From positions 15,598-79,597 of the forward strand of contig JAZSDL010000018.1 of NCBI GenBank assembly GCA_045531135.1: 64,000 nucleotides of DNA, read 5' to 3'. Position numbers and translations under genes: made by a program. The stretch is from Eubacteriales bacterium (GTDB lineage: Bacteria; Bacillota; Clostridia; Oscillospirales; CAG-382). Positions 1 through 64,000 of the stretch are shown here, one piece after another (within the stretch, counting starts at the first letter, position 1; every line of letters begins with the position of its first letter). The notes beneath the pieces were generated by a model, which did no database searches, was not told where the DNA came from, and saw only the letters and a list, made by a program, of their open reading frames with translations.

Positions 1-40
1 CTCAACAGCAGTATGACCGAACAAATAAAATTTCCCATAT

Positions 41-520
41 CTATTCATCCGTTTGGTTAGGAATTTGGTTGTCAATCGGTATTACGCTCATTTTTCCGGT
101 CCGCTCGAGTATTACCGTTTTGACAAACGACATATTTTCGTATCCGTTAATTCTCACCTGTGCTTCGATATCCTCAGCCGAAACACGTGCTTTCGTAAGG
201 TTTTGCTCGATAAAAGCACCGTTTTCGTACAGAGCTATCGGGTTGCCGTTTAATATCGCTCGGAAACGGTTGCTTTTTCGGCAGATAAAGGATATTATCA
301 CCTCAATAGAAGAAAGCATAACAAGCGGAATAACGCCCTGTAAAAGCGGTATGCCGTTGTCGGTCACCGCAAGCACGGCAAGCTCTGACAGAAATACGGT
401 AGTGACCAGCTCGGTCAGCTGCATCTCTCCGATCTGGCGCTTTCCCATAAGCTTCATCATCAGCGTAAGCAATATATAAAAGATAAAAGCCCGCATTAAA
501 ATTATCGACAAATTAAACAC
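41..520 (-). CDS. DUF421/YetF-like membrane protein
   Basis: 159-aa ORF with N-terminal TM helices followed by a soluble domain. Pattern GKRQIGEMQLTELV... is typical of the DUF421 family (from memory). Confidence 0.8.
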   Translation of the reverse strand: MFNLSIILMRAFIFYILLTLMMKLMGKRQIGEMQLTELVTTVFLSELAVLAVTDNGIPLLQGVIPLVMLSSIEVIISFICRKSNRFRAILNGNPIALYENGAFIEQNLTKARVSAEDIEAQVRINGYENMSFVKTVILERTGKMSVIPIDNQIPNQTDE

Positions 521-567
521 CCGAAAGCTATTATAGACATCGACAGCACTGTTTATACCGATTTTGC

Positions 568-596
568 TTGACGAGTTAAGACGTTTGTGCTAAAAT
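568..596 (+). promoter_or_regulatory. sigma-A type promoter (TTGACG-17-TAAAAT, TGn extended -10) embedded in a 9-bp inverted repeat
   Basis: -35 at 568-573 and -10 at 591-596 with a 17-nt spacer. The IR ACGTTTGTG (581-589) / CACAAACGT (599-607) brackets the -10. Confidence 0.5.
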
Positions 597-619
597 GTCA
601 CAAACGTGAGGTGACTGAT

Positions 620-1078
620 ATGAATCACAGAGAAATTGCGGAACAGCTTTTCCTTTCGGGATATAATTGTGCACAGGCGGTTTTTTGCGCGTTTTCGGAT
701 GTTACTGGAGTTGACAAGGATATGGGAATAAAGCTCATGTCGTCGTTTGGCGGCGGTATGGGCAAGCTGCGCGAGGTTTGCGGCGCCTGCTCGGGTGCTT
801 TTGCAGTTGCGGGTATCTTGTTCGGCAACACCGATCCCAATAATCACGCCGCAAAGAGCGATCATTATGCGCTTGTTCGCCGTATGGCAGAGGAATTTAA
901 GGCAAAGCACGGTACTTATAATTGCAAGGAGCTTATGTCCGGTATTGCCAATGCGCAGGGAAAGGACCCTGCCGAGCGCACACCTGAGTATTACAAAACC
1001 CGTCCTTGTGCACGCTTTGTGGGCGATATGGCGGAAATACTCGATATTATTATCGAGGAAAAAAGCAGAGAAAAATAA
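620..1078 (+). CDS. C_GCAxxG_C_C family redox protein
   Basis: Motifs NCAQAV and CGACSGA. ATG 620 is preceded by GAGG at 8 nt. The ORF-track start at 587 (GTG) lies upstream of the predicted transcription start. Confidence 0.85.
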   Translation: MNHREIAEQLFLSGYNCAQAVFCAFSDVTGVDKDMGIKLMSSFGGGMGKLREVCGACSGAFAVAGILFGNTDPNNHAAKSDHYALVRRMAEEFKAKHGTYNCKELMSGIANAQGKDPAERTPEYYKTRPCARFVGDMAEILDIIIEEKSREK

Positions 1079-1124
1079 AAAGCAAAAAAAATCCAAAAAA
1101 TTTCGATTTTTTTTCAAAAAGGTA

Positions 1125-1153
1125 TTGCAAAATACAAAAGTATATGTTATTAT
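1125..1153 (+). promoter_or_regulatory. promoter of the tRNA cluster (TTGCAA-17-TATTAT, TG at -15/-14)
   Basis: Consensus-like hexamers with a 17-nt spacer, ~28 nt upstream of the first tRNA. Confidence 0.5.
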
Positions 1154-1180
1154 AGTCAAGCGCGCTGATGCAGGCCATAC

Positions 1181-1257
1181 GGTTCGGTAGTTCAGTTGGT
1201 TAGAATGCCGCCCTGTCACGGCGGAGGTCGTGGGTTCGAGTCCCATCCGAATCGCCA
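1181..1257 (+). tRNA. tRNA-Asp (GTC)
   Basis: Acceptor GGTTCGG/CCGAATC, anticodon loop CTGTCAC, T-arm GGTTCGAGTCC, encoded CCA. Confidence 0.95.
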
Positions 1258-1300
1258 ATTTCACCTCTGCACAGAGCAGCATCTGAAAGCGCACGACCGT

Positions 1301-1376
1301 GCGGATTTAGCTCATTTGGTAGAGCGCCACCTTGCCAAGGTGGAGGTAGCGGGTTCGACCCCCGTAATCCGCTCCA
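1301..1376 (+). tRNA. tRNA-Gly (GCC)
   Basis: Acceptor GCGGATT/AATCCGC, anticodon loop TTGCCAA, encoded CCA. Confidence 0.95.
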
Positions 1377-1405
1377 ACTCCGCTTTATAATTAAAGCGGC
1401 GGTAT

Positions 1406-1479
1406 GGCGCCATAGCCAAGCGGTAAGGCAGAGGTCTGCAACACCTTTACCCCCAGTTCGATTCTGGGTGGCGCCTCCA
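1406..1479 (+). tRNA. tRNA-Cys (GCA)
   Basis: Acceptor GGCGCCA/TGGCGCC, anticodon loop CTGCAAC, discriminator T, encoded CCA. Confidence 0.95.
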
Positions 1480-1516
1480 AAACGTATATAACTTAATAAT
1501 ATAAACCCTTTTTGAT

Positions 1517-1592
1517 GCTGATGTGGCACAGGCGGTAGCGCACATCCTTGGTAAGGATGAGGTCATGAGTTCGAATCTCATCATCAGCTCCA
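1517..1592 (+). tRNA. tRNA-Thr (GGT)
   Basis: Acceptor GCTGATG/CATCAGC, anticodon loop TTGGTAA, encoded CCA. Confidence 0.95.
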
Positions 1593-1668
1593 GCGGATTT
1601 AGCTCATTTGGTAGAGCGCCACCTTGCCAAGGTGGAGGTAGCGGGTTCGAACCCCGTAATCCGCTCCA
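1593..1668 (+). tRNA. tRNA-Gly (GCC), second copy
   Basis: Near-identical to 1301-1376 (one T-arm difference). It starts immediately after the CCA of tRNA-Thr. Confidence 0.95.
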
Positions 1669-1673
1669 AAAAC

Positions 1674-1750
1674 GGTTCGGTAGTTCAGTTGGTTAGAATG
1701 CCGCCCTGTCACGGCGGAGGTCGTGGGTTCGAGTCCCATCCGAATCGCCA
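1674..1750 (+). tRNA. tRNA-Asp (GTC), second copy
   Basis: Identical sequence to 1181-1257. Confidence 0.95.
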
Positions 1751-1781
1751 TCGCTTTCCTGCAATAGCGGGGGAGTGATAT

Positions 1782-1857
1782 GCCTCTGTAGCTCAGTTGG
1801 TAGAGCAGGAGACTGAAAATCTCCGTGTCATTGGTTCAATTCCGATCGGAGGCACCA
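1782..1857 (+). tRNA. tRNA-Phe (GAA)
   Basis: Acceptor GCCTCTG/CGGAGGC, anticodon loop CTGAAAA, encoded CCA. Confidence 0.95.
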
Positions 1858-1860
1858 GAA

Positions 1861-1892
1861 AAAACTCCTTGAGATTTCTCAAGGAGTTTTTT
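1861..1892 (+). terminator. rho-independent terminator of the tRNA operon
   Basis: AAAACTCCTTGAG-ATTTC-TCAAGGAGTTTTTT hairpin plus T-run. Confidence 0.8.
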
Positions 1893-1894
1893 CA

Positions 1895-2058
1895 ATGATA
1901 TCCGTTCCTTACAAAACGGGTGATATACCTTCGGTATGATATTCACCTGCGATGGATGATATATGCTTCGCATATGAAGGAACGGATATTATATCATATT
2001 TGCAAGGCAAATATATCATACGGCTTGCCGTATATCATATCGCATAGCGATATTTCAT
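1895..2058. repeat. array of short perfect palindromes/hairpins with ATGATAT/ATATCAT flanking motifs
   Basis: Five perfect hairpins at 1925-1937, 1961-1975, 1996-2014, 2018-2033 and 2037-2053. There are 4 forward (A/G)TGATAT and 3-4 reverse ATATCAT motifs, plus an 11-bp long-range complement between 1898-1908 and 1979-1989. Confidence 0.6.
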
Positions 2059-2125
2059 TAAACACAACGCTCCGCATTGATTTATTTTCGCTTTTATGCT
2101 ATAATACACTCAGGGCGGTGATGAT

Positions 2126-2572
2126 ATGAAAAAGAAAATAATAATTGGAGTATTTTTATCTTTGATTTTAATTACTGTAATAATTTTTATCGTAGGTGCT
2201 ATATCGTCATATAATTATGATATAACAAACCATCCTGATGATAAATGGCTGGGATTTGGTGCTGTTTTGACTTTAATTGTTGGTGGTTTCGTAGTTGTTT
2301 ATGAGTTGGATCTGTTTTATACCGTATATTACTTTGTTATTAAACCTAAAACAATAGTAAAATCGGTACTCAATATTTTTGCGAATGTCAGCTTGCTGCT
2401 GATATTCTTTACCGGCTATATAGCTCATTTTCTTTATAAATATGTAGCCGAGTTTTTCCGTGAGGATATAATCATACTGCTTGCCTTGTTTATCGTATAC
2501 GTTGTTTTGAGAATTGTTAATATCTTTTTCTCTGCCGATAAAGCGAGCTGTGAGCATCAGGTGCAAAAATGA
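2126..2572 (+). CDS. hypothetical polytopic membrane protein
   Basis: 148-aa ORF with ~4 hydrophobic helices. Promoter TTGATT-17-TATAAT lies at 2077-2105. Its stop overlaps the next start (ATGA). Confidence 0.65.
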   Translation: MKKKIIIGVFLSLILITVIIFIVGAISSYNYDITNHPDDKWLGFGAVLTLIVGGFVVVYELDLFYTVYYFVIKPKTIVKSVLNIFANVSLLLIFFTGYIAHFLYKYVAEFFREDIIILLALFIVYVVLRIVNIFFSADKASCEHQVQK

Positions 2573-3114
2573 AAAAAGCTTTTTTGATTTTTATTTCGTG
2601 TTTATTGCTGTTTTGTTTTTCCGGCTGCGAGATCGGATACCAAGCGGCACCTCAGATAACCGAGGGAGAGTTTCCGTTTGTTGTTGAATATGAAATTAAC
2701 GGTCAGAATTATGTGATCGAGGATACGGTCGTATGCTCGTTCTATGGATATGACAAAACAAATGCTTTCTTGCCGTATTATCCGCGCACGTGGTATGCTT
2801 CTCTCAAAGACAACAGTGAGTCTGTAAGAACCTTTATTGAGTTAGAGCCGGATACAGAATCGGTACTTACAAAAGGCAGGATCAACAGTGAATCAAGGAT
2901 AGTTCTTTATTACGGACACGGCGGATATTATCTCGGCGATCCCGATGATTCGGATAAAGGTCCCTGCATTAATTATGTAGAGCATTATTATACGTCCGAA
3001 AAAGTCTCTCACAGCGTGCATACCGCGCTCACAAACGAGCAGCTTGAAGAATATTTCGGCATTAAAATAATCCGCTTTGAATTCAGCGAACCGATAGAAA
3101 ATAGTTTTGAATAG
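2569..3114 (+). CDS. hypothetical lipoprotein
   Basis: Signal peptide plus lipobox-like FCFSGC. Translationally coupled to the upstream ORF. Confidence 0.7.
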   Translation: MKKAFLIFISCLLLFCFSGCEIGYQAAPQITEGEFPFVVEYEINGQNYVIEDTVVCSFYGYDKTNAFLPYYPRTWYASLKDNSESVRTFIELEPDTESVLTKGRINSESRIVLYYGHGGYYLGDPDDSDKGPCINYVEHYYTSEKVSHSVHTALTNEQLEEYFGIKIIRFEFSEPIENSFE

Positions 3115-3143
3115 ATTATTGTACTGTTTATCAGAGGTATACT

Positions 3144-3578
3144 ATGAACTTTATAATTCGCAACGCAAATCCTTCGGATGCAGAGGGTATTTGGAAATTA
3201 AACAGCGAGGAAATGGGCTACAGCTACTCGCTCGAGGCAACAAAAGCAAAGCTGTTTAAGCTGTTAAGCAGCTCAAGCAACCGTATTTTTGTTGCTGTTG
3301 CCGACGGGCTTATTGTCGGCTATATTCACGCCACCGCCTATGAACTTCTGTTTGCTCCCTCTATGAGAAACGTTATGGCAATTGCCGTAAGCTCGGATTA
3401 CAAGCGCAACGGCATCGGCAGAGCACTTCTTGTCGAGGTCGAGAAATGGGCGGTAGAAAGCGGTTCTACGGGCGTTCGGCTCGTTTCGGGTGAAACAAGG
3501 ACAGAGGCACACGAATTTTATCGCCGTTGCGGTTATGTCAGCAATAAAAAACAGCTCAATTTCAAAAAGCTGATATAG
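3144..3578 (+). CDS. GNAT family N-acetyltransferase
   Basis: 144 aa with the acetyl-CoA binding block RNGIGRALL and an EFYRRCGY tail typical of GNAT. Confidence 0.85.
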   Translation: MNFIIRNANPSDAEGIWKLNSEEMGYSYSLEATKAKLFKLLSSSSNRIFVAVADGLIVGYIHATAYELLFAPSMRNVMAIAVSSDYKRNGIGRALLVEVEKWAVESGSTGVRLVSGETRTEAHEFYRRCGYVSNKKQLNFKKLI

Positions 3579-3587
3579 GTACTTGGA

Positions 3588-4538
3588 ATGATTAGGATAT
3601 CTGTTATACTGCTTTTGTGTATTGCCGTTGTTTTTTCCTTCTCGTCCTGTATTTATAGTGATGACTTTTCGTCGGATATATCCTCGGCAATCGGGCAAGA
3701 CAACCAAAGTGCTTCAAGCGATGAATCCTCGGATATCGTCAGCGTGCATACTTCGTCAGAGCTGTATGAAGCTTCCGAGGCATCAGAAACGCAGGACGAA
3801 TTAAAAAAGTTTTTCACAACCCGCCCCTGTTACACTGTGGGCACGAATGGGCTTCTGCAGGACAGTATAAAGGTCCATATATTTTTTATGGATGATTACG
3901 AGAGCGTATGGACAAAGCAGGAGATAAATGCCTATTTTAACAACCAAATAAAGCTCGGACTTGAGTTTATCGAGAAGGAGGCAAAGCGATACGGAGTACC
4001 GCTTACCGTCACCTATGAGATATACGGTACAGCTCTCGGCAAGGGGCAGGAGATAAAATACGAGGGTATTGTTTCCGACGGTTCAGACGGAACGCACGAT
4101 CTTGATCCCGTTACCTACGCCGCACATGATATCGGATATCCCAACAAGGCGCAGATGTATTACGATCTGTTCGAGAAGAACGATTATTGTGAGGTCGTTT
4201 TCCTTTCGGTCTTTAATAAAGACGGTATTTCTTATGCGCATCAGCACGAGGGCGATGATACAAACGGAGCGATAGTCGAGAGCGTAGTTGTATTTACAAG
4301 CTATCTCGGTTATGATTTTAAGCTTAACGAAAACACACATATGGCGGCCTCTGTCGCACACGAGATATTGCATATTTACGGCGCTGTCGATCTTTATGAT
4401 GACAAAGTAAGCGAATACGCAAAAACGAAATATGCCGATGATATAATGCTAATGGCATACCGTAATATCGATGAGATGAAGGTGGGTTTATATACCGCCT
4501 ATGCAGTCGGATGGCGCGAGCAACCACCCGTATTTTAA
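3588..4538 (+). CDS. putative secreted lipoprotein, metzincin-like zinc peptidase motif (HEILHIYGAVD)
   Basis: Lipobox FSFSSC, a Ser/Asp/Glu-rich linker, and HExxHxxGxxD encoded at 4359-4391. Confidence 0.7.
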   Translation: MIRISVILLLCIAVVFSFSSCIYSDDFSSDISSAIGQDNQSASSDESSDIVSVHTSSELYEASEASETQDELKKFFTTRPCYTVGTNGLLQDSIKVHIFFMDDYESVWTKQEINAYFNNQIKLGLEFIEKEAKRYGVPLTVTYEIYGTALGKGQEIKYEGIVSDGSDGTHDLDPVTYAAHDIGYPNKAQMYYDLFEKNDYCEVVFLSVFNKDGISYAHQHEGDDTNGAIVESVVVFTSYLGYDFKLNENTHMAASVAHEILHIYGAVDLYDDKVSEYAKTKYADDIMLMAYRNIDEMKVGLYTAYAVGWREQPPVF

Positions 4539-4542
4539 AAAT

Positions 4543-4579
4543 AAAAGAGTTTTCTGTAATATGCAGAAAACTCTTTTTG
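4543..4579 (+). terminator. rho-independent terminator
   Basis: AAAAGAGTTTTCTG-loop-CAGAAAACTCTTTT followed by T-run. Confidence 0.7.
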
Positions 4580-4588
4580 TTAACCGAA

Positions 4589-5332
4589 AACCCCGCCATA
4601 GTGGCGGGGTTCATTGTAGGCTAATGCCGATGAGTATAGACAGAAAAACTCCGATTGTGTTAAATTAGAAAAGACCTGCCAGTCAAAAACCAAAAACACA
4701 ATCGGAGGACATTAAAATGTTTAAGAAAGAAATCAATTTTAACGCCAGTAAAAGTTTAGCACATACAAAATGGAATTGCAAGTATCATATAGTATTTGCG
4801 CCGAAGTATAGAAGAAAAGTGTTTTATGAAGAAAAACGTGTAGAAATAAGAGAAATATTTAGGACGCTATGCCAATGGAAAGGGGTGGAAATAATAGAGG
4901 GGGAAGTATGTCCCGACCACATACATCTGTTGGTAAGCATACCGCCGAAAATGAGCGTATCAAGTTTTATGGGATATTTAAAAGGTAAGAGCAGTTTGAT
5001 GATCTTTGATAGCCATGCAAATTTGAAATACAAATATGGAACCGACATTTTTGGGCGAGAGGTTACTATGTGGATACCGTAGGACGCAATAAAAAGATGA
5101 TAGCGGAATACATAAAGAATCGACTAAGAGAGGACGAAATAAGCGATCAAATTAGTATGAAAGAATACATCGACCCGTTTACGGGTGGCAAGAACTTATA
5201 GGCAATAAGTAAAACTCTTTAGGGGTATCCGGAGAAAGGAATGTGGTCGGCAAACCTTTCCGCCACTTTAGGTATTTTGTCTGCATAATGCCCTTCCAGG
5301 GCTTATTCAAGCCTCCGGCTTAGCCGGAGGCT
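4589..5332 (+). mobile_element. IS200/IS605-family element (IS200-type, tnpA only)
   Basis: Y1 (HUH) transposase ORF flanked by subterminal 10-bp-stem hairpins at 4589-4611 and 5310-5332. The exact element ends were not determined. Confidence 0.75.
4717..5201 (+). pseudogene. tnpA: IS200 tnpA (Y1 HUH transposase), 1-nt frameshift near 5040
   Basis: Frame 1 reads ...PDHIHLLVSIPP...ANLKYKYG and then derails. The +1 frame continues HFWARGYYVDTVGRNKKMIAEYIKNRL...DPFTGGKNL* to 5201. The total length of 485 nt is not a multiple of 3. Confidence 0.8.
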
Positions 5333-5360
5333 TCTGTCTACAAACTAATTTTGTTACTTA

Positions 5361-6377
5361 TCATTTAGATTGACAAAACTTTAGAATTCTTGACGATGTA
5401 TACTGTGAAAGTATAGCTACAATTATAGTGCAAAGGACGAACGTTATCGTCGCAACCGGCCATTCAAAAAGGGTGTACATGTTGAATACGCCTCCTGTGA
5501 ATATTCCGTGTGCAAGATAAATGTGGTATGAATATTTGTCCAGAATGTTCATTACTGAAGAATCTGAAATTTTTTGGATTTGCGTGGGGAAAGTTTTGTA
5601 GAAGTAAGCAAACAGTGTCACAAACCAAGTGCCGAGCACACCGCGAGTTATCGCAACGTACGTTGAGTAAATAAATGTGTCATCCAAAAACTTTCGCAAT
5701 ATAATACGCATTATCGCGCAGACAAAAAAAGCAACGGTATGACCAACAAACCCTTTTGTGGTTATTCTATCCAACACAGCTCTTTTTCCGCAAAAATAGC
5801 CGATGGCAAATAATAAGAAATCATATGCCATAATATATTTTGAAATCAATATGGATAATATTGTTCCAATTATTGAAAACAACAATATAAAAGTACTATT
5901 GATGGTTGAAATGTGTTTTGTAAATGCCTGTAGCAACGGGACTAGAAGATAACAGAGCATAATTATGGTTGTAAACCATAAATGCCCCAATCCTTCTATT
6001 TCGTTATACATTCTACTGAAATTCCAATTTATCCACAGTATGCCTTCGACATCAAATAAATAGGCAATAATTGAACTTATCGAAACAGACTGATTTAACA
6101 TTAAAAGCGCCAAAATAACAAACAACGAAACAATAATCGCGGGAAGAGAAACGGTAAGGAAACGTGTGAAGTACCACTTTTTAAAGTCGTTGACTATTTT
6201 ATTGCCATATAAGTAACCTGAAATGAATATGAATAACTGTACCCCGCAACCGAAAAATTGCCCCAAAGCAATATTTGCAGGGATGAAATCATATAAAGGC
6301 ACAATATGGCATAGCACAATTATAAACATACCTAATATGCGCGCCAAAGAAATATATGTTTTTTTTGTATCGGGCAT
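5361..6377 (-). CDS. acyltransferase family 3 (OafA/YrhL-like) membrane O-acyltransferase
   Basis: 338 aa with ~10 TM helices. The N-terminal block RILGMFIIVLCHI is typical of Acyl_transf_3. Confidence 0.85.
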   Translation of the reverse strand: MPDTKKTYISLARILGMFIIVLCHIVPLYDFIPANIALGQFFGCGVQLFIFISGYLYGNKIVNDFKKWYFTRFLTVSLPAIIVSLFVILALLMLNQSVSISSIIAYLFDVEGILWINWNFSRMYNEIEGLGHLWFTTIIMLCYLLVPLLQAFTKHISTINSTFILLFSIIGTILSILISKYIMAYDFLLFAIGYFCGKRAVLDRITTKGFVGHTVAFFVCAIMRIILRKFLDDTFIYSTYVAITRGVLGTWFVTLFAYFYKTFPTQIQKISDSSVMNILDKYSYHIYLAHGIFTGGVFNMYTLFEWPVATITFVLCTIIVAILSQYTSSRILKFCQSK

Positions 6378-6413
6378 TGTTGATTGATCCTCTCGATTTT
6401 ACAACGAATTGCG

Positions 6414-6995
6414 TTATCCTATTGCGTACGCAAAATACCAGCGAGTGCCTTTTTTCACCGCAAGATATTCGCGCGTGGTGTCGGTATCGCCTTTGGTGAC
6501 CGTCATTTTTACGATAGCGATCTTCGAGATGTCATCAGAGCCGTTTTCGACCTTTTGGTCGTATTTTATCATCGCCTCGTTGTAGCGTCTGCTATCCTTC
6601 TCGTATTCGAGCGAGGAAACAAGCGCGAATTTGATCTCGTTTTCGCTGTATTGCGGCGACCGTCCCTCATATCCCTTTTTAAGATATGATTCAAGAAGTC
6701 TGTCGCTCGTTTCACGGTTGCCGTAAAGAACGGTTTTGTTATAGTCGGACGAATACTCTATCATTCCGTCTATATCATAAAGCAGAGCCGCTTTTTCGTA
6801 TTCCGCAATAGCTTTTTCGGGGTTCGGTGCTCCGCTGAAGACCGCATCGAATCCGATTATTAATCCCGCCGCAATAGCAACGCCGATAACCGCGCACAGT
6901 ATATAGATAAGCACTTTTTTTGTTTTGGGGCTCATCGTTTTCTTTTTGGCGAGTATTTCCTCGGGGGTATCGTAAATATCAATTTCTTTTCTCAT
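6414..6995 (-). CDS. hypothetical N-terminally membrane-anchored protein
   Basis: 193 aa with a single TM (VLIYILCAVIGVAIAAGLIIGF) followed by a soluble domain. It starts 3 nt after the upstream esterase gene. Confidence 0.65.
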   Translation of the reverse strand: MRKEIDIYDTPEEILAKKKTMSPKTKKVLIYILCAVIGVAIAAGLIIGFDAVFSGAPNPEKAIAEYEKAALLYDIDGMIEYSSDYNKTVLYGNRETSDRLLESYLKKGYEGRSPQYSENEIKFALVSSLEYEKDSRRYNEAMIKYDQKVENGSDDISKIAIVKMTVTKGDTDTTREYLAVKKGTRWYFAYAIG

Positions 6996-6998
6996 GGT

Positions 6999-9170
6999 TT
7001 ATGCTGTAAATGAACCGAAAGCAATTCGTTTTACAAGAACGTAGTCAACCGAATCCACCGTCGCGGAGCCGTCAACGTTGGCGCGCATAGCTTCCTCCTC
7101 GCTAAGAAGGTAGGAACCGAAGCAAGCACGCTTTACAATAAGGTAGTCGGCAGAATCAATGCTTCCGTCGTTGTTTACGTCGCCCGTGATATACTCCGGC
7201 TCGACCTCGGCGGGCTCGCCTGCGTATGCCTCGATCTCGCCGAGCCAGATAAGGTTTTTGCCGGTCATATTCTCAAGCGATGCAGTTACCTTGATAGCGG
7301 TTGCCTTAACCGATTTTTCGGGCTCGATGACAACGCTGAATGCATATTTGTCCTCGCCGGTTCTTGTGTATTTGCCAAATTCCTTGTAGGTTTCGCCGTC
7401 CTCGGTGTAATAAACTGTCACGTCGGGCTCGGTAACGCCTGCGCTCAGCTTGTCGCCGCCTATGTTAACAACTACCTTGCCGAGATCGTAAACCGTATTG
7501 CCGTCGCCGAGCGGAACGATAACGTCAAGCTTTCTTGCGGTACCTACGTTAAAGCCAACCCATCTGCGATCGTTATAGGGCGATGAGGTCTGGTTGTCCT
7601 CGTGAGTAATAACCACACCGTCGGTAAGATCTCTGCCGCTGTCGTCGGCATAGTCGGCGTGCGCGGCGATGCTGGTGGTATATGCGTTGCCGAAAACAAG
7701 ATTGTCGCTAACGATTATCTCGGGCTCGGCGTTCATCGTCGTCTCTATCGCCTCGTACAAGCCCTCTGCCTTTGCTAACTGCGGGGTAGCGGTTTTAAGA
7801 TAAGCGCGAAGCTGATCGGAATATCTTAATACTCTGCCGTAACGGGCATCTTTCGCAGAGGTGATGTCAAGAAACGCCTCTGCTTCTTCAATAATATCGT
7901 TGTATTTAGCGATCTCGGTATTGTTGATCGTAAATGCACAAAATTCATAGATACCGCCGCTGTAATACTTGTTCCAAGCGGCATAGTACCAACGCTTGTG
8001 CTGGATATACTTGATATATCTTGCGGTAACGGGGGTGCTCATATTGATCTTGTCGGTGATCGAATTGCCCTCGGTACCGCCTGTTACGTTATACACCGTT
8101 GTAAAGTCGGTTCCGTTGGTGGAAACCTGAATCTCGTATTCAGAAACGTGCTCCTTGAACGCGATCTCAAACGAGGAGATAGTATAGGTATCCTTAAGAT
8201 CAAGCAACAGCCATTGCTTATCAACATCGTTGGCAAAAGAAACGCGGGTGGATCCGTCGCCGTCAACCGCAAGGTCGGCGGTAAATCTGCCGTCGTTTAC
8301 CTCAAGTCCGGATACGGTTGCGGTAGCACCCAGTGCTACGTTGGTCTTTCCGCCCTCAAGAGTGCCGCTTATATCGGGATCGGAGGAAGCGGGATATCTG
8401 TCGGAAAGACGGCAAGCCAAAAGCTTGGCAAGCAGTCCCTCGGTCTGAAAGGTTTTGTTCCATACGCCGTGTCCCCAACCGGTAAACTCGGTGTATTCCA
8501 CCAAGGTGCCGCCTGCGGCTTTGATAGCGTTTACAACGTTGCGCGAGCCCGAAACGGGTACGGTTTCGTCAACGTCGCCGTGGAAAACGAAAAGGGGAGT
8601 GTGCTTCAACAGATCTGCTTTGGATGCGTCTGCGCCGCCGCAAACGGCAATTGCCGCTGCAAAAATATCGTTGTGTCTGACCATAAGATCCCAGGTGCCG
8701 TAGCCGCCCATAGAAAGACCTGCGGCATAGATACGGTCGGTATCAACCGCATAGCTTTCGGTGACCTCGTTAACGATCTCAACAACCGCCTGAAGCTCGT
8801 TGGATTCGGGTACCGAATCGGTCGAATACGGTCCTGTGGCAAATGCAACGTCAACCCATTGCTGATTTAACGGACACTGAGGCACAAGGATAATGCAATC
8901 CTCGGGCATTGTGTCATAGATGGTCTGAATACAGTTAAAAAACTGCAATTCGTTATCATTGCCTCTTTCGCCCGCACCGTGCAAGAAAAGGAGCATCGGA
9001 TAATTTCCGTTTGTATCGTAATCGTCGGGAAGAAGCAAACGGTAGGGAATAGTGGTAGTTCCGTTTGTGTAGGTATGCTTTTCAGCAACCTCGTAAACGT
9101 CTGCCGCAAGCACCGAAAGCGGTGTTGCCAAACAGAGAAATGCAAGAATTACAGCTAAAATCTTTTTCAT
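6999..9170 (-). CDS. secreted alpha/beta-hydrolase esterase with discoidin (F5/8 type C)-like modules and a C-terminal type-I dockerin
   Basis: Signal peptide, HGAGERGNDNE and GLSMGG nucleophile elbow, FHGDVD...GWGHGVW. The C-terminus carries a duplicated Ca-binding segment GDVNNDGSIDSADYLIVKR / ANVDGSATVDSVDYVLVKR. Confidence 0.85.
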   Translation of the reverse strand: MKKILAVILAFLCLATPLSVLAADVYEVAEKHTYTNGTTTIPYRLLLPDDYDTNGNYPMLLFLHGAGERGNDNELQFFNCIQTIYDTMPEDCIILVPQCPLNQQWVDVAFATGPYSTDSVPESNELQAVVEIVNEVTESYAVDTDRIYAAGLSMGGYGTWDLMVRHNDIFAAAIAVCGGADASKADLLKHTPLFVFHGDVDETVPVSGSRNVVNAIKAAGGTLVEYTEFTGWGHGVWNKTFQTEGLLAKLLACRLSDRYPASSDPDISGTLEGGKTNVALGATATVSGLEVNDGRFTADLAVDGDGSTRVSFANDVDKQWLLLDLKDTYTISSFEIAFKEHVSEYEIQVSTNGTDFTTVYNVTGGTEGNSITDKINMSTPVTARYIKYIQHKRWYYAAWNKYYSGGIYEFCAFTINNTEIAKYNDIIEEAEAFLDITSAKDARYGRVLRYSDQLRAYLKTATPQLAKAEGLYEAIETTMNAEPEIIVSDNLVFGNAYTTSIAAHADYADDSGRDLTDGVVITHEDNQTSSPYNDRRWVGFNVGTARKLDVIVPLGDGNTVYDLGKVVVNIGGDKLSAGVTEPDVTVYYTEDGETYKEFGKYTRTGEDKYAFSVVIEPEKSVKATAIKVTASLENMTGKNLIWLGEIEAYAGEPAEVEPEYITGDVNNDGSIDSADYLIVKRACFGSYLLSEEEAMRANVDGSATVDSVDYVLVKRIAFGSFTA

Positions 9171-9183
9171 TGCTTGGCTCCTT

Positions 9184-10167
9184 TTATCTTTTATTCTTCT
9201 TTTTTATGAAAATTACCGTTACAACAGCGCATGCGGAGATGACCGCAAGCGAAATAATAACCGCAACTATCACCTTGTTCGTTCCATCCTCGCCGTCCGA
9301 GACAGTATCGCCCGATTCGAGATCGGATGAAGCTTCGGATATAGATACGACACTATCGGCGTCGGATGACGATTCGGCAGTGCTTCCGTAACGCTCGCTG
9401 AGCTTGTTTGAAAGCAGCTTTTCGAGCAGCTTCGGTTCGGCAAATGCCTTGTTCCAGACACCGTGTCCCCAGCCCTGATATTCGGTATATTCAAGTCTTG
9501 TGCCGCCCGCTTGGCGAATAGCATTCACGGTATCGCGCGAGCCGCTTACGGGAACGTCGGTATCAACGTCGCCGTGGAAGACGTACATGGGAATATCCTT
9601 TAAAAGCTCTGCCTTTGTCGGATCTCCGCCACCGCATACAGCAATACCTGCGGCAAAGAAATCGTTGTGGCGGACCATAACGTCCCAAACCGCAAATCCG
9701 CCCATTGAGATACCTGCGGCATAGATCCTGTCGGTATCGACCGAATATTCCTCTGTAAGCGATCTTGAGAGCTTATAGACTGCATTCAACTCGTTGGATT
9801 CAGGCGTTTTGTCCATCGAATAGGGACCTAAGCTCCAATATGCGTCTACCCATTGCTGTTCCTTGGGACATTGCGGCACAACAATAATGCAATCCTCCGG
9901 CATATTATCATAGATGTACTGAACACAATGTACAAACTGGGCCTCGTTATCGTTGCCTCTCTCACCTGCACCGTGGAAGAACACAAGCATGGGGTAGGAT
10001 TTGCTTTCGTCATAATCATCGGGAAGAAGCAAACGGTACGGTATCACGGCATCCATATACGTGTAGCTGTGCTTTTCTGCAACCGTGTAAATATCACCCT
10101 TTGCGGATGCGTTAAGCGGGCATATAAGAAGAAGCAAAACGATAAGGATCAATATCGATTTTTTCAT
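9184..10167 (-). CDS. esterase paralogue with Ser/Asp/Glu linker and C-terminal TM anchor
   Basis: Shares long identical blocks with the N-terminal 260 aa of 6999-9170 (IPYRLLLPDDYD, HGAGERGNDNE, VDTDRIYAAG, GWGHGVWNK). Ends in a hydrophobic helix followed by KKKNKR. Confidence 0.85.
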   Translation of the reverse strand: MKKSILILIVLLLLICPLNASAKGDIYTVAEKHSYTYMDAVIPYRLLLPDDYDESKSYPMLVFFHGAGERGNDNEAQFVHCVQYIYDNMPEDCIIVVPQCPKEQQWVDAYWSLGPYSMDKTPESNELNAVYKLSRSLTEEYSVDTDRIYAAGISMGGFAVWDVMVRHNDFFAAGIAVCGGGDPTKAELLKDIPMYVFHGDVDTDVPVSGSRDTVNAIRQAGGTRLEYTEYQGWGHGVWNKAFAEPKLLEKLLSNKLSERYGSTAESSSDADSVVSISEASSDLESGDTVSDGEDGTNKVIVAVIISLAVISACAVVTVIFIKKKNKR

Positions 10168-10223
10168 AATCCCCCTCCGAAAAAAACTATTTTTAAAATT
10201 ATATCATATCTACAGTTGATTTG

Positions 10224-10262
10224 CAAGAAAAAACTGCGTTTGGCTGTACCAAACGCAGTTTT
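10224..10262 (-). terminator. rho-independent terminator after the 1019-aa gene
   Basis: AAAACTGCGTTTGG-CTGTA-CCAAACGCAGTTTT, with a T-run on the minus strand. Confidence 0.65.
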
Positions 10263-10270
10263 GTAATATT

Positions 10271-13200
10271 TTATTTAACTTCGATTTCAACGTAGCAGAT
10301 ATCCGACTCGCCGAGACCGCAGTCATAGGTGTAACCAAACGTTACCTTGCCGGTAAAGCTGTCATCTGCATAATAGGTGAATTTGCCGTCATCGCCGATG
10401 GAAACGGTGCCGTATTCGGGAGATGCAACAAGGTTGATCACGCAATTGTCGGGAACCTCCTCCATAGCTACGCAATCGGTTGCTTCGCCCTTCTTGGCTT
10501 CGACCGTAATGGTCTCGAGTGCATCGGGATATGCGGGCAACGTGCCCTTGATGAACTGATAGGTTGCATCGTAGAGATAACGTATGCTCGGGTCGCTGCT
10601 TTGAGAAAGCGTTTTGTAAATAGTGATCTCCTGATAGTACATATGAACACAGTTCTTCATATAACCGTGCTTTGCACCCATTGCAAGATACTCAAGATAT
10701 CTGTTGTAAAGGTCGGGATCGGATATGCTCTTGCTCGAGATCTCTATCTCGATACCCATACCGTAGGTACGGATAATGTCAGCCGCCTCGTCAAGACGTC
10801 CCTCGGCTACCTCGTTCTTATCAAAAACGTAGCCGGGCTGCATACATGCAACGTCAAATCCGTTTGCCTTCCAATCGGCAACACCGGGAGCCAGGAACCA
10901 AGGAATCCAGAAGAAATCGTATCCGCGGCTGTGCGAAAGGTTGCTTACCTTCTGAACGAGCGATGCCTCGTTTCCTTCGGGGTAAACGCCCTCGTTGAAC
11001 CAATAATAGCCGGAAAATTCAATGTTCTTGAAATCATACTGAGCAAGCTTGGCTTCAAACTGCTTCATCTGCCATTCGACCTCACGGACGCGGTTTGCCT
11101 CGGTGGTGAGATCATCGATAACACCGTCGCCGTTGATATCGCCGTACTGCTTTCTGCTGCTGTTGGGCTTATAAAGTGAAACTGTGAAGTTGTATTTGAA
11201 ATCGTCGCCGAGACCGAGTGCTTCCTTTACCTTGCCTGCGGCTTCGTCAAGTGCCTGAATGTTTTTTCCGTCTGTAAAGAGGTCGTTAAGCACCCATTCC
11301 ATATCCGACATGGTGTGGTCAACGGTCGTGCCGAGACCGGAGGGGAACTTGCCGCTTACGAGGAAGAGGAAGCTGTCGAACATGGTGTCCTTAATGTTTC
11401 CTTCGGAGTCTACGTATGCGAGATAGGGAATAAGATCGTCAACGTTGTAGCCGTTAAGCGATACGCCGTGGTAAAGCAGACAGAGGTCCTGTACACCGTT
11501 AAGAACGCTCTCGTCGGGGGCAAAATAACCGAGCGAGCTGTTTTCCTTGGTGTTGTAGCCGGCGCTTGCAAGTGCGGTTCCGTTTGCCGATTTGGTACCG
11601 AATACCTCAAACTCGCTGATGCCGATCCACTCAACCGAAAGAATCGCAAAGCAAACGTATCTTGCCTTTACGTTCTTGCCGAGATCAAGCTTGCCGGTAA
11701 GCACGCCTTCGGTAGATGTATTGATCTTTATCTCGCCCGCATGGTACCAGGTAGCTGCATCTTCGGAAAGGTAAACAGTTACACTGTTGGGAGCGCGTAC
11801 GCCCCAGTCGGGACGGTGGGTAAACTGTGCGGTAAAGCTTCTTACCGAGCTGGTTGCGGTAAGGTCGTAATAGAAATCAAGAGGAGCGGCGGTGCTTCTG
11901 AACTTAAAGAAGCTGCCGTTGTGGATGTCGTTGGTGGAAGGATATTTACCGTCGGTAAGCACCTTGATATCCACGGGGGACATATTGTCTGTATTAACGC
12001 CGCTTGCGTGTGTGGGAACGTAGATCTGCTGGGTAAGTCCCTTGATAAGATTTACGCTCTCGTTAGAGGGCGATTCCCAATTCTTTTCGGTTCTGTCAAA
12101 AGAAACGGCGGGATAGTAGGAATCGGGCGAGTTGGTGCCGATCTGAGCATATACACAAGCTTCTTCAATAAGATATCTAACGGTTTCGGTCTCCTCAAGA
12201 GTAAAGCGCACGTATCTGCCCTTTGCGGTCTTGTTGAGATAAAGAGGGAAATCGTATACCTGCTGATTGGAGGCGGTGCCGAACACTCTGCCGATGTCGG
12301 TGTAGCTGTTGCCGTCTTCGCTTACCGCATAGGTAACTGCAACAGGCATATAGGAGCCGGTGAGTGAATTGGAATAGCAGGGAAGAGAGAACGCGCAAAG
12401 AGTGTCATAAACTTTGCCGAGGTCAACAACGATCTCGATCTTTTGATTGCCCTCGTATCCGACCCAGCTGCCGAGCGTGTAGGATTTGGTGATCTTGCCG
12501 TCGGTGAGGTAGTCACGGTCTACAAAGCCCTTAATGCTGTCTGCGGAGGAGGTATAGGTCTTGCCCTCGCTTACGAGAGTGGTGGCGAGGTCGGGGTTGG
12601 GAACGGTGGAACCGTCAAACTTAATAACACCGAGCTCGTCGTATGCATTCTTGATGCTTTCTGCAAAGTTCTCGTTTATCGATGCCTCATTTTCGGTGTC
12701 GGCGATTGCCTGAACTTCATCAAGGAACACCCAACCCGAAGGTCTTGCGATAACGAAACGTACAAAACGTGCGGTGCGGTAATTTTCAAGACGCAAAACC
12801 GCCTCAAGACGCTTGCTGTTTTCAAACTCGGGAATCTCCATATTGCCGATGTTTTCATAACGTCCGCCATCAGCGGCTATCGATACTCTTACCGAGCTGG
12901 GAAGAACTACACCCGATCCCTCCATGGAAAGAAATCCAATGCGAAATTCGTAAATGCGTTCGTAATTTACACCGAGGTCAACGGTAATGTTGATAGAATT
13001 GCTGCCCGAGTAACCCGAAAAAACAGGAGAGGAATAATCGGGTGCATCGGCGGGAGCCATCTGACCGTCGGTAAGCTCAATACCGTATGTATCGGGATAA
13101 CCGGAGCCCGATTCTACTGTGGAAATGTAGGATTTGCCGAGCGTTACAACGGTTGAATACTCAGGGTTTTCAACGGGAATAAGCTCTTCGGTGGTGCTTG

Positions 13201-13330
13201 ATTCACTGCCTGAATCGACATCGGCATCGGCCGAGCTGTCGGTCGAATCGCCGTTGCAGGCAACAAGCGAAGGTACCAGCATGGCGATGAGCAATACCAA
13301 CGCCAAAACCGAAACGAATTTCTTGTTCAT
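10271..13330 (-). CDS. large surface lipoprotein with several discoidin/CBM-like modules and a glycoside-hydrolase-like (DUF4855-like?) region
   Basis: 1019 aa with lipobox LVACNG and a Ser/Asp-rich linker. Recurring ...RYVRF...E(V/F)(Q/E)(A/V)... jelly-roll signatures. The central/C-terminal YYWFNEG...FFWIPWF block is family-assigned from memory only. Confidence 0.8.
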   Translation of the reverse strand: MNKKFVSVLALVLLIAMLVPSLVACNGDSTDSSADADVDSGSESSTTEELIPVENPEYSTVVTLGKSYISTVESGSGYPDTYGIELTDGQMAPADAPDYSSPVFSGYSGSNSINITVDLGVNYERIYEFRIGFLSMEGSGVVLPSSVRVSIAADGGRYENIGNMEIPEFENSKRLEAVLRLENYRTARFVRFVIARPSGWVFLDEVQAIADTENEASINENFAESIKNAYDELGVIKFDGSTVPNPDLATTLVSEGKTYTSSADSIKGFVDRDYLTDGKITKSYTLGSWVGYEGNQKIEIVVDLGKVYDTLCAFSLPCYSNSLTGSYMPVAVTYAVSEDGNSYTDIGRVFGTASNQQVYDFPLYLNKTAKGRYVRFTLEETETVRYLIEEACVYAQIGTNSPDSYYPAVSFDRTEKNWESPSNESVNLIKGLTQQIYVPTHASGVNTDNMSPVDIKVLTDGKYPSTNDIHNGSFFKFRSTAAPLDFYYDLTATSSVRSFTAQFTHRPDWGVRAPNSVTVYLSEDAATWYHAGEIKINTSTEGVLTGKLDLGKNVKARYVCFAILSVEWIGISEFEVFGTKSANGTALASAGYNTKENSSLGYFAPDESVLNGVQDLCLLYHGVSLNGYNVDDLIPYLAYVDSEGNIKDTMFDSFLFLVSGKFPSGLGTTVDHTMSDMEWVLNDLFTDGKNIQALDEAAGKVKEALGLGDDFKYNFTVSLYKPNSSRKQYGDINGDGVIDDLTTEANRVREVEWQMKQFEAKLAQYDFKNIEFSGYYWFNEGVYPEGNEASLVQKVSNLSHSRGYDFFWIPWFLAPGVADWKANGFDVACMQPGYVFDKNEVAEGRLDEAADIIRTYGMGIEIEISSKSISDPDLYNRYLEYLAMGAKHGYMKNCVHMYYQEITIYKTLSQSSDPSIRYLYDATYQFIKGTLPAYPDALETITVEAKKGEATDCVAMEEVPDNCVINLVASPEYGTVSIGDDGKFTYYADDSFTGKVTFGYTYDCGLGESDICYVEIEVK

Positions 13331-13500
13331 ACTGTGATCTCCGTTTTCAAATTATAGTTTTTTCATTATATCATACAAATTTATAAATTGCAATATCTTG
13401 TGCGACTTTCGTGCGACAAACACGGGATGAATTTTAGGTACCGTCGGATGTAAAATGCTTTACGTCGGGTGCGGACAAAAAAGCAAAGGAGGTCATCGCA

Positions 13501-13872
13501 ATAGAAAAAACGAAAAAAACATTCAAAACCCGAAAAGAGCTTGAACTCGCGGTCGATGCTTACTTCGAGGAATACCTGAGAGAAAGCAACGAGGTCGCGG
13601 ATATCGAATCGCTTGCCGATTATCTCGGCACAACCAGGGATGAGTTGATGTCGAAGCTGAACGACAAGCGTTTCGGAAGTGTGCTGAGATTGGCAAGAAA
13701 CAGGATAGCGAAAATTAAAAAGCAATTGGCTTTCGGCGGAAAGATACCCGCCGCGGTACTGTCATTCGACCTGAAAAACAATCACGGCTACCGCGATAAG
13801 CCCGAGGACAGCGAGGGTACATCGGGCGAAACGGTTGTATTCAAGGGAAAGACGTCGGATTGGGCTAAATGA
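13501..13872 (+). CDS. phage terminase small subunit (gp3-type), non-canonical ATA start proposed
   Basis: The frame is open from 13438 and AAAGGAGG sits 8 nt before ATA 13501. Conserved blocks KTFKTRKELELAVDAYFEEY, ADIESLADYLGTTRDEL and LKNNHGYRDK. The stop overlaps the TerL ATG (ATGA). Confidence 0.6.
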   Translation: MEKTKKTFKTRKELELAVDAYFEEYLRESNEVADIESLADYLGTTRDELMSKLNDKRFGSVLRLARNRIAKIKKQLAFGGKIPAAVLSFDLKNNHGYRDKPEDSEGTSGETVVFKGKTSDWAK

Positions 13873-15233
13873 ACGAGATCGTAATAGAACCCAACGAAAA
13901 ACAGCGGATCTTTTTCGAGTCGAACGCAAAATACACCGCCTACGGAGGAGCACGTGGCGGCGGAAAAAGCTGGGCGATGAGAATGAAGCTGATATTGCTG
14001 GCACTTAACTACGAGGGAATACAGATACTTCTTTTAAGGCGCACACTTGCCGAGCTGCGCGAGAACCACCTTTTACCGATGATGGCGGTTTTAAAGGGGA
14101 TCGCAAGGTATCACTCGGGCGAAAAGGAGTTCCGTTTCCCAAACGGTTCAAGGATAAAGCTGGGATATTGCGACAGCGAAAACGACGTATTGCAGTTTCA
14201 GGGACAGGCGTATGAGGTCATCGGTTTGGAGGAGGCGACACATTTTACCGAATTTCAGTTTCTTGCCCTTACCGAGAGCAATCGCGCCGCAGGCAATATG
14301 AAAACACGGTTTTCACCGCGTATGTATTTCACCTGCAATCCGGGCGGAGTAGGTCACAGCTGGGTAAAAAGGCGGTTTATCGATCGCGTGTTTTACGGCA
14401 ACGAAAAAAGCGAGGATTATCTTTTTATCAAGTCACTTGTATTTGATAATCGCTACATAATGAAGAACAACCCCGAGTACGTCGATACGCTGATGAACCT
14501 TCCGGAGATACGGCGCAAAGCGATGCTTTACGGAGATTGGGATGCCTTCGAGGGATGCTTTTTCCCCGAATTCAACCCGAGCAGGCATGTCATTTACGGT
14601 GAAGCAAAAATCCCGCAAAACGCGGTGCGCTTCTGCGCGCTCGATTACGGTCTGGATATGACCGCATGCCTTTGGTGCGCGGTCGATACGGACGGCAGCG
14701 TGACAGTCTACCGCGAGCTTTATGAGAAAAATCTGCTGCTTTCCGAGGCGTCGGAGCGAATCACGGCGATGACCGAAGCGGGCGAGAAAATACGGTATAC
14801 CGTCGCCTCGCCTGACCTTTGGAACAGACGGCAGGAAAGCGGCAAGCGCGGCTTTGACATTATGGCGGAGCAGGGATTAAAGCATATGATAAAAGCGGAT
14901 GATTCGCGTATTGCGGGTTGGCGTATAGTGCGCGAGTATTTAAAGTCCGGCGAATCATTCGGCGGAGAACCGAAATTGAAAATATCATACAAATGCACAA
15001 ACCTTATCCGCTGTCTGCCGTTGCTCCGGTTCGACAGTAAGGTGCGTGAGGATGCATCCGACAGTCCGCACGAGATCACTCACGCACCCGAAGCACTGCG
15101 TTATGCGCTTATGTCGCGTCAGCCGAGAGCAAAGCCGATGATGCGAAATTGTTATAAATCGTCGGTCTATACATTCGACGTTCCGAAATCCGAGACCGTC
15201 GGCAGCGAATTTGCTGATTTTATCGGATATTGA
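13869..15233 (+). CDS. phage terminase large subunit
   Basis: Walker A GGARGGGKS, Walker B/coupling VIGLEEATH, and a C-terminal nuclease-like half (ALDYGLD...ASPD). Confidence 0.9.
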   Translation: MNEIVIEPNEKQRIFFESNAKYTAYGGARGGGKSWAMRMKLILLALNYEGIQILLLRRTLAELRENHLLPMMAVLKGIARYHSGEKEFRFPNGSRIKLGYCDSENDVLQFQGQAYEVIGLEEATHFTEFQFLALTESNRAAGNMKTRFSPRMYFTCNPGGVGHSWVKRRFIDRVFYGNEKSEDYLFIKSLVFDNRYIMKNNPEYVDTLMNLPEIRRKAMLYGDWDAFEGCFFPEFNPSRHVIYGEAKIPQNAVRFCALDYGLDMTACLWCAVDTDGSVTVYRELYEKNLLLSEASERITAMTEAGEKIRYTVASPDLWNRRQESGKRGFDIMAEQGLKHMIKADDSRIAGWRIVREYLKSGESFGGEPKLKISYKCTNLIRCLPLLRFDSKVREDASDSPHEITHAPEALRYALMSRQPRAKPMMRNCYKSSVYTFDVPKSETVGSEFADFIGY

Positions 15234-15246
15234 TGAAAGGAGAACG

Positions 15247-16806
15247 ATGAAACAAAAAAACAAACCCTTTACAGAGGAATGGGAGCTCTACGAAAAGGGC
15301 AAGGAGTACAATTACTCTATCAATCTTTATGAAACCGTGAACACAAACGAGCGTTTTTTCAGAGGCGATCAATGGGATAACCTCAATTCAGGTGGTCTTC
15401 CCACACCTGTGTTCAATATCTTTAAGCGCATTATCGGATATTTTACAAGCAGTATTATGCAGACACCGATACGTATGCGCTATTCTCTGACATCCCCAAG
15501 CGGCGGGATCCGATCGGGCGAGGACGGGGCGGGCAACGCCTCTGAAAAGCTCAACGCTATCGTTGATATGCGTTGGGAGAAAAACAAAATGAACGACCTG
15601 CTTGCCTCATCGCTGACCGATGCCGCCGTTTCGGGCGATGCTGTCTGCTACACCTATTGGGATCCCGATATTAAAACGGGACAGGCGTTTACGGGTGATT
15701 TCAAAACCGTGCTTGTCGATAACACCAATGTGTTTTTCGGTGATCCCAATTCGAAAAATGTCCAGAATCAACCCTATATTCTTATCGCCCAACGCGAGAC
15801 CGTATTGTCGCTTATTGCCGAAGCGAAGAAAAACGGTATGAGCGAGGATGCGATAAAGCTTATCACTCCCGATGACGATTATACAACGCAATCGGGCGAT
15901 ATGGCAAAGCACGAGCTCGAGGGCACAAAGTGTATATCGCTTATTAAGCTCTGGAAGGACGAAAAAGGACGCGTGCTGTTTCGCAAGTCGGTAAAAAACA
16001 CGGTCATCAAGGACACAGCCGAAACGATGCTTACTCACTATCCCATTGCATTTTACAATTGGACGTCGGTAAAAAACAGCTGGCACGGAGCTGCGGTGGG
16101 AACCGGACTTATCGATAACCAGATATTCATCAACAAGGGCTTTGCGATGGTTATGAAGCATATGATGGATACGGCGTTTTCCAAGGTCGTGTACGATTCC
16201 ACTCAGCTCGATTCCTGGTCGGACAGAGTCGGCGAGGCAATAGCCGTTAACGGTCCTGTCGAAAACGTCGCAAAGGTGATATCACCCGGCGTGCTGCAAT
16301 CGGGTATGCTTGATGTGCTCCAAATGGCAATTGCCAACACCAAGGAGTTTATGGGTGCCACCGATGCCGCACTCGGCGATGTCGCTCCCAACAACACAAG
16401 CGCGATACTCGCTTTGCAAAACGCTTCTGCCGTACCGCTTGAGAACGTCAAGCGAAATCTCTATCAGTTCGTAGAGGATATCGGACTTATCTGGCTCGAT
16501 TTTATGTTCGCTTATTATGACGATAAGCGTCTGGTTGCCATCCTTAACGACGGAAAAGAGGAGTATAAGCGTTTTTCGCTTTCGCAATTCAAGGACGGTC
16601 TTTTTAATTGCCGTGTGGATGTCGGAGCAAGCAGCTATTGGAGCGAGATAGGCGCATTGAACACCCTCGATTCGCTTTTAAAGCTCGGCAAGATAAGCGT
16701 TGTTCAGTATCTCGAGCGCATCCCCGACGGGCTCATCCCCGATAAAGAAAGGTTGATCAAGGAAATACGCGCATCGGAAGACGCGCAGAAAGGAGAACAA
16801 ATCTAA
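15247..16806 (+). CDS. phage portal protein
   Basis: 519 aa, positioned immediately after TerL. Size and gene order fit a portal, but the family was not verified. Confidence 0.75.
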   Translation: MKQKNKPFTEEWELYEKGKEYNYSINLYETVNTNERFFRGDQWDNLNSGGLPTPVFNIFKRIIGYFTSSIMQTPIRMRYSLTSPSGGIRSGEDGAGNASEKLNAIVDMRWEKNKMNDLLASSLTDAAVSGDAVCYTYWDPDIKTGQAFTGDFKTVLVDNTNVFFGDPNSKNVQNQPYILIAQRETVLSLIAEAKKNGMSEDAIKLITPDDDYTTQSGDMAKHELEGTKCISLIKLWKDEKGRVLFRKSVKNTVIKDTAETMLTHYPIAFYNWTSVKNSWHGAAVGTGLIDNQIFINKGFAMVMKHMMDTAFSKVVYDSTQLDSWSDRVGEAIAVNGPVENVAKVISPGVLQSGMLDVLQMAIANTKEFMGATDAALGDVAPNNTSAILALQNASAVPLENVKRNLYQFVEDIGLIWLDFMFAYYDDKRLVAILNDGKEEYKRFSLSQFKDGLFNCRVDVGASSYWSEIGALNTLDSLLKLGKISVVQYLERIPDGLIPDKERLIKEIRASEDAQKGEQI

Positions 16807-17351
16807 TGAAACGAATCAATAACGAGATGATCCTCGATACCATCTACGATCTTGCAGACAATTGCGGTCTGAGAATCGATGAGTTTTTGTCGCGTGTCGA
16901 GGAGGAATTCGGCGATCAGCCGATAAACACCGAGTCGCTTCCCGAGGACGTTGTAAACGAGCTTAACGCCGCGAGAGCGAGCAAAAAGCAGCAACGCAAG
17001 GATGCTCGCTTGCAGAAGGACCGCGAGGAGATCAATGAGCAGATAAAGCGCTTCCGCGAGATCTTTCCCGATGTGTCCGCCGACACAATTCCCGAATCGG
17101 TCTGGGAGGACGTGCGTAATGGTACCACTCTTGCACATGCATATTCTCTCTATCTTATCGAAAGCGATGCCGAAAACCGCTATGCCTCCGAAATAAACGA
17201 GCGCAACGGCAACGCCGTCGCCAAGGTAAGCGGCGAAGCCGCGGCAGAGCCCGCCTTTACAAAGGAGCAGGTCGAGCGTATGTCGGGCAAGGAAGTCAAG
17301 CATAACTACAAAAATATCTTAAACGCCATGAAAAATTGGAAGTACAACTAA
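16806..17351 (+). CDS. phage scaffolding protein (putative)
   Basis: 181 aa, highly charged and predicted helical, lying between portal and capsid genes. Its start shares 1 nt with the portal stop (TAATG). Confidence 0.6.
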   Translation: MKRINNEMILDTIYDLADNCGLRIDEFLSRVEEEFGDQPINTESLPEDVVNELNAARASKKQQRKDARLQKDREEINEQIKRFREIFPDVSADTIPESVWEDVRNGTTLAHAYSLYLIESDAENRYASEINERNGNAVAKVSGEAAAEPAFTKEQVERMSGKEVKHNYKNILNAMKNWKYN

Positions 17352-17369
17352 AGAAAGGAAATAACGAAA

Positions 17370-18194
17370 ATGGCAAATTACAACAGTATCGAAAAAATCA
17401 TTTCCGCAGAGATATTGCGCACAAACGAGGATAACCTTCTTGCAAATACCGTCTGCAACACCTCGTTCTCGGGTGATATCAAGGATAGAGGTGACAGTGT
17501 GACCTTTATCGGTCTTAACGATCCCACCGTGTACGATTACGAGGGAAGCATCACCTACGAGGATATCGACGATTCCTCGCTCACACTGCTTATCGATCAG
17601 GATAAAGCATTCTCATTTAAGATCAAGGACATCGAGGCGCTTCGCTCCTCTATCGGGCTCGAGGATAGCCAGACCAAGCGTGCAAGCTATCTACTCAAGA
17701 ATGAGGTCGATGCATACGTGTTCTCGCTCTATGACGAGGCGGGAAGTATGATGACCGCGGTTGAAGCAACCCCCGAGAACGTTCTTCAGACCGTCGCCTC
17801 CATGAAGCAGAAGCTCGAGGAGGCAAATGTACCCGACGGCAGAACCTGGATCGTCGTTCCGCCCTTTATCAAGACCAAGCTTATGCTTGCGGGCATCAAG
17901 TTCCAGATCAACAACGGCGTTAACGGTACCGGTGCGGTCGCATTTACCGATGAGCTTGGCTGTGATATCTACGTATCCAATCAGCTTGCGACCGAGGGAG
18001 GCAACACTATGATGCTTGCCGGCTCCTATTCGGCAATCGCCTATGCCGAGCAGGTGCTAGAAACTCAGGTGCTCGACCGTCTTGAAAATTCGTTCGATAA
18101 GGCGGTAAGAGGCCGTCTTGTATTCGGCGCCAAGGTAATCAAGCCCGCCGAGCTTGTGTGCTGTCCCGTTTCCGACGGCGCAAATGCAATATAA
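17370..18194 (+). CDS. major capsid protein, P22-coat-like / N4-gp56-like family (putative)
   Basis: 274 aa. The N-terminal pattern IISAEILRTNEDNLLANTV...GDSVTF resembles P22-coat-type proteins (from memory). Position after the scaffold gene supports the call. Confidence 0.7.
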   Translation: MANYNSIEKIISAEILRTNEDNLLANTVCNTSFSGDIKDRGDSVTFIGLNDPTVYDYEGSITYEDIDDSSLTLLIDQDKAFSFKIKDIEALRSSIGLEDSQTKRASYLLKNEVDAYVFSLYDEAGSMMTAVEATPENVLQTVASMKQKLEEANVPDGRTWIVVPPFIKTKLMLAGIKFQINNGVNGTGAVAFTDELGCDIYVSNQLATEGGNTMMLAGSYSAIAYAEQVLETQVLDRLENSFDKAVRGRLVFGAKVIKPAELVCCPVSDGANAI

Positions 18195-18216
18195 AAGAAA
18201 AGGAGAAATATAAAAT

Positions 18217-18603
18217 ATGGCAGAACAGTTGATTAACAATTATACCTCAAAAGGTCTTTTTAATGCGGTCAAGGTGGCACAGGCGCCGATCAAATCCAAC
18301 GAGTCGAGCGCGCAGTTCTATACCGACCTTACCGATTGCAAGGACAGCGTGACTATGGTCGTTTTCATCCCTGCAATAATGGGCGGTAATTTCCACCTCA
18401 CCTTTAAGTCCTCGGAGGGCGGTAAGGATAAAGTGGTGAAGCTCTTTTCCGAAGAAACCAACGTTGTGCGCTTTACAACCAAGGGTATCAAGGACGAAAA
18501 CGGCTTCGGTCACTTTGAGATCAGCGTTGACAACGGTATGAGCATTACCGAAAGCAACATAAGCGTTCTTTGCATCAAAAGCATCGACGTTGTAAATAAC
18601 TGA
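18217..18603 (+). CDS. hypothetical virion protein (decoration/head-associated?)
   Basis: 128-aa beta-rich ORF directly after the capsid gene with a good RBS (AGGAGA). Confidence 0.6.
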   Translation: MAEQLINNYTSKGLFNAVKVAQAPIKSNESSAQFYTDLTDCKDSVTMVVFIPAIMGGNFHLTFKSSEGGKDKVVKLFSEETNVVRFTTKGIKDENGFGHFEISVDNGMSITESNISVLCIKSIDVVNN

Positions 18604-18620
18604 TCAAAACAGTTCACTCG

Positions 18621-18641
18621 GGGCGGACATCACGTCCGCCC
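18621..18641 (+). terminator. GC-rich hairpin after the capsid module (possible partial terminator/attenuator)
   Basis: GGGCGGAC-ATCAC-GTCCGCCC followed by TGTATTT. Confidence 0.4.
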
Positions 18642-18664
18642 TGTATTTAATAAGGAGGTATGAA

Positions 18665-19045
18665 ATGAAAGCAATAAAGCTTTTTACTACGGCGCTCGAC
18701 CTGATCGGCATATATAACGACGGCGAAAAGCTTCCTGCCGACACCGAGGATCTAAAGCAACGCTCGGTATCTCTGATAAATCTTTTGCTTGCCGAAAACG
18801 CCGTGCTTGATGGCAGCTTGCGCAAAACCGATGCCGAGATAAAATACATCCAACAGCTCGAGGACGAGATTTTGTGCTCGGATATCATAGTCAATTCGGT
18901 CCTTCCGTATGGGCTTGCGCGTCTGCTTGTGCTCGGCGAGGACGATGCGATTTCCAACGAGCTTTACCGAATGTATGTTACCTCGCAGGAAAACGCAAAG
19001 CGCTTTGTAAAGGCGATCACGCATCCTATCGAGGAGGTGTATTGA
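18665..19045 (+). CDS. head-tail adaptor/connector-like protein (putative)
   Basis: 126-aa helical ORF in the position typical of head-completion proteins. Its stop overlaps the next ATG. Confidence 0.5.
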   Translation: MKAIKLFTTALDLIGIYNDGEKLPADTEDLKQRSVSLINLLLAENAVLDGSLRKTDAEIKYIQQLEDEILCSDIIVNSVLPYGLARLLVLGEDDAISNELYRMYVTSQENAKRFVKAITHPIEEVY

Positions 19046-20760
19046 TGAAGATAACCTCCAACAAGGGCTTTGCAGGGATAGATGAAAGGATAGGACTTCA
19101 GAACACGGTCTCTGCGGCAGCGGTGTCGGATAATTTCTTTATTACGTCCGACGGCTCGCTTGCAAAGCGCCCTGGCGAAAAGGTCGTGCATCAGTTTGCG
19201 GGCGATATCAGCGGAATATGGAACGGCGATATTTCGGGCGAAACAATGCTTGTTGTGGCAAGCGCGGGCGAGCTCTACCGACTTCATCCGTCGGAAACGG
19301 GTGAGATACCTCAGCACATCGGCAGTATCGGCGGCGGACGGTGTATTATGTTCGAGTTCAACGGTCGTCTTTATATAAAAACGCCGGTAAGCTACCATAA
19401 GTACGATGGCGAAGCTCTTGAACTCGTCGAGGGATATATTCCCACCGTAGCAATAAACTGCAGCTGCGACGGTGGCGGCGAGCTGTACGAGCAGATCAAC
19501 CTTATAAGCGATTATCGCAGGGTACTTATTTCGCCCGATGGCGAAAAAACGCTCTATAAGCTGATTGAAAACGGCATCGAAAGCATCTATTCGGTCCTTT
19601 TAAACGGAAAGGATATGAGCAGCGGCTACCATTTTGATGCCGAAAAAAGCGAGATAAGCTTCATCAATCCGCCTGCCGAGGGTATCAATACACTCGAGAT
19701 AGTATATCGAAAGCCAACGTCTGACAGCGATAAGGAACGGATAATGAAATGCACCCGAATAATGCTTTTCGGCGGCAATTCCGATGGCAGAGCGTTCTTT
19801 TGGGGCAATCCCGATCTGCCCAACTACCGTTTTCACAGCGATCTTGCAAACGGTGTTCCGAGCGTAGAGTATTTTCCTGTCAACGCATATACCGTTATAG
19901 GCAGAAGCGCGATAAACTGTATAGTTCAGCAATACGACCGTCAGCTTATATTTACAAAGGACGAGGCGTTTTATTCCTACAGCGAGCTACGCACCGATTC
20001 GCTCGGAAACAGCTATTCGAGCTTTCCCGTGTTCGGTCTCAACGGCAGCAAGGGATGCCTTTTTGAAAGCGACGGCTGTGTTGTCGATAACCGCCCCGTA
20101 ACGCTTTGCGGCGACGGAATAAATCTTTGGGAATCAACCTCGGTTTTAAACGAGAAGAATGCGGTATGCATTTCGGGTCCGATACAAAAATCGCTTTCAA
20201 ACGAAATGAGCAACGGGCTCATCTCACCAAAGATATTCGATTTTCAGGCAAACCGCGAGCTGTTTTTTGTAAACGGTACAAACGCATATATCTATAATTA
20301 CGGCAACGGAAATTGGTACAGATATACCGATTTCCCGTGTGAGTGCTATGCAATAAACGGCGAAAAGCTGTTTCTCGCACAAAACAGTACTCTCTATGTT
20401 TTAAGTAATTCCAACGAGCCCATGCCGCTTCAGACTTGTGTATGGAAAAGCGTGCCGATAAGCTGCGGCAATGCCGACGGTATGTGCGATATTACCTCGT
20501 TTTGTGCCGATGTGTATGCAAAGGGCGAGGTTACGTTAAAGATCGCATTTGAAAGCGAAAACCGTAAAAGGACCGAAAGGTTTTTGAAATTCCCAAAGGA
20601 TTTCGATAGCAGCTGCCGTGTTGCTTTCCGCCCCGCCGTAAAAAGAACCATGCCGTTCTCGCTCGAGATATCGGTATACGGCTCGGGTATATGTAATCTG
20701 AACGGAGCGTGCATAGAAGCAAGGAAAAAAGAAAGGAGCAGAAGATTTGGCATTTTATGA
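19045..20760 (+). CDS. large virion protein (tail/nozzle or receptor-binding candidate)
   Basis: 571 aa from ATG 19045 (GAGGAGG 7 nt upstream). The ORF-track N-terminal extension from 18874 overlaps the adaptor gene and is rejected. Beta-rich with 18 Cys. Confidence 0.6.
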   Translation: MKITSNKGFAGIDERIGLQNTVSAAAVSDNFFITSDGSLAKRPGEKVVHQFAGDISGIWNGDISGETMLVVASAGELYRLHPSETGEIPQHIGSIGGGRCIMFEFNGRLYIKTPVSYHKYDGEALELVEGYIPTVAINCSCDGGGELYEQINLISDYRRVLISPDGEKTLYKLIENGIESIYSVLLNGKDMSSGYHFDAEKSEISFINPPAEGINTLEIVYRKPTSDSDKERIMKCTRIMLFGGNSDGRAFFWGNPDLPNYRFHSDLANGVPSVEYFPVNAYTVIGRSAINCIVQQYDRQLIFTKDEAFYSYSELRTDSLGNSYSSFPVFGLNGSKGCLFESDGCVVDNRPVTLCGDGINLWESTSVLNEKNAVCISGPIQKSLSNEMSNGLISPKIFDFQANRELFFVNGTNAYIYNYGNGNWYRYTDFPCECYAINGEKLFLAQNSTLYVLSNSNEPMPLQTCVWKSVPISCGNADGMCDITSFCADVYAKGEVTLKIAFESENRKRTERFLKFPKDFDSSCRVAFRPAVKRTMPFSLEISVYGSGICNLNGACIEARKKERSRRFGIL

Positions 20761-22051
20761 TACGGTCGAGAGCATAAAACAAGCACTCGACGGATATTCC
20801 GAGGAGGAATCACGTCTTAAGGCGGTCTACGAAAAAGCCGCCGAAGACAATCAAAAATATTTGGATCAGGCAAAGGAATCGCTGGAAAATAATTACCGCC
20901 ACGAACGTAATACCGTCTATTCGGACAATGCCCGCGACGAGAGGAACGTTATGGCATTTCTTGCCGAGCGCGGACTCGGCTTTTCGGGCGAGGCGGCGCA
21001 GGCAAAGCTTAATTCAAGCGTTGTACTTAACAATCGGTTTGCAGATCTTGCATCGCAAAAATCATCAAAGGAGCTCGAGCTCGAAAATAATTACGCCGAT
21101 AAAAATCATACGCTTTCGCTCGATTATCTCGATAAGCTTTCGGCTTTGAACAGCGATAAAAACAATCTGTCGCTTGATCTTGCCGGGCTTGAGCAAAAAA
21201 ATGAGCAGAGCGAGGCAGACAGAGCATGGGAAAGAGAAAAGCTCGAGTCCCTGCAGAAAGCCGAAGCCGAGGCGCTGGCGCAGAAAAACGCTCAATACGA
21301 GGCGGACAGAGCATGGGAAAGAGAGAAGCTCGAATCCCGGCAGAAAGCCGAAGCCGAGGCACTTGATAAAAAGCTAAAGGCAGAGAAAGATATGCTTGAT
21401 GCCGAGCTTTATGCAAAATATTACCGTGAAACGCAAAACAATGCGGGCTCGGGCTCGGGTAACAGCGGCTCGGGCGGAGCAGAGGGAACTCTCGAGGATT
21501 TTATGAACGGATATCTGCCCGATATCAAGCCGAAGGAGCTTGCAAAGCTTATGGTAAATAACGCCACCGACGGCAATTTTATCGAGGACGAAAGGGACGA
21601 ATATCTTATCAATAAGTATCTTGTCGATATGATCGATTCCTACCGTATAGATAACGATTACCTCACCGAGCTCGTGTTTATGCTTAAAGCATACGGATAC
21701 AAGGAGACAAATCTTGCAAATATGCGAAAAAGCGTAATATCTTACGATGCAAAGGAATATTATGACCAAAGATACCGAAGCTACTTCGAGCGCTATCTGC
21801 AGTCGGGCATCGACGAGGCAAACGCGAGCGCAAACGCAAGAGTTGCCGCAAAATTCGATCGGTTTGAGTATATTCGACAAAAGATCGGCTCGTACAGCGA
21901 GTTTTACGAGATATGCGTTAAAAACGGTATTCCCGAAAGCGATATAAATGCATACGCCGCAAGATATGTCTGGGGCAGCTCGAGCACGCCTCAGGGCTTG
22001 GGCGGTGTCGCAAATTCAAGCGCGGGCACAAAGGTCAATATGCTTTATTAG
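20747..22051 (+). CDS. coiled-coil virion protein with internal 29-aa tandem duplication
   Basis: 434 aa with a TTG start 7 nt after AAAGGAG. EADRAWEREKLESxQKAEAEAL occurs twice. Gly/Ser linker GSGSGNSGSGG. Confidence 0.6.
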   Translation: MAFYDTVESIKQALDGYSEEESRLKAVYEKAAEDNQKYLDQAKESLENNYRHERNTVYSDNARDERNVMAFLAERGLGFSGEAAQAKLNSSVVLNNRFADLASQKSSKELELENNYADKNHTLSLDYLDKLSALNSDKNNLSLDLAGLEQKNEQSEADRAWEREKLESLQKAEAEALAQKNAQYEADRAWEREKLESRQKAEAEALDKKLKAEKDMLDAELYAKYYRETQNNAGSGSGNSGSGGAEGTLEDFMNGYLPDIKPKELAKLMVNNATDGNFIEDERDEYLINKYLVDMIDSYRIDNDYLTELVFMLKAYGYKETNLANMRKSVISYDAKEYYDQRYRSYFERYLQSGIDEANASANARVAAKFDRFEYIRQKIGSYSEFYEICVKNGIPESDINAYAARYVWGSSSTPQGLGGVANSSAGTKVNMLY

Positions 22052-22063
22052 GAGGCGAATATT

Positions 22064-22375
22064 ATGGATTTTACAAGCTATATCGAGCCGGAGCTGTATA
22101 TAACGGTACCCGTGCTTTATATTCTCGGTATCATGCTCAAAAAAAGTGTTATCAATGACAAATGGATACCTATTATACTCGGCGGTATGGGCATAGCGCT
22201 TGTCAGCGCGTACAAGTTAACTGCGTATCTCCCAACGGATATCGGAGGGATTTTTTCACTTGCCTTCGCCGGTGTAACACAGGGCATACTATGCGCGAGT
22301 GCAAGCGTTTACGCAAATAATCTGTTAAAGCAGATGGGTGCAAAGGATGAAGACACAGATAAAAAAGATACTTAA
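22064..22375 (+). CDS. holin-like small membrane protein
   Basis: 103 aa with three hydrophobic segments and a charged C-terminal tail (KDEDTDKKDT). Confidence 0.55.
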   Translation: MDFTSYIEPELYITVPVLYILGIMLKKSVINDKWIPIILGGMGIALVSAYKLTAYLPTDIGGIFSLAFAGVTQGILCASASVYANNLLKQMGAKDEDTDKKDT

Positions 22376-22426
22376 CGGTATCGTCTCGCTGTTTGCCGAT
22401 TATCTTTTTGATATCTTTTATCTTTC

Positions 22427-22756
22427 GTGAGTATTTTGGCTTTTTTAGAGGAAGTATTGCCGATAATTCTGTCCTCGTGCGGATTAACGGGCGGAATCTT
22501 CTCGGCGGTAATCTTCTTCGCAATAAAACGCGCAAAGCTTGATGCCGAGATCAAACGAAAGGAACGTCTTAAATTAGAGATAATGCGTCTCGAGGGCGAG
22601 GAAAAAATGTCGAAATTGATGTTTGCATTAATAAGATACACCCGTACCTACGAAAACGAGTCCGAGCTCGACGAGGCGGAAAGGGCATACACCGAGTATC
22701 TGCTTAATTGCTCAAAGCTGAAAAACGAGATAATAAGTAATCATACGTCGGGATAA
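22427..22756 (+). CDS. small membrane protein with cytoplasmic coiled coil (lysis accessory?)
   Basis: 109 aa with a GTG start and an N-terminal TM segment followed by a charged helix. It is the last gene of the cluster. Confidence 0.5.
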   Translation: MSILAFLEEVLPIILSSCGLTGGIFSAVIFFAIKRAKLDAEIKRKERLKLEIMRLEGEEKMSKLMFALIRYTRTYENESELDEAERAYTEYLLNCSKLKNEIISNHTSG

Positions 22757-22757
22757 C

Positions 22758-22799
22758 AAAAAAACGCAGTGCAGGGACTTGCTCCCTCACTGCGTTTTT
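22758..22799. terminator. bidirectional terminator between the phage-like cluster and hemW
   Basis: AAAAACGCAGTG...CACTGCGTTTTT with A/T runs on both sides. Confidence 0.7.
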
Positions 22800-22803
22800 A
22801 TAT

Positions 22804-23907
22804 TTAGACCAATAGCTCGGATATAATAGAATTGGAAACACGAAACCCCTTTCGGTTAAGCACCAATCTGCCGTTTTCAAAATCTCCGTAGCCGTAATCG
22901 GCGAGCCGCTTTGCCTTTTCGTGTGATTGCTTGGGCAGATCGGCTCCGTACCTCGTGCGCAGTCCGAGCATAATTCGCTCCTCAAACGCCTCATTCCCGC
23001 CGATCTCCGATGCATCCTCATAATCTGTCGGAGCAAAAGCGGAAACATAGCTTTTCTCGATAAAATATCTTATGTCGCATTTTGCCGAGAACCGTCGGTT
23101 GTTATAAAAGGAGTGCGCTCCCGCGCCGAATCCGAAATATTCGTTTCTGGCCCAGTAATTAAGGTTGTGTCGGGATTCAAACCCCGATCTTGCATAGGAG
23201 GATATCTCGTAATGACAAAAACCGTGTGCATCCATAGCATCGCAAAGCGCCTCGTATTGTGCCTCCTCAAGCGCTTCGTCGGGAAGCTTGAGATCGCAAC
23301 GTCGGTTGAATATCGGCGTGCCCTCCTCGATCTGTAACGAATAACACGAAATATGATCGACGTCGGTTGACATAATCATTTGTATTGATTCCTTAAGATC
23401 CTCAACACTCTGGTCGGGAAGTGCAAACATTATATCAGCGCTTATGTTTTCAAAGCCGACATATCGCGCATCGGAAATACATTGCTTTGCATCAGCAAAG
23501 CTGTGTATTCTGCCGATAGATGCCAATATTCTGTCACTTGCCGATTGAACTCCGACAGACAAACGGTTAAATCCCGCTTCGTTAAGCTTTTTCAGATCGT
23601 CTCTGCAAACCGTTTTCGGATTGACCTCAATAGTTATTTCGCAATTGCCGTCAATACGGTATCGGTGTTTTATTTCGGACAGCAGTTTACATAATCTGTC
23701 TGTACCGAATACCGACGGAGTGCCTCCGCCGAAATAAACGGTATCGATACATCTGTCTGTCTTAAAAGCGGATATTTGGCGTATAAGCGCATCAAAATAT
23801 TCCTGCTTTAAATCCTCGTTGCGGCTTGCAAGCGAGTAAAAAGCGCAATAATCGCACTTTTTCACACAAAACGGAATATGGATATATAACGATAGCTTAT
23901 TCGTCAT
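22804..23907 (-). CDS. hemW: radical SAM heme chaperone HemW (HemN-like, oxygen-independent coproporphyrinogen oxidase family)
   Basis: Starts [23 protein letters not shown] (CxxxCxxC). ATG at 23907 overlaps the lepA end by 11 nt. The longer ORF-track start is rejected. Confidence 0.9.
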
Positions 23908-25705
23908 CGTATTTAAGCACCGCCATAAACGCCTCCTGCGGAACCTCAACGGTACCGAGAGTGCGCATACGCTTCTTGCCCTCTTTTTGCTTCTCAAGCA
24001 ACTTTTTCTTACGTGTTATATCACCGCCGTAGCACTTTGCAAGCACGTCCTTGCGCATCGCCTTTACCGTCTCGCGCGCAATTATCTTGCCGCCTATCGC
24101 CGCCTGCACCGGTATTTCAAACAGCTGGCGCGGTATGTTGTCCTTAAGCTTTTCGCATATACGCCTTGCGCGCGGATATGCTCTATCGGAGTGTACGATA
24201 AACGAAAGTGCATCAACAACGTCGCCGTTTAACAGTATATCGAGCTTGGAAAGCTTGGACGGGCGGTAATCCTTAAATTCGTAGTCGAGCGAGGCGTAGC
24301 CCTTGCTCTTTGATTTTAAGGAATCAAAGAAATCATAAACTATCTCGTTTAACGGCAACAGATAATGAAGCTCTGCGCGGTTTGTGTCGATGTACTTCAT
24401 ATCAATGTATTCGCCGCGTCTGTCGGTGCAAAGCTGCATTATTGTACCTACGTATTCGGTAGGCGTGATAACGGTTGCCTTGACAAACGGCTCACAAGCC
24501 GTCTCGATCGTCGCGGGATCGGGATAGTTTGTGGGGTTGTCTATATAAACTACCTCACCGTTTGTTTTGTGTATCTCATAGATAACGCTCGGTGCGGTGG
24601 TAATAAGATCAAGCATGAATTCGCGCTCAAGGCGTTCCTCGATGATCTCCATATGCAAAAGCCCCAAAAATCCGCATCGGAAACCGAATCCCAGCGCGAC
24701 CGACGTTTCCAGCTCAAAGGTGAAAGATGAGTCGTTAAGTCGGAGCTTTTCAAGCGCCTCCTTAAGATCGCCGTATTTAGAGCCGTCGGCAGGGTAGATG
24801 CCCGCATAAACCATCGGCTGCGCTTTTTTAAAGCCGGGCAACGGCTTTTCACAGGGGTTCTCAACCAAGGTAACGGTATCTCCGACGTCGGTATCCGCAA
24901 TGTTTTTGATGCTTGCGGTAAAGTATCCTACCTCGCCTGCCTCGAGATATTCCTTCTTTTCGAGCGCGAATGTAGACAGCGTACCGAGCTCGACAATGTC
25001 AAACTCAGCTCCCGTGTGCATCATACGCACCTTGTCGCCCAATCTCATTCTGCCGTTGACAACTCGGATATAAACCACAACGCCCTTGTAGGAATCGTAA
25101 TAGCTGTCAAATACAAGTGCCTCAAGCGGCTGCTCCTTGTCGCCCTTGGGCGCGGGAACACACTTTACGATCTGCTCGAGCACGTCTTTTATGCCGATGC
25201 CCATTTTTGCGCTTATACAAGGCGCCTCGTCGGCAGGGATGCCGATAATATCCTCTATTTCGCGCTTTGCCATTTCGGGATCCGCGCTCGGAAGATCAAT
25301 CTTGTTTATAACGGGAAGTATCTCAAGGTCGTGATCGACCGCAAGATATGCGTTGGCAAGCGTCTGTGCCTGTATGCCCTGAGTTGAGTCAACAATAAGC
25401 ACCGCACCCTCGCAGGCGGCAAGCGAGCGAGAGACCTCGTATCCAAAGTCAACGTGACCGGGAGTGTCGATAAGATTCAGCGCATAGGTCTCGCCGTCGT
25501 CCGCCTTGTAATCAAAACGCACCGCACGTGCCTTGATAGTAATACCGCGCTCACGCTCAAGCTCCATATTATCGAGCATCTGCTCGTCGATATCGCGCTT
25601 TTCGACCGCGCCCGTGTATTCAAGCAAACGGTCGGCAAGTGTGCTCTTGCCGTGATCTATGTGTGCAATTATAGAGAAATTTCGTATCTTGTTGATGTCG
25701 GTCAT
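23897..25705 (-). CDS. lepA: translation elongation factor 4 (LepA)
   Basis: [28 protein letters not shown], and the conserved C-terminal LepA domain. 602 aa. Confidence 0.97.
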
Positions 25706-25832
25706 AGTGATACCCTTTTATATGATTTAACATCTTATTATACAATAGATTATTTGTTTTTTCAATAGTATATAGTACTTGGGAGTAACTTTTTGAAAAA
25801 AATCCGCCCAAACTCTCTTCAAAAATTTTCAA

Positions 25833-25865
25833 TAAAAAAGAGAGAGGGGTTTAAAATCCTCTCTC
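25833..25865 (-). terminator. rho-independent terminator after secF
   Basis: GAGAGAGG-loop-CCTCTCTC with a T-run on the minus strand. Confidence 0.6.
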
Positions 25866-25879
25866 CGAAATATCAAAAA

Positions 25880-26791
25880 CTATTCTGCTTTGTTCTTGTC
25901 GCCGATACCTACAAGCGCGTTCCAGATCATACCTGACATAAATACCGAGGAGAACAGACCTGCAAGTATACCTACGATAAGGGGAAGTGCAAAGTCCTTA
26001 ATTGCATCAACACCGAGAATGTAGATCATACCGATGGTACAGAGTGTGGTAAGAGTGGTGTTTATACTTCTTGCCATAGTCTCGTGGATACCGATGTTAA
26101 CAACCTCTGCAAACGGAGTACCCGCCTCTGCATTTGCCTTGTTTTCGCGGATACGGTCAAACACAACTATAGTTGCATTGATAGAGTAACCGAGAATAGT
26201 GAGCAAAGCAGCGATAATAGTGTTGTTTATCGGAATCTGCAACAGCGAGTATACAACGAACATCACAAAAAGGTCGTGCGAAAGACATATAACAGCCGCA
26301 ATGCCGGATTTGAGCTCGAAACGGAAGGAGATGTAGATAAGCATCAAAACAACCGCAACGGCAACTGCGATAATCGCCTTTTTGGTAAGACTTGCACCGA
26401 TGGTCGGGGCTATCATGCTGATTTCCTTGTTGGCAATATCTGCGTCGGGATATGCCTCAACAAGAGCATCAAGAAGTGCATCGATCTGATCGTTCTCAAG
26501 AGCAGCGGTGCCGGTACGGATTATAGCCATATTGGCATCGGTGGTCGATTGAGTGGTGGAAGAAACGTACTCGTGACCGAGCTTTTCGTGATTACGGATG
26601 ATCTCATTGATGTTGTCGCAAGCATCGGGAGTTGCTTCAACACCGAGATCAAGCTTGATTTCGGTACCGCCCGAAAAGTCTATGTCGATATTAAAACCTC
26701 TTACAAAGAAAGAAACAATACCAACGAGAAGGACAAGCGCGATAACGCAAAGGGTTACCTTTTTGTTGTTAATAAAATGGAACTTACTCAT
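25880..26791 (-). CDS. secF: protein translocase subunit SecF
   Basis: 303 aa, SecF-type 6-TM architecture, adjacent to secD. Confidence 0.93.
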   Translation of the reverse strand: MSKFHFINNKKVTLCVIALVLLVGIVSFFVRGFNIDIDFSGGTEIKLDLGVEATPDACDNINEIIRNHEKLGHEYVSSTTQSTTDANMAIIRTGTAALENDQIDALLDALVEAYPDADIANKEISMIAPTIGASLTKKAIIAVAVAVVLMLIYISFRFELKSGIAAVICLSHDLFVMFVVYSLLQIPINNTIIAALLTILGYSINATIVVFDRIRENKANAEAGTPFAEVVNIGIHETMARSINTTLTTLCTIGMIYILGVDAIKDFALPLIVGILAGLFSSVFMSGMIWNALVGIGDKNKAE

Positions 26792-28068
26792 TATTTTGCC
26801 CTCCTTCCGAGTGCTCTGTAGGAACTCGGCTTGGTAATGCCCATGCCGATCGAGAGGTTAAGCAACGCCTTGGTGATCACAAGTGCGGTGAACATCGAGA
26901 TTACGATACCGATAAAGAGTGTAGTAGCAAAGCCCTTAATGGTACCAGAGCCGAGGAAGTAAAGCACTGCACACGCGATAACGGTGGTAACGTTTGAGTC
27001 AAGTATCGCGCCGAACGCTCTCTTAAAGCCGGATTTAACAGCCGCCTTTGCGCTCTTGCCGAGATCGATCTCTTCCTTGATTCTCTCGAATATAATTACG
27101 TTAGCGTCTACCGCCATACCGATCGAAAGGAATATACCCGCAATACCCGCAAGAGTGAGGTTTGCCTGGGTGAGTATAAGAACAAGTCCGAATATGCTGA
27201 CATACGCAACAAGTGCGACAGAAGCCATAATACCGGTAACCTTGTAGTAAATGCACATAAAGATGATAACAAGGATAACACCGATAGCACCCGCGATAAG
27301 CGAGGTAGAGAGCGAGTTAACACCGAGCGTTGCGCCGACGGTTCTCTGCTCAACAGGAACGAGCTCGTATCTGAACGCACCTGCGTTGATGTTGTTGGCA
27401 AGCGCAAGTGCCTCGTCAGCAGTAAAATCACCGCTGATTATTGCCTGTCCGTTGGTGATAACGTCGTTAACGGTGGGCTGGCTGATTACGGTGCCGTCGA
27501 TAACGATAGCAATGTAGTCCTTGGTGGATGCAGCCGCAGAGGTTGCGGTAGCAAACTTAGCCGCGCCCTCGCTGGTGAGCGAAAGAGCAACGACCGGCTT
27601 ACCGGTGGATTGATCGTAGCTTCTGTATGCCGAGTCGATGTGCTCGCCCTCAAGAACCACGTTGCCGCTGGAATCCTTAAACTGAAGCTTTGCAGTCTGC
27701 ATAAAGTTTGCAATTGCCTCGTTGGGATCGTCAACGTCGGGAATCTCGATAGTGATCATGTCGTCGCCGGTGAGATAACAGAGCGCTTCGGTAAGACCTT
27801 GACCGTCAAGACGGTCTCTCATTATGGTCTGTACCGAGTCCATGCCGGTTGCCAGGTCAGAGCCGGTATCGTCGGTCTGGGCCTGGAAGGTTACGATAGA
27901 ACCGCCCGCAAGATCAAGTCCGAGACGGATAGCGCCGTCCTCGAAAATGCCGAGCTGACGAGTTTCATCATTAATGTAAACACCGCAAAAGGTCACCGCG
28001 CTAACAAGCACGATAGCCAGAAGCAGTAACACAAAACGAGAAATACTCGAAACACGAGAATAATTCAT
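26791..28068 (-). CDS. secD: protein translocase subunit SecD
   Basis: 425 aa with LGLDLAGG and a C-terminal RND-like TM bundle. Confidence 0.93.
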   Translation of the reverse strand: MNYSRVSSISRFVLLLLAIVLVSAVTFCGVYINDETRQLGIFEDGAIRLGLDLAGGSIVTFQAQTDDTGSDLATGMDSVQTIMRDRLDGQGLTEALCYLTGDDMITIEIPDVDDPNEAIANFMQTAKLQFKDSSGNVVLEGEHIDSAYRSYDQSTGKPVVALSLTSEGAAKFATATSAAASTKDYIAIVIDGTVISQPTVNDVITNGQAIISGDFTADEALALANNINAGAFRYELVPVEQRTVGATLGVNSLSTSLIAGAIGVILVIIFMCIYYKVTGIMASVALVAYVSIFGLVLILTQANLTLAGIAGIFLSIGMAVDANVIIFERIKEEIDLGKSAKAAVKSGFKRAFGAILDSNVTTVIACAVLYFLGSGTIKGFATTLFIGIVISMFTALVITKALLNLSIGMGITKPSSYRALGRRAK

Positions 28069-28216
28069 TTGCGTTTAACCTCCGTGAGAAATTTCGTTTA
28101 TTTTCTAACATTTCAATTATACATATATCCCCCCCATAAGTCAAGCATATTTTTCAAACAAAGGGATAAAAAAAGGATATTCGCGCTATTTTGCGAATAT
28201 CCCTTGAAAGTTTGTA

Positions 28217-28930
28217 TTATTTCTCTATTTTATCGATATGAGGACATACAAGAGCATCCTCGCGGAGTATCGGATTTGCCCAGTATACCGCGTTGCGAAT
28301 GACCGTCTGAACGTTTTTATCGTAAAATATCGGATAGGTCTCGTGTCCCGGCTGGAAATAGAAAATTCTTCCGTTGCCGCGGTGGAAGGTGCATCCCGTG
28401 CGGAACAGCTCGCCGCCCTCGTACCAGCCCATAAATACAACCTCGTCGGGCTCGGGAATACCGAACGGCTCCGAATAAGTCTCAACGTGCGGAAGCTCAA
28501 AATATCTTCCGATACCCTTTGCTATCGGGTGTGCGGGGTTAACGGTCCATATACGCTCAAGATCTCCGTCCTCGCGCCAACCGAGGTTACAGCTCGTGCC
28601 CATCAATGCCTTGAATATTTTGGAGTGATGCGCCGAGTGCAGACCGATAAAGCCCATACCCTTAAGCACCGATTCCTTAACGCGAGTCACCACCGCATCG
28701 GGAACCTCGTTGTGTCCCATGTGCCCCCACCAGATAAGCACATCGGTGTTGTCAAGCACCTCTTGGGTAAGACCGCATTCCTCATCATCAAGGGTTGCGG
28801 TACGTACCGAAATATCATCGGATCTGAGAAAATCGGCGATAACCGTATGTATTCCGTCGGGATACACCGATCTTACTGCCTCACTGCGCTTTTCGTGCAA
28901 AAATTCATTCCAAACCGTTACTCTGATCAT
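28217..28930 (-). CDS. ThuA domain (trehalose-utilisation-like) protein
   Basis: [13 protein letters not shown]...[11 protein letters not shown] are characteristic ThuA blocks. Confidence 0.85.
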
Positions 28931-28934
28931 TGCT

Positions 28935-30047
28935 TTACTCCTTAACTGCTTTTTTAACTGCGGGGAATATTGTTTCCGCCATCGAGAACTGACCTAAATC
29001 GTTCGGGTGGAGGTTGTCTACTGCATAAAGATCGCGCATTTCCTTTGTAAAAAAGTCCGCGCTGTTAACGAAATAAACGTTTTTGTCGCCGTTGTCCCGC
29101 GCATTTTCATAGGTCTTGCGTACTGTTTCTATACGCTGCTTATCACCGATTGTAATATCGTCATAGAACGGGTGCGTTACAAAAACGACAGGTAATTCGG
29201 GCTGCTTTTCACGGATTTTCTTAAAAAACGGCTCGTGAGTGGATTCGAGATGCTCAAGAGAGGGAGAGTTGTAATCGTAATCCATAACAAAGCACGAAAG
29301 CTCGCGTGATGCAATGTGCTCGGCAACCTCGATTTCTCCCATCGCACTTCCCGAAAATCCGTAGTTTGCACAGTCGGCATCAAGTGCTCGGCAGATGATG
29401 TTGGCATACGAGCTTGCAGGGCGCGAAACGCATCCGCCTTGAGTGATAGACGAGCCGTAAAAAGCTATCGGCTTTACCGTTCTCTGTGTCGGAGCTCCGA
29501 TTTTGTCTCCGTCCCTAAAGCCGATCTCAAGCGAATCGATACCGCCGTAGAGCGGGAGGTTTATCATCACCTCGTTTACTCCGTCGGGAAGCTCGAGAGT
29601 GCCTTGATTAAAGGTAGGGGAGTCGGCAAAGGTCTGCATCATCCTTCCTGCGTATTTGCGCGCGGTTCCGGTGCCGACATAGGCATCAATACCGAAAACA
29701 CCCCTGTCGCAGAAGTGATGCATACCTGTTATCGCACTTCTTAATTTGATTTTAAGCGAGATCTGATCCGCATCGGTAGCAAAACGTATACATCCGCCCG
29801 CGGTACAGTCGGCAAGAATACGGTTCGAATTAGAGTATATATCCTTTTTCGATGCATCCAAACGGTAAAACTCACCGCAGTTTTTGTCAGGATGGGGAAT
29901 ACCGCCGATGACAAACGGCGATTCGGTGACGTTCAGATAAATAAATCCGTCGTCATCTGTCTTTCCGAGCTTGCTTGCCTTGACTAAATCGCTCTTTTTT
30001 ATCTTTTCCTTTGATTTTTTGGGCTTTCCGAATACAAAACCTGCCAT
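28935..30047 (-). CDS. SGNH/GDSL hydrolase family esterase with N-terminal beta-sandwich domain
   Basis: [10 protein letters not shown] (block I Ser) and DNLHPND (block V D..H). 370 aa. Confidence 0.8.
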
Positions 30048-30099
30048 AGCTATGTCCTTTATGCGCTTTTTCTTTGATTATATCACATAACATTTGTTA

Positions 30100-30128
30100 T
30101 TGCAATAAAATTAAATGCGTGGTATAAT
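30100..30128 (+). promoter_or_regulatory. promoter (TTGCAA-17-TATAAT with TGn extension) of mtnA
   Basis: Hexamers at 30100-30105 and 30123-30128. Confidence 0.5.
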
Positions 30129-30164
30129 AAATTTGCTAAGATCAAAACGGATTGAGGTGGCGGT

Positions 30165-31196
30165 ATGAAAGATACGGTTTGGCTCGACGAGGAAAAAGAC
30201 CTCTTAATGTATGTAGATCAGACAAAATTGCCTAACGAGGAGTGTATTTGCTCCTGCTCTGATGCTTTTGAGCTTTACGATATAATAAAACGTCTGTCTA
30301 TCCGCGGTGCACCCGCTATCGGTGTAGGCGCGGCTATCGGTCTTTATGCCGCGGCGAATAAGTTTGAGGACGATACCGCAAGCGGATTTCTTTATTCGTT
30401 TATGAAATGCGCCGACATCGTAAATTCCTCGCGCCCTACCGCTGTCAATCTCTCTTGGGCTGTCAACCGTATGAAAATGTGTGCGCAGGCAAATCAAAGC
30501 CGCACCGTCGTTGAGATTAAAGCGGCATTAAAGCAAGAGGCGCTTGATATTTATAACGAGGATATCGATACCTGCCGTCGTATCGGTGAGCTCGGTAACA
30601 AGCTCATTCCGCAAAAGGCAAACATACTCACCCATTGTAACGCTGGCGCGCTTGCGGCTGTGCGCTACGGTACTGCGCTTGCGCCGATATACGTCGCACA
30701 CGAAAACGGAAAATCTGTTCACGTTTATGCCGACGAAACACGTCCTCTGCTTCAGGGCGCACGTCTTACCGCATACGAGCTTGCCGAAAACGGCGTGCCC
30801 GTAACTCTGCAGTGCGATAATATGGTGTCCTCGCTTATGTCAAAGGGTATGATTGATATGGTCTTTGTCGGTGCCGACAGGGTTGCCCTAAACGGCGATA
30901 CCGCCAACAAGATCGGCACCTCGGGCGTTGCTGTTCTTGCAAAGTATTACGGGATCCCTTTTTATGTATGTGCACCGTTTTCGACGATAGATTTTAACTG
31001 CAAAAACGGCAAAGATATCGTCATAGAACAAAGAGATCCCGATGAGGTGACCGAAATGCATTATAAATCGCGTATGACACATAATAATGTCAACGTATAT
31101 AATCCCGCATTCGATGTTACCGACCATACGCTTATCAGCGGTATCGTTACCGAGAAAGGTGTGTTTACAGTTGAAGAGCTCTGTCACCAAAAATAA
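30165..31196 (+). CDS. mtnA: S-methyl-5-thioribose-1-phosphate isomerase
   Basis: IRGAPAIGV, THCNAGALA, ADETRPLLQGARLTA, GADRVALNGDTANKIGT. Confidence 0.9.
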   Translation: MKDTVWLDEEKDLLMYVDQTKLPNEECICSCSDAFELYDIIKRLSIRGAPAIGVGAAIGLYAAANKFEDDTASGFLYSFMKCADIVNSSRPTAVNLSWAVNRMKMCAQANQSRTVVEIKAALKQEALDIYNEDIDTCRRIGELGNKLIPQKANILTHCNAGALAAVRYGTALAPIYVAHENGKSVHVYADETRPLLQGARLTAYELAENGVPVTLQCDNMVSSLMSKGMIDMVFVGADRVALNGDTANKIGTSGVAVLAKYYGIPFYVCAPFSTIDFNCKNGKDIVIEQRDPDEVTEMHYKSRMTHNNVNVYNPAFDVTDHTLISGIVTEKGVFTVEELCHQK

Positions 31197-32073
31197 AAAG
31201 CTGTTGCTTGTCTTGAATCCCGTTGCGGGAAAGGGAAGAGGCCGCAGTGTTCTGTTTGATGCAATAGATGAGTTTACCCGTTACGGATATCGCGTTACCG
31301 TACTTCCGACCGAAAGCTTCGAGCGCACCGAGGCGCGCATTATCGGTGAACTAAAGGATTACGATCTTTGTGTTGCTGTCGGCGGCGACGGAACCTTAAA
31401 TGCCGTCGCAAGTGCCGTAGTCAAGTCGGAAACCGACGTGCCTATGGGGTATATTCCGCTCGGCTCGACAAACGATTTTGCGGCATCACTCGGATTGCCG
31501 AAGGATATTTTCACCGCCTGCGAGGAGATTGCGACAAATCGTCCCAAGCCGATCGACGTAGGTATGCTCGGAGACCGATATTTCGTCTATATCGCTTGCA
31601 CCGGTATGTTCAGCGAGGCATCGTATTCTACTCCGCAACCGCTTAAAAACGCTTTCGGCTACAGCGCGTACCTCTGGAAAGGACTTGCATCCTTAAAGGA
31701 TACCAAAAAAATGCGCTTTACCGTCGAAACCGATGACGGTGTTATCGACGGCGACTTTCTGTTCGCCGCGGTGTCGAATACCGTTCGCGCAGGCGGACTT
31801 GTCTGGTTACCCAAAAAGGAGATCAAGTTCGATGACGGACAGTTTGAGCTGACGATAATAAAAGCCCCCGAGAATATTAAAAACGGCACAACTCTTGTTA
31901 ATGACCTTATTGTAAGCCGCGTTGATTCCGATAATTTCATCCGCAAAAAGATAAAATATGCCACCATCCGCACAGAACATAAAAGCGGCTGGTCGCTCGA
32001 TGGCGAAAACGGCGGTGTTCATAACTCGGTTGACATTTCCATCAAGCAAAAGGCATTACGGTTTGTATATTAA
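31171..32073 (+). CDS. YegS/BmrU-family lipid (diacylglycerol) kinase
   Basis: LLLVLNPVAGKG and VAVGGDGTLN. The start is uncertain: TTG 31171 or GTG 31159 after AGAAAGG. ORF-track ATG 31087 lies deep inside mtnA. Confidence 0.8.
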   Translation: MKSSVTKNKKLLLVLNPVAGKGRGRSVLFDAIDEFTRYGYRVTVLPTESFERTEARIIGELKDYDLCVAVGGDGTLNAVASAVVKSETDVPMGYIPLGSTNDFAASLGLPKDIFTACEEIATNRPKPIDVGMLGDRYFVYIACTGMFSEASYSTPQPLKNAFGYSAYLWKGLASLKDTKKMRFTVETDDGVIDGDFLFAAVSNTVRAGGLVWLPKKEIKFDDGQFELTIIKAPENIKNGTTLVNDLIVSRVDSDNFIRKKIKYATIRTEHKSGWSLDGENGGVHNSVDISIKQKALRFVY

Positions 32074-32180
32074 ACATCAAAAAAACGGGAGACGTTTCAC
32101 AAAGAAGCGGTCTCTCGTTTTTTATACAAAGAAAAAGACGGCTCGTAAAAGAGCCGTCTTCAAAGACAGGAAGTATGATC

Positions 32181-32552
32181 TTACTTAAGGGTGATCTTAG
32201 CGCCTGCTTCTTCGAGCTGTGCCTTGAGGGATTCAGCTTCTTCCTTGGATACGCCGGTCTTAACCATCTTAGGTGCGTTAACAACGATATCCTTAGCTTC
32301 GCCGAGACCAAGACCGGTGATTTCCTTAACGGCCTTGATAACCTTAAGCTTAGCAGCTTCGTCGAAAGAGGTGAGCTCTACGTCGAATTCGGTCTTTTCC
32401 TCTTCTGCGGGAGCAGCTGCAGCAGCAACGCCTGCAACAGCAACGGGAGCAGCGGAAACGCCGTACTTCTCTTCGAGTGCCTTTACGAGATCTTTGAGTT
32501 CAAGAATAGAAAGAGAGTCTACAAGTTCGAGAATCTGAGTGATTTTTTCCAT
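32181..32552 (-). CDS. rplL: 50S ribosomal protein L7/L12
   Basis: 123 aa with an Ala-rich hinge and C-terminal [21 protein letters not shown]. Confidence 0.97.
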
Positions 32553-32607
32553 TGTGATTAATCCTCCAATAAGTTTTGTTTTTTAAATAGATTTTGTTTT
32601 GCCGAAA

Positions 32608-33126
32608 TTATTCAGCAGCAGCTTCTGCGCCGCCTTCCTGCTTGTCGATAATCGCCTGAATAGCATAAGCGAAACCGTAAAGACCGGATTGGAGCGAGCC
32701 CATAAGTCTGCCGATGAGGACTTCCTTGGAAGGAGTATCGGCGAGTTCCTTCACACCGTTTGCGTCGAGCAATTCACCGTCAACGAAGCCGGCTTTAAGA
32801 ACAAAGTTTTCGTGGTCCTTAGCATAGTTAGCAAGGATTTTCGCGGGAGCGATAGGATCTTCAGCACTGGTAGCGAGCGCGGTCATGCCGGTGAGCTGGT
32901 CCTTAAGACCTTCAAAGCCGATAAGATCGCATGCCTTGGATGTAAGAGTGTTCTTAACAACGGTGTATTCAACACCTGCGGCACGGAGTTCGCTTCTGAG
33001 CTTGGTATCGTCAGCAACGGGAATACCCTGATAGTTAACGATAACGCCGCCCTGTGCATTCTTCATTCTTTCAGCGAGTTCAGCAACTAACTGTTTCTTT
33101 TGCTCGAGAATGTTTGCGTTAGCCAA
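32608..33126 (-). CDS. rplJ: 50S ribosomal protein L10
   Basis: TTG start at 33126, 7 nt after AGGAGG. ILEQKKQLVAELAERMK. The longer ORF-track N-terminus is rejected. Confidence 0.93.
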   Translation of the reverse strand: MANANILEQKKQLVAELAERMKNAQGGVIVNYQGIPVADDTKLRSELRAAGVEYTVVKNTLTSKACDLIGFEGLKDQLTGMTALATSAEDPIAPAKILANYAKDHENFVLKAGFVDGELLDANGVKELADTPSKEVLIGRLMGSLQSGLYGFAYAIQAIIDKQEGGAEAAAE

Positions 33127-33325
33127 ATCATTTACCTCCTGATTTATTTGCGCGTAAAACAAAAGCTCTTTCGGACGCACTACCGCCGAAAGAGCATAAA
33201 AATCACATATAAAATGCTTTTATCTCTCCTCGGCAGGTGACATTCGGATGTCGTTATGCTTTAAGCGCCTACTGTCTTTGGAAATCTGACTCGGGTATTG
33301 TACCACATCAAAACCCTGTTGTCAA
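33127..33325 (-). promoter_or_regulatory. rplJL promoter plus L10-leader-like 5' UTR with attenuator terminator
   Basis: TTGACA-17-TACAAT (33325-33297, TGn) followed by a ~165-nt leader. The leader ends in hairpin GCTCTTTCGG...CCGAAAGAGC (33165-33195) plus a T-run before the RBS. Confidence 0.5.
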
Positions 33326-33342
33326 TACCTTTTTTAAAAATA

Positions 33343-33765
33343 TTAATCGGATCCAATGAAAAATTCATTGGAATATACCGTATATTGTTGCGATAGGGTA
33401 TCTGCTTGTTTCAAATCGTTTTTAAATCCGTACGTAAAGCACACTCGGTATTTTTCTTTGCCCGTTTCTGCGCGTTCTGATAATTCGAATTTGATCTTAG
33501 CTTGCTTTTTTTCGAAATATACAAGGTTGTTTGGGGTAAAATCAACTTCGCTTTTCTTCCATTCACCGTCGAAATATTCTATATAGAAATAATCGTCATA
33601 CATAAATGTATCATCGGAATTAATTTTTAGAGTAAGCTTAACTGTATCATCAAAATCATACGTCGTTTTGTTTGTTGTGAGCGAGACTTCGCCGTTTGTG
33701 TTCGAACAAGCCGCAAGAACGAGAATGAAGGATATTATTAAAATTGCTGATAGTAATCTTTTCAT
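33343..33765 (-). CDS. hypothetical lipoprotein inserted between rplA and rplJ
   Basis: 140 aa with lipobox LVLAAC. It has its own promoter TTGCAT-17-TATAAT (33835-33807) and RBS GGAGG. Confidence 0.65.
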   Translation of the reverse strand: MKRLLSAILIISFILVLAACSNTNGEVSLTTNKTTYDFDDTVKLTLKINSDDTFMYDDYFYIEYFDGEWKKSEVDFTPNNLVYFEKKQAKIKFELSERAETGKEKYRVCFTYGFKNDLKQADTLSQQYTVYSNEFFIGSD

Positions 33766-33838
33766 ATTTGCCTCCGATAATTATTTTTGAAAAACGCGCT
33801 CAACGTATTATAACATTCTTTAAAAGGAAATGCAATGG

Positions 33839-33955
33839 ATTCGGACAAGCCCGAAGGGAAGGGTGCGCACGAATTCTGCGCGAGCGAACGGAACTCACAA
33901 AACCCTCGTAACCGACCAAAATGCTTGCCATTTTGGTCGAGAGCAAAGCGACAAA
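33839..33955. repeat. ~115-bp structured direct repeat, copy 1
   Basis: Aligns with 34071-34182, differing by one 5-nt indel and 2 substitutions. Contains the 11-bp-stem hairpin CGACCAAAATG/CATTTTGGTCG. Confidence 0.8.
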
Positions 33956-34070
33956 TAGAACGTGATAACCACGTTCTCCAAAAAAACTATTGTTTTTCGT
34001 TCTGCGCCGATGTCGATATTATATTTTTCAAGGACATGCGCCTTGAAAAATATACCAAAGAGTTCCGAGA

Positions 34071-34182
34071 ATTCGGACAAGCCCGAAGGGCGCGCACGAA
34101 TTCTGCGCGAGCGAACGGAACTCACAAAACCCCCGTAACCGACCAAAATGCTTGCCATTTTGGTCGAGAGCGAAGCGACAAA
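34071..34182. repeat. ~115-bp structured direct repeat, copy 2
   Basis: See copy 1. On the minus strand it reads GCCC-UUCG-GGC inside a GAATTCG...CGAATTC stem. Confidence 0.8.
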
Positions 34183-34215
34183 AAAGAACGCCCGAAATGG
34201 TGTACATTTCGGGCG
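34180..34215 (-). terminator. rho-independent terminator after rplA
   Basis: CGCCCGAAATG-loop-CATTTCGGGCG, then TTCTTTTTT on the minus strand. Confidence 0.7.
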
Positions 34216-34266
34216 ATAGCGTTAGCAATATCGGGGACCCCGAAAATCGAAGATTTTTGGGGAAGC

Positions 34267-34962
34267 TTACGCGTCGATCTTTGCAGAGTTGATCTTAAGT
34301 CCGGGTCCCATAGTGGATGCGATTACGCAGGACTTAATGTACTGACCCTTTGCAGCAGCGGGCTTTGCCTTGATGATAGCGCCGAGAAGAGTGTTGAAGT
34401 TCTCAACAAGCTTTTCGGTGCCGAAGCTTACCTTGCCGATAGGGCAGTGGATGATGTTGGTCTTGTCAAGACGGTATTCGATCTTACCTGCTTTTGCCTC
34501 GGCAACTGCCTTAGCAACGTCGGGAGTAACGGTACCTGCCTTGGGGTTAGGCATCAAGCCCTTAGGACCTAAAACCTTACCGAGACGGCCAACGAGACCC
34601 ATCATGTCGGGAGAAGTGATGAGTACGTCGAAGTCGAACCAGTTTTCAGACTGGATCTTCTGGATATACTCTTCTGCGCCAACGTAATCTGCGCCTGCAG
34701 CGGTAGCGGCATCTGCCTTGTCGCCCTTTGCGATAACAAGGGTACGAACGGTCTTACCGGTACCGTTGGGGAGAACGATCGCGCCTCTGACCTGCTGGTC
34801 AGCGTGACGGGAGTCAACGCCCAAACGAACGTGAACCTCTACGGTCTCATCGAACTTTGCTTTGGAAAGCTCGCAAACGAGTCCGAGTGCCTCGGCGCTG
34901 TCGTAGAGCTTTGCCTTGTCGATCGCAGCAGCTGCTGCGTTATAATTCTTTCCTCTTTTCAT
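34267..34962 (-). CDS. rplA: 50S ribosomal protein L1
   Basis: Starts MKRGKNY. ATG 34962 lies 8 nt after GGAGGG. Conserved L1 blocks ([20 protein letters not shown]). Confidence 0.95.
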
Positions 34963-34976
34963 CGTCAAAACCCTCC

Positions 34977-35402
34977 TTAGTCAACAACTACGACGCCCAT
35001 ACTGCGTGCAGTACCTGCGACCATGCTCATAGCTGCCTCGATAGAAGCTGCATTGAGGTCGGGCATCTTGGTTTCGGCGATCTTTCTTACCTGTTCCTTG
35101 GTGATCTGAGCCACCTTGTTGGACTGAGGTACACCGGAACCCTTTTCAATACCGCATGCCTTCTTTATAAGAACTGCTGCGGGGGGAGTCTTGGTGATGA
35201 AGCTGAAGGTTCTGTCAGCGTAAACAGTGATAACAACGGGGATGATAAGACCGATGTCATTCTTGGTACGCTCGTTAAATTCCTTCGTGAACATAGGGAT
35301 AGCTACACCGTACTGACCGAGTGCGGGACCGATAGGGGGCTGGGGAGTAGCTTTACCTGCGGGGATCTGAAGCTTGATATAGCCGACTACTTTCTTTGCC
35401 AT
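34977..35402 (-). CDS. rplK: 50S ribosomal protein L11
   Basis: [30 protein letters not shown]. The ORF-track N-terminal extension is rejected. Confidence 0.95.
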
Positions 35403-35519
35403 AATTAATAAGCACCTCCATGTGGTAATTTGATTTCGGGATCGTGTCCCTCCCACTTTTCCGCGTATTCAGCGGATGTGTTTTCGGTTGGCAATTACCC
35501 AAAACACGTGTTTTTCAGA

Positions 35520-36056
35520 TTATTCTTCGATTGCAGCAACCTGGTTGCTGTCAAGCTCTACCTTGGTTTCGCGTCCGAACAGGGATGCGGATACCTTTAC
35601 CTTCTTCATATCGGGCGAGATCTCCTCGACCAAGCCGATAAATCCGGACAAAGGACCGTCCATAATACGAACGTTGTCACCGACAGAGAACTTGATTTCA
35701 ATGGTTCTTACCTCAACACCCATTCTTATAACTTCCTCGTCCGTAAGAGGAACGGGGCGCGATCCGGGACCGACAAAGCCGGTAACACCGGTGGTGTTGC
35801 GGATGATGTGCCATGTTTCATCGTTCATGACCATCTTAACCATTACGTAACTGGGGAACAGCTTTCTTTCGATTTCCTTTTCGCCCTTTTCGGTGGTTTC
35901 GACAACCGTTTCGACAGGGACGTTTACCGCGAGAATCAGGTCTTCAAGACCGCGGTTTTCCACGATCTTTTCGATGTTCGTGGCAACCTTGTTTTCATAG
36001 CCCGAATAGGTATGGACTACATACCAAAGCGGTGTGCTTTCCTGTGGTAAACCCAT
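35520..36056 (-). CDS. nusG: transcription termination/antitermination factor NusG
   Basis: WYVVHTYSGYENKV NGN domain and a C-terminal KOW motif (GDNVRIMDGPLSGFIG). Confidence 0.95.
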   Translation of the reverse strand: MGLPQESTPLWYVVHTYSGYENKVATNIEKIVENRGLEDLILAVNVPVETVVETTEKGEKEIERKLFPSYVMVKMVMNDETWHIIRNTTGVTGFVGPGSRPVPLTDEEVIRMGVEVRTIEIKFSVGDNVRIMDGPLSGFIGLVEEISPDMKKVKVSASLFGRETKVELDSNQVAAIEE

Positions 36057-36070
36057 AATAAACCGTTCCT

Positions 36071-36652
36071 TTATTTGTTAAAAATGTTAGCGATAAATTC
36101 GATCAACTGGGTGAAACCAAGGTCGAGAAGTGCAATTACAACAGCCGCAACGATAAGGAATACGAGAACGATTCCGGTCTGCTTTGCGGTGTCTTTGGGA
36201 GAAAGCCAAGAAACCTTCTTGATCTCACTCCAATATTCCTTGCAGAACTTCTTGATCTTCTGACCGAGTGCAGTGTTCGTCTTCGTGAGGATCCATGCAA
36301 CAAGCACGAGAACCACGATAACGATAAGAGTAATTACTCTCGCCCAAGGGAAGTTGCTAACGGATTCTTCCGTCTGTTCACTTGTGTCGCCCGCGTTGAT
36401 ATCGCCCGTAACCTCGCTCGAAGCGGTCTCGCTTGAAGCAGCTTCACTCGAAGCATCTTCACTCGAAGCATCTTCGCTCGAAGTATCCTCGCTCGAAGTA
36501 TCCTCGCTCGAAGCAACGTCGCTCGAACCATCAACTACCGATTCGGTAGATACTTCGCTCGATTCGCCCTCTGCGAGAACGGTAAGGGACAAGGTCATCG
36601 CAAGAACAACAGCAAGAATAAGGGCAAGCGATTTCATAATGTTTTTCATCAA
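36071..36652 (-). CDS. secE: preprotein translocase subunit SecE with long N-terminal signal peptide/acidic-repeat/TM extension
   Basis: The C-terminal ~65 aa (KIKKFCKEYWSEIKKVSWLSPKDTAKQT plus a TM) match SecE. The N-terminal 125 aa comprise a signal-like helix, (SSED[TA])n repeats and an extra TM. No internal start or RBS was seen. Confidence 0.8.
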   Translation of the reverse strand: MMKNIMKSLALILAVVLAMTLSLTVLAEGESSEVSTESVVDGSSDVASSEDTSSEDTSSEDASSEDASSEAASSETASSEVTGDINAGDTSEQTEESVSNFPWARVITLIVIVVLVLVAWILTKTNTALGQKIKKFCKEYWSEIKKVSWLSPKDTAKQTGIVLVFLIVAAVVIALLDLGFTQLIEFIANIFNK

Positions 36653-36662
36653 AACGCCCTCC

Positions 36663-36827
36663 TTATTTGCTTTCCTTGTGAAGAGTGTGCTTGCGGCAGA
36701 AACGGCAATACTTGTTCATCTCAAGACGATCGGGGGTATTGCTCTTGTTCTTTGCCGTGTCATAGTTTCTTTGTTTGCATTCGGTGCAAACGAGAGTTAC
36801 TTTGACTCTTTTTTCTTTACCCGCCAT
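36663..36827 (-). CDS. rpmG: 50S ribosomal protein L33
   Basis: [22 protein letters not shown]...[12 protein letters not shown] (CxxC...CxxC), 54 aa. Confidence 0.9.
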
Positions 36828-36955
36828 ATTTTTCGGCACCTCCATATTAATGTTACCTCCCTCTGCTTTGCAAGAGCTCCTTTGCTGCACGCATCGGGCG
36901 GAAATCGTAAACCCGAACGCATAACAAAAAGACCTCAAACAACAGAGGTACGGCT

Positions 36956-36984
36956 ATTTTAACAGATTTTGAAACCGTTGTCAA
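36956..36984 (-). promoter_or_regulatory. promoter of rpmG-secE-nusG (TTGACA-17-TAAAAT)
   Basis: Hexamers on the minus strand at 36984-36979 and 36961-36956. Confidence 0.5.
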
Positions 36985-37087
36985 TAGTTTTAAGCCAAAA
37001 AAGCTGACATATAATAAAGAACATTTGAATTAAAAAGAGGATTTTCACCGAATATGGCAAAAATCCTCCGAAATGACATGTATTAGG

Positions 37088-37513
37088 TTAATCCTCAAGC
37101 ATAGCCACGCGCTTGTCGTGCCTTCCGCCTTCGTATTCGGTGTTCAAAAAAATATCTGCAAGCTTAATCGCCTTTTCGCAATCAATAACACGTCCGCCGA
37201 GGCATAGAACGTTGGTGTTGTTGTGACGTCTGGTCATTTCCGCGGAAAACTCGTCGGATAAAACAGCCGCGCGAATACCCTTTACCTTGTTTGCGGCAAT
37301 AGACATACCTATGCCGGTGCCGCAGCAAAGGATACCCTTTTCGCATCTGCCCTCGGTGATTTCCTTGCAGAGCGCTTTTGCGTATACCGGATAATCAACC
37401 GAATCCGTAGTGTTCGTGCCGAGATCAACGTATTCGATCCCTTTTTTCTTAAGATCCTCGATAATGGCGTTCTTGATATCAAGTCCGCCGTGGTCACAAG
37501 CAAGTGCTATCAT
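37088..37513 (-). CDS. rpiB: ribose-5-phosphate isomerase B
   Basis: IALACDHGG, CGTGIGMSIAANK, GGRHDKRV. 141 aa. Confidence 0.92.
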   Translation of the reverse strand: MIALACDHGGLDIKNAIIEDLKKKGIEYVDLGTNTTDSVDYPVYAKALCKEITEGRCEKGILCCGTGIGMSIAANKVKGIRAAVLSDEFSAEMTRRHNNTNVLCLGGRVIDCEKAIKLADIFLNTEYEGGRHDKRVAMLED

Positions 37514-37550
37514 TTTTTATGTTTCCTTTCGGGTTTTATATTTTGGATTT

Positions 37551-38246
37551 TTATTTTGCGTTTTTCTCGCGTTCAAGCTTTTCGCGCTCTGCCTGCGGCA
37601 TTCGTAAATATACGGGCTGAAGCTCCTTTGCCGCGGTTGTCTCTCCGCGCATAAATTTTTCGTATCCTATCAGCGCGACCGAAAGCGCGTTCTGGTCGGC
37701 GGAAACGTAGGAGGCAGGGAATACGTTTGCCGCATCTCCGCACATCGAAACAAACTTTTCCATTCCGTCTCCGCAAACGGTTACGTCGGGCAGATTTTTG
37801 ATCTCGTCAAAAATCTCGTCAAACCCCTTTGCGCTGTCATCGGTAATTCTCTGTCCGCCCTTGAATAACGCGGTGTAAAACTGATCTCTGCGCGCATCCA
37901 TAACCGGCAAAACATATCCTCTTCCGACATTTTTCGCCATCGCCTCAAGCGATGAAACGGCAACACAGGGCTTGTTGTCGGCGAATGCCAGCCCCTTGAC
38001 CGTCGATGCGCCTATGCGCACTCCCGTAAACGAGCCGGGGCCCGCGCTGACAGCAAAAAGGGCCATATCGCAAACCTTCGCGCCGTATTGCGCAAGTGCA
38101 TTTTCGAGCAACGGAAGCAATATTTCGCTGTGGGTGAGCTTGTTTTTGACGGTAAAAAGCGAGTATGTGATCAGCTTGCCGTCGTTGATTTCGGCTACGG
38201 CACAGGATGCCGTAACTGCCGTACTGTCGAGTGCCGCAATCAGCAT
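37551..38246 (-). CDS. tsaB: tRNA t6A biosynthesis protein TsaB
   Basis: MLIAALDSTA...GPGSFTGVRIG. 231 aa. Overlaps the tsaE stop. Confidence 0.9.
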   Translation of the reverse strand: MLIAALDSTAVTASCAVAEINDGKLITYSLFTVKNKLTHSEILLPLLENALAQYGAKVCDMALFAVSAGPGSFTGVRIGASTVKGLAFADNKPCVAVSSLEAMAKNVGRGYVLPVMDARRDQFYTALFKGGQRITDDSAKGFDEIFDEIKNLPDVTVCGDGMEKFVSMCGDAANVFPASYVSADQNALSVALIGYEKFMRGETTAAKELQPVYLRMPQAEREKLEREKNAK

Positions 38247-38659
38247 AACGTAAACCTCCGTTCGTTTTCTCCTATGTTTTCGATCTTTAGCTTTATTGCG
38301 TTTTCGGGAACAGAATCCTCAAAAAGCTCGGTCCATTCGGTCACCGTGATACCGCCCTGCTCGATGTAATCGTAAAAACCGGTAGAATACAGATCGTCCT
38401 CATCGGTCAGACGGTAAAGATCGAAATGGAAAATACTTATTTCGTTTCCGCGATATTCGTTAACTATCGCAAAGGTAGGGGAGTGTACCAGCTCAAGACA
38501 TTCGGGACAAAGCGCCTTTACCAGCCCGCGCACAAATGCCGTTTTGCCTGCGCCCATACCGCCGTATAATGCGAGAAAACCGCCTTTTTCGAGCCGTTTT
38601 GCAATTATCTCGGCAACCGCCTCGGTTTCGGCTATGCTGTGTGAAGTATAAAATTCCAT
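38240..38659 (-). CDS. tsaE: tRNA t6A biosynthesis ATPase TsaE
   Basis: P-loop GGMGAGKT, SPTFAIVNEY, HFDLYR. Confidence 0.9.
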   Translation of the reverse strand: MEFYTSHSIAETEAVAEIIAKRLEKGGFLALYGGMGAGKTAFVRGLVKALCPECLELVHSPTFAIVNEYRGNEISIFHFDLYRLTDEDDLYSTGFYDYIEQGGITVTEWTELFEDSVPENAIKLKIENIGENERRFTLC

Positions 38660-38674
38660 AATATATCCTTGTAG

Positions 38675-39994
38675 CTATTCGTTTCCGATAATGGTCTTCA
38701 AAATAACCTTGTGTTGCTTGGGCGGATTATCTCCGATAGAGACCGCTTTGAACAGGTATTCCATACCCAACTGTGCGCGCTCGAGCGATTTTGCCTGAAG
38801 CGTTGCCAACGCTTCGCCTTCTTCGATTCTGTCACCGATGCGCTTGTTGAGAATAATACCTGCCGAATGGTCGATCCTTGCGCCCATAACCTCGCGTCCT
38901 GCTCCGAGGACCGCGGCGGCCTTGCCGACCTTCATGGCATCTATCTTTGTTATGTATCCGCTCTTTTCGGCAACGAGCATTGCTGTAACGTTGCTTTCTT
39001 CAAACAGGGATGTGTCATAGATATACCGCTTGTCGCCGCCGAGATGTTCAACAAGCTCGGCAAGCTTATCAAGCGCACTGCCGTCGTAGATTGTTTCCTC
39101 GGCAATGGCAACACATTCCTCATAGGTGCCTGCGTTTGCGATAAAGAGCATGTTTGCCGCAATTGCAATGCTTAGTTCGGTCAGACGCTCGTCGCCTCTG
39201 CCCTCAAGAACACGGATCGCCTCGATAAGCTCAACGCTGTTTCCCACAGCCGAGCCCAACGGACAGGACATATCGGTGATAAGCGCAACGGTTTTGCGTT
39301 GCTCTCTTGCGCCGATGCGCACCATCAGACGCGCCAATTCCTCCGCATCTCTTAAGGTCTTGCAAAAGGAACCGCTGCCGCATTTGACGTCAAGCACTAT
39401 ACATTCGTTACCCGATGCGAGCTTCTTGCTCATTACGCTTGCCGCAATAAGCGGTATGCAGTTTGCAGTGCCCGTAACGTCGCGCATTGCCGAAAGTATG
39501 CTGTCGGCAGGCGCCAAGCGCTTGCTTTGTCCCGCAATGCAGAATCCGAGCTCGGAAACCGTATTTTCAAACTCGTCGGCAGAGATTTCGGTGTTTACAC
39601 CGGCACATGCCTCAAGCTTGTCAAGCGTTCCGCCTGTAAATCCAAGTCCGCGGCCCGCCATTTTCGGAACGTAAATGCCCTTGTCGGCGGCGGCAACTAT
39701 CGGACCGACAATAAGCGATACCTTGTCTCCGACACCGCCGGTGGAATGTTTATCAACCTTTTTGCCCTTGACCTTCGGAAGCGCGTTCGTTTCGCCGCTG
39801 TCGGCAAGACATTCGGTGAGTGTTATCGTTTCCTCCTCGGTCATTCCCTTAAACCAGATCGCCATCAAAAGTGCAGAGATTTGGTAATCGGGAATAGATC
39901 CGTCGGTAACTCCCTTTACAAAAAACGCAATTTCTTCTTCGTTCAATTCACGTCCGTCCTGCTTTTTTGTAATAATTTCCTGCATTTTAAGCAT
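38675..39994 (-). CDS. pdp: pyrimidine-nucleoside (thymidine) phosphorylase, copy 1
   Basis: DKHSTGGVGDK, GRGLGFTGGTLDKLE, SIMSKKLA. 439 aa. Confidence 0.92.
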   Translation of the reverse strand: MLKMQEIITKKQDGRELNEEEIAFFVKGVTDGSIPDYQISALLMAIWFKGMTEEETITLTECLADSGETNALPKVKGKKVDKHSTGGVGDKVSLIVGPIVAAADKGIYVPKMAGRGLGFTGGTLDKLEACAGVNTEISADEFENTVSELGFCIAGQSKRLAPADSILSAMRDVTGTANCIPLIAASVMSKKLASGNECIVLDVKCGSGSFCKTLRDAEELARLMVRIGAREQRKTVALITDMSCPLGSAVGNSVELIEAIRVLEGRGDERLTELSIAIAANMLFIANAGTYEECVAIAEETIYDGSALDKLAELVEHLGGDKRYIYDTSLFEESNVTAMLVAEKSGYITKIDAMKVGKAAAVLGAGREVMGARIDHSAGIILNKRIGDRIEEGEALATLQAKSLERAQLGMEYLFKAVSIGDNPPKQHKVILKTIIGNE

Positions 39995-41168
39995 TGATCT
40001 CGCCTCCTTTTAACAGCTTCAAAAAGCTTGTTCCGTAAAAATCGTTGTCTATATCAAAGTTTTCGCAAACGGTTTTTGCGATACAGGTGTAGCTGTCAAA
40101 CCCGCCTGCATCAATACCGATAAGTCCCTTGCAATAAGCAAGCAACGGTATGTTTTCTCTTGTATGGTCGGTGCCGGCAAACATCGGATCACAGCCGTGA
40201 TCGGCGGTGATGATTATAAGATCGTCATCGCGCATTTTATCAATAAATTTGCCCAGAGTGCTGTCAAAATGCATCAACGCATCCGCATAGCCGTTCACGT
40301 CGTTGCGGTGACCGTATACCGAGTCAAAATCGACCAGATTCACAAAGCAAAGACCGTCAAAATCGCTTTCCAGCTTTGCAAGAAGCAAATCCTCGCCCTC
40401 GTTGTTGTTCTTGGTCGGGTTGCTTTCGGTCACGCCCTGCGCGGCAAAAATATCGTTTATCTTTCCTATCGAAATAACGTCGTATCCGTAATTCTTCAAA
40501 AGGTCGAGCATGGTCGCTCCATAAGGCGCGAGCGAATAATCGTGCCTTCCTCCCGTGCGGTAATAACCGCCGCTGTTACTCGAAAAAGGCCTTGCAATAA
40601 CGCGCCCTACGGCGTGCTCGCCCTTTAATATTCTGCGCGCGCTCTTGCACAGGGCGTACAGCTTATCAAGCGGAATAATATCCTCGTGCGCCGCTATCTG
40701 AAAAACACTGTCTGCCGAGGTGTATACGATCGGCTTGCCTGTTTTTATATGCTCGTCGCCGTAGTCCTTTATTACCTCTGTGCCGGAGTAGGGGAGATTG
40801 CAAAGTATCTCAACCCCGTTTTCCCTGCAAAATTCGTCAATGATCTCGCTCGGAAAACCGTTCGGATATGTCGGCAACGGCGATTCGGAAATAAGCCCCG
40901 CTATTTCCCAATGACCTACCGTTGTGTCCTTGCCGTTGCTCTTTTCCTCGGCGTAGCCGTACAGACCTGTCGGCTTTTCGCATCCGAAATCGGTCAATTC
41001 GGCACGCTTTATGTTAAATAAACCCAATTTCGTAAGATTCGGCAGGTAAGGCGAGGCGGTCATAACGCTCTTTAATGTGTGTGCACCGAGATCGCCGAAT
41101 CTGTCCGCATCGACAGCGTGACCTATTCCCAAGCTGTCCAGCACTACCAAAAACACTCTTTTGAACAT
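39987..41168 (-). CDS. deoB: phosphopentomutase
   Basis: VVLDSLGIG, NLVDFD..YGHRND, TADHGCDP. 393 aa. Confidence 0.93.
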   Translation of the reverse strand: MFKRVFLVVLDSLGIGHAVDADRFGDLGAHTLKSVMTASPYLPNLTKLGLFNIKRAELTDFGCEKPTGLYGYAEEKSNGKDTTVGHWEIAGLISESPLPTYPNGFPSEIIDEFCRENGVEILCNLPYSGTEVIKDYGDEHIKTGKPIVYTSADSVFQIAAHEDIIPLDKLYALCKSARRILKGEHAVGRVIARPFSSNSGGYYRTGGRHDYSLAPYGATMLDLLKNYGYDVISIGKINDIFAAQGVTESNPTKNNNEGEDLLLAKLESDFDGLCFVNLVDFDSVYGHRNDVNGYADALMHFDSTLGKFIDKMRDDDLIIITADHGCDPMFAGTDHTRENIPLLAYCKGLIGIDAGGFDSYTCIAKTVCENFDIDNDFYGTSFLKLLKGGEINA

Positions 41169-41395
41169 GACCGATATCCTCCTTTTGCCGTATTGTTACA
41201 CTTATTCACAATCATTATACCAAATCGCCGTGCGATAGTCAATATTTAATAACGAACGCAATAAACAAAAAAGTCCGCGAAAACGGACTTTTGAGCAAAT
41301 AAGGAGATTTTGAAAAAACGCGAGAGAAAGACTTTTTAAAAAATTTTTCTCTCGCGTTGAAAACCAATATGCAATTTGGTTGAGAGCGCAGCGGC

Positions 41396-43498
41396 TTAAA
41401 TATCCTCTACAACGTCAAGAGCATCTTTTCTCGAAAGATTCAATCTGCCCTTTTCGTCGATCTCGGAAACGATGACCTTAATGGTGTCTCCGATCGAAAC
41501 TACGTCTTCAACCTTCGCTACACGCTTTTTGTCGAGCTGCGAAATGTGTACAAGACCTTCCTTACCGGGAGCGATCTCGACAAATGCGCCGAAGTTCATG
41601 ATTCTGGTAACGGTGCCGTAGAATATTTCGCCGGGTTCGGGATCCTTTGCAATGGCTTCGATTATCTTCAATGCTTTGTATGCGTTGTCCTTGTTTACTG
41701 CGGCGATGAATACGCTGCCGTCGTCCTCGATGTCGATCTTGGAATCGGTGTCGGCACAGATCTTCTGGATGACCTTACCGCCGGAGCCGATGACCTCACG
41801 GATCTTTTCGGGATCGATCTTGGTGGATATCATCTTGGGAGCGTACTGAGAAACGTCGTCTCTCGGCTCTGCGATGCACTTGGTGATAACGTCATCAAGT
41901 ATCATATTTCTGCCTGCGTGCGTGGTAACGAGCGCCTGCTTGATGATCTCGGGGGTAAGACCGTCGATCTTAAGGTCCATCTGGATGCTGGTGATACCCT
42001 TCTTGGTGCCTGCGACCTTAAAGTCCATATCGCCGAAGAAGTCCTCGAGACCTTGGATGTCGATCATGGTGTCCCAGCTGTCGCCCTCGGTGACAAGGCC
42101 GCAGGAAATACCTGCAACAGGTGCCTTTATCGGAACGCCTGCGTCCATAAGCGCAAGGGTAGAGCCGCAAACCGATGCCTGCGAGGTGGAACCGTTGGAG
42201 GAAACGACCTCACTTACCAAACGGATAGCGTAGGGGAACTCCTCAACAGAGGGGAGCACGGGAACGAGCGAACGCTCTGCCAATGCACCGTGGCCGATCT
42301 CACGTCTGCCGGGGCTTCTTGCCGCCTTTGCTTCGCCTACCGAGTAACCGGGCATGTTGTAGTGGTGCATATATCTCTTGGTTTCTTCCTCGTCAATACC
42401 GTCGAGAAGCTGTGCTTCGCTAACGGGTGCAAGGGTTGCAATGGTAAGGACCTGTGTCTGACCTCTGGTGAACAAGCCCGAGCCGTGAGTGCGGGGGAGC
42501 AAGCCGACCTGAGCATCGAGAGGACGGATCTCGTCCATTCTTCTGCCGTCAACACGCTTCTTTTCGTCGAGCAACCATCTGCGTACGATCTTCTTCTGGA
42601 GCTTGTAAAGGCACTCGTCGATCATTGCCTTGCTGTCGGGATATTCCTCCTCAAGCTCGGTGTATACACGCTCGTAAATGGGCTGAAGTGCCGCGTCACG
42701 AACTCTTTTGTCATCGGTATCGAGCGCAACCTTAACGTCCTCGCCGACCATTGCCTCGATCTTGTCAAACATATCGTGGTCAACGTCGCAAGCGGGATAT
42801 TCAAACTTCGGCTTGCCGATAGATGCCTTGATATCCTCGATGAAAGCAACCAACGGCTTGATCGCCTCGTGTGCCTTCATGATTGCCTCGTACATGGTGT
42901 CGTCGTCAACCTCGTTAGCGCCTGCCTCGATCATAACGACCTTCTTTGCGCTGCCGGCAACGGTGAGCTCGAGATCGCTCTTTGCTCTCTGCTCGGCGGT
43001 GGGGTTGATAACGATCTTGCCGTCAACAAGACCTACAAACACGCCTGCAATAGGTCCGTTCCAGGGAATGTTGGAAATAGAAAGCGCGATAGATGCACCG
43101 ATCATAGCCGAGATCTCGGGCGAGCAATCGGGGTCTACCGACATAACTGTAAGCGAGATAACAACGTCGTTTCTGAGATCCTTGGGGAAAAGAGGACGGA
43201 TAGGTCTGTCGATAACGCGCGATGCAAGGATAGCGTGCTCGGTGGGACGTCCCTCGCGTCTGTTCCAGCTGCCGGGGATCTTACCTGCGGCGTAAAGACG
43301 CTCCTCGTAGTCAACCGAGAGGGGAAGGAAGTCGATTCCGTCTCTGGGTGCGGCGGACATGGTTGCGTTGGCAAGCACTGCGGTTTCACCGTAGCGAACC
43401 AGGCACGAGCCGCCTGCCAATTGGCAAAGCTTGCCGGTCTCGATAACCAAAGGTCTGCCGGCTAATTCGTAGCTGAATGTCTTGAAATTCTCAAACAT
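41396..43498 (-). CDS. pnp: polyribonucleotide nucleotidyltransferase (PNPase)
   Basis: 700 aa with two RNase PH domains, a KH domain and S1 (GTVTRIMNFGAFVEI). Confidence 0.97.
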   Translation of the reverse strand: MFENFKTFSYELAGRPLVIETGKLCQLAGGSCLVRYGETAVLANATMSAAPRDGIDFLPLSVDYEERLYAAGKIPGSWNRREGRPTEHAILASRVIDRPIRPLFPKDLRNDVVISLTVMSVDPDCSPEISAMIGASIALSISNIPWNGPIAGVFVGLVDGKIVINPTAEQRAKSDLELTVAGSAKKVVMIEAGANEVDDDTMYEAIMKAHEAIKPLVAFIEDIKASIGKPKFEYPACDVDHDMFDKIEAMVGEDVKVALDTDDKRVRDAALQPIYERVYTELEEEYPDSKAMIDECLYKLQKKIVRRWLLDEKKRVDGRRMDEIRPLDAQVGLLPRTHGSGLFTRGQTQVLTIATLAPVSEAQLLDGIDEEETKRYMHHYNMPGYSVGEAKAARSPGRREIGHGALAERSLVPVLPSVEEFPYAIRLVSEVVSSNGSTSQASVCGSTLALMDAGVPIKAPVAGISCGLVTEGDSWDTMIDIQGLEDFFGDMDFKVAGTKKGITSIQMDLKIDGLTPEIIKQALVTTHAGRNMILDDVITKCIAEPRDDVSQYAPKMISTKIDPEKIREVIGSGGKVIQKICADTDSKIDIEDDGSVFIAAVNKDNAYKALKIIEAIAKDPEPGEIFYGTVTRIMNFGAFVEIAPGKEGLVHISQLDKKRVAKVEDVVSIGDTIKVIVSEIDEKGRLNLSRKDALDVVEDI

Positions 43499-43727
43499 TT
43501 TCTTTTTTCCTTTCTTTTTGTAAAAATATCTGAAAGGAATCAGGGAAGTTTAACACTTAACTCTATACCGGAAAAACGTCTTCGGTACACAGTTAATTGC
43601 TAAACCGCCCGAGTCCTTTGCTTTAACTGTTTTTCGCTTTAGCAGGGATAGCTTGCCTTTGCGGACAAACACCTCGGAGATCATAAAATGAAAACCGAGG
43701 TGATGAACACAAAGCAAAAACTTGTAA

Positions 43728-43994
43728 TTACTTACGGATACCGCAACGCTCGATGATAGAACGGTAGCGCTCGATGTCGTTCTTCATAAGATAGTTCAAG
43801 AACTTTCTTCTCTTACCGATCATCTGCTGCATACCTCTGCGCGAGTGGTTGTCCTTGGGGTTCTTCTTCAAGTGCTCGGTGAGCTCGCTGATTCTCTTGG
43901 AGAGGATAGCGATCTGTACCTCGGGCGAGCCGGTGTCGCCTTCGTGTACTGCGAATTCCTTGATGATGTTCTGCTTGTTTTCCTTAGTGATCAT
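43728..43994 (-). CDS. rpsO: 30S ribosomal protein S15
   Basis: [28 protein letters not shown] 43994 lies 8 nt after AGGTGA. Upstream promoter TTTACA-17-TATATT at 44159-44131 leaves a ~130-nt structured leader. Confidence 0.95.
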
Positions 43995-44439
43995 TTTCTT
44001 TTTCACCTTTCTTAAAAAATATTTTTCGGGACAAACTCGGCAAACGGCCGGTGAAATCGTGCCTCAGGCCCGCGTACCCGCAAACCGTGTATGTCCTATC
44101 GAATGGGCAGGAAAATCCACATTCCCCATTAATATACCACAGCCGCGCCCGTTTGTAAACCCCTTTTTTAAATTTTTTGCGACTTATTTTCTAAATCTTG
44201 CGTATCCTAACCAAAATAACAATAGCATGATTGCTTTTTGCGGTTCGTATTCGGGGTGATATCGGATGATCGCTTCGGCGGAACGGGCTGAAAACGTTTT
44301 GTGTCAAATATACAATAACTCCGTGCTCGATGCAATAATATATATATTAAAGTAGAAAATTCGGTTTTTGCGTATTTTCCCTTGATTTTGGAAATAAAAA
44401 ATGTTAATATATGCTTAACATATTAAAATCGGGTGTATT

Positions 44440-44628
44440 ATGGTTATCGATATCTTAAAAAAACATCAAAAAACCTTGTTTGCCGTCTTTGCCGCAACGG
44501 TGCTTTCTGCATTGATGCTTGCCTTTGTGCTCGCCTTCCGTGCGGGGCTCTTGCCGTTTGTTGCCGACGGCGATGCTTTTGATACCATATACGCTATTGA
44601 AGAATCTGTTGAAGAAACAATAAACTAA
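44440..44628 (+). CDS. hypothetical small membrane protein
   Basis: 62 aa with one TM helix, ending 13 nt before glgC. No recognisable family. Confidence 0.4.
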
Positions 44629-44641
44629 ACGGAGAGAAACT

Positions 44642-45862
44642 ATGATCACAAAGAAAGAAACCGTTGCGATGCTTCTTGCCGGCGGACAGGGAAGCCGACT
44701 TCACCTGCTCACCGAGCGCATTGCCAAGCCCGCCGTTCCCTTTGGCGGAAAGTACAGAATTATTGATTTTCCTCTCTCAAACTGCATCAACTCGGGTATC
44801 GACACCGTCGGTGTTCTCACACAGTATCAGCCGCTTGCTCTTAATGAGTATATCGGCAACGGTCAACCGTGGGATCTCGACCGTACCTACGGCGGTGTAA
44901 CCACACTTCCTCCGTATCAGGCGCAAAAGCGCGCCGATTGGTATAAGGGCACCGCTAACGCTATTTATCAGAATATTCAGTTTATCGACAAGTTCGATCC
45001 CGATTACGTCGTTATCCTTTCGGGCGACCATATTTACAAAATGGACTATGCCGAAATGATCGAGAATCATAAAAAGAACGGTGCCGATTGCACTATAGCG
45101 GTTTTCGATGTTCCTCTTTCCGAGGCGAGCCGCTTCGGTATTATGATCACCGATGATGAGATGCGCATAACCGAATTTATGGAAAAACCCAAGGAGCCAA
45201 AGAGCACAAAGGCCTCTATGGGTGTTTATGTGTTCAATAAAGATAAGCTCTTTTCTTACCTCGAGGCAGATGAGGCAGACGAAAACAGTGCAAAGGACTT
45301 CGGTAAAAATATTATTCCCGCTATGCTCAAGGCGGGCGAAAAGCTTTATGCCTTTGAGTTCTCGGGCTATTGGAAGGACGTCGGAACCATCGATTCGCTC
45401 TGGGAGGCAAACATGGATCTTCTCGGCGACCGTCCCGCGCTTCCTCTCAAGGACAGAGAGTGGCGCATACTTTCCCGTAACGATGCTATGCCGCCTCACT
45501 TTGTCGGTCATAGCGCGGTTATCAGCAACTCTGTTGTTACCGAGGGCTGTGAGATCTACGGTACGGTAATAAACTCGGTTCTTTCTGCGGGCGTTACTGT
45601 TGAAAAGGGCGCGACCGTGCGTGACAGCGTTATTCTCGGTAACGTAACAGTCAAGGCGGATGCCACCGTCGATTACTCGGTTATCGATTCCGATACGGTA
45701 GTCGGCAAGGGCGCGACCGTAGGTAAAGAAATGGTATTCTCAAAGGGCATTACACTTGTCGGCGGCGGACTTAATATCCCCGAAAACGTAAACGTACCCG
45801 ACGGTGTAATCTGCGATAAAGCGATGCTTGCTCAGCTCGCATCGGAAAAGGGGGCTAAATAA
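44642..45862 (+). CDS. glgC: glucose-1-phosphate adenylyltransferase
   Basis: [28 protein letters not shown]. 406 aa. Confidence 0.95.
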
Positions 45863-46993
45863 ATGAACGCAGTAGGTATTATTTTCTCGAGCATCAACGA
45901 AAAAAGCGTGCACGAGCTCACAAAGCAAAGAACCATGGCATCCGTCCCCTTCGGCTGCCGTTACAGATTGATCGACTTTGCACTTTCCAATATGGTCAAT
46001 TCGGGCATCAGCCACGTCGGCATAGTTACCCACTACAACTATCAGTCTCTTATGGACCATATCGGTACCGGTAAGGATTGGGACCTTGCTCGCCGTCACG
46101 GAGGTATCAAGATCCTGCCTCCGTATATTACCGCATTTGCAAACGCAAGCAACTTTTTATACAGCACTCGTCTTGAGGCGCTTATAAGCATCCGTGAGTT
46201 TATTTCGGACTGCAAGGAGGATATCGTCGTTCTCTCCGACTGCGATACCGTTTGCAACCTCGATTTGAACGCGATGATCGATTATCATATCGAAACCGGT
46301 GCCGAGATCACCCTCGGTGTTAAGAGCAGCTACGTTTCTCAGGATAACGACCGTGCGATCACCGTCGTAAAGAGCGATGAGGACGGCAAGGTTCTTGATG
46401 TCAGCGATTATTCGGGACTCAAGAGCGGCTTTGAGGATGTGTACGTCAGATTGCTGGTTGTGGGCAGAAAGTATCTCGAGGATCTTATTTCGGATGCGAT
46501 CGCTCACGGCTATACCAGCTTTACAAAGGATATTTTGGTCAGAAACTGCAAGTATCACGATATGCGCGCCTTCAAGCTCGACGGATATTTTGCAACCATT
46601 CGCTCGCTCAACGATTATTACCGTTGCAGTATGGACCTTCTCGATCCCGAGATCAGACATTCGCTGTTCGGTATGAGAAACCGTCCCGTATTCACAAAGG
46701 TACGTAACTCGGCTCCCGCATCGTATAATAACGGCGCGATAGTCCGTAATTCGCTTATTGCCGACGGATGTGTTATTCAGGGTACCGTTGAGAACTCGAT
46801 CCTTTTCCGCGGCGTAAAGGTCGGCAAAAACACCCATATAAAGAACAGTATCATCATGCAGGATACTCTCACGGGTGAGAACGTTTATCTCAACTGCGTA
46901 ATTACCGATAAAAACGTTGTTATCAGAGACGGCCGTGTTCTCTCCGGACACGAGACAATGCCGTTCTTCATCGAGAAGGGCTCGTACGTTTAA
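45863..46993 (+). CDS. glgD: glucose-1-phosphate adenylyltransferase regulatory subunit GlgD
   Basis: A GlgC paralogue lacking the GGxGxRL loop (IIFSSINEK...). ASVPFGCRYRLIDF. Position after glgC. Confidence 0.9.
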   Translation: MNAVGIIFSSINEKSVHELTKQRTMASVPFGCRYRLIDFALSNMVNSGISHVGIVTHYNYQSLMDHIGTGKDWDLARRHGGIKILPPYITAFANASNFLYSTRLEALISIREFISDCKEDIVVLSDCDTVCNLDLNAMIDYHIETGAEITLGVKSSYVSQDNDRAITVVKSDEDGKVLDVSDYSGLKSGFEDVYVRLLVVGRKYLEDLISDAIAHGYTSFTKDILVRNCKYHDMRAFKLDGYFATIRSLNDYYRCSMDLLDPEIRHSLFGMRNRPVFTKVRNSAPASYNNGAIVRNSLIADGCVIQGTVENSILFRGVKVGKNTHIKNSIIMQDTLTGENVYLNCVITDKNVVIRDGRVLSGHETMPFFIEKGSYV

Positions 46994-47029
46994 TATCGCA
47001 AAGAAAAAACAAAAAAGGAAGTGCAGTAA

Positions 47030-48457
47030 TTGAAAAAGATACTTTACATAGCCGGTGAAGCATTGCCTTTTGCATCGTCGGGCGGCTTGGGAGACGTTAT
47101 CGGCTCATTGCCTCAGGCGCTTGCCGCCGAGAGCGGTGACGATATACGTGTCATTATGCCTCTTTATTCGAAAATAGAGGAAAAATATCGTAAAAAGTTT
47201 GAGTTTGTATGCGAGAGATATATAAATCTCTCGTGGAGAAGACAGTATTGCGGCGTTTATAAGTATGTCCGCAAGGGCGTGACTTTTTATTTCCTTGATA
47301 ACGAGTTTTATTTCAAGCGCGATAAGCTGTACGGCGAGTTTGACGATGCCGAGAGATTTGCATTTTTCTGCCGTGCTTCGCTTGATATATTGTCGGATAT
47401 CGGCTTTTTCCCCGATATACTTCACGCGCACGATTGGCATGCCGCGCTTTCCGTCATATATTTAAAGCAGTGCTACTCCAAGCTTGATGAGAGATACCGC
47501 GATATCAAGGCGGTGTTCACCATACATAATATTCAGTATCAGGGCATTTACGATTTTGCGATCCTCGGCGACGTTTTCGGACTTATGGAGTCGGACAGAG
47601 AGATCGTCGAGTACGGCAACTGTATAAATCTGTTAAAGGGCGCTGTCGTCTGTGCCGATAAAGTGACTACGGTCAGCCCGACCTATGCAAAGGAGATACT
47701 GTCTCCCAAATTTTCGCACGGGCTTGATAACGTGCTCAACCTGTTTTCGTTTAAGCTTTCGGGTATTTTAAACGGTATCGACAGGGATTATTACAATCCG
47801 TCAAAGGATAAGGAAATCCCTGCAAACTTCTCGTCGAGGAATTTGGACGGCAAGGCGGTCTGTAAAAAAGAGCTGCAAAAATCGTTGGGACTTCCCGAGA
47901 GGGAGGACGTTCCGCTTGTTGCCGTTATTTCGCGCCTTGTAAGCCATAAGGGACTTGATCTTGTTATGCTCGCGGGCGACGATGTGCTCAAGGATGACGT
48001 TCAACTTGTCGTTCTCGGTCAGGGCGATAAGAGCTACGAGGAATATTTCGAGAAGCTCTCTGCCAGATATCCCGATAAATGCCGTGCGCTTATTACCTAC
48101 AACCGCGATCTTTCAAAGCGCATTTATGCTGCGGCGGATATCTTCCTTATGCCGTCAAAGAGCGAGCCCTGCGGTCTTGCACAGATGATAAGCTCACGCT
48201 ACGGTGCGGTGCCCGTAATTCACGAGACCGGCGGTCTTTACGACAGTATCAAGGATATCGGATGCGAGCAGGGCGGAAACGGCTTTACCTTTGCCGCATA
48301 CAGCGCGTATGAGATGCTTAATTCCATCAGACGCGCAGGTGCGTTTTATATCAGCGACAATGCGGGATACAAGGCGTTGCAGAAAAAGGTTATGCTTGTC
48401 GATTTCTCGTGGAAAAAGAGCGCGAGATCGTATATAGAACTTTATGAACAACTTTAA
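47030..48457 (+). CDS. glgA: glycogen synthase
   Basis: E.LPFASSGGLGDV, HAHDWH, PS.SEPCGL. TTG start. 475 aa. Confidence 0.95.
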   Translation: MKKILYIAGEALPFASSGGLGDVIGSLPQALAAESGDDIRVIMPLYSKIEEKYRKKFEFVCERYINLSWRRQYCGVYKYVRKGVTFYFLDNEFYFKRDKLYGEFDDAERFAFFCRASLDILSDIGFFPDILHAHDWHAALSVIYLKQCYSKLDERYRDIKAVFTIHNIQYQGIYDFAILGDVFGLMESDREIVEYGNCINLLKGAVVCADKVTTVSPTYAKEILSPKFSHGLDNVLNLFSFKLSGILNGIDRDYYNPSKDKEIPANFSSRNLDGKAVCKKELQKSLGLPEREDVPLVAVISRLVSHKGLDLVMLAGDDVLKDDVQLVVLGQGDKSYEEYFEKLSARYPDKCRALITYNRDLSKRIYAAADIFLMPSKSEPCGLAQMISSRYGAVPVIHETGGLYDSIKDIGCEQGGNGFTFAAYSAYEMLNSIRRAGAFYISDNAGYKALQKKVMLVDFSWKKSARSYIELYEQL

Positions 48458-48478
48458 TTTTCCGAAGGGACTTTTATA

Positions 48479-50908
48479 ATGGCTACTAAGAACACACAAA
48501 CCGATATCCGCGAGGCACTTAATCAAAAGCTTTCGCGTTATTTCGGTATCAATGAGGGCGATGCCGACATCAATCAGGTATATAATGCAACCGTTTTGTC
48601 GGTACGCGATGTTCTCGCAACGAGAAATAAGGAATTTGCCGATGCCGTTAACAAGACAGAGGCAAAGCAGGTATACTATATGTGTATGGAATTCCTTATC
48701 GGTCGCTCGCTTAAAATGAATCTCTGCAATCTCGGCTTGGAGGATTCCTACCGCAAGGTTTTAAAGAAGATGGGCTTTAATCTTGATGAGATCTATGAGC
48801 TCGAGTCCGATCCCGGATTGGGTAACGGCGGCTTGGGAAGGTTGGCATCCTGCTTTATGGATTCGCTTGCATCGCTCGACTATCCCGCAAGGGGCTATTG
48901 CCTGCTTTACGAATACGGCCTGTTCAAGCAGCGCCTTGTTGACGGCGAGCAGCTTGAGCTTCCTGATATCTGGCTTCCCGACGGTCAGAACTGGCTCATC
49001 CCCCGTCACGACAGAGCGGTTACCGTAAGATTCGGCGGTCAGGTGCGCGAGGAATGGCACGATGAGCACTGTGAGATCATTTACGAGAATTATGATGAGG
49101 TAGAGGCAGTCCCTTACGATATGCTCATTTCGGGTGGCGTGGGCAAGGCGGTCAATACGCTTCGTCTCTGGAAGGCAAGAGATATAAATAACTTCAATAT
49201 GGAGGCGTTCTCTCAGGGACAGTATCTCAAGGCGGTTGAGGAAAATACCATTGCCGAGACCATTTCAAAGGTGCTTTATCCTGCCGATAATCACCACGAG
49301 GGTAAATTGCTCCGTCTCACTCAGCAGTATTTCCTCGTTTCTGCATCGTTGCAGAATATTGTTTGGCGTCATCTGTTCAGATTCAAATCGCTTGATAACC
49401 TTCCCGATAAGGTTGCTATCCATATCAACGATACTCACCCCGCACTCTGTATCCCCGAGCTTATGAGAATACTTATCGACGATCACCACGTTTCGTGGGA
49501 TAAGGCATGGGATATCGTAAAGAGAACTATCTCGTATACAAACCATACCGTTCTCCCCGAGGCGCTTGAGTGCTGGAACGAGAATCTCTTTGCGCTTAAG
49601 CTGCCGAGAATCCACTCTATCATCAAGGAGATCAACCGCCGCTTCTGCGCAGATGCGTGGAATGCGTATATGGGCGACTGGGATAAAGTTGGCAGAATGT
49701 CGATACTTAATAAGGGTACCGTTAGAATGGCAAACCTTTCGGTAATCGGCTCGCATACCGTAAACGGTGTTTCCAAGCTTCACTCCGAAATACTTAAGGA
49801 AAGCGTTTTCGAGGATTATAACGATATGTATCCCGAGCGCTTTACCAACGTCACCAACGGTATTGCGCACAGAAAGTGGCTCTGTTACTCCAACCCCCGT
49901 CTCGCAAAGCTTCTTGACGAGACCATAGGCAAGGATTACAGAAAGGATGCATCCATCCTTTCCAACTTCAATAATTTCAGAGACGATGCCTCCGTGCTTA
50001 AGGAGCTTGATGTGATCAAGAGGGCAAACAAGGTCGATTTTGCCGATTATATCAAGCGCACAAAGGGTATCACGCTCGATCCCGATACCGTGTTTGACGT
50101 TCAGGCAAAGAGACTGCACGAGTATAAGCGCCAGCTTCTTAACGCTATTAATATCGTCACCATGTATCTCAAGCTCAAGGAAAACCCCGATGCCGACGTT
50201 ACTCCCACTACGTTTATTTTCGCGGCAAAGGCGGCTCCCGGCTATTATACCGCAAAGGATATCATCCGCCTTATCTGTTATATCTCGGCAGATATCGAAA
50301 AGAATCCCAAGATCAGAGAAAAGCTCCGCGTTGTATTCCTCGAGAACTATAACGTCACTCTCGCCGAGCATCTTATGCCCGCCGCAGAGGTAAGCGAGCA
50401 GATCTCGCTTGCAGGTAAAGAGGCGAGCGGTACCGGTAACATGAAGTTTATGATCAACGGCGCGTTGACGATCGGTACGTTGGACGGCGCAAACGTTGAG
50501 ATGACCGAGCAGGTCGGCAGAGATAATATTTATATCTTCGGCCATACCGCAAGCGAGGTCGAGGAGCTTTGGAGCAGAGGATACGCCTCCTCCTACTTCT
50601 ATAACCGCAACCCCGAGCTCAAGGCGGCTGTTGACTATCTCCAGACGGGATTCAACGGCAGAAGCTTCTCGGATATTGCAAATTATCTGCTGTACTCCTT
50701 CGGCGTGTCCGATCCCTTTATGTGCCTCGCGGATTTCGATTATTATGCCGAGGCGCGTAAGAATATGTATAACGACTATAAGGATAGAGAAAAGTGGAAT
50801 AAGATGGCGGTTACCAACATCGCCGGTGCTTCCTTCTTTGCGGCTGACCGTTCGATAAAGGAATATGCCGAGAATATCTGGAAGATGAAGCCCGTCCACG
50901 TTAAGTAA
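48479..50908 (+). CDS. glgP: glycogen/maltodextrin phosphorylase
   Basis: GLGNGGLGRLA, and EASGTGNMKFMINGA (the PLP Lys motif). 809 aa. Confidence 0.95.
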   Translation: MATKNTQTDIREALNQKLSRYFGINEGDADINQVYNATVLSVRDVLATRNKEFADAVNKTEAKQVYYMCMEFLIGRSLKMNLCNLGLEDSYRKVLKKMGFNLDEIYELESDPGLGNGGLGRLASCFMDSLASLDYPARGYCLLYEYGLFKQRLVDGEQLELPDIWLPDGQNWLIPRHDRAVTVRFGGQVREEWHDEHCEIIYENYDEVEAVPYDMLISGGVGKAVNTLRLWKARDINNFNMEAFSQGQYLKAVEENTIAETISKVLYPADNHHEGKLLRLTQQYFLVSASLQNIVWRHLFRFKSLDNLPDKVAIHINDTHPALCIPELMRILIDDHHVSWDKAWDIVKRTISYTNHTVLPEALECWNENLFALKLPRIHSIIKEINRRFCADAWNAYMGDWDKVGRMSILNKGTVRMANLSVIGSHTVNGVSKLHSEILKESVFEDYNDMYPERFTNVTNGIAHRKWLCYSNPRLAKLLDETIGKDYRKDASILSNFNNFRDDASVLKELDVIKRANKVDFADYIKRTKGITLDPDTVFDVQAKRLHEYKRQLLNAINIVTMYLKLKENPDADVTPTTFIFAAKAAPGYYTAKDIIRLICYISADIEKNPKIREKLRVVFLENYNVTLAEHLMPAAEVSEQISLAGKEASGTGNMKFMINGALTIGTLDGANVEMTEQVGRDNIYIFGHTASEVEELWSRGYASSYFYNRNPELKAAVDYLQTGFNGRSFSDIANYLLYSFGVSDPFMCLADFDYYAEARKNMYNDYKDREKWNKMAVTNIAGASFFAADRSIKEYAENIWKMKPVHVK

Positions 50909-52743
50909 TGAGTATAAAATACGAAATGTTGTCCGAATCCGCACCTTTGGGAAGCCATGCCTTTCCAAAGGGCGCGGAGGTGCTGATAAAGCTTACAATT
51001 TCAGATATGCCGATAGAAAACGCCTGGTTTTATATCGGCGATGATAAACAGGTCTTTTTCGGTCGCGAGGCGGATATACGACGTGAGGGCGGCGCCATTG
51101 CCGTTTCCTTCCGCCTTACTCCCGACCTTCTTCCGATAGAGGACGGACTTTGCTTTACCCATTTTGAGTTTATGTCCAACGGCACACGCTATTATACCGC
51201 ATTCGATTTTGATAAGGTTTATCTCGATACAAGGTTTGTTAACGAGACACAGCTTCTTATCTATAACGAGCGGTATTCCTCGCCCGATTGGATATTCGGC
51301 GGCGCAATGTATCAGATATTTCCCGATAGATTTGCCCGCGGCGGTACCGTTACAAGACGTAACGATGCCGTTTATGATGAGGATTGGGAAAACGGTATAC
51401 CCGAGTATCCGTCTGTCCGCGGCGATGCGTTCCCAAACAATAAGCATTTCGGCGGTACGCTTTACGGAGTGGCGGATAAATTGGATTATCTCGAATCGTT
51501 GGGTATCACCTGTATTTATTTAAATCCCATTTTCGAGGCGTATTCCAACCATAAATACGACACTGCCGATTTTATGTCGGTCGATAAAAGCTTTGGCGGC
51601 GATGATGCGCTTCAAAATCTTATCGACAAGGCGCATAAGAGGGGAATAAAGGTGATCCTCGACGGTGTGTTTAATCACGTCGGAAACGACAGCATTTATT
51701 TCGATGCCTACGGAAAATACGGCAACGGTGCTTGTCAATCAAAGGATTCGCCATATTATTCCTGGTTTAAATTCCATAGCTATCCCGATTCGTACGAGAG
51801 CTGGTGGGGGATAAAAAATCTGCCACGCACTGTGCGAAGCGAGGAGTATATGTCGTTTATTACCGATACCGTTATTCCAAAGTATATGAGTATGGGTATC
51901 GACGGCTGGCGGCTCGATGTTGCGGATGAGTTGGAGAGCCATTTTCTCGACCGTATCGTTGCTTCGATAAAAAGGCATAAGAACGATGCTATCGTTATCG
52001 GCGAGGTCTGGGAGGATGCATCCAATAAGATCGCATATGACGAGCGCAAGCGCTATTTCCGAGGGCTTCAGCTCGATTCGGTAACAAACTATCCTATTAG
52101 AAACGCTATTATCGATTTTGTAAAATACGGTAACGCCGAGTTTTTGGCGGATACGGTTAATGTTTTGTCGCGCAATTATCCGATGCATAAGCTTAATGCG
52201 GTGATGAATTTCCTCGGCTCGCACGATACCGAGCGTATTGCCACCGTGCTGGGCGGCGAGCCCGATATGGGCGAGGATAATTCGGTCCTTGCTGTCAAGC
52301 GTATGGACAGTGCGACACGCGAGAACACAAAACAGCTTCTTGCCGAGGCGTATAAGATACTTGCATTCCTTCCCGGAGTGCCGTGTATTTATTACGGCGA
52401 TGAGATAGCGCTCGAGGGATATCACGATCCCTTTAACCGCCGAACTTTCCCCGAAAGCGGCTTTTCGGACGGCTATTCGGAAAATTTCAAAAAGGCCAAT
52501 CAAATAAGAAAAGACGAGTCGGTTTTTAAAAACAGTATCGCCTATGCCGAGGTAGTGTCAGACGGTGTTATAAGGATAATCCGTAACGGTATAGGCAAAC
52601 GGCTGGTGCTGGTTGCCAATATGTCCGACCGCGATTACTGCTATAATACCGAAAAATCCGTCGATATATATAATAATGTAGAAATCGACGGTCAACTCAT
52701 ACTCTCTCCGTATACGGTAAGGGTTTTAAAACAGGTGCTTTAA
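50908..52743 (+). CDS. GH13 alpha-amylase-family enzyme (neopullulanase/cyclomaltodextrinase-like)
   Basis: GH13 regions I-IV: DGVFNHVG, GWRLDVADE, GEVWED, FLGSHD. This is not the branching-enzyme signature. Confidence 0.85.
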   Translation: MSIKYEMLSESAPLGSHAFPKGAEVLIKLTISDMPIENAWFYIGDDKQVFFGREADIRREGGAIAVSFRLTPDLLPIEDGLCFTHFEFMSNGTRYYTAFDFDKVYLDTRFVNETQLLIYNERYSSPDWIFGGAMYQIFPDRFARGGTVTRRNDAVYDEDWENGIPEYPSVRGDAFPNNKHFGGTLYGVADKLDYLESLGITCIYLNPIFEAYSNHKYDTADFMSVDKSFGGDDALQNLIDKAHKRGIKVILDGVFNHVGNDSIYFDAYGKYGNGACQSKDSPYYSWFKFHSYPDSYESWWGIKNLPRTVRSEEYMSFITDTVIPKYMSMGIDGWRLDVADELESHFLDRIVASIKRHKNDAIVIGEVWEDASNKIAYDERKRYFRGLQLDSVTNYPIRNAIIDFVKYGNAEFLADTVNVLSRNYPMHKLNAVMNFLGSHDTERIATVLGGEPDMGEDNSVLAVKRMDSATRENTKQLLAEAYKILAFLPGVPCIYYGDEIALEGYHDPFNRRTFPESGFSDGYSENFKKANQIRKDESVFKNSIAYAEVVSDGVIRIIRNGIGKRLVLVANMSDRDYCYNTEKSVDIYNNVEIDGQLILSPYTVRVLKQVL

Positions 52744-52744
52744 T

Positions 52745-53500
52745 ATGACAGAGCTTGCAAAAAAAATCGCAAACGATGCTTCGATCCTCGGAATAAATAA
52801 AGGCGATACGGTGCTCGTTCACTCGTCTCTCCGATCTCTCGGCGGCGCAGCTCCGCAGGAGGTCATCGATGGGCTTTTGAGCGCATTGGGTGATGAGGGA
52901 ACCTTGGTTTTTCCTACGCTTAGCTATTTAAACTGCAATCCGTCCAAGCCGATATTTGATTATTACGAAACAAAATCAAACGTGGGCGCCCTGCCTGAGT
53001 ATTTCAGAACCGAGGTAAAGGGCGTGCTGCGCAGTATGAGTCCCACACATTCCTGTGCGGCGGTCGGTAAAAATGCCGAGTATATCACCTCGGGACATAT
53101 TCTGGATAAAACCCCCTGCGGCGAGAATTCGCCGTTCCGCCGTTTGATGCAGCTCGGCGGAAAGATATTGTTCCTCGGTTGTGGTATGCGGCCAAACACC
53201 TCTATGCACGCTGTCGAGGAATTAAGCGAGCCCGATTATCTTTACGGTGATGAGTTTATGTACGATTTCACCGATAAGGACGGCAAAAAATATCAAGCAC
53301 CATGCCGTGCACACGGCTTTAAGGGCGTTGCCCAACGGTACGAACGGCTTGCCGATCTGCTAACGGGCGATGAATTGAGAATAGGCAATATACTCTCGGC
53401 AGAATGTCATCTTGTTTACACTCCGGCGATGTGGGAAAAAGCAGATAAAAAATACCGCGAGACACCGCACTATTTTATTGACCTGATCGAACAGAACTAA
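52745..53500 (+). CDS. AAC(3)-family N-acetyltransferase
   Basis: GDTVLVHSSLRSLG...GTLVFPT...SMHAVEE matches the Antibiotic_NAT fold pattern. Confidence 0.8.
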   Translation: MTELAKKIANDASILGINKGDTVLVHSSLRSLGGAAPQEVIDGLLSALGDEGTLVFPTLSYLNCNPSKPIFDYYETKSNVGALPEYFRTEVKGVLRSMSPTHSCAAVGKNAEYITSGHILDKTPCGENSPFRRLMQLGGKILFLGCGMRPNTSMHAVEELSEPDYLYGDEFMYDFTDKDGKKYQAPCRAHGFKGVAQRYERLADLLTGDELRIGNILSAECHLVYTPAMWEKADKKYRETPHYFIDLIEQN

Positions 53501-53518
53501 TATGATAAGGAACAGAGA

Positions 53519-54646
53519 GTGATTCGATTGAAGAACCGCGAACTTTACCCGATTTTTAATACGATCATCAAGGATTTTAATTTAAAAGGCACACTTGTGT
53601 CTATTTCGTCACTCAGCAGCGGCAATATAAACGATACTTATCTTGCGGCAACACTTATGGACGATGCTATCAGACAGTATATCGTCCAGCGTATAAATCA
53701 CAACGTTTTTCCCGAGCCGGATAAGGTTGCGAGCAACGTAAGCAAGGTCACCGACCATATAGAGAAAAAGCTGCGTGAGGCAAACGTTTTGGATATAAGA
53801 AGACGTGTTTTGCGTTATTACCGCAAAAATGACGGCAGCTTTTATCATCGTACCGAGGACGGTAACTATTGGCGCGTGCTTTCGTGTGTATATAATGCCG
53901 AAAGTATCGATTCCGCCGATATAAACTATCTTCGTTCAACAGGCCTTGCCTTCGGTGAGTTTCAGCGGCACCTGCTCGATTTTCCCGCAGACTCGCTTTA
54001 TGAGACCATACCCGATTTCCATAATACAAAAAAACGCTATGCCGATCTTAAGCAGGCGGCGGATTACGATATCTGCAAACGGCTTGAAAATGTCCGCGAG
54101 GAATATGAGTATCTTATTTCGATGGAAAAAGAGGCATGCCTGCTCTGCGATCTTTACGAACAGGGCGAATTAAGCACCCGTGTTGTGCATAACGATACAA
54201 AGTGTAATAACGTAATGTTCGATTCCTATACCGGCGAGCATCTTGCCGTCATCGATCTTGATACCGTTATGCCCGGTCTTGTCGCGTATGATTTTGGCGA
54301 TGCGGTCCGTTTTGCCGCTAACCCTGCGGGCGAGGATTGCGACGATCCCTCAAAGGTCTACCTTGATCTCGATTATTATTCGGCATTTGCCGAGGGCTTT
54401 GTAGAGGAAACAAAAACCTCGCTTACCAAGCGTGAGATCGAAACCCTCCCCGACGGAGTGCTTGCCATCACGCTTGAGCTTGCCTCGCGCTTCCTTGCCG
54501 ATTATTTAAACGGTGACGTTTATTTCAAGTGCAAAAAGCCGAACCATAACCTGATAAGAACCCGCGCTCAGATAGCACTTGCAAAGGATATTTTCGGCAA
54601 AATGCCCGAACTGAGAAGCAGATTGCGGTCAATATCTGCCGATTAA
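53519..54646 (+). CDS. APH/NahK-like sugar or aminoglycoside phosphotransferase family kinase
   Basis: SGNINDTY, QRINHNVF, catalytic HNDTKCNNVMF, and DLDTVMPG. GTG start. Confidence 0.75.
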   Translation: MIRLKNRELYPIFNTIIKDFNLKGTLVSISSLSSGNINDTYLAATLMDDAIRQYIVQRINHNVFPEPDKVASNVSKVTDHIEKKLREANVLDIRRRVLRYYRKNDGSFYHRTEDGNYWRVLSCVYNAESIDSADINYLRSTGLAFGEFQRHLLDFPADSLYETIPDFHNTKKRYADLKQAADYDICKRLENVREEYEYLISMEKEACLLCDLYEQGELSTRVVHNDTKCNNVMFDSYTGEHLAVIDLDTVMPGLVAYDFGDAVRFAANPAGEDCDDPSKVYLDLDYYSAFAEGFVEETKTSLTKREIETLPDGVLAITLELASRFLADYLNGDVYFKCKKPNHNLIRTRAQIALAKDIFGKMPELRSRLRSISAD

Positions 54647-54698
54647 AAAGATTTTGTCGTGCAAAATGCCGAAATTTAGCAAGAATTTTAAATTAAAC

Positions 54699-54726
54699 TT
54701 GACAAATACAATGAATAGTGTATAAT
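54699..54726 (+). promoter_or_regulatory. promoter (TTGACA-16-TATAAT) of the sigma-factor gene
   Basis: Hexamers at 54699-54704 and 54721-54726. This places the ORF-track GTG start at 54718 inside the promoter. Confidence 0.5.
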
Positions 54727-54780
54727 AAGTTAATGTACCACGAATATTTTATGGCTTTCGGTAATGACGGAGGAAGCAAT

Positions 54781-55371
54781 TTGTTAAAAAATGTGTCCGA
54801 AAATGTTTTGGCCGAAACCGAAAAAGATCTTATCGCTTCTGCGAAAAACGGCGACAACGAGGCATTTGAGTGCCTTGCGAAGTCGTATAAACGTGTTGTT
54901 GATTTTTATATCCGCCATATAGACAGCAACCCCTCAAATTATGACGATCTGTTTCAGGAGGGACTGCTCGGGCTCTTAAAGGCGGTGCGCAGCTACGACG
55001 GCAGGTCGTCTGCATTTTCGACCTACGCATCGCTTTGTGTGAGGTCGAGTATCATCAGCGGCGTGCGTAAATATGCCAAACAGGTGTCAAAAACGGTTCC
55101 TCTCCCCGATAATATAGCCGAGGATGAGACCGCCCCCTCTGCCGAGGAGGTTCATTTGGACAGCGTTCGCGCACAGCTGCTTTACGACAAGGTCTGTGCT
55201 TCACTTTCTCCGTATGAAAAAACGGTGTTTGAGATGTATCTTTCCGATATCCCGTATGAGTCTATTTCATTCGTAACGGGAAAGAGCGTAAAAAGCACGT
55301 CAAATGCGGTATTCAGAATACGCAGCAAGCTAAAGGATATTATCGGCGCATCCGATGATTTGTATGATTAA
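54781..55371 (+). CDS. sigma-70 family RNA polymerase sigma factor (SigH-like)
   Basis: TTG 54781 lies 7 nt after GGAGGA. Region 2 reads DLFQEGLLGLLKAVRSYD, and there is a region 4 HTH near the C-terminus. Confidence 0.8.
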   Translation: MLKNVSENVLAETEKDLIASAKNGDNEAFECLAKSYKRVVDFYIRHIDSNPSNYDDLFQEGLLGLLKAVRSYDGRSSAFSTYASLCVRSSIISGVRKYAKQVSKTVPLPDNIAEDETAPSAEEVHLDSVRAQLLYDKVCASLSPYEKTVFEMYLSDIPYESISFVTGKSVKSTSNAVFRIRSKLKDIIGASDDLYD

Positions 55372-55420
55372 AAAACCCTAACGGGAAAATAAAAAACACA
55401 CCACAAGAGGAGAACCACCA

Positions 55421-55696
55421 ATGTACGAAGACAAGACTTTAACCTGTAAGGACTGTGGCAACGAATTCGTTTTCACTGCCGGCGAACAGGAATTCTATGC
55501 TGAGCGCGGCTTCCAGAACGAGCCCCAGCGCTGCAAGGCATGCAGAGATGCAAGAAAGCAGGCAACCAGAGCTCCCAGAGAGATGTTTACTGCAGTTTGC
55601 GCTGAATGCGGCGGCGAGGCAAAGATTCCTTTCCAGCCCTCTGACGACAGACCTGTTTACTGCAGCGATTGCTTCGCAAAAAAGAGAAACGCGTAA
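55421..55696 (+). CDS. double zinc-ribbon (CxxC-x17-CxxC) protein
   Basis: CKDCG...CKAC and CAECG...CSDC pairs. 91 aa. Followed by terminator hairpin ATGCCTGTTAC...GTAACAGGCAT plus a T-run. Confidence 0.75.
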   Translation: MYEDKTLTCKDCGNEFVFTAGEQEFYAERGFQNEPQRCKACRDARKQATRAPREMFTAVCAECGGEAKIPFQPSDDRPVYCSDCFAKKRNA

Positions 55697-55770
55697 TTTT
55701 TCATAGCGTATATTCGCACTGATGTTACTATGCCTGTTACTTTTTGTAACAGGCATCTCTTTTTTATATT

Positions 55771-55802
55771 CTCTTGCTTAGCAAGAGTGGATATGTTATA
55801 AT
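55771..55802 (+). promoter_or_regulatory. palindromic operator candidate plus extended -10 upstream of deoC
   Basis: CTCTTGC-TTA-GCAAGAG at 55771-55787 sits 9 nt upstream of TGTTATAAT, the extended -10 at 55794-55802 (TATAAT hexamer at 55797-55802). Confidence 0.35.
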
Positions 55803-55827
55803 ATAAAAAAATGATCGTGAGGTTATA

Positions 55828-56484
55828 GTGGTGAATATAAATGAAATACTTAAATACTGTGATCATACCTTGCTGCTGCAAACTGCAACCGAGTCCGAGA
55901 TAATAGCACTTTGCGATGATGCGATCAAATATAATACCGCATCCGTGTGTATTCCGCCGTGCTATGTGGCGCTTGCAAAGCAATACCTCGGTGATCGGGT
56001 GCCGGTTTGTACCGTTATCGGATTCCCAAACGGAAATACCACCTCGTCGGTAAAGGCGTTTGAAACGCGTGAGGCGGTCGAAAACGGTGCCGATGAAATA
56101 GATATGGTAATAAATATCGGGTATTTAAAGGATAAACGGTATTCTCTTGTGCGCGATGATATAGTTGCCGTGCGTAACGAGTGCAAGGGAAAGATATTAA
56201 AGGTTATCATCGAGACCTGCCTTTTAACCGATGAAGAAAAGGCGCTTATGTGCGATATCTGCTCCGAGGCGGGCGCGGATTATATAAAGACCTCCACCGG
56301 ATTTTCAAAATCCGGCGCAACCCGCGAGGATGTAAAGATTTTCGCGGATAACGTCAAAAACGGCTTAAAGATAAAGGCGGCAGGCGGCATCGCATCGATC
56401 GCGGATGCAGAGGATTTTATCGGTCTGGGCGCGGATAGACTGGGCACCAGCCGTATAGTAAAAATAGCAAAGGAAATGCAATGA
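55828..56484 (+). CDS. deoC: deoxyribose-phosphate aldolase
   Basis: DHTLL, VCTVIGFPNG, and KVIIET...IKTSTGF (Schiff-base Lys). GTG start. Confidence 0.93.
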   Translation: MVNINEILKYCDHTLLLQTATESEIIALCDDAIKYNTASVCIPPCYVALAKQYLGDRVPVCTVIGFPNGNTTSSVKAFETREAVENGADEIDMVINIGYLKDKRYSLVRDDIVAVRNECKGKILKVIIETCLLTDEEKALMCDICSEAGADYIKTSTGFSKSGATREDVKIFADNVKNGLKIKAAGGIASIADAEDFIGLGADRLGTSRIVKIAKEMQ

Positions 56485-56882
56485 TGAACAAACAAGCTCT
56501 TTGCGAATCTGCAATAAAGGCATCCGATAATTCGTATTCACGTTATTCGGGCTTTTGTGTCGGCGCGGCTTTGCTTTGTAATGACGGAAGCATTTACAGC
56601 GGCTGTAATATCGAAAATTCTTCATTTACACCAACAGTCTGTGCCGAGCGTGTTGCGTTTTTTAAGGCAATAAGCGATGGCAAGCACGGCTTTTCGGCTA
56701 TTGCCGTTGCGGGCGGCAAAAAGGGAAGTGTCGGTATTGATGAAACCACCCCCTGCGGAGTCTGCCTTCAGGTAATGAGCGAGTTCTGCGATCCCGATTT
56801 CAAGGTGCTTCTTGTAAAAGAGGGAGGATATACGGAATACAGTTTAAAAGACCTGTTGCCTAAATCATTTAAATTGGAGTGA
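56481..56882 (+). CDS. cdd: cytidine deaminase
   Basis: CAERVA and PCGVCLQ zinc motifs. 133 aa. Confidence 0.93.
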   Translation: MMNKQALCESAIKASDNSYSRYSGFCVGAALLCNDGSIYSGCNIENSSFTPTVCAERVAFFKAISDGKHGFSAIAVAGGKKGSVGIDETTPCGVCLQVMSEFCDPDFKVLLVKEGGYTEYSLKDLLPKSFKLE

Positions 56883-56887
56883 TATTT

Positions 56888-58189
56888 ATGCGTATTCAGG
56901 ATATAATCGATAAAAAACGGTACAATAAACCGCTTACCGATAATGAAATATATTTCTTTGTAAACGGATATGCAAAGGGCGAAATACCGGATTATCAGAT
57001 ATCACCGCTTTTAATGGCGATCTGCATCAACGGTATGAACGATAAAGAGACCTCGTGCCTTACTCGCGCCATGGCGGAATCGGGCAGTATCAATGACCTC
57101 GGCATGCTTCATAACACCGTCGATAAACATTCGACAGGCGGCGTCGGTGATAAGACCACGCTTATTGTGGCACCTATCGTCGCGGCGCTCGGCTGTACCG
57201 TCGCAAAGCTTTCGGGCAGAGCGCTCGGACATACCGGCGGCACGCTCGATAAGCTCGAGTCGATCCCCGGCTTTGATACAACCGTTTCGGGCGAGGAGTT
57301 TATAAACATATCAAAAAAATGCGGTATATGTGTTTCGGGTGCGGGAAAAAACATCGCTCCCGCCGATAAAGAGCTGTATGCCCTGCGTGACGTTACGTCT
57401 ACGGTTCGCAGTATTCCGCTTATTGCCTCGAGCATTATGAGCAAAAAGCTCGCAGGCGGTGCCGAATCGATCGTTCTCGATGTAAAAACGGGCAGCGGCG
57501 CTTTTATGCAAACGCTCTCAGAGGCACGCGAGCTGGCAGAATGTATGGTGTCGATCGGCAAAAGCACGGGCAAAAGGATGTCTGCCGTGCTTACAAATAT
57601 GTCGCATCCTTTGGGCTATTGTGTCGGCAACTCGGTTGAGGTTGCCGAGGCGGTTGCGTTTTTAAAATACGGTAAGGGCGAAAATGATCTTACCTCCGTA
57701 TGTAAAGCTCTTGCGACCGAAATGGTGCGCCTTGCAAAATCGGTTTCAAGAGAAGAGGCGAGCTGTCTGGTCGAAACGGTTATCAATAGCGGCAAAGCAT
57801 ACGATAAATTTGTCGAGTGGATCGATCTGCAAAAGGGCGATGTGTCTGTGCTTGATGACCTAAAAAAATTCGCATCCGCCGGGTATATGTCTGAAATCAG
57901 GGCAGAAAAGGATGGATATCTCCATTGTATAAACGCCGCAGGTGTAGGAGAAGCCGCAATAGCTCTCGGTGTCGGCAGAAGCAAAAAGGACGATAAGATC
58001 GACCATACCGCAGGCATCGTCTTTAAAAAGACCGAAAACGATTTTGTTAAAAAGGGCGATGTGATAGCCGTAACCCAATCGTCAACGGTTGCGGATCATT
58101 CGTCTGTACATAGCGCGATCATGAAAAACCTCGTTCTGTCGGAAAAAGCAGATGCTGATTTTTCTGCCGTGTATGAGATAATCGAATAA
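56888..58189 (+). CDS. pdp: pyrimidine-nucleoside phosphorylase, copy 2
   Basis: DKHSTGGVGDK, GRALGHTGGTLDKLE, SIMSKKLA. A paralogue of 38675-39994. Confidence 0.92.
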   Translation: MRIQDIIDKKRYNKPLTDNEIYFFVNGYAKGEIPDYQISPLLMAICINGMNDKETSCLTRAMAESGSINDLGMLHNTVDKHSTGGVGDKTTLIVAPIVAALGCTVAKLSGRALGHTGGTLDKLESIPGFDTTVSGEEFINISKKCGICVSGAGKNIAPADKELYALRDVTSTVRSIPLIASSIMSKKLAGGAESIVLDVKTGSGAFMQTLSEARELAECMVSIGKSTGKRMSAVLTNMSHPLGYCVGNSVEVAEAVAFLKYGKGENDLTSVCKALATEMVRLAKSVSREEASCLVETVINSGKAYDKFVEWIDLQKGDVSVLDDLKKFASAGYMSEIRAEKDGYLHCINAAGVGEAAIALGVGRSKKDDKIDHTAGIVFKKTENDFVKKGDVIAVTQSSTVADHSSVHSAIMKNLVLSEKADADFSAVYEIIE

Positions 58190-58229
58190 AACGAAAAGAG
58201 AGGCGCCTGCTTGCCTCTCTTTTGTGTGT

Positions 58230-58568
58230 TTACGTTGTTGATACCAAATATACCTCGCAGGGAACTCTTCTGCGCTTTGCGTAGTTTATCGTAAACTCGG
58301 TTCCGCTCGATTCGCCGTCCCAAAACGCGATGACCAGATCAGCATTATCGACTATAAGCTTGTCGCGGATAAGCGGCGCGCTTCTGCCGTAGAGCTCGTA
58401 ATCGGGGTATATTATCATTTTCTCAATGCCCATTTTATCTGCATATCTCTCGGCAAGCGTGTCTACACCGATAGCACCGCCCGATATGATAAGAGTTGTA
58501 TCGGGAGGGATGCGCCTTGCTATATCGGCGTTGCTTATGCTTCGAGAACCAACTACGGCAACCTTCAT
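58230..58568 (-). CDS. SLOG-superfamily (DUF2493/DprA-like Rossmann) protein
   Basis: MKVAVVGSRS...ISGGAIGVDTLAERYA...VIAFWDGESSGT. 112 aa. Family assigned from memory. Confidence 0.7.
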   Translation of the reverse strand: MKVAVVGSRSISNADIARRIPPDTTLIISGGAIGVDTLAERYADKMGIEKMIIYPDYELYGRSAPLIRDKLIVDNADLVIAFWDGESSGTEFTINYAKRRRVPCEVYLVSTT

Positions 58569-59014
58569 TTTTTTCCTCTGAATATCGATTTTAGCTTTCT
58601 AATAACCTTTCGGATAAGCATAGTATTTACCCAAAAACGCGAATATAACTTGTGATACACCGAATCAACAGAACGAATTTTCCCGTTCCGCTCAAACTCG
58701 GTCACAACGGCGATAACCCTTTCGGGCTCCAGCTTCGGCTCGTTGTCGGTGTGATTGTCGCCTCGGCAGATATAGCCGTCTGTATCCGCTTTTACTATTC
58801 GGTGGAGAATAAATCCGTATCCGTCAAGACGGTAAAAGATAATATCATACTTTTTTAATTTTCTGTTCGGCTTGGTGATCCAAACCTTGTCAACACGGTC
58901 GTGCAAAAGCGGGAGCATACTCGTCCCGTGGATCGTAAACGAGGCAATTCCGCCGTTTTCGATCGTTTCGCTGATGATAGGGAATATGTCATCAAGAGAA
59001 ATTTGCTTATTCAA
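58565..59014 (-). CDS. S24/S26-family (signal-peptidase-I-like) serine peptidase, no N-terminal TM
   Basis: GTSMLPLL (Ser nucleophile box), HRIVK... (Lys box) and RGDNHTDNE (GDN box). 149 aa. Confidence 0.75.
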   Translation of the reverse strand: MNKQISLDDIFPIISETIENGGIASFTIHGTSMLPLLHDRVDKVWITKPNRKLKKYDIIFYRLDGYGFILHRIVKADTDGYICRGDNHTDNEPKLEPERVIAVVTEFERNGKIRSVDSVYHKLYSRFWVNTMLIRKVIRKLKSIFRGKK

Positions 59015-59267
59015 TTATCGAAAGCCCTTTCGTTTTTGCAATAAAAGCATTTACGTCCGATAACGCCTGTGTGTGTTCCACATCGTAAACCGAGCACAGC
59101 TCATCTGCAATCGCCTCGGCAGAAAGGCCGTTTTCGATGCATTTCCATATCAAAACCCCGCTTTCGTTAAGCGTTATCATCTTGTTAAACGAGAGCTCGC
59201 CTCCGATGTTCATAATAACCGCGCTTCCGGCGACCTCGCGCAGAACAAATCCCTCTTTTATCCTCAT
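59007..59267 (-). CDS. PqqD-family protein (RiPP recognition element-like)
   Basis: FVLREVAG...ITLNESGVLIWKCIENGLSAEAIADELCSVYDV...DVNAFI is the typical PqqD/RRE pattern. ATG 59267 lies after GGAG. The ORF is open in frame up to 59330. Confidence 0.75.
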   Translation of the reverse strand: MRIKEGFVLREVAGSAVIMNIGGELSFNKMITLNESGVLIWKCIENGLSAEAIADELCSVYDVEHTQALSDVNAFIAKTKGLSIIE

Positions 59268-59427
59268 CAGCCAAATTCTCCGTGAATTGATGCTTTTATT
59301 ATAAATGGCTGTGTAGCTTTTGTCAATCAAAATTCGGTTACATTATAAAAAACAGTAATATTGACTGTTGATTTTAATAGGAGGATTTGTTATAATCTGT
59401 AATATACTGTAAAAAGGGTGAATTGAT

Positions 59428-60648
59428 TTGAAATATATAGTAATGCTCGGCGACGGTATGGCGGATGTGCCGATAGCCGCGCTCGGCAAAAAAACACCTC
59501 TCGAGGCGGCGTATAAGCCGACAATGGATATGCTCGCAAGCAAGGGCGTAAACGGTATCGTAAACACTATCCCCGAGGGTATGGTGCCCGAGAGCGATAC
59601 CGCAAACCTTGCCGTTATGGGTTACGATCCGCGTATTTATTCAAAAGGCCGTTCGCCTCTCGAGGCGGCAAGCATCGGCATCGATATGCAGGACGATGAG
59701 ACTGCCATCCGCGCCAATATCGTAGCGCTCGGCGGCGAGGGAGCGTACGAGGATCTCGTTATGCTCGATCATTCGTCTGACGAAATACCCACCGATGAGG
59801 CAAGGATACTTATCGAGGCGGTTGAGGAACGCTTCGGTAACGATATTATGAAATTTTATTGCGGTGTCAGCTACCGTCATTGTCTTATATGGAAGAATTG
59901 CCCCGAGTTTGATGATTTTTCCCGCCCGCACGATATCATAGGCAGACGTATCGGCGACTATCTTCCCAAATCGGAATCAAGCAAGCCGATGCGTGAGCTG
60001 ATGAAAGCGTCTTACGAGTTTTTAAATAATCATCCCCTTAATATCGATCGCGCAAAAAGAGGTCTCAAAAAGGCAAATTCGCTCTGGCTCTGGAGCCCGG
60101 GTAAAAAACCGTTGCTTCCGTCGTTTTCCGAAAAGACGGGGTTAAAGGCATCTGTCGTCTGTGCAGTCGATCTCATAAAGGGCATCGGCTTTTGCGCGGG
60201 AATGAGCGTGCCCGAGGTAGAGGGCGCAACAGGCACCTTAAATACCAACTATGTCGGCAAGCGCGATGCCGCTATCAACGAGCTTAAGAACGGTGCCGAT
60301 TTCGTTTATATTCACGTCGAGGCACCCGATGAATGCGGACATCAGGGCAACGCAAAGGAAAAGATCGAGTCGATAGAGAATATCGATAAATATATTCTCT
60401 CGGGCGTTTGCGAGTATCTTGAAAATTCGGGCGAGCCGTACCGTGTGCTTCTTTTGCCCGATCATCCCACCCCGATATGCGAGAGAACACATACCCGTGA
60501 TTACGTTCCTTTTGTTATCTACGATTCCGAGAATATCGTAGATAGCGGTATAAACGTTTATTCCGAAAAGGCGGCAAGAAACAGCGGCATTGTGCTCGAA
60601 AAGGGCGAACAGCTTATCGAATTACTGCTTGGAGACAATAACCGATGA
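59428..60648 (+). CDS. apgM: cofactor-independent phosphoglycerate mutase, ApgM type
   Basis: MKYIVMLGDGMAD, EAPDECGHQG, LLLPDHPTP. 406 aa. TTG start. Confidence 0.88.
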   Translation: MKYIVMLGDGMADVPIAALGKKTPLEAAYKPTMDMLASKGVNGIVNTIPEGMVPESDTANLAVMGYDPRIYSKGRSPLEAASIGIDMQDDETAIRANIVALGGEGAYEDLVMLDHSSDEIPTDEARILIEAVEERFGNDIMKFYCGVSYRHCLIWKNCPEFDDFSRPHDIIGRRIGDYLPKSESSKPMRELMKASYEFLNNHPLNIDRAKRGLKKANSLWLWSPGKKPLLPSFSEKTGLKASVVCAVDLIKGIGFCAGMSVPEVEGATGTLNTNYVGKRDAAINELKNGADFVYIHVEAPDECGHQGNAKEKIESIENIDKYILSGVCEYLENSGEPYRVLLLPDHPTPICERTHTRDYVPFVIYDSENIVDSGINVYSEKAARNSGIVLEKGEQLIELLLGDNNR

Positions 60649-61178
60649 AATCACTTAAATCCGAGGGCTACGTCACCCCAAGGGACTATTCCTCTTATCT
60701 GAAATTTAATCTGTTAAAAGGCAAGTATTACCGTATAAAAGCGGCGTTGGTCTTGCTTTCGATATTCTTGGTGACCGCGTTTATGTTTTTGCTTGCAATA
60801 GCAAAGAGCGATAAACTGTATTTCGTTATCGGCGGCATTATATTGCTTTGCACGTTAATGTTCTTTTATACAGTGACGGTCAACGTCAAAAATATCTGCA
60901 ACAAAAACGCAAAGGTCATCCGAGCAAAGCAAAAGACCGCGTTCGGAAAGAACGGCTTTGTTTTCGAGCTTTTGTTTCAAAACGAATCAGAGAACGAGTA
61001 TAACGAGATCTTTTATGAAGAGCTGGATAATATCTATCTCGCACCAAAGGCGATATATATTTATATAGAAAAACGCTCTGTGATAGTTATCCCCAAGCGC
61101 AATCTTTCGGTAACACCCAACGAGGCATACGAGTTTTTAAAACGCTATTGCCCCGAAAAGCTGATCGTCTGTGTCTGA
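60645..61178 (+). CDS. YcxB-like membrane protein
   Basis: 177 aa with two adjacent TM helices followed by a small soluble domain. Its start overlaps the apgM stop. Confidence 0.6.
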   Translation: MKSLKSEGYVTPRDYSSYLKFNLLKGKYYRIKAALVLLSIFLVTAFMFLLAIAKSDKLYFVIGGIILLCTLMFFYTVTVNVKNICNKNAKVIRAKQKTAFGKNGFVFELLFQNESENEYNEIFYEELDNIYLAPKAIYIYIEKRSVIVIPKRNLSVTPNEAYEFLKRYCPEKLIVCV

Positions 61179-61822
61179 CAGAACTGTATAAGAGAATCAA
61201 CGTCGGTTGTGCTTTCGCCCCGTGCGATAATGCCCAATCGGCGTTTTTCTGCCGCAATAAGTATCTTTTTGCAGTAATTTATAAAATCTGTTGTGCGGCA
61301 TCTTTCCTTGCCGAGATAAAGGTCCAAGTAGCTGTATTCGGCGCTTTTGCCGCTGTGTATCACCTGCATAACCGTGTACGGCTTGCCCGCTTCGGTAACA
61401 AAAATCTCTTTTGTTATTTCAAAACCGTTGTCCCAAAGTGCTTTTCTCAGCTCCTCCTGTGCCGACATCGGCTGAAGCACCAATAATGCGTTTTTTGCAA
61501 TTTTGCTTCTTAAAACGATTTTCGCAATAAGCTCTCCGCCCATTCCGCAAATAGCGGCGGAGGTTACGGGACGGTCGTCAAAGCTGTCAAACCCGTCGGA
61601 CAGTATAAATTCGATCGGCAGGGAAGAGCGGCTTGCGTTCTCCTTGCCCTTTAAAAGCGGCATCTCGTTTATGTCGGAGGCGATCGCTCTTTCGGCGATA
61701 CCGCGCTTTATTATTTCAATAGCCAAAAAGGCGTGGTCGCTTCCCACGTCGGCAAAAAGTGTGTTGTGTTCTTTTTCCGAAATCAGCTTGGTTACTGCGT
61801 CAAGACGGCTTCCGAGTGTCAT
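61145..61822 (-). CDS. trmK: tRNA (adenine22-N1)-methyltransferase TrmK
   Basis: LGSRLDAV...FADVGSDHAFLAIE...ASDINEMPL. ATG 61822 follows GGAGA. Confidence 0.88.
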   Translation of the reverse strand: MTLGSRLDAVTKLISEKEHNTLFADVGSDHAFLAIEIIKRGIAERAIASDINEMPLLKGKENASRSSLPIEFILSDGFDSFDDRPVTSAAICGMGGELIAKIVLRSKIAKNALLVLQPMSAQEELRKALWDNGFEITKEIFVTEAGKPYTVMQVIHSGKSAEYSYLDLYLGKERCRTTDFINYCKKILIAAEKRRLGIIARGESTTDVDSLIQFCQTQTISFSGQ

Positions 61823-61883
61823 ATATGTATCTCTCCGTTGTGTGCGGAAGCAAAAAAACTTCCGCACGTGATTTTTTGTTTTG

Positions 61884-62069
61884 TTACGGCATCAGCTTTT
61901 CTTCTGCTGCCTTAAATGCCCTCTTTGCCTTGCAGGCAAGCGTTTGGCTTTTGGTGCAGTATGCCGTCACGGTCAGCGCTGTGATAAGACCTGCCGCGGC
62001 ACCGAGCGCGGTCATAGCAATGCAAACACAGGACTTGTTTTGCGCCATCATTTTGCTTAAATTCATCAC
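61884..62069 (-). CDS. hypothetical small membrane protein
   Basis: ~60 aa with one TM (IAMTALGAAAGLITALTV). GAGGTG lies 7-10 nt upstream of the GTG/ATG start. Confidence 0.4.
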   Translation of the reverse strand: MMNLSKMMAQNKSCVCIAMTALGAAAGLITALTVTAYCTKSQTLACKAKRAFKAAEEKLMP

Positions 62070-62181
62070 GGATTTTCACCTCGATGATATTATGCGGCAT
62101 AAGCGGCAAAGTTATACTATCATATAAAAGCTGTTTTTTCAACCGAATACTTTAAAATAACAATAATTTTAAGGAAAACTA

Positions 62182-62210
62182 TTGACAAATCGGTACTCTG
62201 AAGATATAAT
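62182..62210 (+). promoter_or_regulatory. promoter (TTGACA-17-TATAAT) of yceD-rpmF
   Basis: Perfect consensus hexamers at 62182-62187 and 62205-62210. Confidence 0.55.
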
Positions 62211-62256
62211 GGACAGTGCGCTTTTAGGGTAATTATTTTTAATATGGGGTTATCCG

Positions 62257-62751
62257 ATGCTTGATCTGAAAAAACTTCTTGATTCTTCTGTTGATAAAAT
62301 CGATTTTTCGCTCGGTATCGAGGATTGCGGATTTGTCGATGAAGCGGTCAGGGGCAGTGCAACCGCATCGGGCGTTATAACCAACCATTCGGGCCTTATC
62401 CTTCTAAACGGCGAGATCAAGCCCTGCTTACAGGTTGCTTGTGCACGCTGCGGCAAGGAGTTCGGATATACCGAGCCCATAAAGCTCACCTGCAAGATAA
62501 CGGATAAACTCGCCAACAGCGACGAGGATGAGTTTGTTATAATGCAGGATTTCGCAATCGATATCGATGACGTTGTCAGAAGCGCTTTGATACTCGAGCT
62601 GCCCACGCGCTATCTTTGTAAAGAGGATTGCAAGGGCTTATGCGAGAAATGCGGATGTGATCTTAACGAGCATAGCTGTAAATGCGATTTGACGGTGCGT
62701 GATTCGCGTTGGGATAAGCTGTTGGATTACTTCGGCGATGACGATGAATAA
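62257..62751 (+). CDS. yceD: YceD/DUF177 family protein (23S rRNA accumulation protein)
   Basis: CARCG...[14 protein letters not shown] motif and conserved pairing with rpmF. Confidence 0.88.
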
Positions 62752-62789
62752 AAATAAAAATATATAACTATCTAAGGAGGATTCCATCG

Positions 62790-62981
62790 ATGGCTGTACC
62801 TAAGAGAAAAGTATCCAAGGCAAGAAGAGATAAGAGACGTTCTTCTGTTTGGAAGCTCGACCTCCCCGGAATGACCAAGTGCCCCAAGTGCGGTGAGTAC
62901 ATTCTTTCTCACCGTGTTTGCAAGAGCTGCGGTAGCTACGGCGGAAAAGTAGTTCTTCAGGTTAAGGATAAAGAAGACTAA
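62790..62981 (+). CDS. rpmF: 50S ribosomal protein L32
   Basis: [17 protein letters not shown]...CPKCG...HRVCKSCG. A terminator hairpin follows at ~62990-63025. Confidence 0.95.
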
Positions 62982-63046
62982 GCGAAATAGCGTGTTGCAT
63001 TGAATTTCGGCAACACGCTTTTTTGTAATTTGAGAGTGGTGTTGAT

Positions 63047-64000
63047 ATGGTTAAAATATTGTCGGTCGAAAACGGCAGTCATGCCGAATCGGCAGGTCTT
63101 TTAAAAGGCGATGTTATCATGTCGGTCAACGGCAATTCCGTTAACGACGTCCTTGATTACCGTTTTTATATAATGGAAAAAAAGCTTGTTATCAAGGCAC
63201 TGCGCGGAAACGATGAGCTTGAGTTTGTCATTAAAAAAGACGAATACGATGATATCGGACTTGATTTTTCGACCTACCTTATGGACGAGAAAAAGAGATG
63301 CAGGAATAACTGTATTTTCTGCTTTATCGACCAAAACCCCAAAGGCATGCGCGAGACCGTGTATTTCAAGGACGATGACGAGCGCCTGTCGTTTTTACAG
63401 GGCAACTATGTTACACTTACCAATTTAAAGGACAGCGATATCGAGCGCATTATCAAAATGCGTATTTCTCCGATAAACATTTCGGTCCATACAACCGATA
63501 AAGAGCTTCGCGTTAAAATGATGAATAACCGCTTCGCAGGGGATTGCCTTAAGTATATCGAAATGCTTGATGCACACGGTATAGCGATAAACGCTCAGCT
63601 TGTTCTGTGTAACGGCATAAACGACGGAAAATATCTCGAAAAATCGCTTACCGATCTGACAAAGCTTGACAATATCGAGAGTATTGCGCTCGTGCCCTGC
63701 GGTCTTACAAAGCACCGCGAGGGGTTGTATCCTCTCGTGAGATATGATAAAGAAAGCGCAAGCGCGGTAATCGATATTGCCAACCGGTTCGGCGATATAT
63801 GTATGGAAAAAAAGGGTATGCGCCTTGTCTATCCGTCGGATGAGTTTTATCTGCTTGCCGAGCGCGATATGCCGAACGAGGATTATTACGAGGGATATCC
63901 TCAGATCGAGAACGGCGTAGGCATGATAAGAAGCGATTACGAAGAATTTGCCGAATCTCTTTACAATCAGCCCGAGATCGAGTATAATAAAAGGGTATCG
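63047..64000 (+). CDS. DUF512 (PDZ plus radical-SAM-like) protein, 3' end outside the window
   Basis: The frame is open from ATG 63047 to the window edge (not in the ORF track because there is no stop). N-terminal PDZ (AGLLKGDVIMSVNG) and CRNNCIFCF. Confidence 0.85.
   Translation, partial: MVKILSVENGSHAESAGLLKGDVIMSVNGNSVNDVLDYRFYIMEKKLVIKALRGNDELEFVIKKDEYDDIGLDFSTYLMDEKKRCRNNCIFCFIDQNPKGMRETVYFKDDDERLSFLQGNYVTLTNLKDSDIERIIKMRISPINISVHTTDKELRVKMMNNRFAGDCLKYIEMLDAHGIAINAQLVLCNGINDGKYLEKSLTDLTKLDNIESIALVPCGLTKHREGLYPLVRYDKESASAVIDIANRFGDICMEKKGMRLVYPSDEFYLLAERDMPNEDYYEGYPQIENGVGMIRSDYEEFAESLYNQPEIEYNKRVS

Follow-up and report, generated by a model that had tools for sequence, protein, structure and literature searches.

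The 64,000-nucleotide stretch of Eubacteriales DNA analysed here (the window) carries a compact block of phage morphogenesis genes between a lipoprotein gene and hemW. The question is whether these genes are a domesticated, host-controlled, podovirus-like module, as the original prediction favoured, or the surviving half of a decayed prophage, which was its alternative. The former is supported by synteny, by co-divergence with lepA, by dN/dS and by the lack of a prophage in the relatives examined. Judging from these sequence comparisons, we think it rather probable that the block is an operon domesticated from a podovirus-like phage, making GTA-like particles, and that it has become fixed and passes vertically in a large lineage of uncultured Clostridia of gut, rumen and sediment.

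Gene content and control elements of the operon

Window ORF calls give 11 co-oriented, tightly coupled open reading frames on the plus strand at 13495-22756 (Table 1), in agreement with the earlier description. The cluster span then proposed, 13381-22800, needs one correction: its first part (13381-13494) is promoter and 5' UTR and not coding sequence. The junctions were found as described: terS ends and terL starts within the same ATGA (13869-13872), base 16806 is common to the portal stop and the scaffold start (TAATG, 16804-16808), base 19045 is common to the p126 stop and the p571 start (TGATG, 19043-19047), and a stretch of 14 nt (20747-20760) belongs to both p571 and p434. The flanks also stand as first reported, with a minus-strand lipoprotein gene (DUF4855/F5_F8) to the left and hemW-lepA-secF-secD to the right, convergent with the cluster and using a common terminator. 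The 11-gene block is inverted in the source window, its GC content is like that of the host, and deposited phages gave no nucleotide match to it.

Table 1. Features of the 11-gene operon and its control elements, with positions in the window.
Feature	Position	Strand	Evidence and remarks
Conserved promoter region	13400..13474	+	11-nt phased boxes, -35-position element, -10, CGTCGGGTGCGG
TerS, small terminase, ~123 aa	13501..13872	+	Pfam GP3_package 5.5e-10, phrog_606; dN/dS 0.085
TerL, large terminase, 454 aa	13869..15233	+	Terminase_3, Terminase_6N, phrog_979 2e-50; dN/dS 0.065
Portal, 520 aa	15244..16806	+	P22_portal 1e-23, SU10_portal, phrog_156 5e-38
Scaffolding-like acidic helical protein, 181 aa	16806..17351	+	assigned by its place between the portal and capsid genes
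Major capsid protein, 274 aa	17370..18194	+	Phage_capsid_4 2e-8, phrog_267 1.7e-39
Beta-rich protein, fast-diverging, 128 aa	18217..18603	+	slot always filled by an ORF of similar size
GC-rich hairpin between head and tail modules	18619..18643	+	10-bp stem, 8 GC pairs
p126, helical, 126 aa	18665..19045	+	always directly upstream of the nozzle gene and coupled to it
Predicted tail nozzle (hub), p571, 571 aa	19045..20760	+	AlphaFold2 and Foldseek; phrog_3287 (virion structural protein)
p434, coiled-coil (TolA-like), 434 aa	20747..22051	+	Gly/Ser linker and helical C-terminal domain; weak TolA match (TIGR02794, 0.0023)
Holin, 103 aa	22064..22375	+	Phage_holin_5_2 1.4e-19, phrog_1129 (holin) 1e-18
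109-aa protein	22427..22756	+	N-terminal membrane segment and coiled coil
Bidirectional intrinsic terminator	22764..22795	.	hairpin ACGCAGTG...CACTGCGT, A-run and T-run either side; common to convergent hemW

The names first given by motif to TerS, TerL, the portal and the capsid protein are upheld by profile matches, and TerL contains both motifs quoted for it, the Walker A GGARGGGKS and VIGLEEATH. TerL is 62-82% identical to its orthologues. Among 3641 portal homologues the best 120 share 63-84% identity; the portal clade forms one cluster at 50% identity, the next 50%-identity representative scoring 569 bits vs 925. TerS matches the P22 gp3-type family and has an invariant, HTH-like ADIESLADYLG motif. 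In the window the terS frame shows no ATG, GTG or TTG before 13645, though it is open from 13438, and there is an ATA (13501), 8 nt past a strong RBS, where orthologues have ATG. These orthologues (116-154 aa) mostly start with ATG at the same RBS spacing. Translation probably begins at the non-canonical ATA 13501, or at ATC 13495, after the RBS AAAGGAGG (13485-13492); without a canonical start codon, the window copy may be poorly expressed.

The scaffold-like protein is kept in all loci at 30-69% identity and its C-terminal 42 aa match the counterpart in L151, while profile searches gave neither a Prp match nor any other confident family. The major capsid protein is 66-92% identical across species, has the lowest dN/dS of the cluster (0.036) and matched no NCBIfam family, N4-gp56 included. 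The 128-aa protein, found by tblastn in only 13 of 80 loci at 24-42% identity and without a match in family and PDB searches, might sit on the head as a decoration or surface protein.

When the AlphaFold2 model of p571 (pLDDT 89.3) was compared with the PDB by Foldseek, each of the top 28 matches was a tail nozzle or hub chain of a podophage, and the matches include Pa223, SU10, P22 gp10 (8eap_D, E=1.8e-15), T7 gp12 and Sf6. On this model p571, at first described simply as beta-rich, can be named a podovirus tail nozzle, so that a short tail is encoded. The preceding p126 is a candidate head-to-tail adaptor, with a homologue of ~28% identity at the matching position in phage-size IMG/VR contigs; family, PDB-profile and single-sequence fold searches gave nothing informative for it. 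The most divergent gene of the cluster is p434 (23-47% identity, 343-557 aa), which also has the highest dN/dS of the cluster, 0.18; fibre, internal protein and ejection protein are all possible roles for its product. Two small membrane proteins had been proposed: one keeps that description and the other proved to match a holin family (Phage_holin_5_2). The holin is conserved in 54 loci; in 45 loci it is followed on its 3' side by the 109-aa protein, which had no family match in profile searches and is a possible lysis accessory protein. As read from its sequence, the operon encodes every part of a DNA-packaging head, namely TerS, TerL, the portal, the scaffold and a small capsid protein of 274 aa, together with a short tail stub formed by the p126 candidate and the nozzle, two fast-evolving proteins (the coiled-coil and the beta-rich one), and the holin with its partner membrane protein.

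The phage modules said to be missing are indeed missing: profile searches of the cluster and of the other scanned window ORFs found no integrase, repressor, replication, long-tail or peptidoglycan hydrolase genes, and no mobility, replication or immunity genes occur in the relatives' loci examined either. No receptor-binding protein was identified in the cluster.

The promoter region contains three phased 11-nt boxes (GCGAC at 13402, GCGAC at 13413 and GGGAT at 13424), the last of which forms the -35-position element GGGATGAA (13424-13431), followed by a 19-nt spacer, the -10 TAAAAT (13451-13456) and the conserved CGTCGGGTGCGG (13463-13474). Of 64 loci compared with the strict pattern of this architecture (GGGATGAA, ~18 nt, TAnAAT, ~7 nt and CGTC), 37 have it 5' of terS. 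A pattern search of 1.27 Mb of locus sequence gave 50 matches, ~43 of them upstream of terS, vs ~10 expected by chance. By its sequence this conserved promoter is predicted to be non-sigma-70-like. The hairpin that separates the head module from the tail module resembles an intrinsic terminator or attenuator. Of 58 species loci, 40 have an equivalent hairpin (perfect stem, at least 5 GC pairs) in this place, its sequence varying between lineages.

Distribution and selection

At least 537 GTDB species-representative genomes have the portal, and the carriers of the cluster are all MAGs. Essentially every long-enough locus among the best 80 species-level genomes has the 11 genes in unchanged order, and all eight easily detectable genes are present in 47 of the 52 loci of sufficient length. 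The block lies directly downstream of hemW, at the lepA-hemW site, in 30 of 55 loci, over the whole 59-82% range of portal identity. Retention by selection, as first proposed, was borne out by this synteny (the same block, the same order and usually the same site across species loci) and by dN/dS values far below 1 for every gene of the cluster (0.036-0.18); the flanking host genes are similar, with 0.023 for lepA, 0.16 for hemW and 0.08-0.11 for secD and secF. The element proteins diverge in step with lepA, a gene physically linked to them: their pairwise distances correlate with the lepA distances (r 0.87-0.94, Mantel p<=0.0005).

A decaying prophage of which one half survives without current function would agree with the many phage modules missing from the cluster and with the non-canonical terS start codon of the source genome, but we consider it very improbable. 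All 11 ORFs are intact and of conserved length across dozens of species, each gene has a dN/dS far below 1, conservation extends to the promoter and the internal hairpin, and none of the relatives examined has a full prophage at the lepA-hemW site. This half of the original prediction is effectively refuted by the conservation, the dN/dS and the lepA-hemW site, and we rejected it on the 11-gene synteny, the co-divergence with lepA, the low dN/dS and the conserved regulatory elements.

It is also improbable that the block is a mobile mini-element, that is, a capsid-forming satellite or minimal phage packaging its own ~9.4-kb DNA and relying on a helper or the host for replication and integration. 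The HTH-like motif kept in TerS suits such an element, as does a length near that of the DNA fragments reported from small GTA-like capsids of the gut, and several copies are listed as viral contigs in IMG/VR. These copies, however, are short pieces of the same chromosomal block, L083 having an adjoining DUF4855-like host gene; neither an integrase nor a replication gene was found in the cluster, nor any repeats flanking it, and both the chromosomal site fixed across deep divergence and the co-divergence with lepA speak against mobility.

Relation to known particles

The closest known system, compared here through its published description, is FpGTA, encoded by operon I of Faecalibacterium prausnitzii. 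FpGTA was shown experimentally to form 40-nm particles with ~8.5-9 kb of DNA (Nat Commun 2026; PMC12946183), and metagenomic VLP reads comprise random Faecalibacterium host fragments of a size equal to the particle DNA (PMC12946183). The original prediction knew of no described GTA of such architecture in Clostridia; with FpGTA now described there, the kind is no longer unknown (PMC12946183). Both are chromosomal operons of ~10 kb and ~10 ORFs in Oscillospirales hosts, of podovirus-like origin and without replication or integration genes, and share the order TerS, TerL, portal, scaffold-position gene, capsid, small proteins, nozzle and TolA-like protein. The FpGTA nozzle also matches P22 gp10 (PDB 8eap), and a TolA-annotated protein is abundant in its particles (PMC12946183). 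In contrast, the FpGTA capsid is annotated N4-gp56 and its scaffold-position gene Prp, neither family being detected in the cluster. Its holin, endolysin and fibre genes lie in a second operon 125 kb off, whereas the cluster has its holin inside the operon, and no second locus of that kind was found within the window. FpGTA I is apparently not adjacent to lepA, as accession numbers ~200 apart in a draft assembly indicate. Its TerS is reported without a DNA-binding domain, as is that of RcGTA, whereas the TerS of the cluster is a GP3_package protein with an HTH-like motif, so that packaging might be sequence-directed. Supplementary Data 1 of the FpGTA study lists 'UBA1206 sp000433115' with GTA-type packaging and a 6.9-kb peak, without an assigned locus (PMC12946183), and the MAG 'Clostridiales bacterium UBA1206' (L070) carries the 11-gene cluster, the link being a common genus name in different genomes.

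RcGTA-type elements of Alphaproteobacteria resemble the cluster in having phage-derived head, packaging and tail genes without replication or integration, in being inherited vertically across a large clade while purifying selection acts on them, in an apparently host-type, activator-dependent promoter and in at least some lysis functions lying elsewhere. RcGTA is, however, siphovirus-like, with an HK97-type head and protease, a tail tube and a tape measure, whereas the cluster is podovirus-like with a scaffold and a holin in the operon, and no sequence relationship was detectable. Among phages, the portal is 31% identical to that of Page-like podophages (Bacillus megaterium Page, Pony, Pookie and Pascal; ~40 kb), and uncultured IMG/VR podophage contigs of 37-55 kb share 37-48% identity in portal and TerL, ~28% in the adaptor-position protein and ~30% in the nozzle. 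Both groups have these four homologues in the same head-to-tail order, but they are full-size and four times longer, and L144 also encodes an amidase-type lysin; the cluster is a 9.4-kb subset, chromosomally fixed, with its portal in a separate tight clade. The PBSX and PBSX-like defective prophages of Bacillus are likewise phage-like elements chromosomally fixed in Firmicutes; they package host DNA in small heads and leave the cell by lysis, as is proposed for the cluster, whose TerL weakly matches the PBSX terminase family. PBSX is myovirus-like and ~28 kb long, with a contractile tail, a repressor and late-gene regulators, none of which the cluster has.

A domesticated particle could also serve PBSX-like killing or defence, or programmed lysis and DNA release, the packaged DNA being incidental and never delivered. 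We give this a minor but real share of the probability: conservation, selection and the host-type promoter fit it equally well, no receptor-binding protein was identified, the operon has its own holin, and the FpGTA authors leave the same option open for FpGTA in their Discussion (PMC12946183). Against it, strong purifying selection acts on terminase, portal and nozzle alike, which argues that both DNA packaging and the ejection channel matter.

In the preferred reading of a domesticated, GTA-like particle, members of the cluster family would package random host DNA into particles and then transfer it. A host activator would turn the operon on, probably in a subpopulation, as suggested by the 11-nt phased repeats overlapping the -35 position. 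Head proteins would be made in excess, and the hairpin 3' of the head module would attenuate transcription into the tail and lysis genes. The terminase would load chromosomal DNA into small capsids, in headfuls that fall short of the 9.4-kb operon length, and the holin, acting with an endolysin whose gene lies elsewhere, would release particles that could carry this DNA to related cells.

Gene content of the cluster

The eleven open reading frames of the cluster share one orientation, and every coupled junction listed in the original prediction was found in the sequence, including a 14-nt overlap between p571 and p434 (such cluster proteins are named by their length in amino acids). Profile searches named five of the products; the scaffold is assigned by position only, to the acidic protein of 181 aa encoded between portal and capsid. 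In the orthologue comparison the TerS motif ADIESLADYLGxTR is invariant, and it would resemble the N-terminal HTH of small terminases.

Features of the window referred to in the text (window positions)
Feature	Position	Strand	Remarks
Rfam Gut-1 sRNA match	1893-1967		53 bits (gathering threshold 50); right after seven tRNA genes
Block inverted relative to both flanks	13331-22803		
Promoter upstream of terS	13400-13474		
terS start region	13485-13503		ATA where orthologues have ATG, 8 nt after AAAGGAGG
Eleven ORFs of the cluster	13495-22756	+	
terS/terL junction	13869-13872		ATGA
Base common to portal and scaffold ORFs	16806		
GC-rich hairpin	18619-18643		between the p128 gene and p126 (adaptor candidate)
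Base common to p126 and p571 ORFs	19045		
Bidirectional terminator	22764-22795		operon end
Pyrimidine-nucleoside phosphorylase gene, one copy	38675-41168	-	
Antibiotic_NAT gene adjoining APH-family phosphotransferase gene	52745-54646		Antibiotic_NAT 3e-48 (aminoglycoside 3-N-acetyltransferase family)
Pyrimidine-nucleoside phosphorylase gene, other copy	56879-60648	+	

Profile matches of the cluster products, and dN/dS of cluster and flanking host genes
Gene or product	Profile match	dN/dS
TerS	GP3_package 5.5e-10, nearly full-length (Pfam)	0.085
TerL	Terminase_3 and Terminase_6N; phrog_979 2e-50	0.065
Portal	P22_portal 1e-23; SU10_portal	0.068
Scaffold		0.12
Major capsid protein, 274 aa	Phage_capsid_4; phrog_267 2e-39	0.036
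p126		0.11
Nozzle (p571)	weak PHROG match alone	0.15
p434	weak TolA match (NCBIfam)	0.18
Holin	Phage_holin_5_2 1e-19	0.16
p109		0.12
lepA (host)		0.023
hemW (host)		0.16
secD and secF (host)		0.08-0.11

The profile of p571 had no match among PDB sequences. An AlphaFold2 model based on an alignment of 46 sequences was confident and all-beta (pLDDT 89.3), and a Foldseek search of the PDB with this model returned podophage tail nozzle or hub proteins for all 28 top matches, among them those of Pa223, cyanophage A4, SU10, T7 (gp12) and Sf6, with an E value of 1.8e-15 against P22 gp10 (8eap_D). This structure match identifies p571 as the nozzle, and therefore the cluster encodes a short tail besides the head; the identity was settled by structure prediction alone, sequence searches having failed to do so. 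Profile searches and structure prediction, both proposed at the outset for all eleven proteins, gave names to TerS, TerL, portal, capsid, holin and nozzle.

The helical p126, whose gene immediately precedes that of the nozzle, is the probable head-to-tail adaptor; phage-size contigs encode a homologue of about 28% identity at this position. A Pfam scan covering every member of the p126 family gave no match, hhalign against a SU10_adaptor-like protein gave a probability of 13.6%, and the single-sequence AlphaFold model (pLDDT 57.6) returned meaningless Foldseek matches. The profiles of p126 and p128 had no match among PDB sequences, p109, p128, p126 and p434 had none in PHROGs at permissive thresholds, and family and profile searches found no relative of known function for p128 (beta-rich), p434 (coiled-coil) and p109 (membrane).

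Among the eleven products, profile searches detected no integrase, repressor or replication protein, nor any tail tube, sheath, tape measure or peptidoglycan hydrolase, and the phage modules originally reported as missing were still absent once the scanned window ORFs were added to these searches. No regulator gene lies within the cluster, and no endolysin or receptor-binding protein was found within the 64-kb window, holin and nozzle being present. The window holds no second phage-like locus, the remaining scanned ORFs being housekeeping; the rest of it includes the glg operon, PNPase, an L10 leader and tRNAs. Both flanks consist of host genes, namely a DUF4855/F5_F8 lipoprotein and dockerin-bearing esterases on the left and hemW, lepA, secF and secD on the right. 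The GC content of the block (about 0.48) is that of the window, the block found no nucleotide match by megablast among 50,697 phage records, and Rfam revealed no riboswitch or known RNA within or beside the cluster. As in a gene transfer agent (GTA), we therefore find a chromosomal head, packaging and tail cluster devoid of replication, integration and lysogeny modules, both in the window and in two relatives with Pfam-annotated flanks. A capsid-forming PICI or phage satellite is typically recognised by an integrase, a primase/rep replication module, a regulatory module and att sites; all of these are lacking here, flanking repeats are also absent and the chromosomal site is fixed, and this reading appears unlikely.

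Elsewhere in the window, the Gut-1 match and two further gene arrangements were recorded. The Antibiotic_NAT/APH pair lies directly downstream of the glycogen operon, and each of the two pyrimidine-nucleoside phosphorylase genes is near a Metalloenzyme-superfamily gene (phosphopentomutase or phosphoglycerate-mutase-like), in what looks like a duplicated nucleoside-salvage pair.

Origin, conservation and selection

By portal sequence the closest cultured phages are Page, Pony, Pookie and Pascal, podophages of Bacillus megaterium of about 40 kb (31% identity), and the capsid protein is about 31% similar to proteins of C. perfringens phages annotated as 'P22 coat protein'. Contigs of 37-55 kb in IMG/VR encode TerL and portal proteins of 37-48% identity; the adaptor candidate and the nozzle also have homologues there, in unchanged order, and these contigs likely represent the ancestral type.

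Portal homologues number in the thousands; the best 120 are 63-84% identical, come from Clostridia MAGs and often lie on contigs of 100-240 kb. In a scan of one genome per GTDB species, portal relatives were found in 537 species, and the best 80 of these loci derive from MAGs of gut, rumen and sediment origin that bear the labels Eubacteriales, Oscillospiraceae, 'Ruminococcus sp.' or Clostridia. When these 80 loci were searched with the window proteins by tblastn, gene order and content were kept in essentially every locus long enough, and two gene-called relatives possess eleven genes of near-identical sizes bounded by host genes only. In over half of the loci with enough upstream sequence the cluster is placed directly downstream of lepA-hemW, and co-oriented with it, and this holds across the full range of divergence (59-82% portal identity), and one distant relative has the wider mtnA-DAGK-secDF-lepA-hemW synteny in common with the window. 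In 25 taxa the pairwise protein distances of portal, capsid, TerL, nozzle and scaffold follow those of lepA (Pearson 0.87-0.94, Mantel p<=0.0005). Among 1.84 billion cluster representatives the portal clade forms one 50%-identity cluster, the next portal scoring 569 vs 925 bits.

The original prediction had favoured domestication and had proposed to examine whether the block is shared in synteny and whether dN/dS lies well below 1. The cluster is indeed shared, with all eight easily detectable genes in 47 of the 52 loci long enough and the lepA-hemW position in 30 of the 55 having enough upstream sequence, and dN/dS, calculated from 14 species pairs with unsaturated dS, ranges from 0.036 to 0.18 in the cluster genes; both tests support the domestication reading. 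A decaying prophage remnant would be expected to show sporadic spread, pseudogenes and relaxed selection, none of which appears in the data, while a recent deletion remnant or neutral relic is excluded by the synteny, the tracking of lepA, the dN/dS values and the tightness of the clade. The comparative results show that the cluster has been passed on vertically and kept by selection over a long time, and vertical inheritance over the 537 species combined with purifying selection is what is found in a GTA.

Promoter, hairpin and the window copy

The promoter upstream of terS is conserved, with an equivalent region in about 43 loci, and its -35 element is unlike the sigma-70 consensus. Its upstream boxes are direct repeats, two to four in number, that recur every 11 nt and are of the GTGGGATTTTC, TGAGAT or GCGAC types and also GGGAT/GAGAT; the final repeat supplies GGGATGAA as the -35 element, which is separated by 18 nt (by 19 in the window) from a -10 element TAnAAT, followed after about 7 nt by a conserved CGTC(rr)ATGCGA and then the RBS. 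A strict version of this pattern has 50 matches in 1.27 Mb of related loci, about 43 of them upstream of terS; chance would give about 10, and the one further match in the window is consistent with it. Phased 11-nt repeats overlapping the -35 are typical of winged-helix response-regulator activators, and we infer that an activator of this type may drive the cluster promoter. The conserved architecture suggests a dedicated host activator, and the motif can be used to find the regulator and auxiliary loci, for example fibre and endolysin genes.

A hairpin at the boundary of head and tail genes occurs at the equivalent position in 40 of 58 species loci, often followed by a T-run; its position is conserved and its sequence varies between lineages. 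It is a probable attenuator or terminator, and the conservation suggests an attenuator that would reduce expression of tail and lysis genes relative to head genes.

The window copy has peculiarities of its own. In L007 and L010, the closest relatives with readable flanks, the order is lepA, hemW, cluster (in the same direction), DUF4855 and esterase; in the window the block is inverted relative to both flanks, so that hemW converges on the 3' end of the operon and DUF4855 diverges from its 5' end, promoter and terminator having been relocated together with the block. No inverted repeats were found at the boundaries, and the arrangement may reflect an inversion particular to this lineage or a mistake in assembly. 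Furthermore, 13645 is the earliest position in terS with an ATG, GTG or TTG, although its frame is open before that and the encoded N-terminus conserved. The related locus L009 has ACG at the position of the orthologous ATG; with the ATA of the window there would be two independent near-cognate starts in related species. The change suggests very weak translation of TerS, loss of function in the lineage, or a sequencing error.

Comparison with FpGTA and function

The original prediction knew of no described GTA of such architecture in Clostridia; a 2026 paper now describes one in Faecalibacterium prausnitzii (FpGTA), put forward as the first GTA of podovirus-like type and the first to come from gut commensals (PMC12946183). 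Its operon I of about 10 kb has ten ORFs (RCH50844-RCH50853; CP030777 2536737-2546346), encoding TerS, TerL, portal, a Prp-annotated gene product, a capsid annotated as N4-gp56 family, small proteins, a nozzle matched to PDB 8eap and a TolA-annotated protein abundant in particles; a second operon of 5.5 kb, 125 kb away, carries fibres, holin and endolysin (PMC12946183). The particles measure 40 nm, are tail-less in appearance and contain about 8.5-9 kb of DNA, and Faecalibacterium metagenomic VLP reads are random host fragments of the same size (PMC12946183).

Read from accession order and annotations, the gene order of operon I is that of the window: TerS, TerL, portal, a gene in the scaffold position, capsid, small proteins, nozzle and TolA-like protein. 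The likeness is close in architecture, in the P22 gp10-type nozzle homologue and in the TolA-like protein. There are also differences. The Prp and N4-gp56 labels belong to the pair RCH50849 and RCH50850, whereas scaffold and capsid of the window match no NCBIfam family at all and no Pfam family of these types, a weak comparison as it is made with labels and not with sequences; the FpGTA TerS is reportedly without a recognisable DNA-binding domain, and that of the window may differ, since it belongs to GP3_package and its invariant motif resembles an HTH; and the holin lies in the second operon of FpGTA but inside the operon of the window. Operon I is apparently not beside lepA, the accession numbers being roughly 200 apart in a draft assembly.

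A representative search for FpGTA-like portal relatives gave only unnamed metagenome proteins, and two candidates for FpGTA itself were rejected: L144, from an abundant high-GC IMG/VR group, is a contig of phage size that encodes an amidase and matches neither N4-gp56 nor Prp, and the capsid of MT836592.1 is nearest to a chromosomal protein of Acidaminobacterium chupaoyuni (74% identity) and not to any Faecalibacterium protein. MT836592.1 is a 9.6-kb human faecal record with the gene order of the cluster, a sister cluster deposited as 'Bacteriophage sp.'; nine IMG/VR entries (L081-L087, L094 and L135) are fragments of the chromosomal operon catalogued as viral contigs. These records probably represent GTA-like loci of the host and not the genomes of phages. 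The cultured A. chupaoyuni (CP176394.1, 1929669-1950505) has a related cluster of TerL, scaffold-like, capsid, adaptor and nozzle genes, broken by host genes (type III pantothenate kinase, an ECF transporter component); no portal gene was called between TerL and capsid, and genes for a PAS/GerE regulator and a DUF722 protein precede the cluster. This is possibly a further variant, either domesticated or in decay.

By definition a GTA forms particles with near-random host DNA fragments too short for the encoding cluster, is expressed under host control, leaves the cell by host lysis and delivers its DNA to recipients. The most fitting description of the present element is a domesticated particle operon that is GTA-like and derived from a podovirus, and we are inclined to the view that it functions as a gene transfer agent; a particle serving some other purpose appears unlikely. 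For several further taxa of Oscillospirales and Christensenellales, among them 'UBA1206 sp000433115' with a read-length peak at 6.9 kb, GTA-type packaging has been reported with no locus assigned (PMC12946183). The cluster is carried by the MAG 'Clostridiales bacterium UBA1206' (L070), and the shared genus name ties it circumstantially to this packaging, the sole empirical pointer to the function of the family. With a capacity of about 7 kb, the 9.4-kb operon would be too long to package itself. We tentatively propose, as a possibility somewhat short of even, that the operon is the locus behind the small-fragment packaging in non-Faecalibacterium Oscillospirales such as UBA1206.

If true, this would be an anciently domesticated, order-wide podovirus-type GTA, either domesticated independently of FpGTA or sharing a deep common ancestor with it, in which a conserved response-regulator-type promoter and an internal head/tail attenuator would drive the operon. 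To our knowledge GTAs are well characterised almost only in Alphaproteobacteria, and a literature search found no other paper describing this cluster family. Virus-prediction pipelines file fragments of the operon as viral contigs and thereby inflate virome catalogues. The element is a very widespread new representative of the GTA-like kind first described in Faecalibacterium in 2024-2026. Its family, found in over 500 gut and rumen species, most of them uncultured, supplies a candidate GTA locus that is defined by sequence and bears clear evolutionary marks of domestication.
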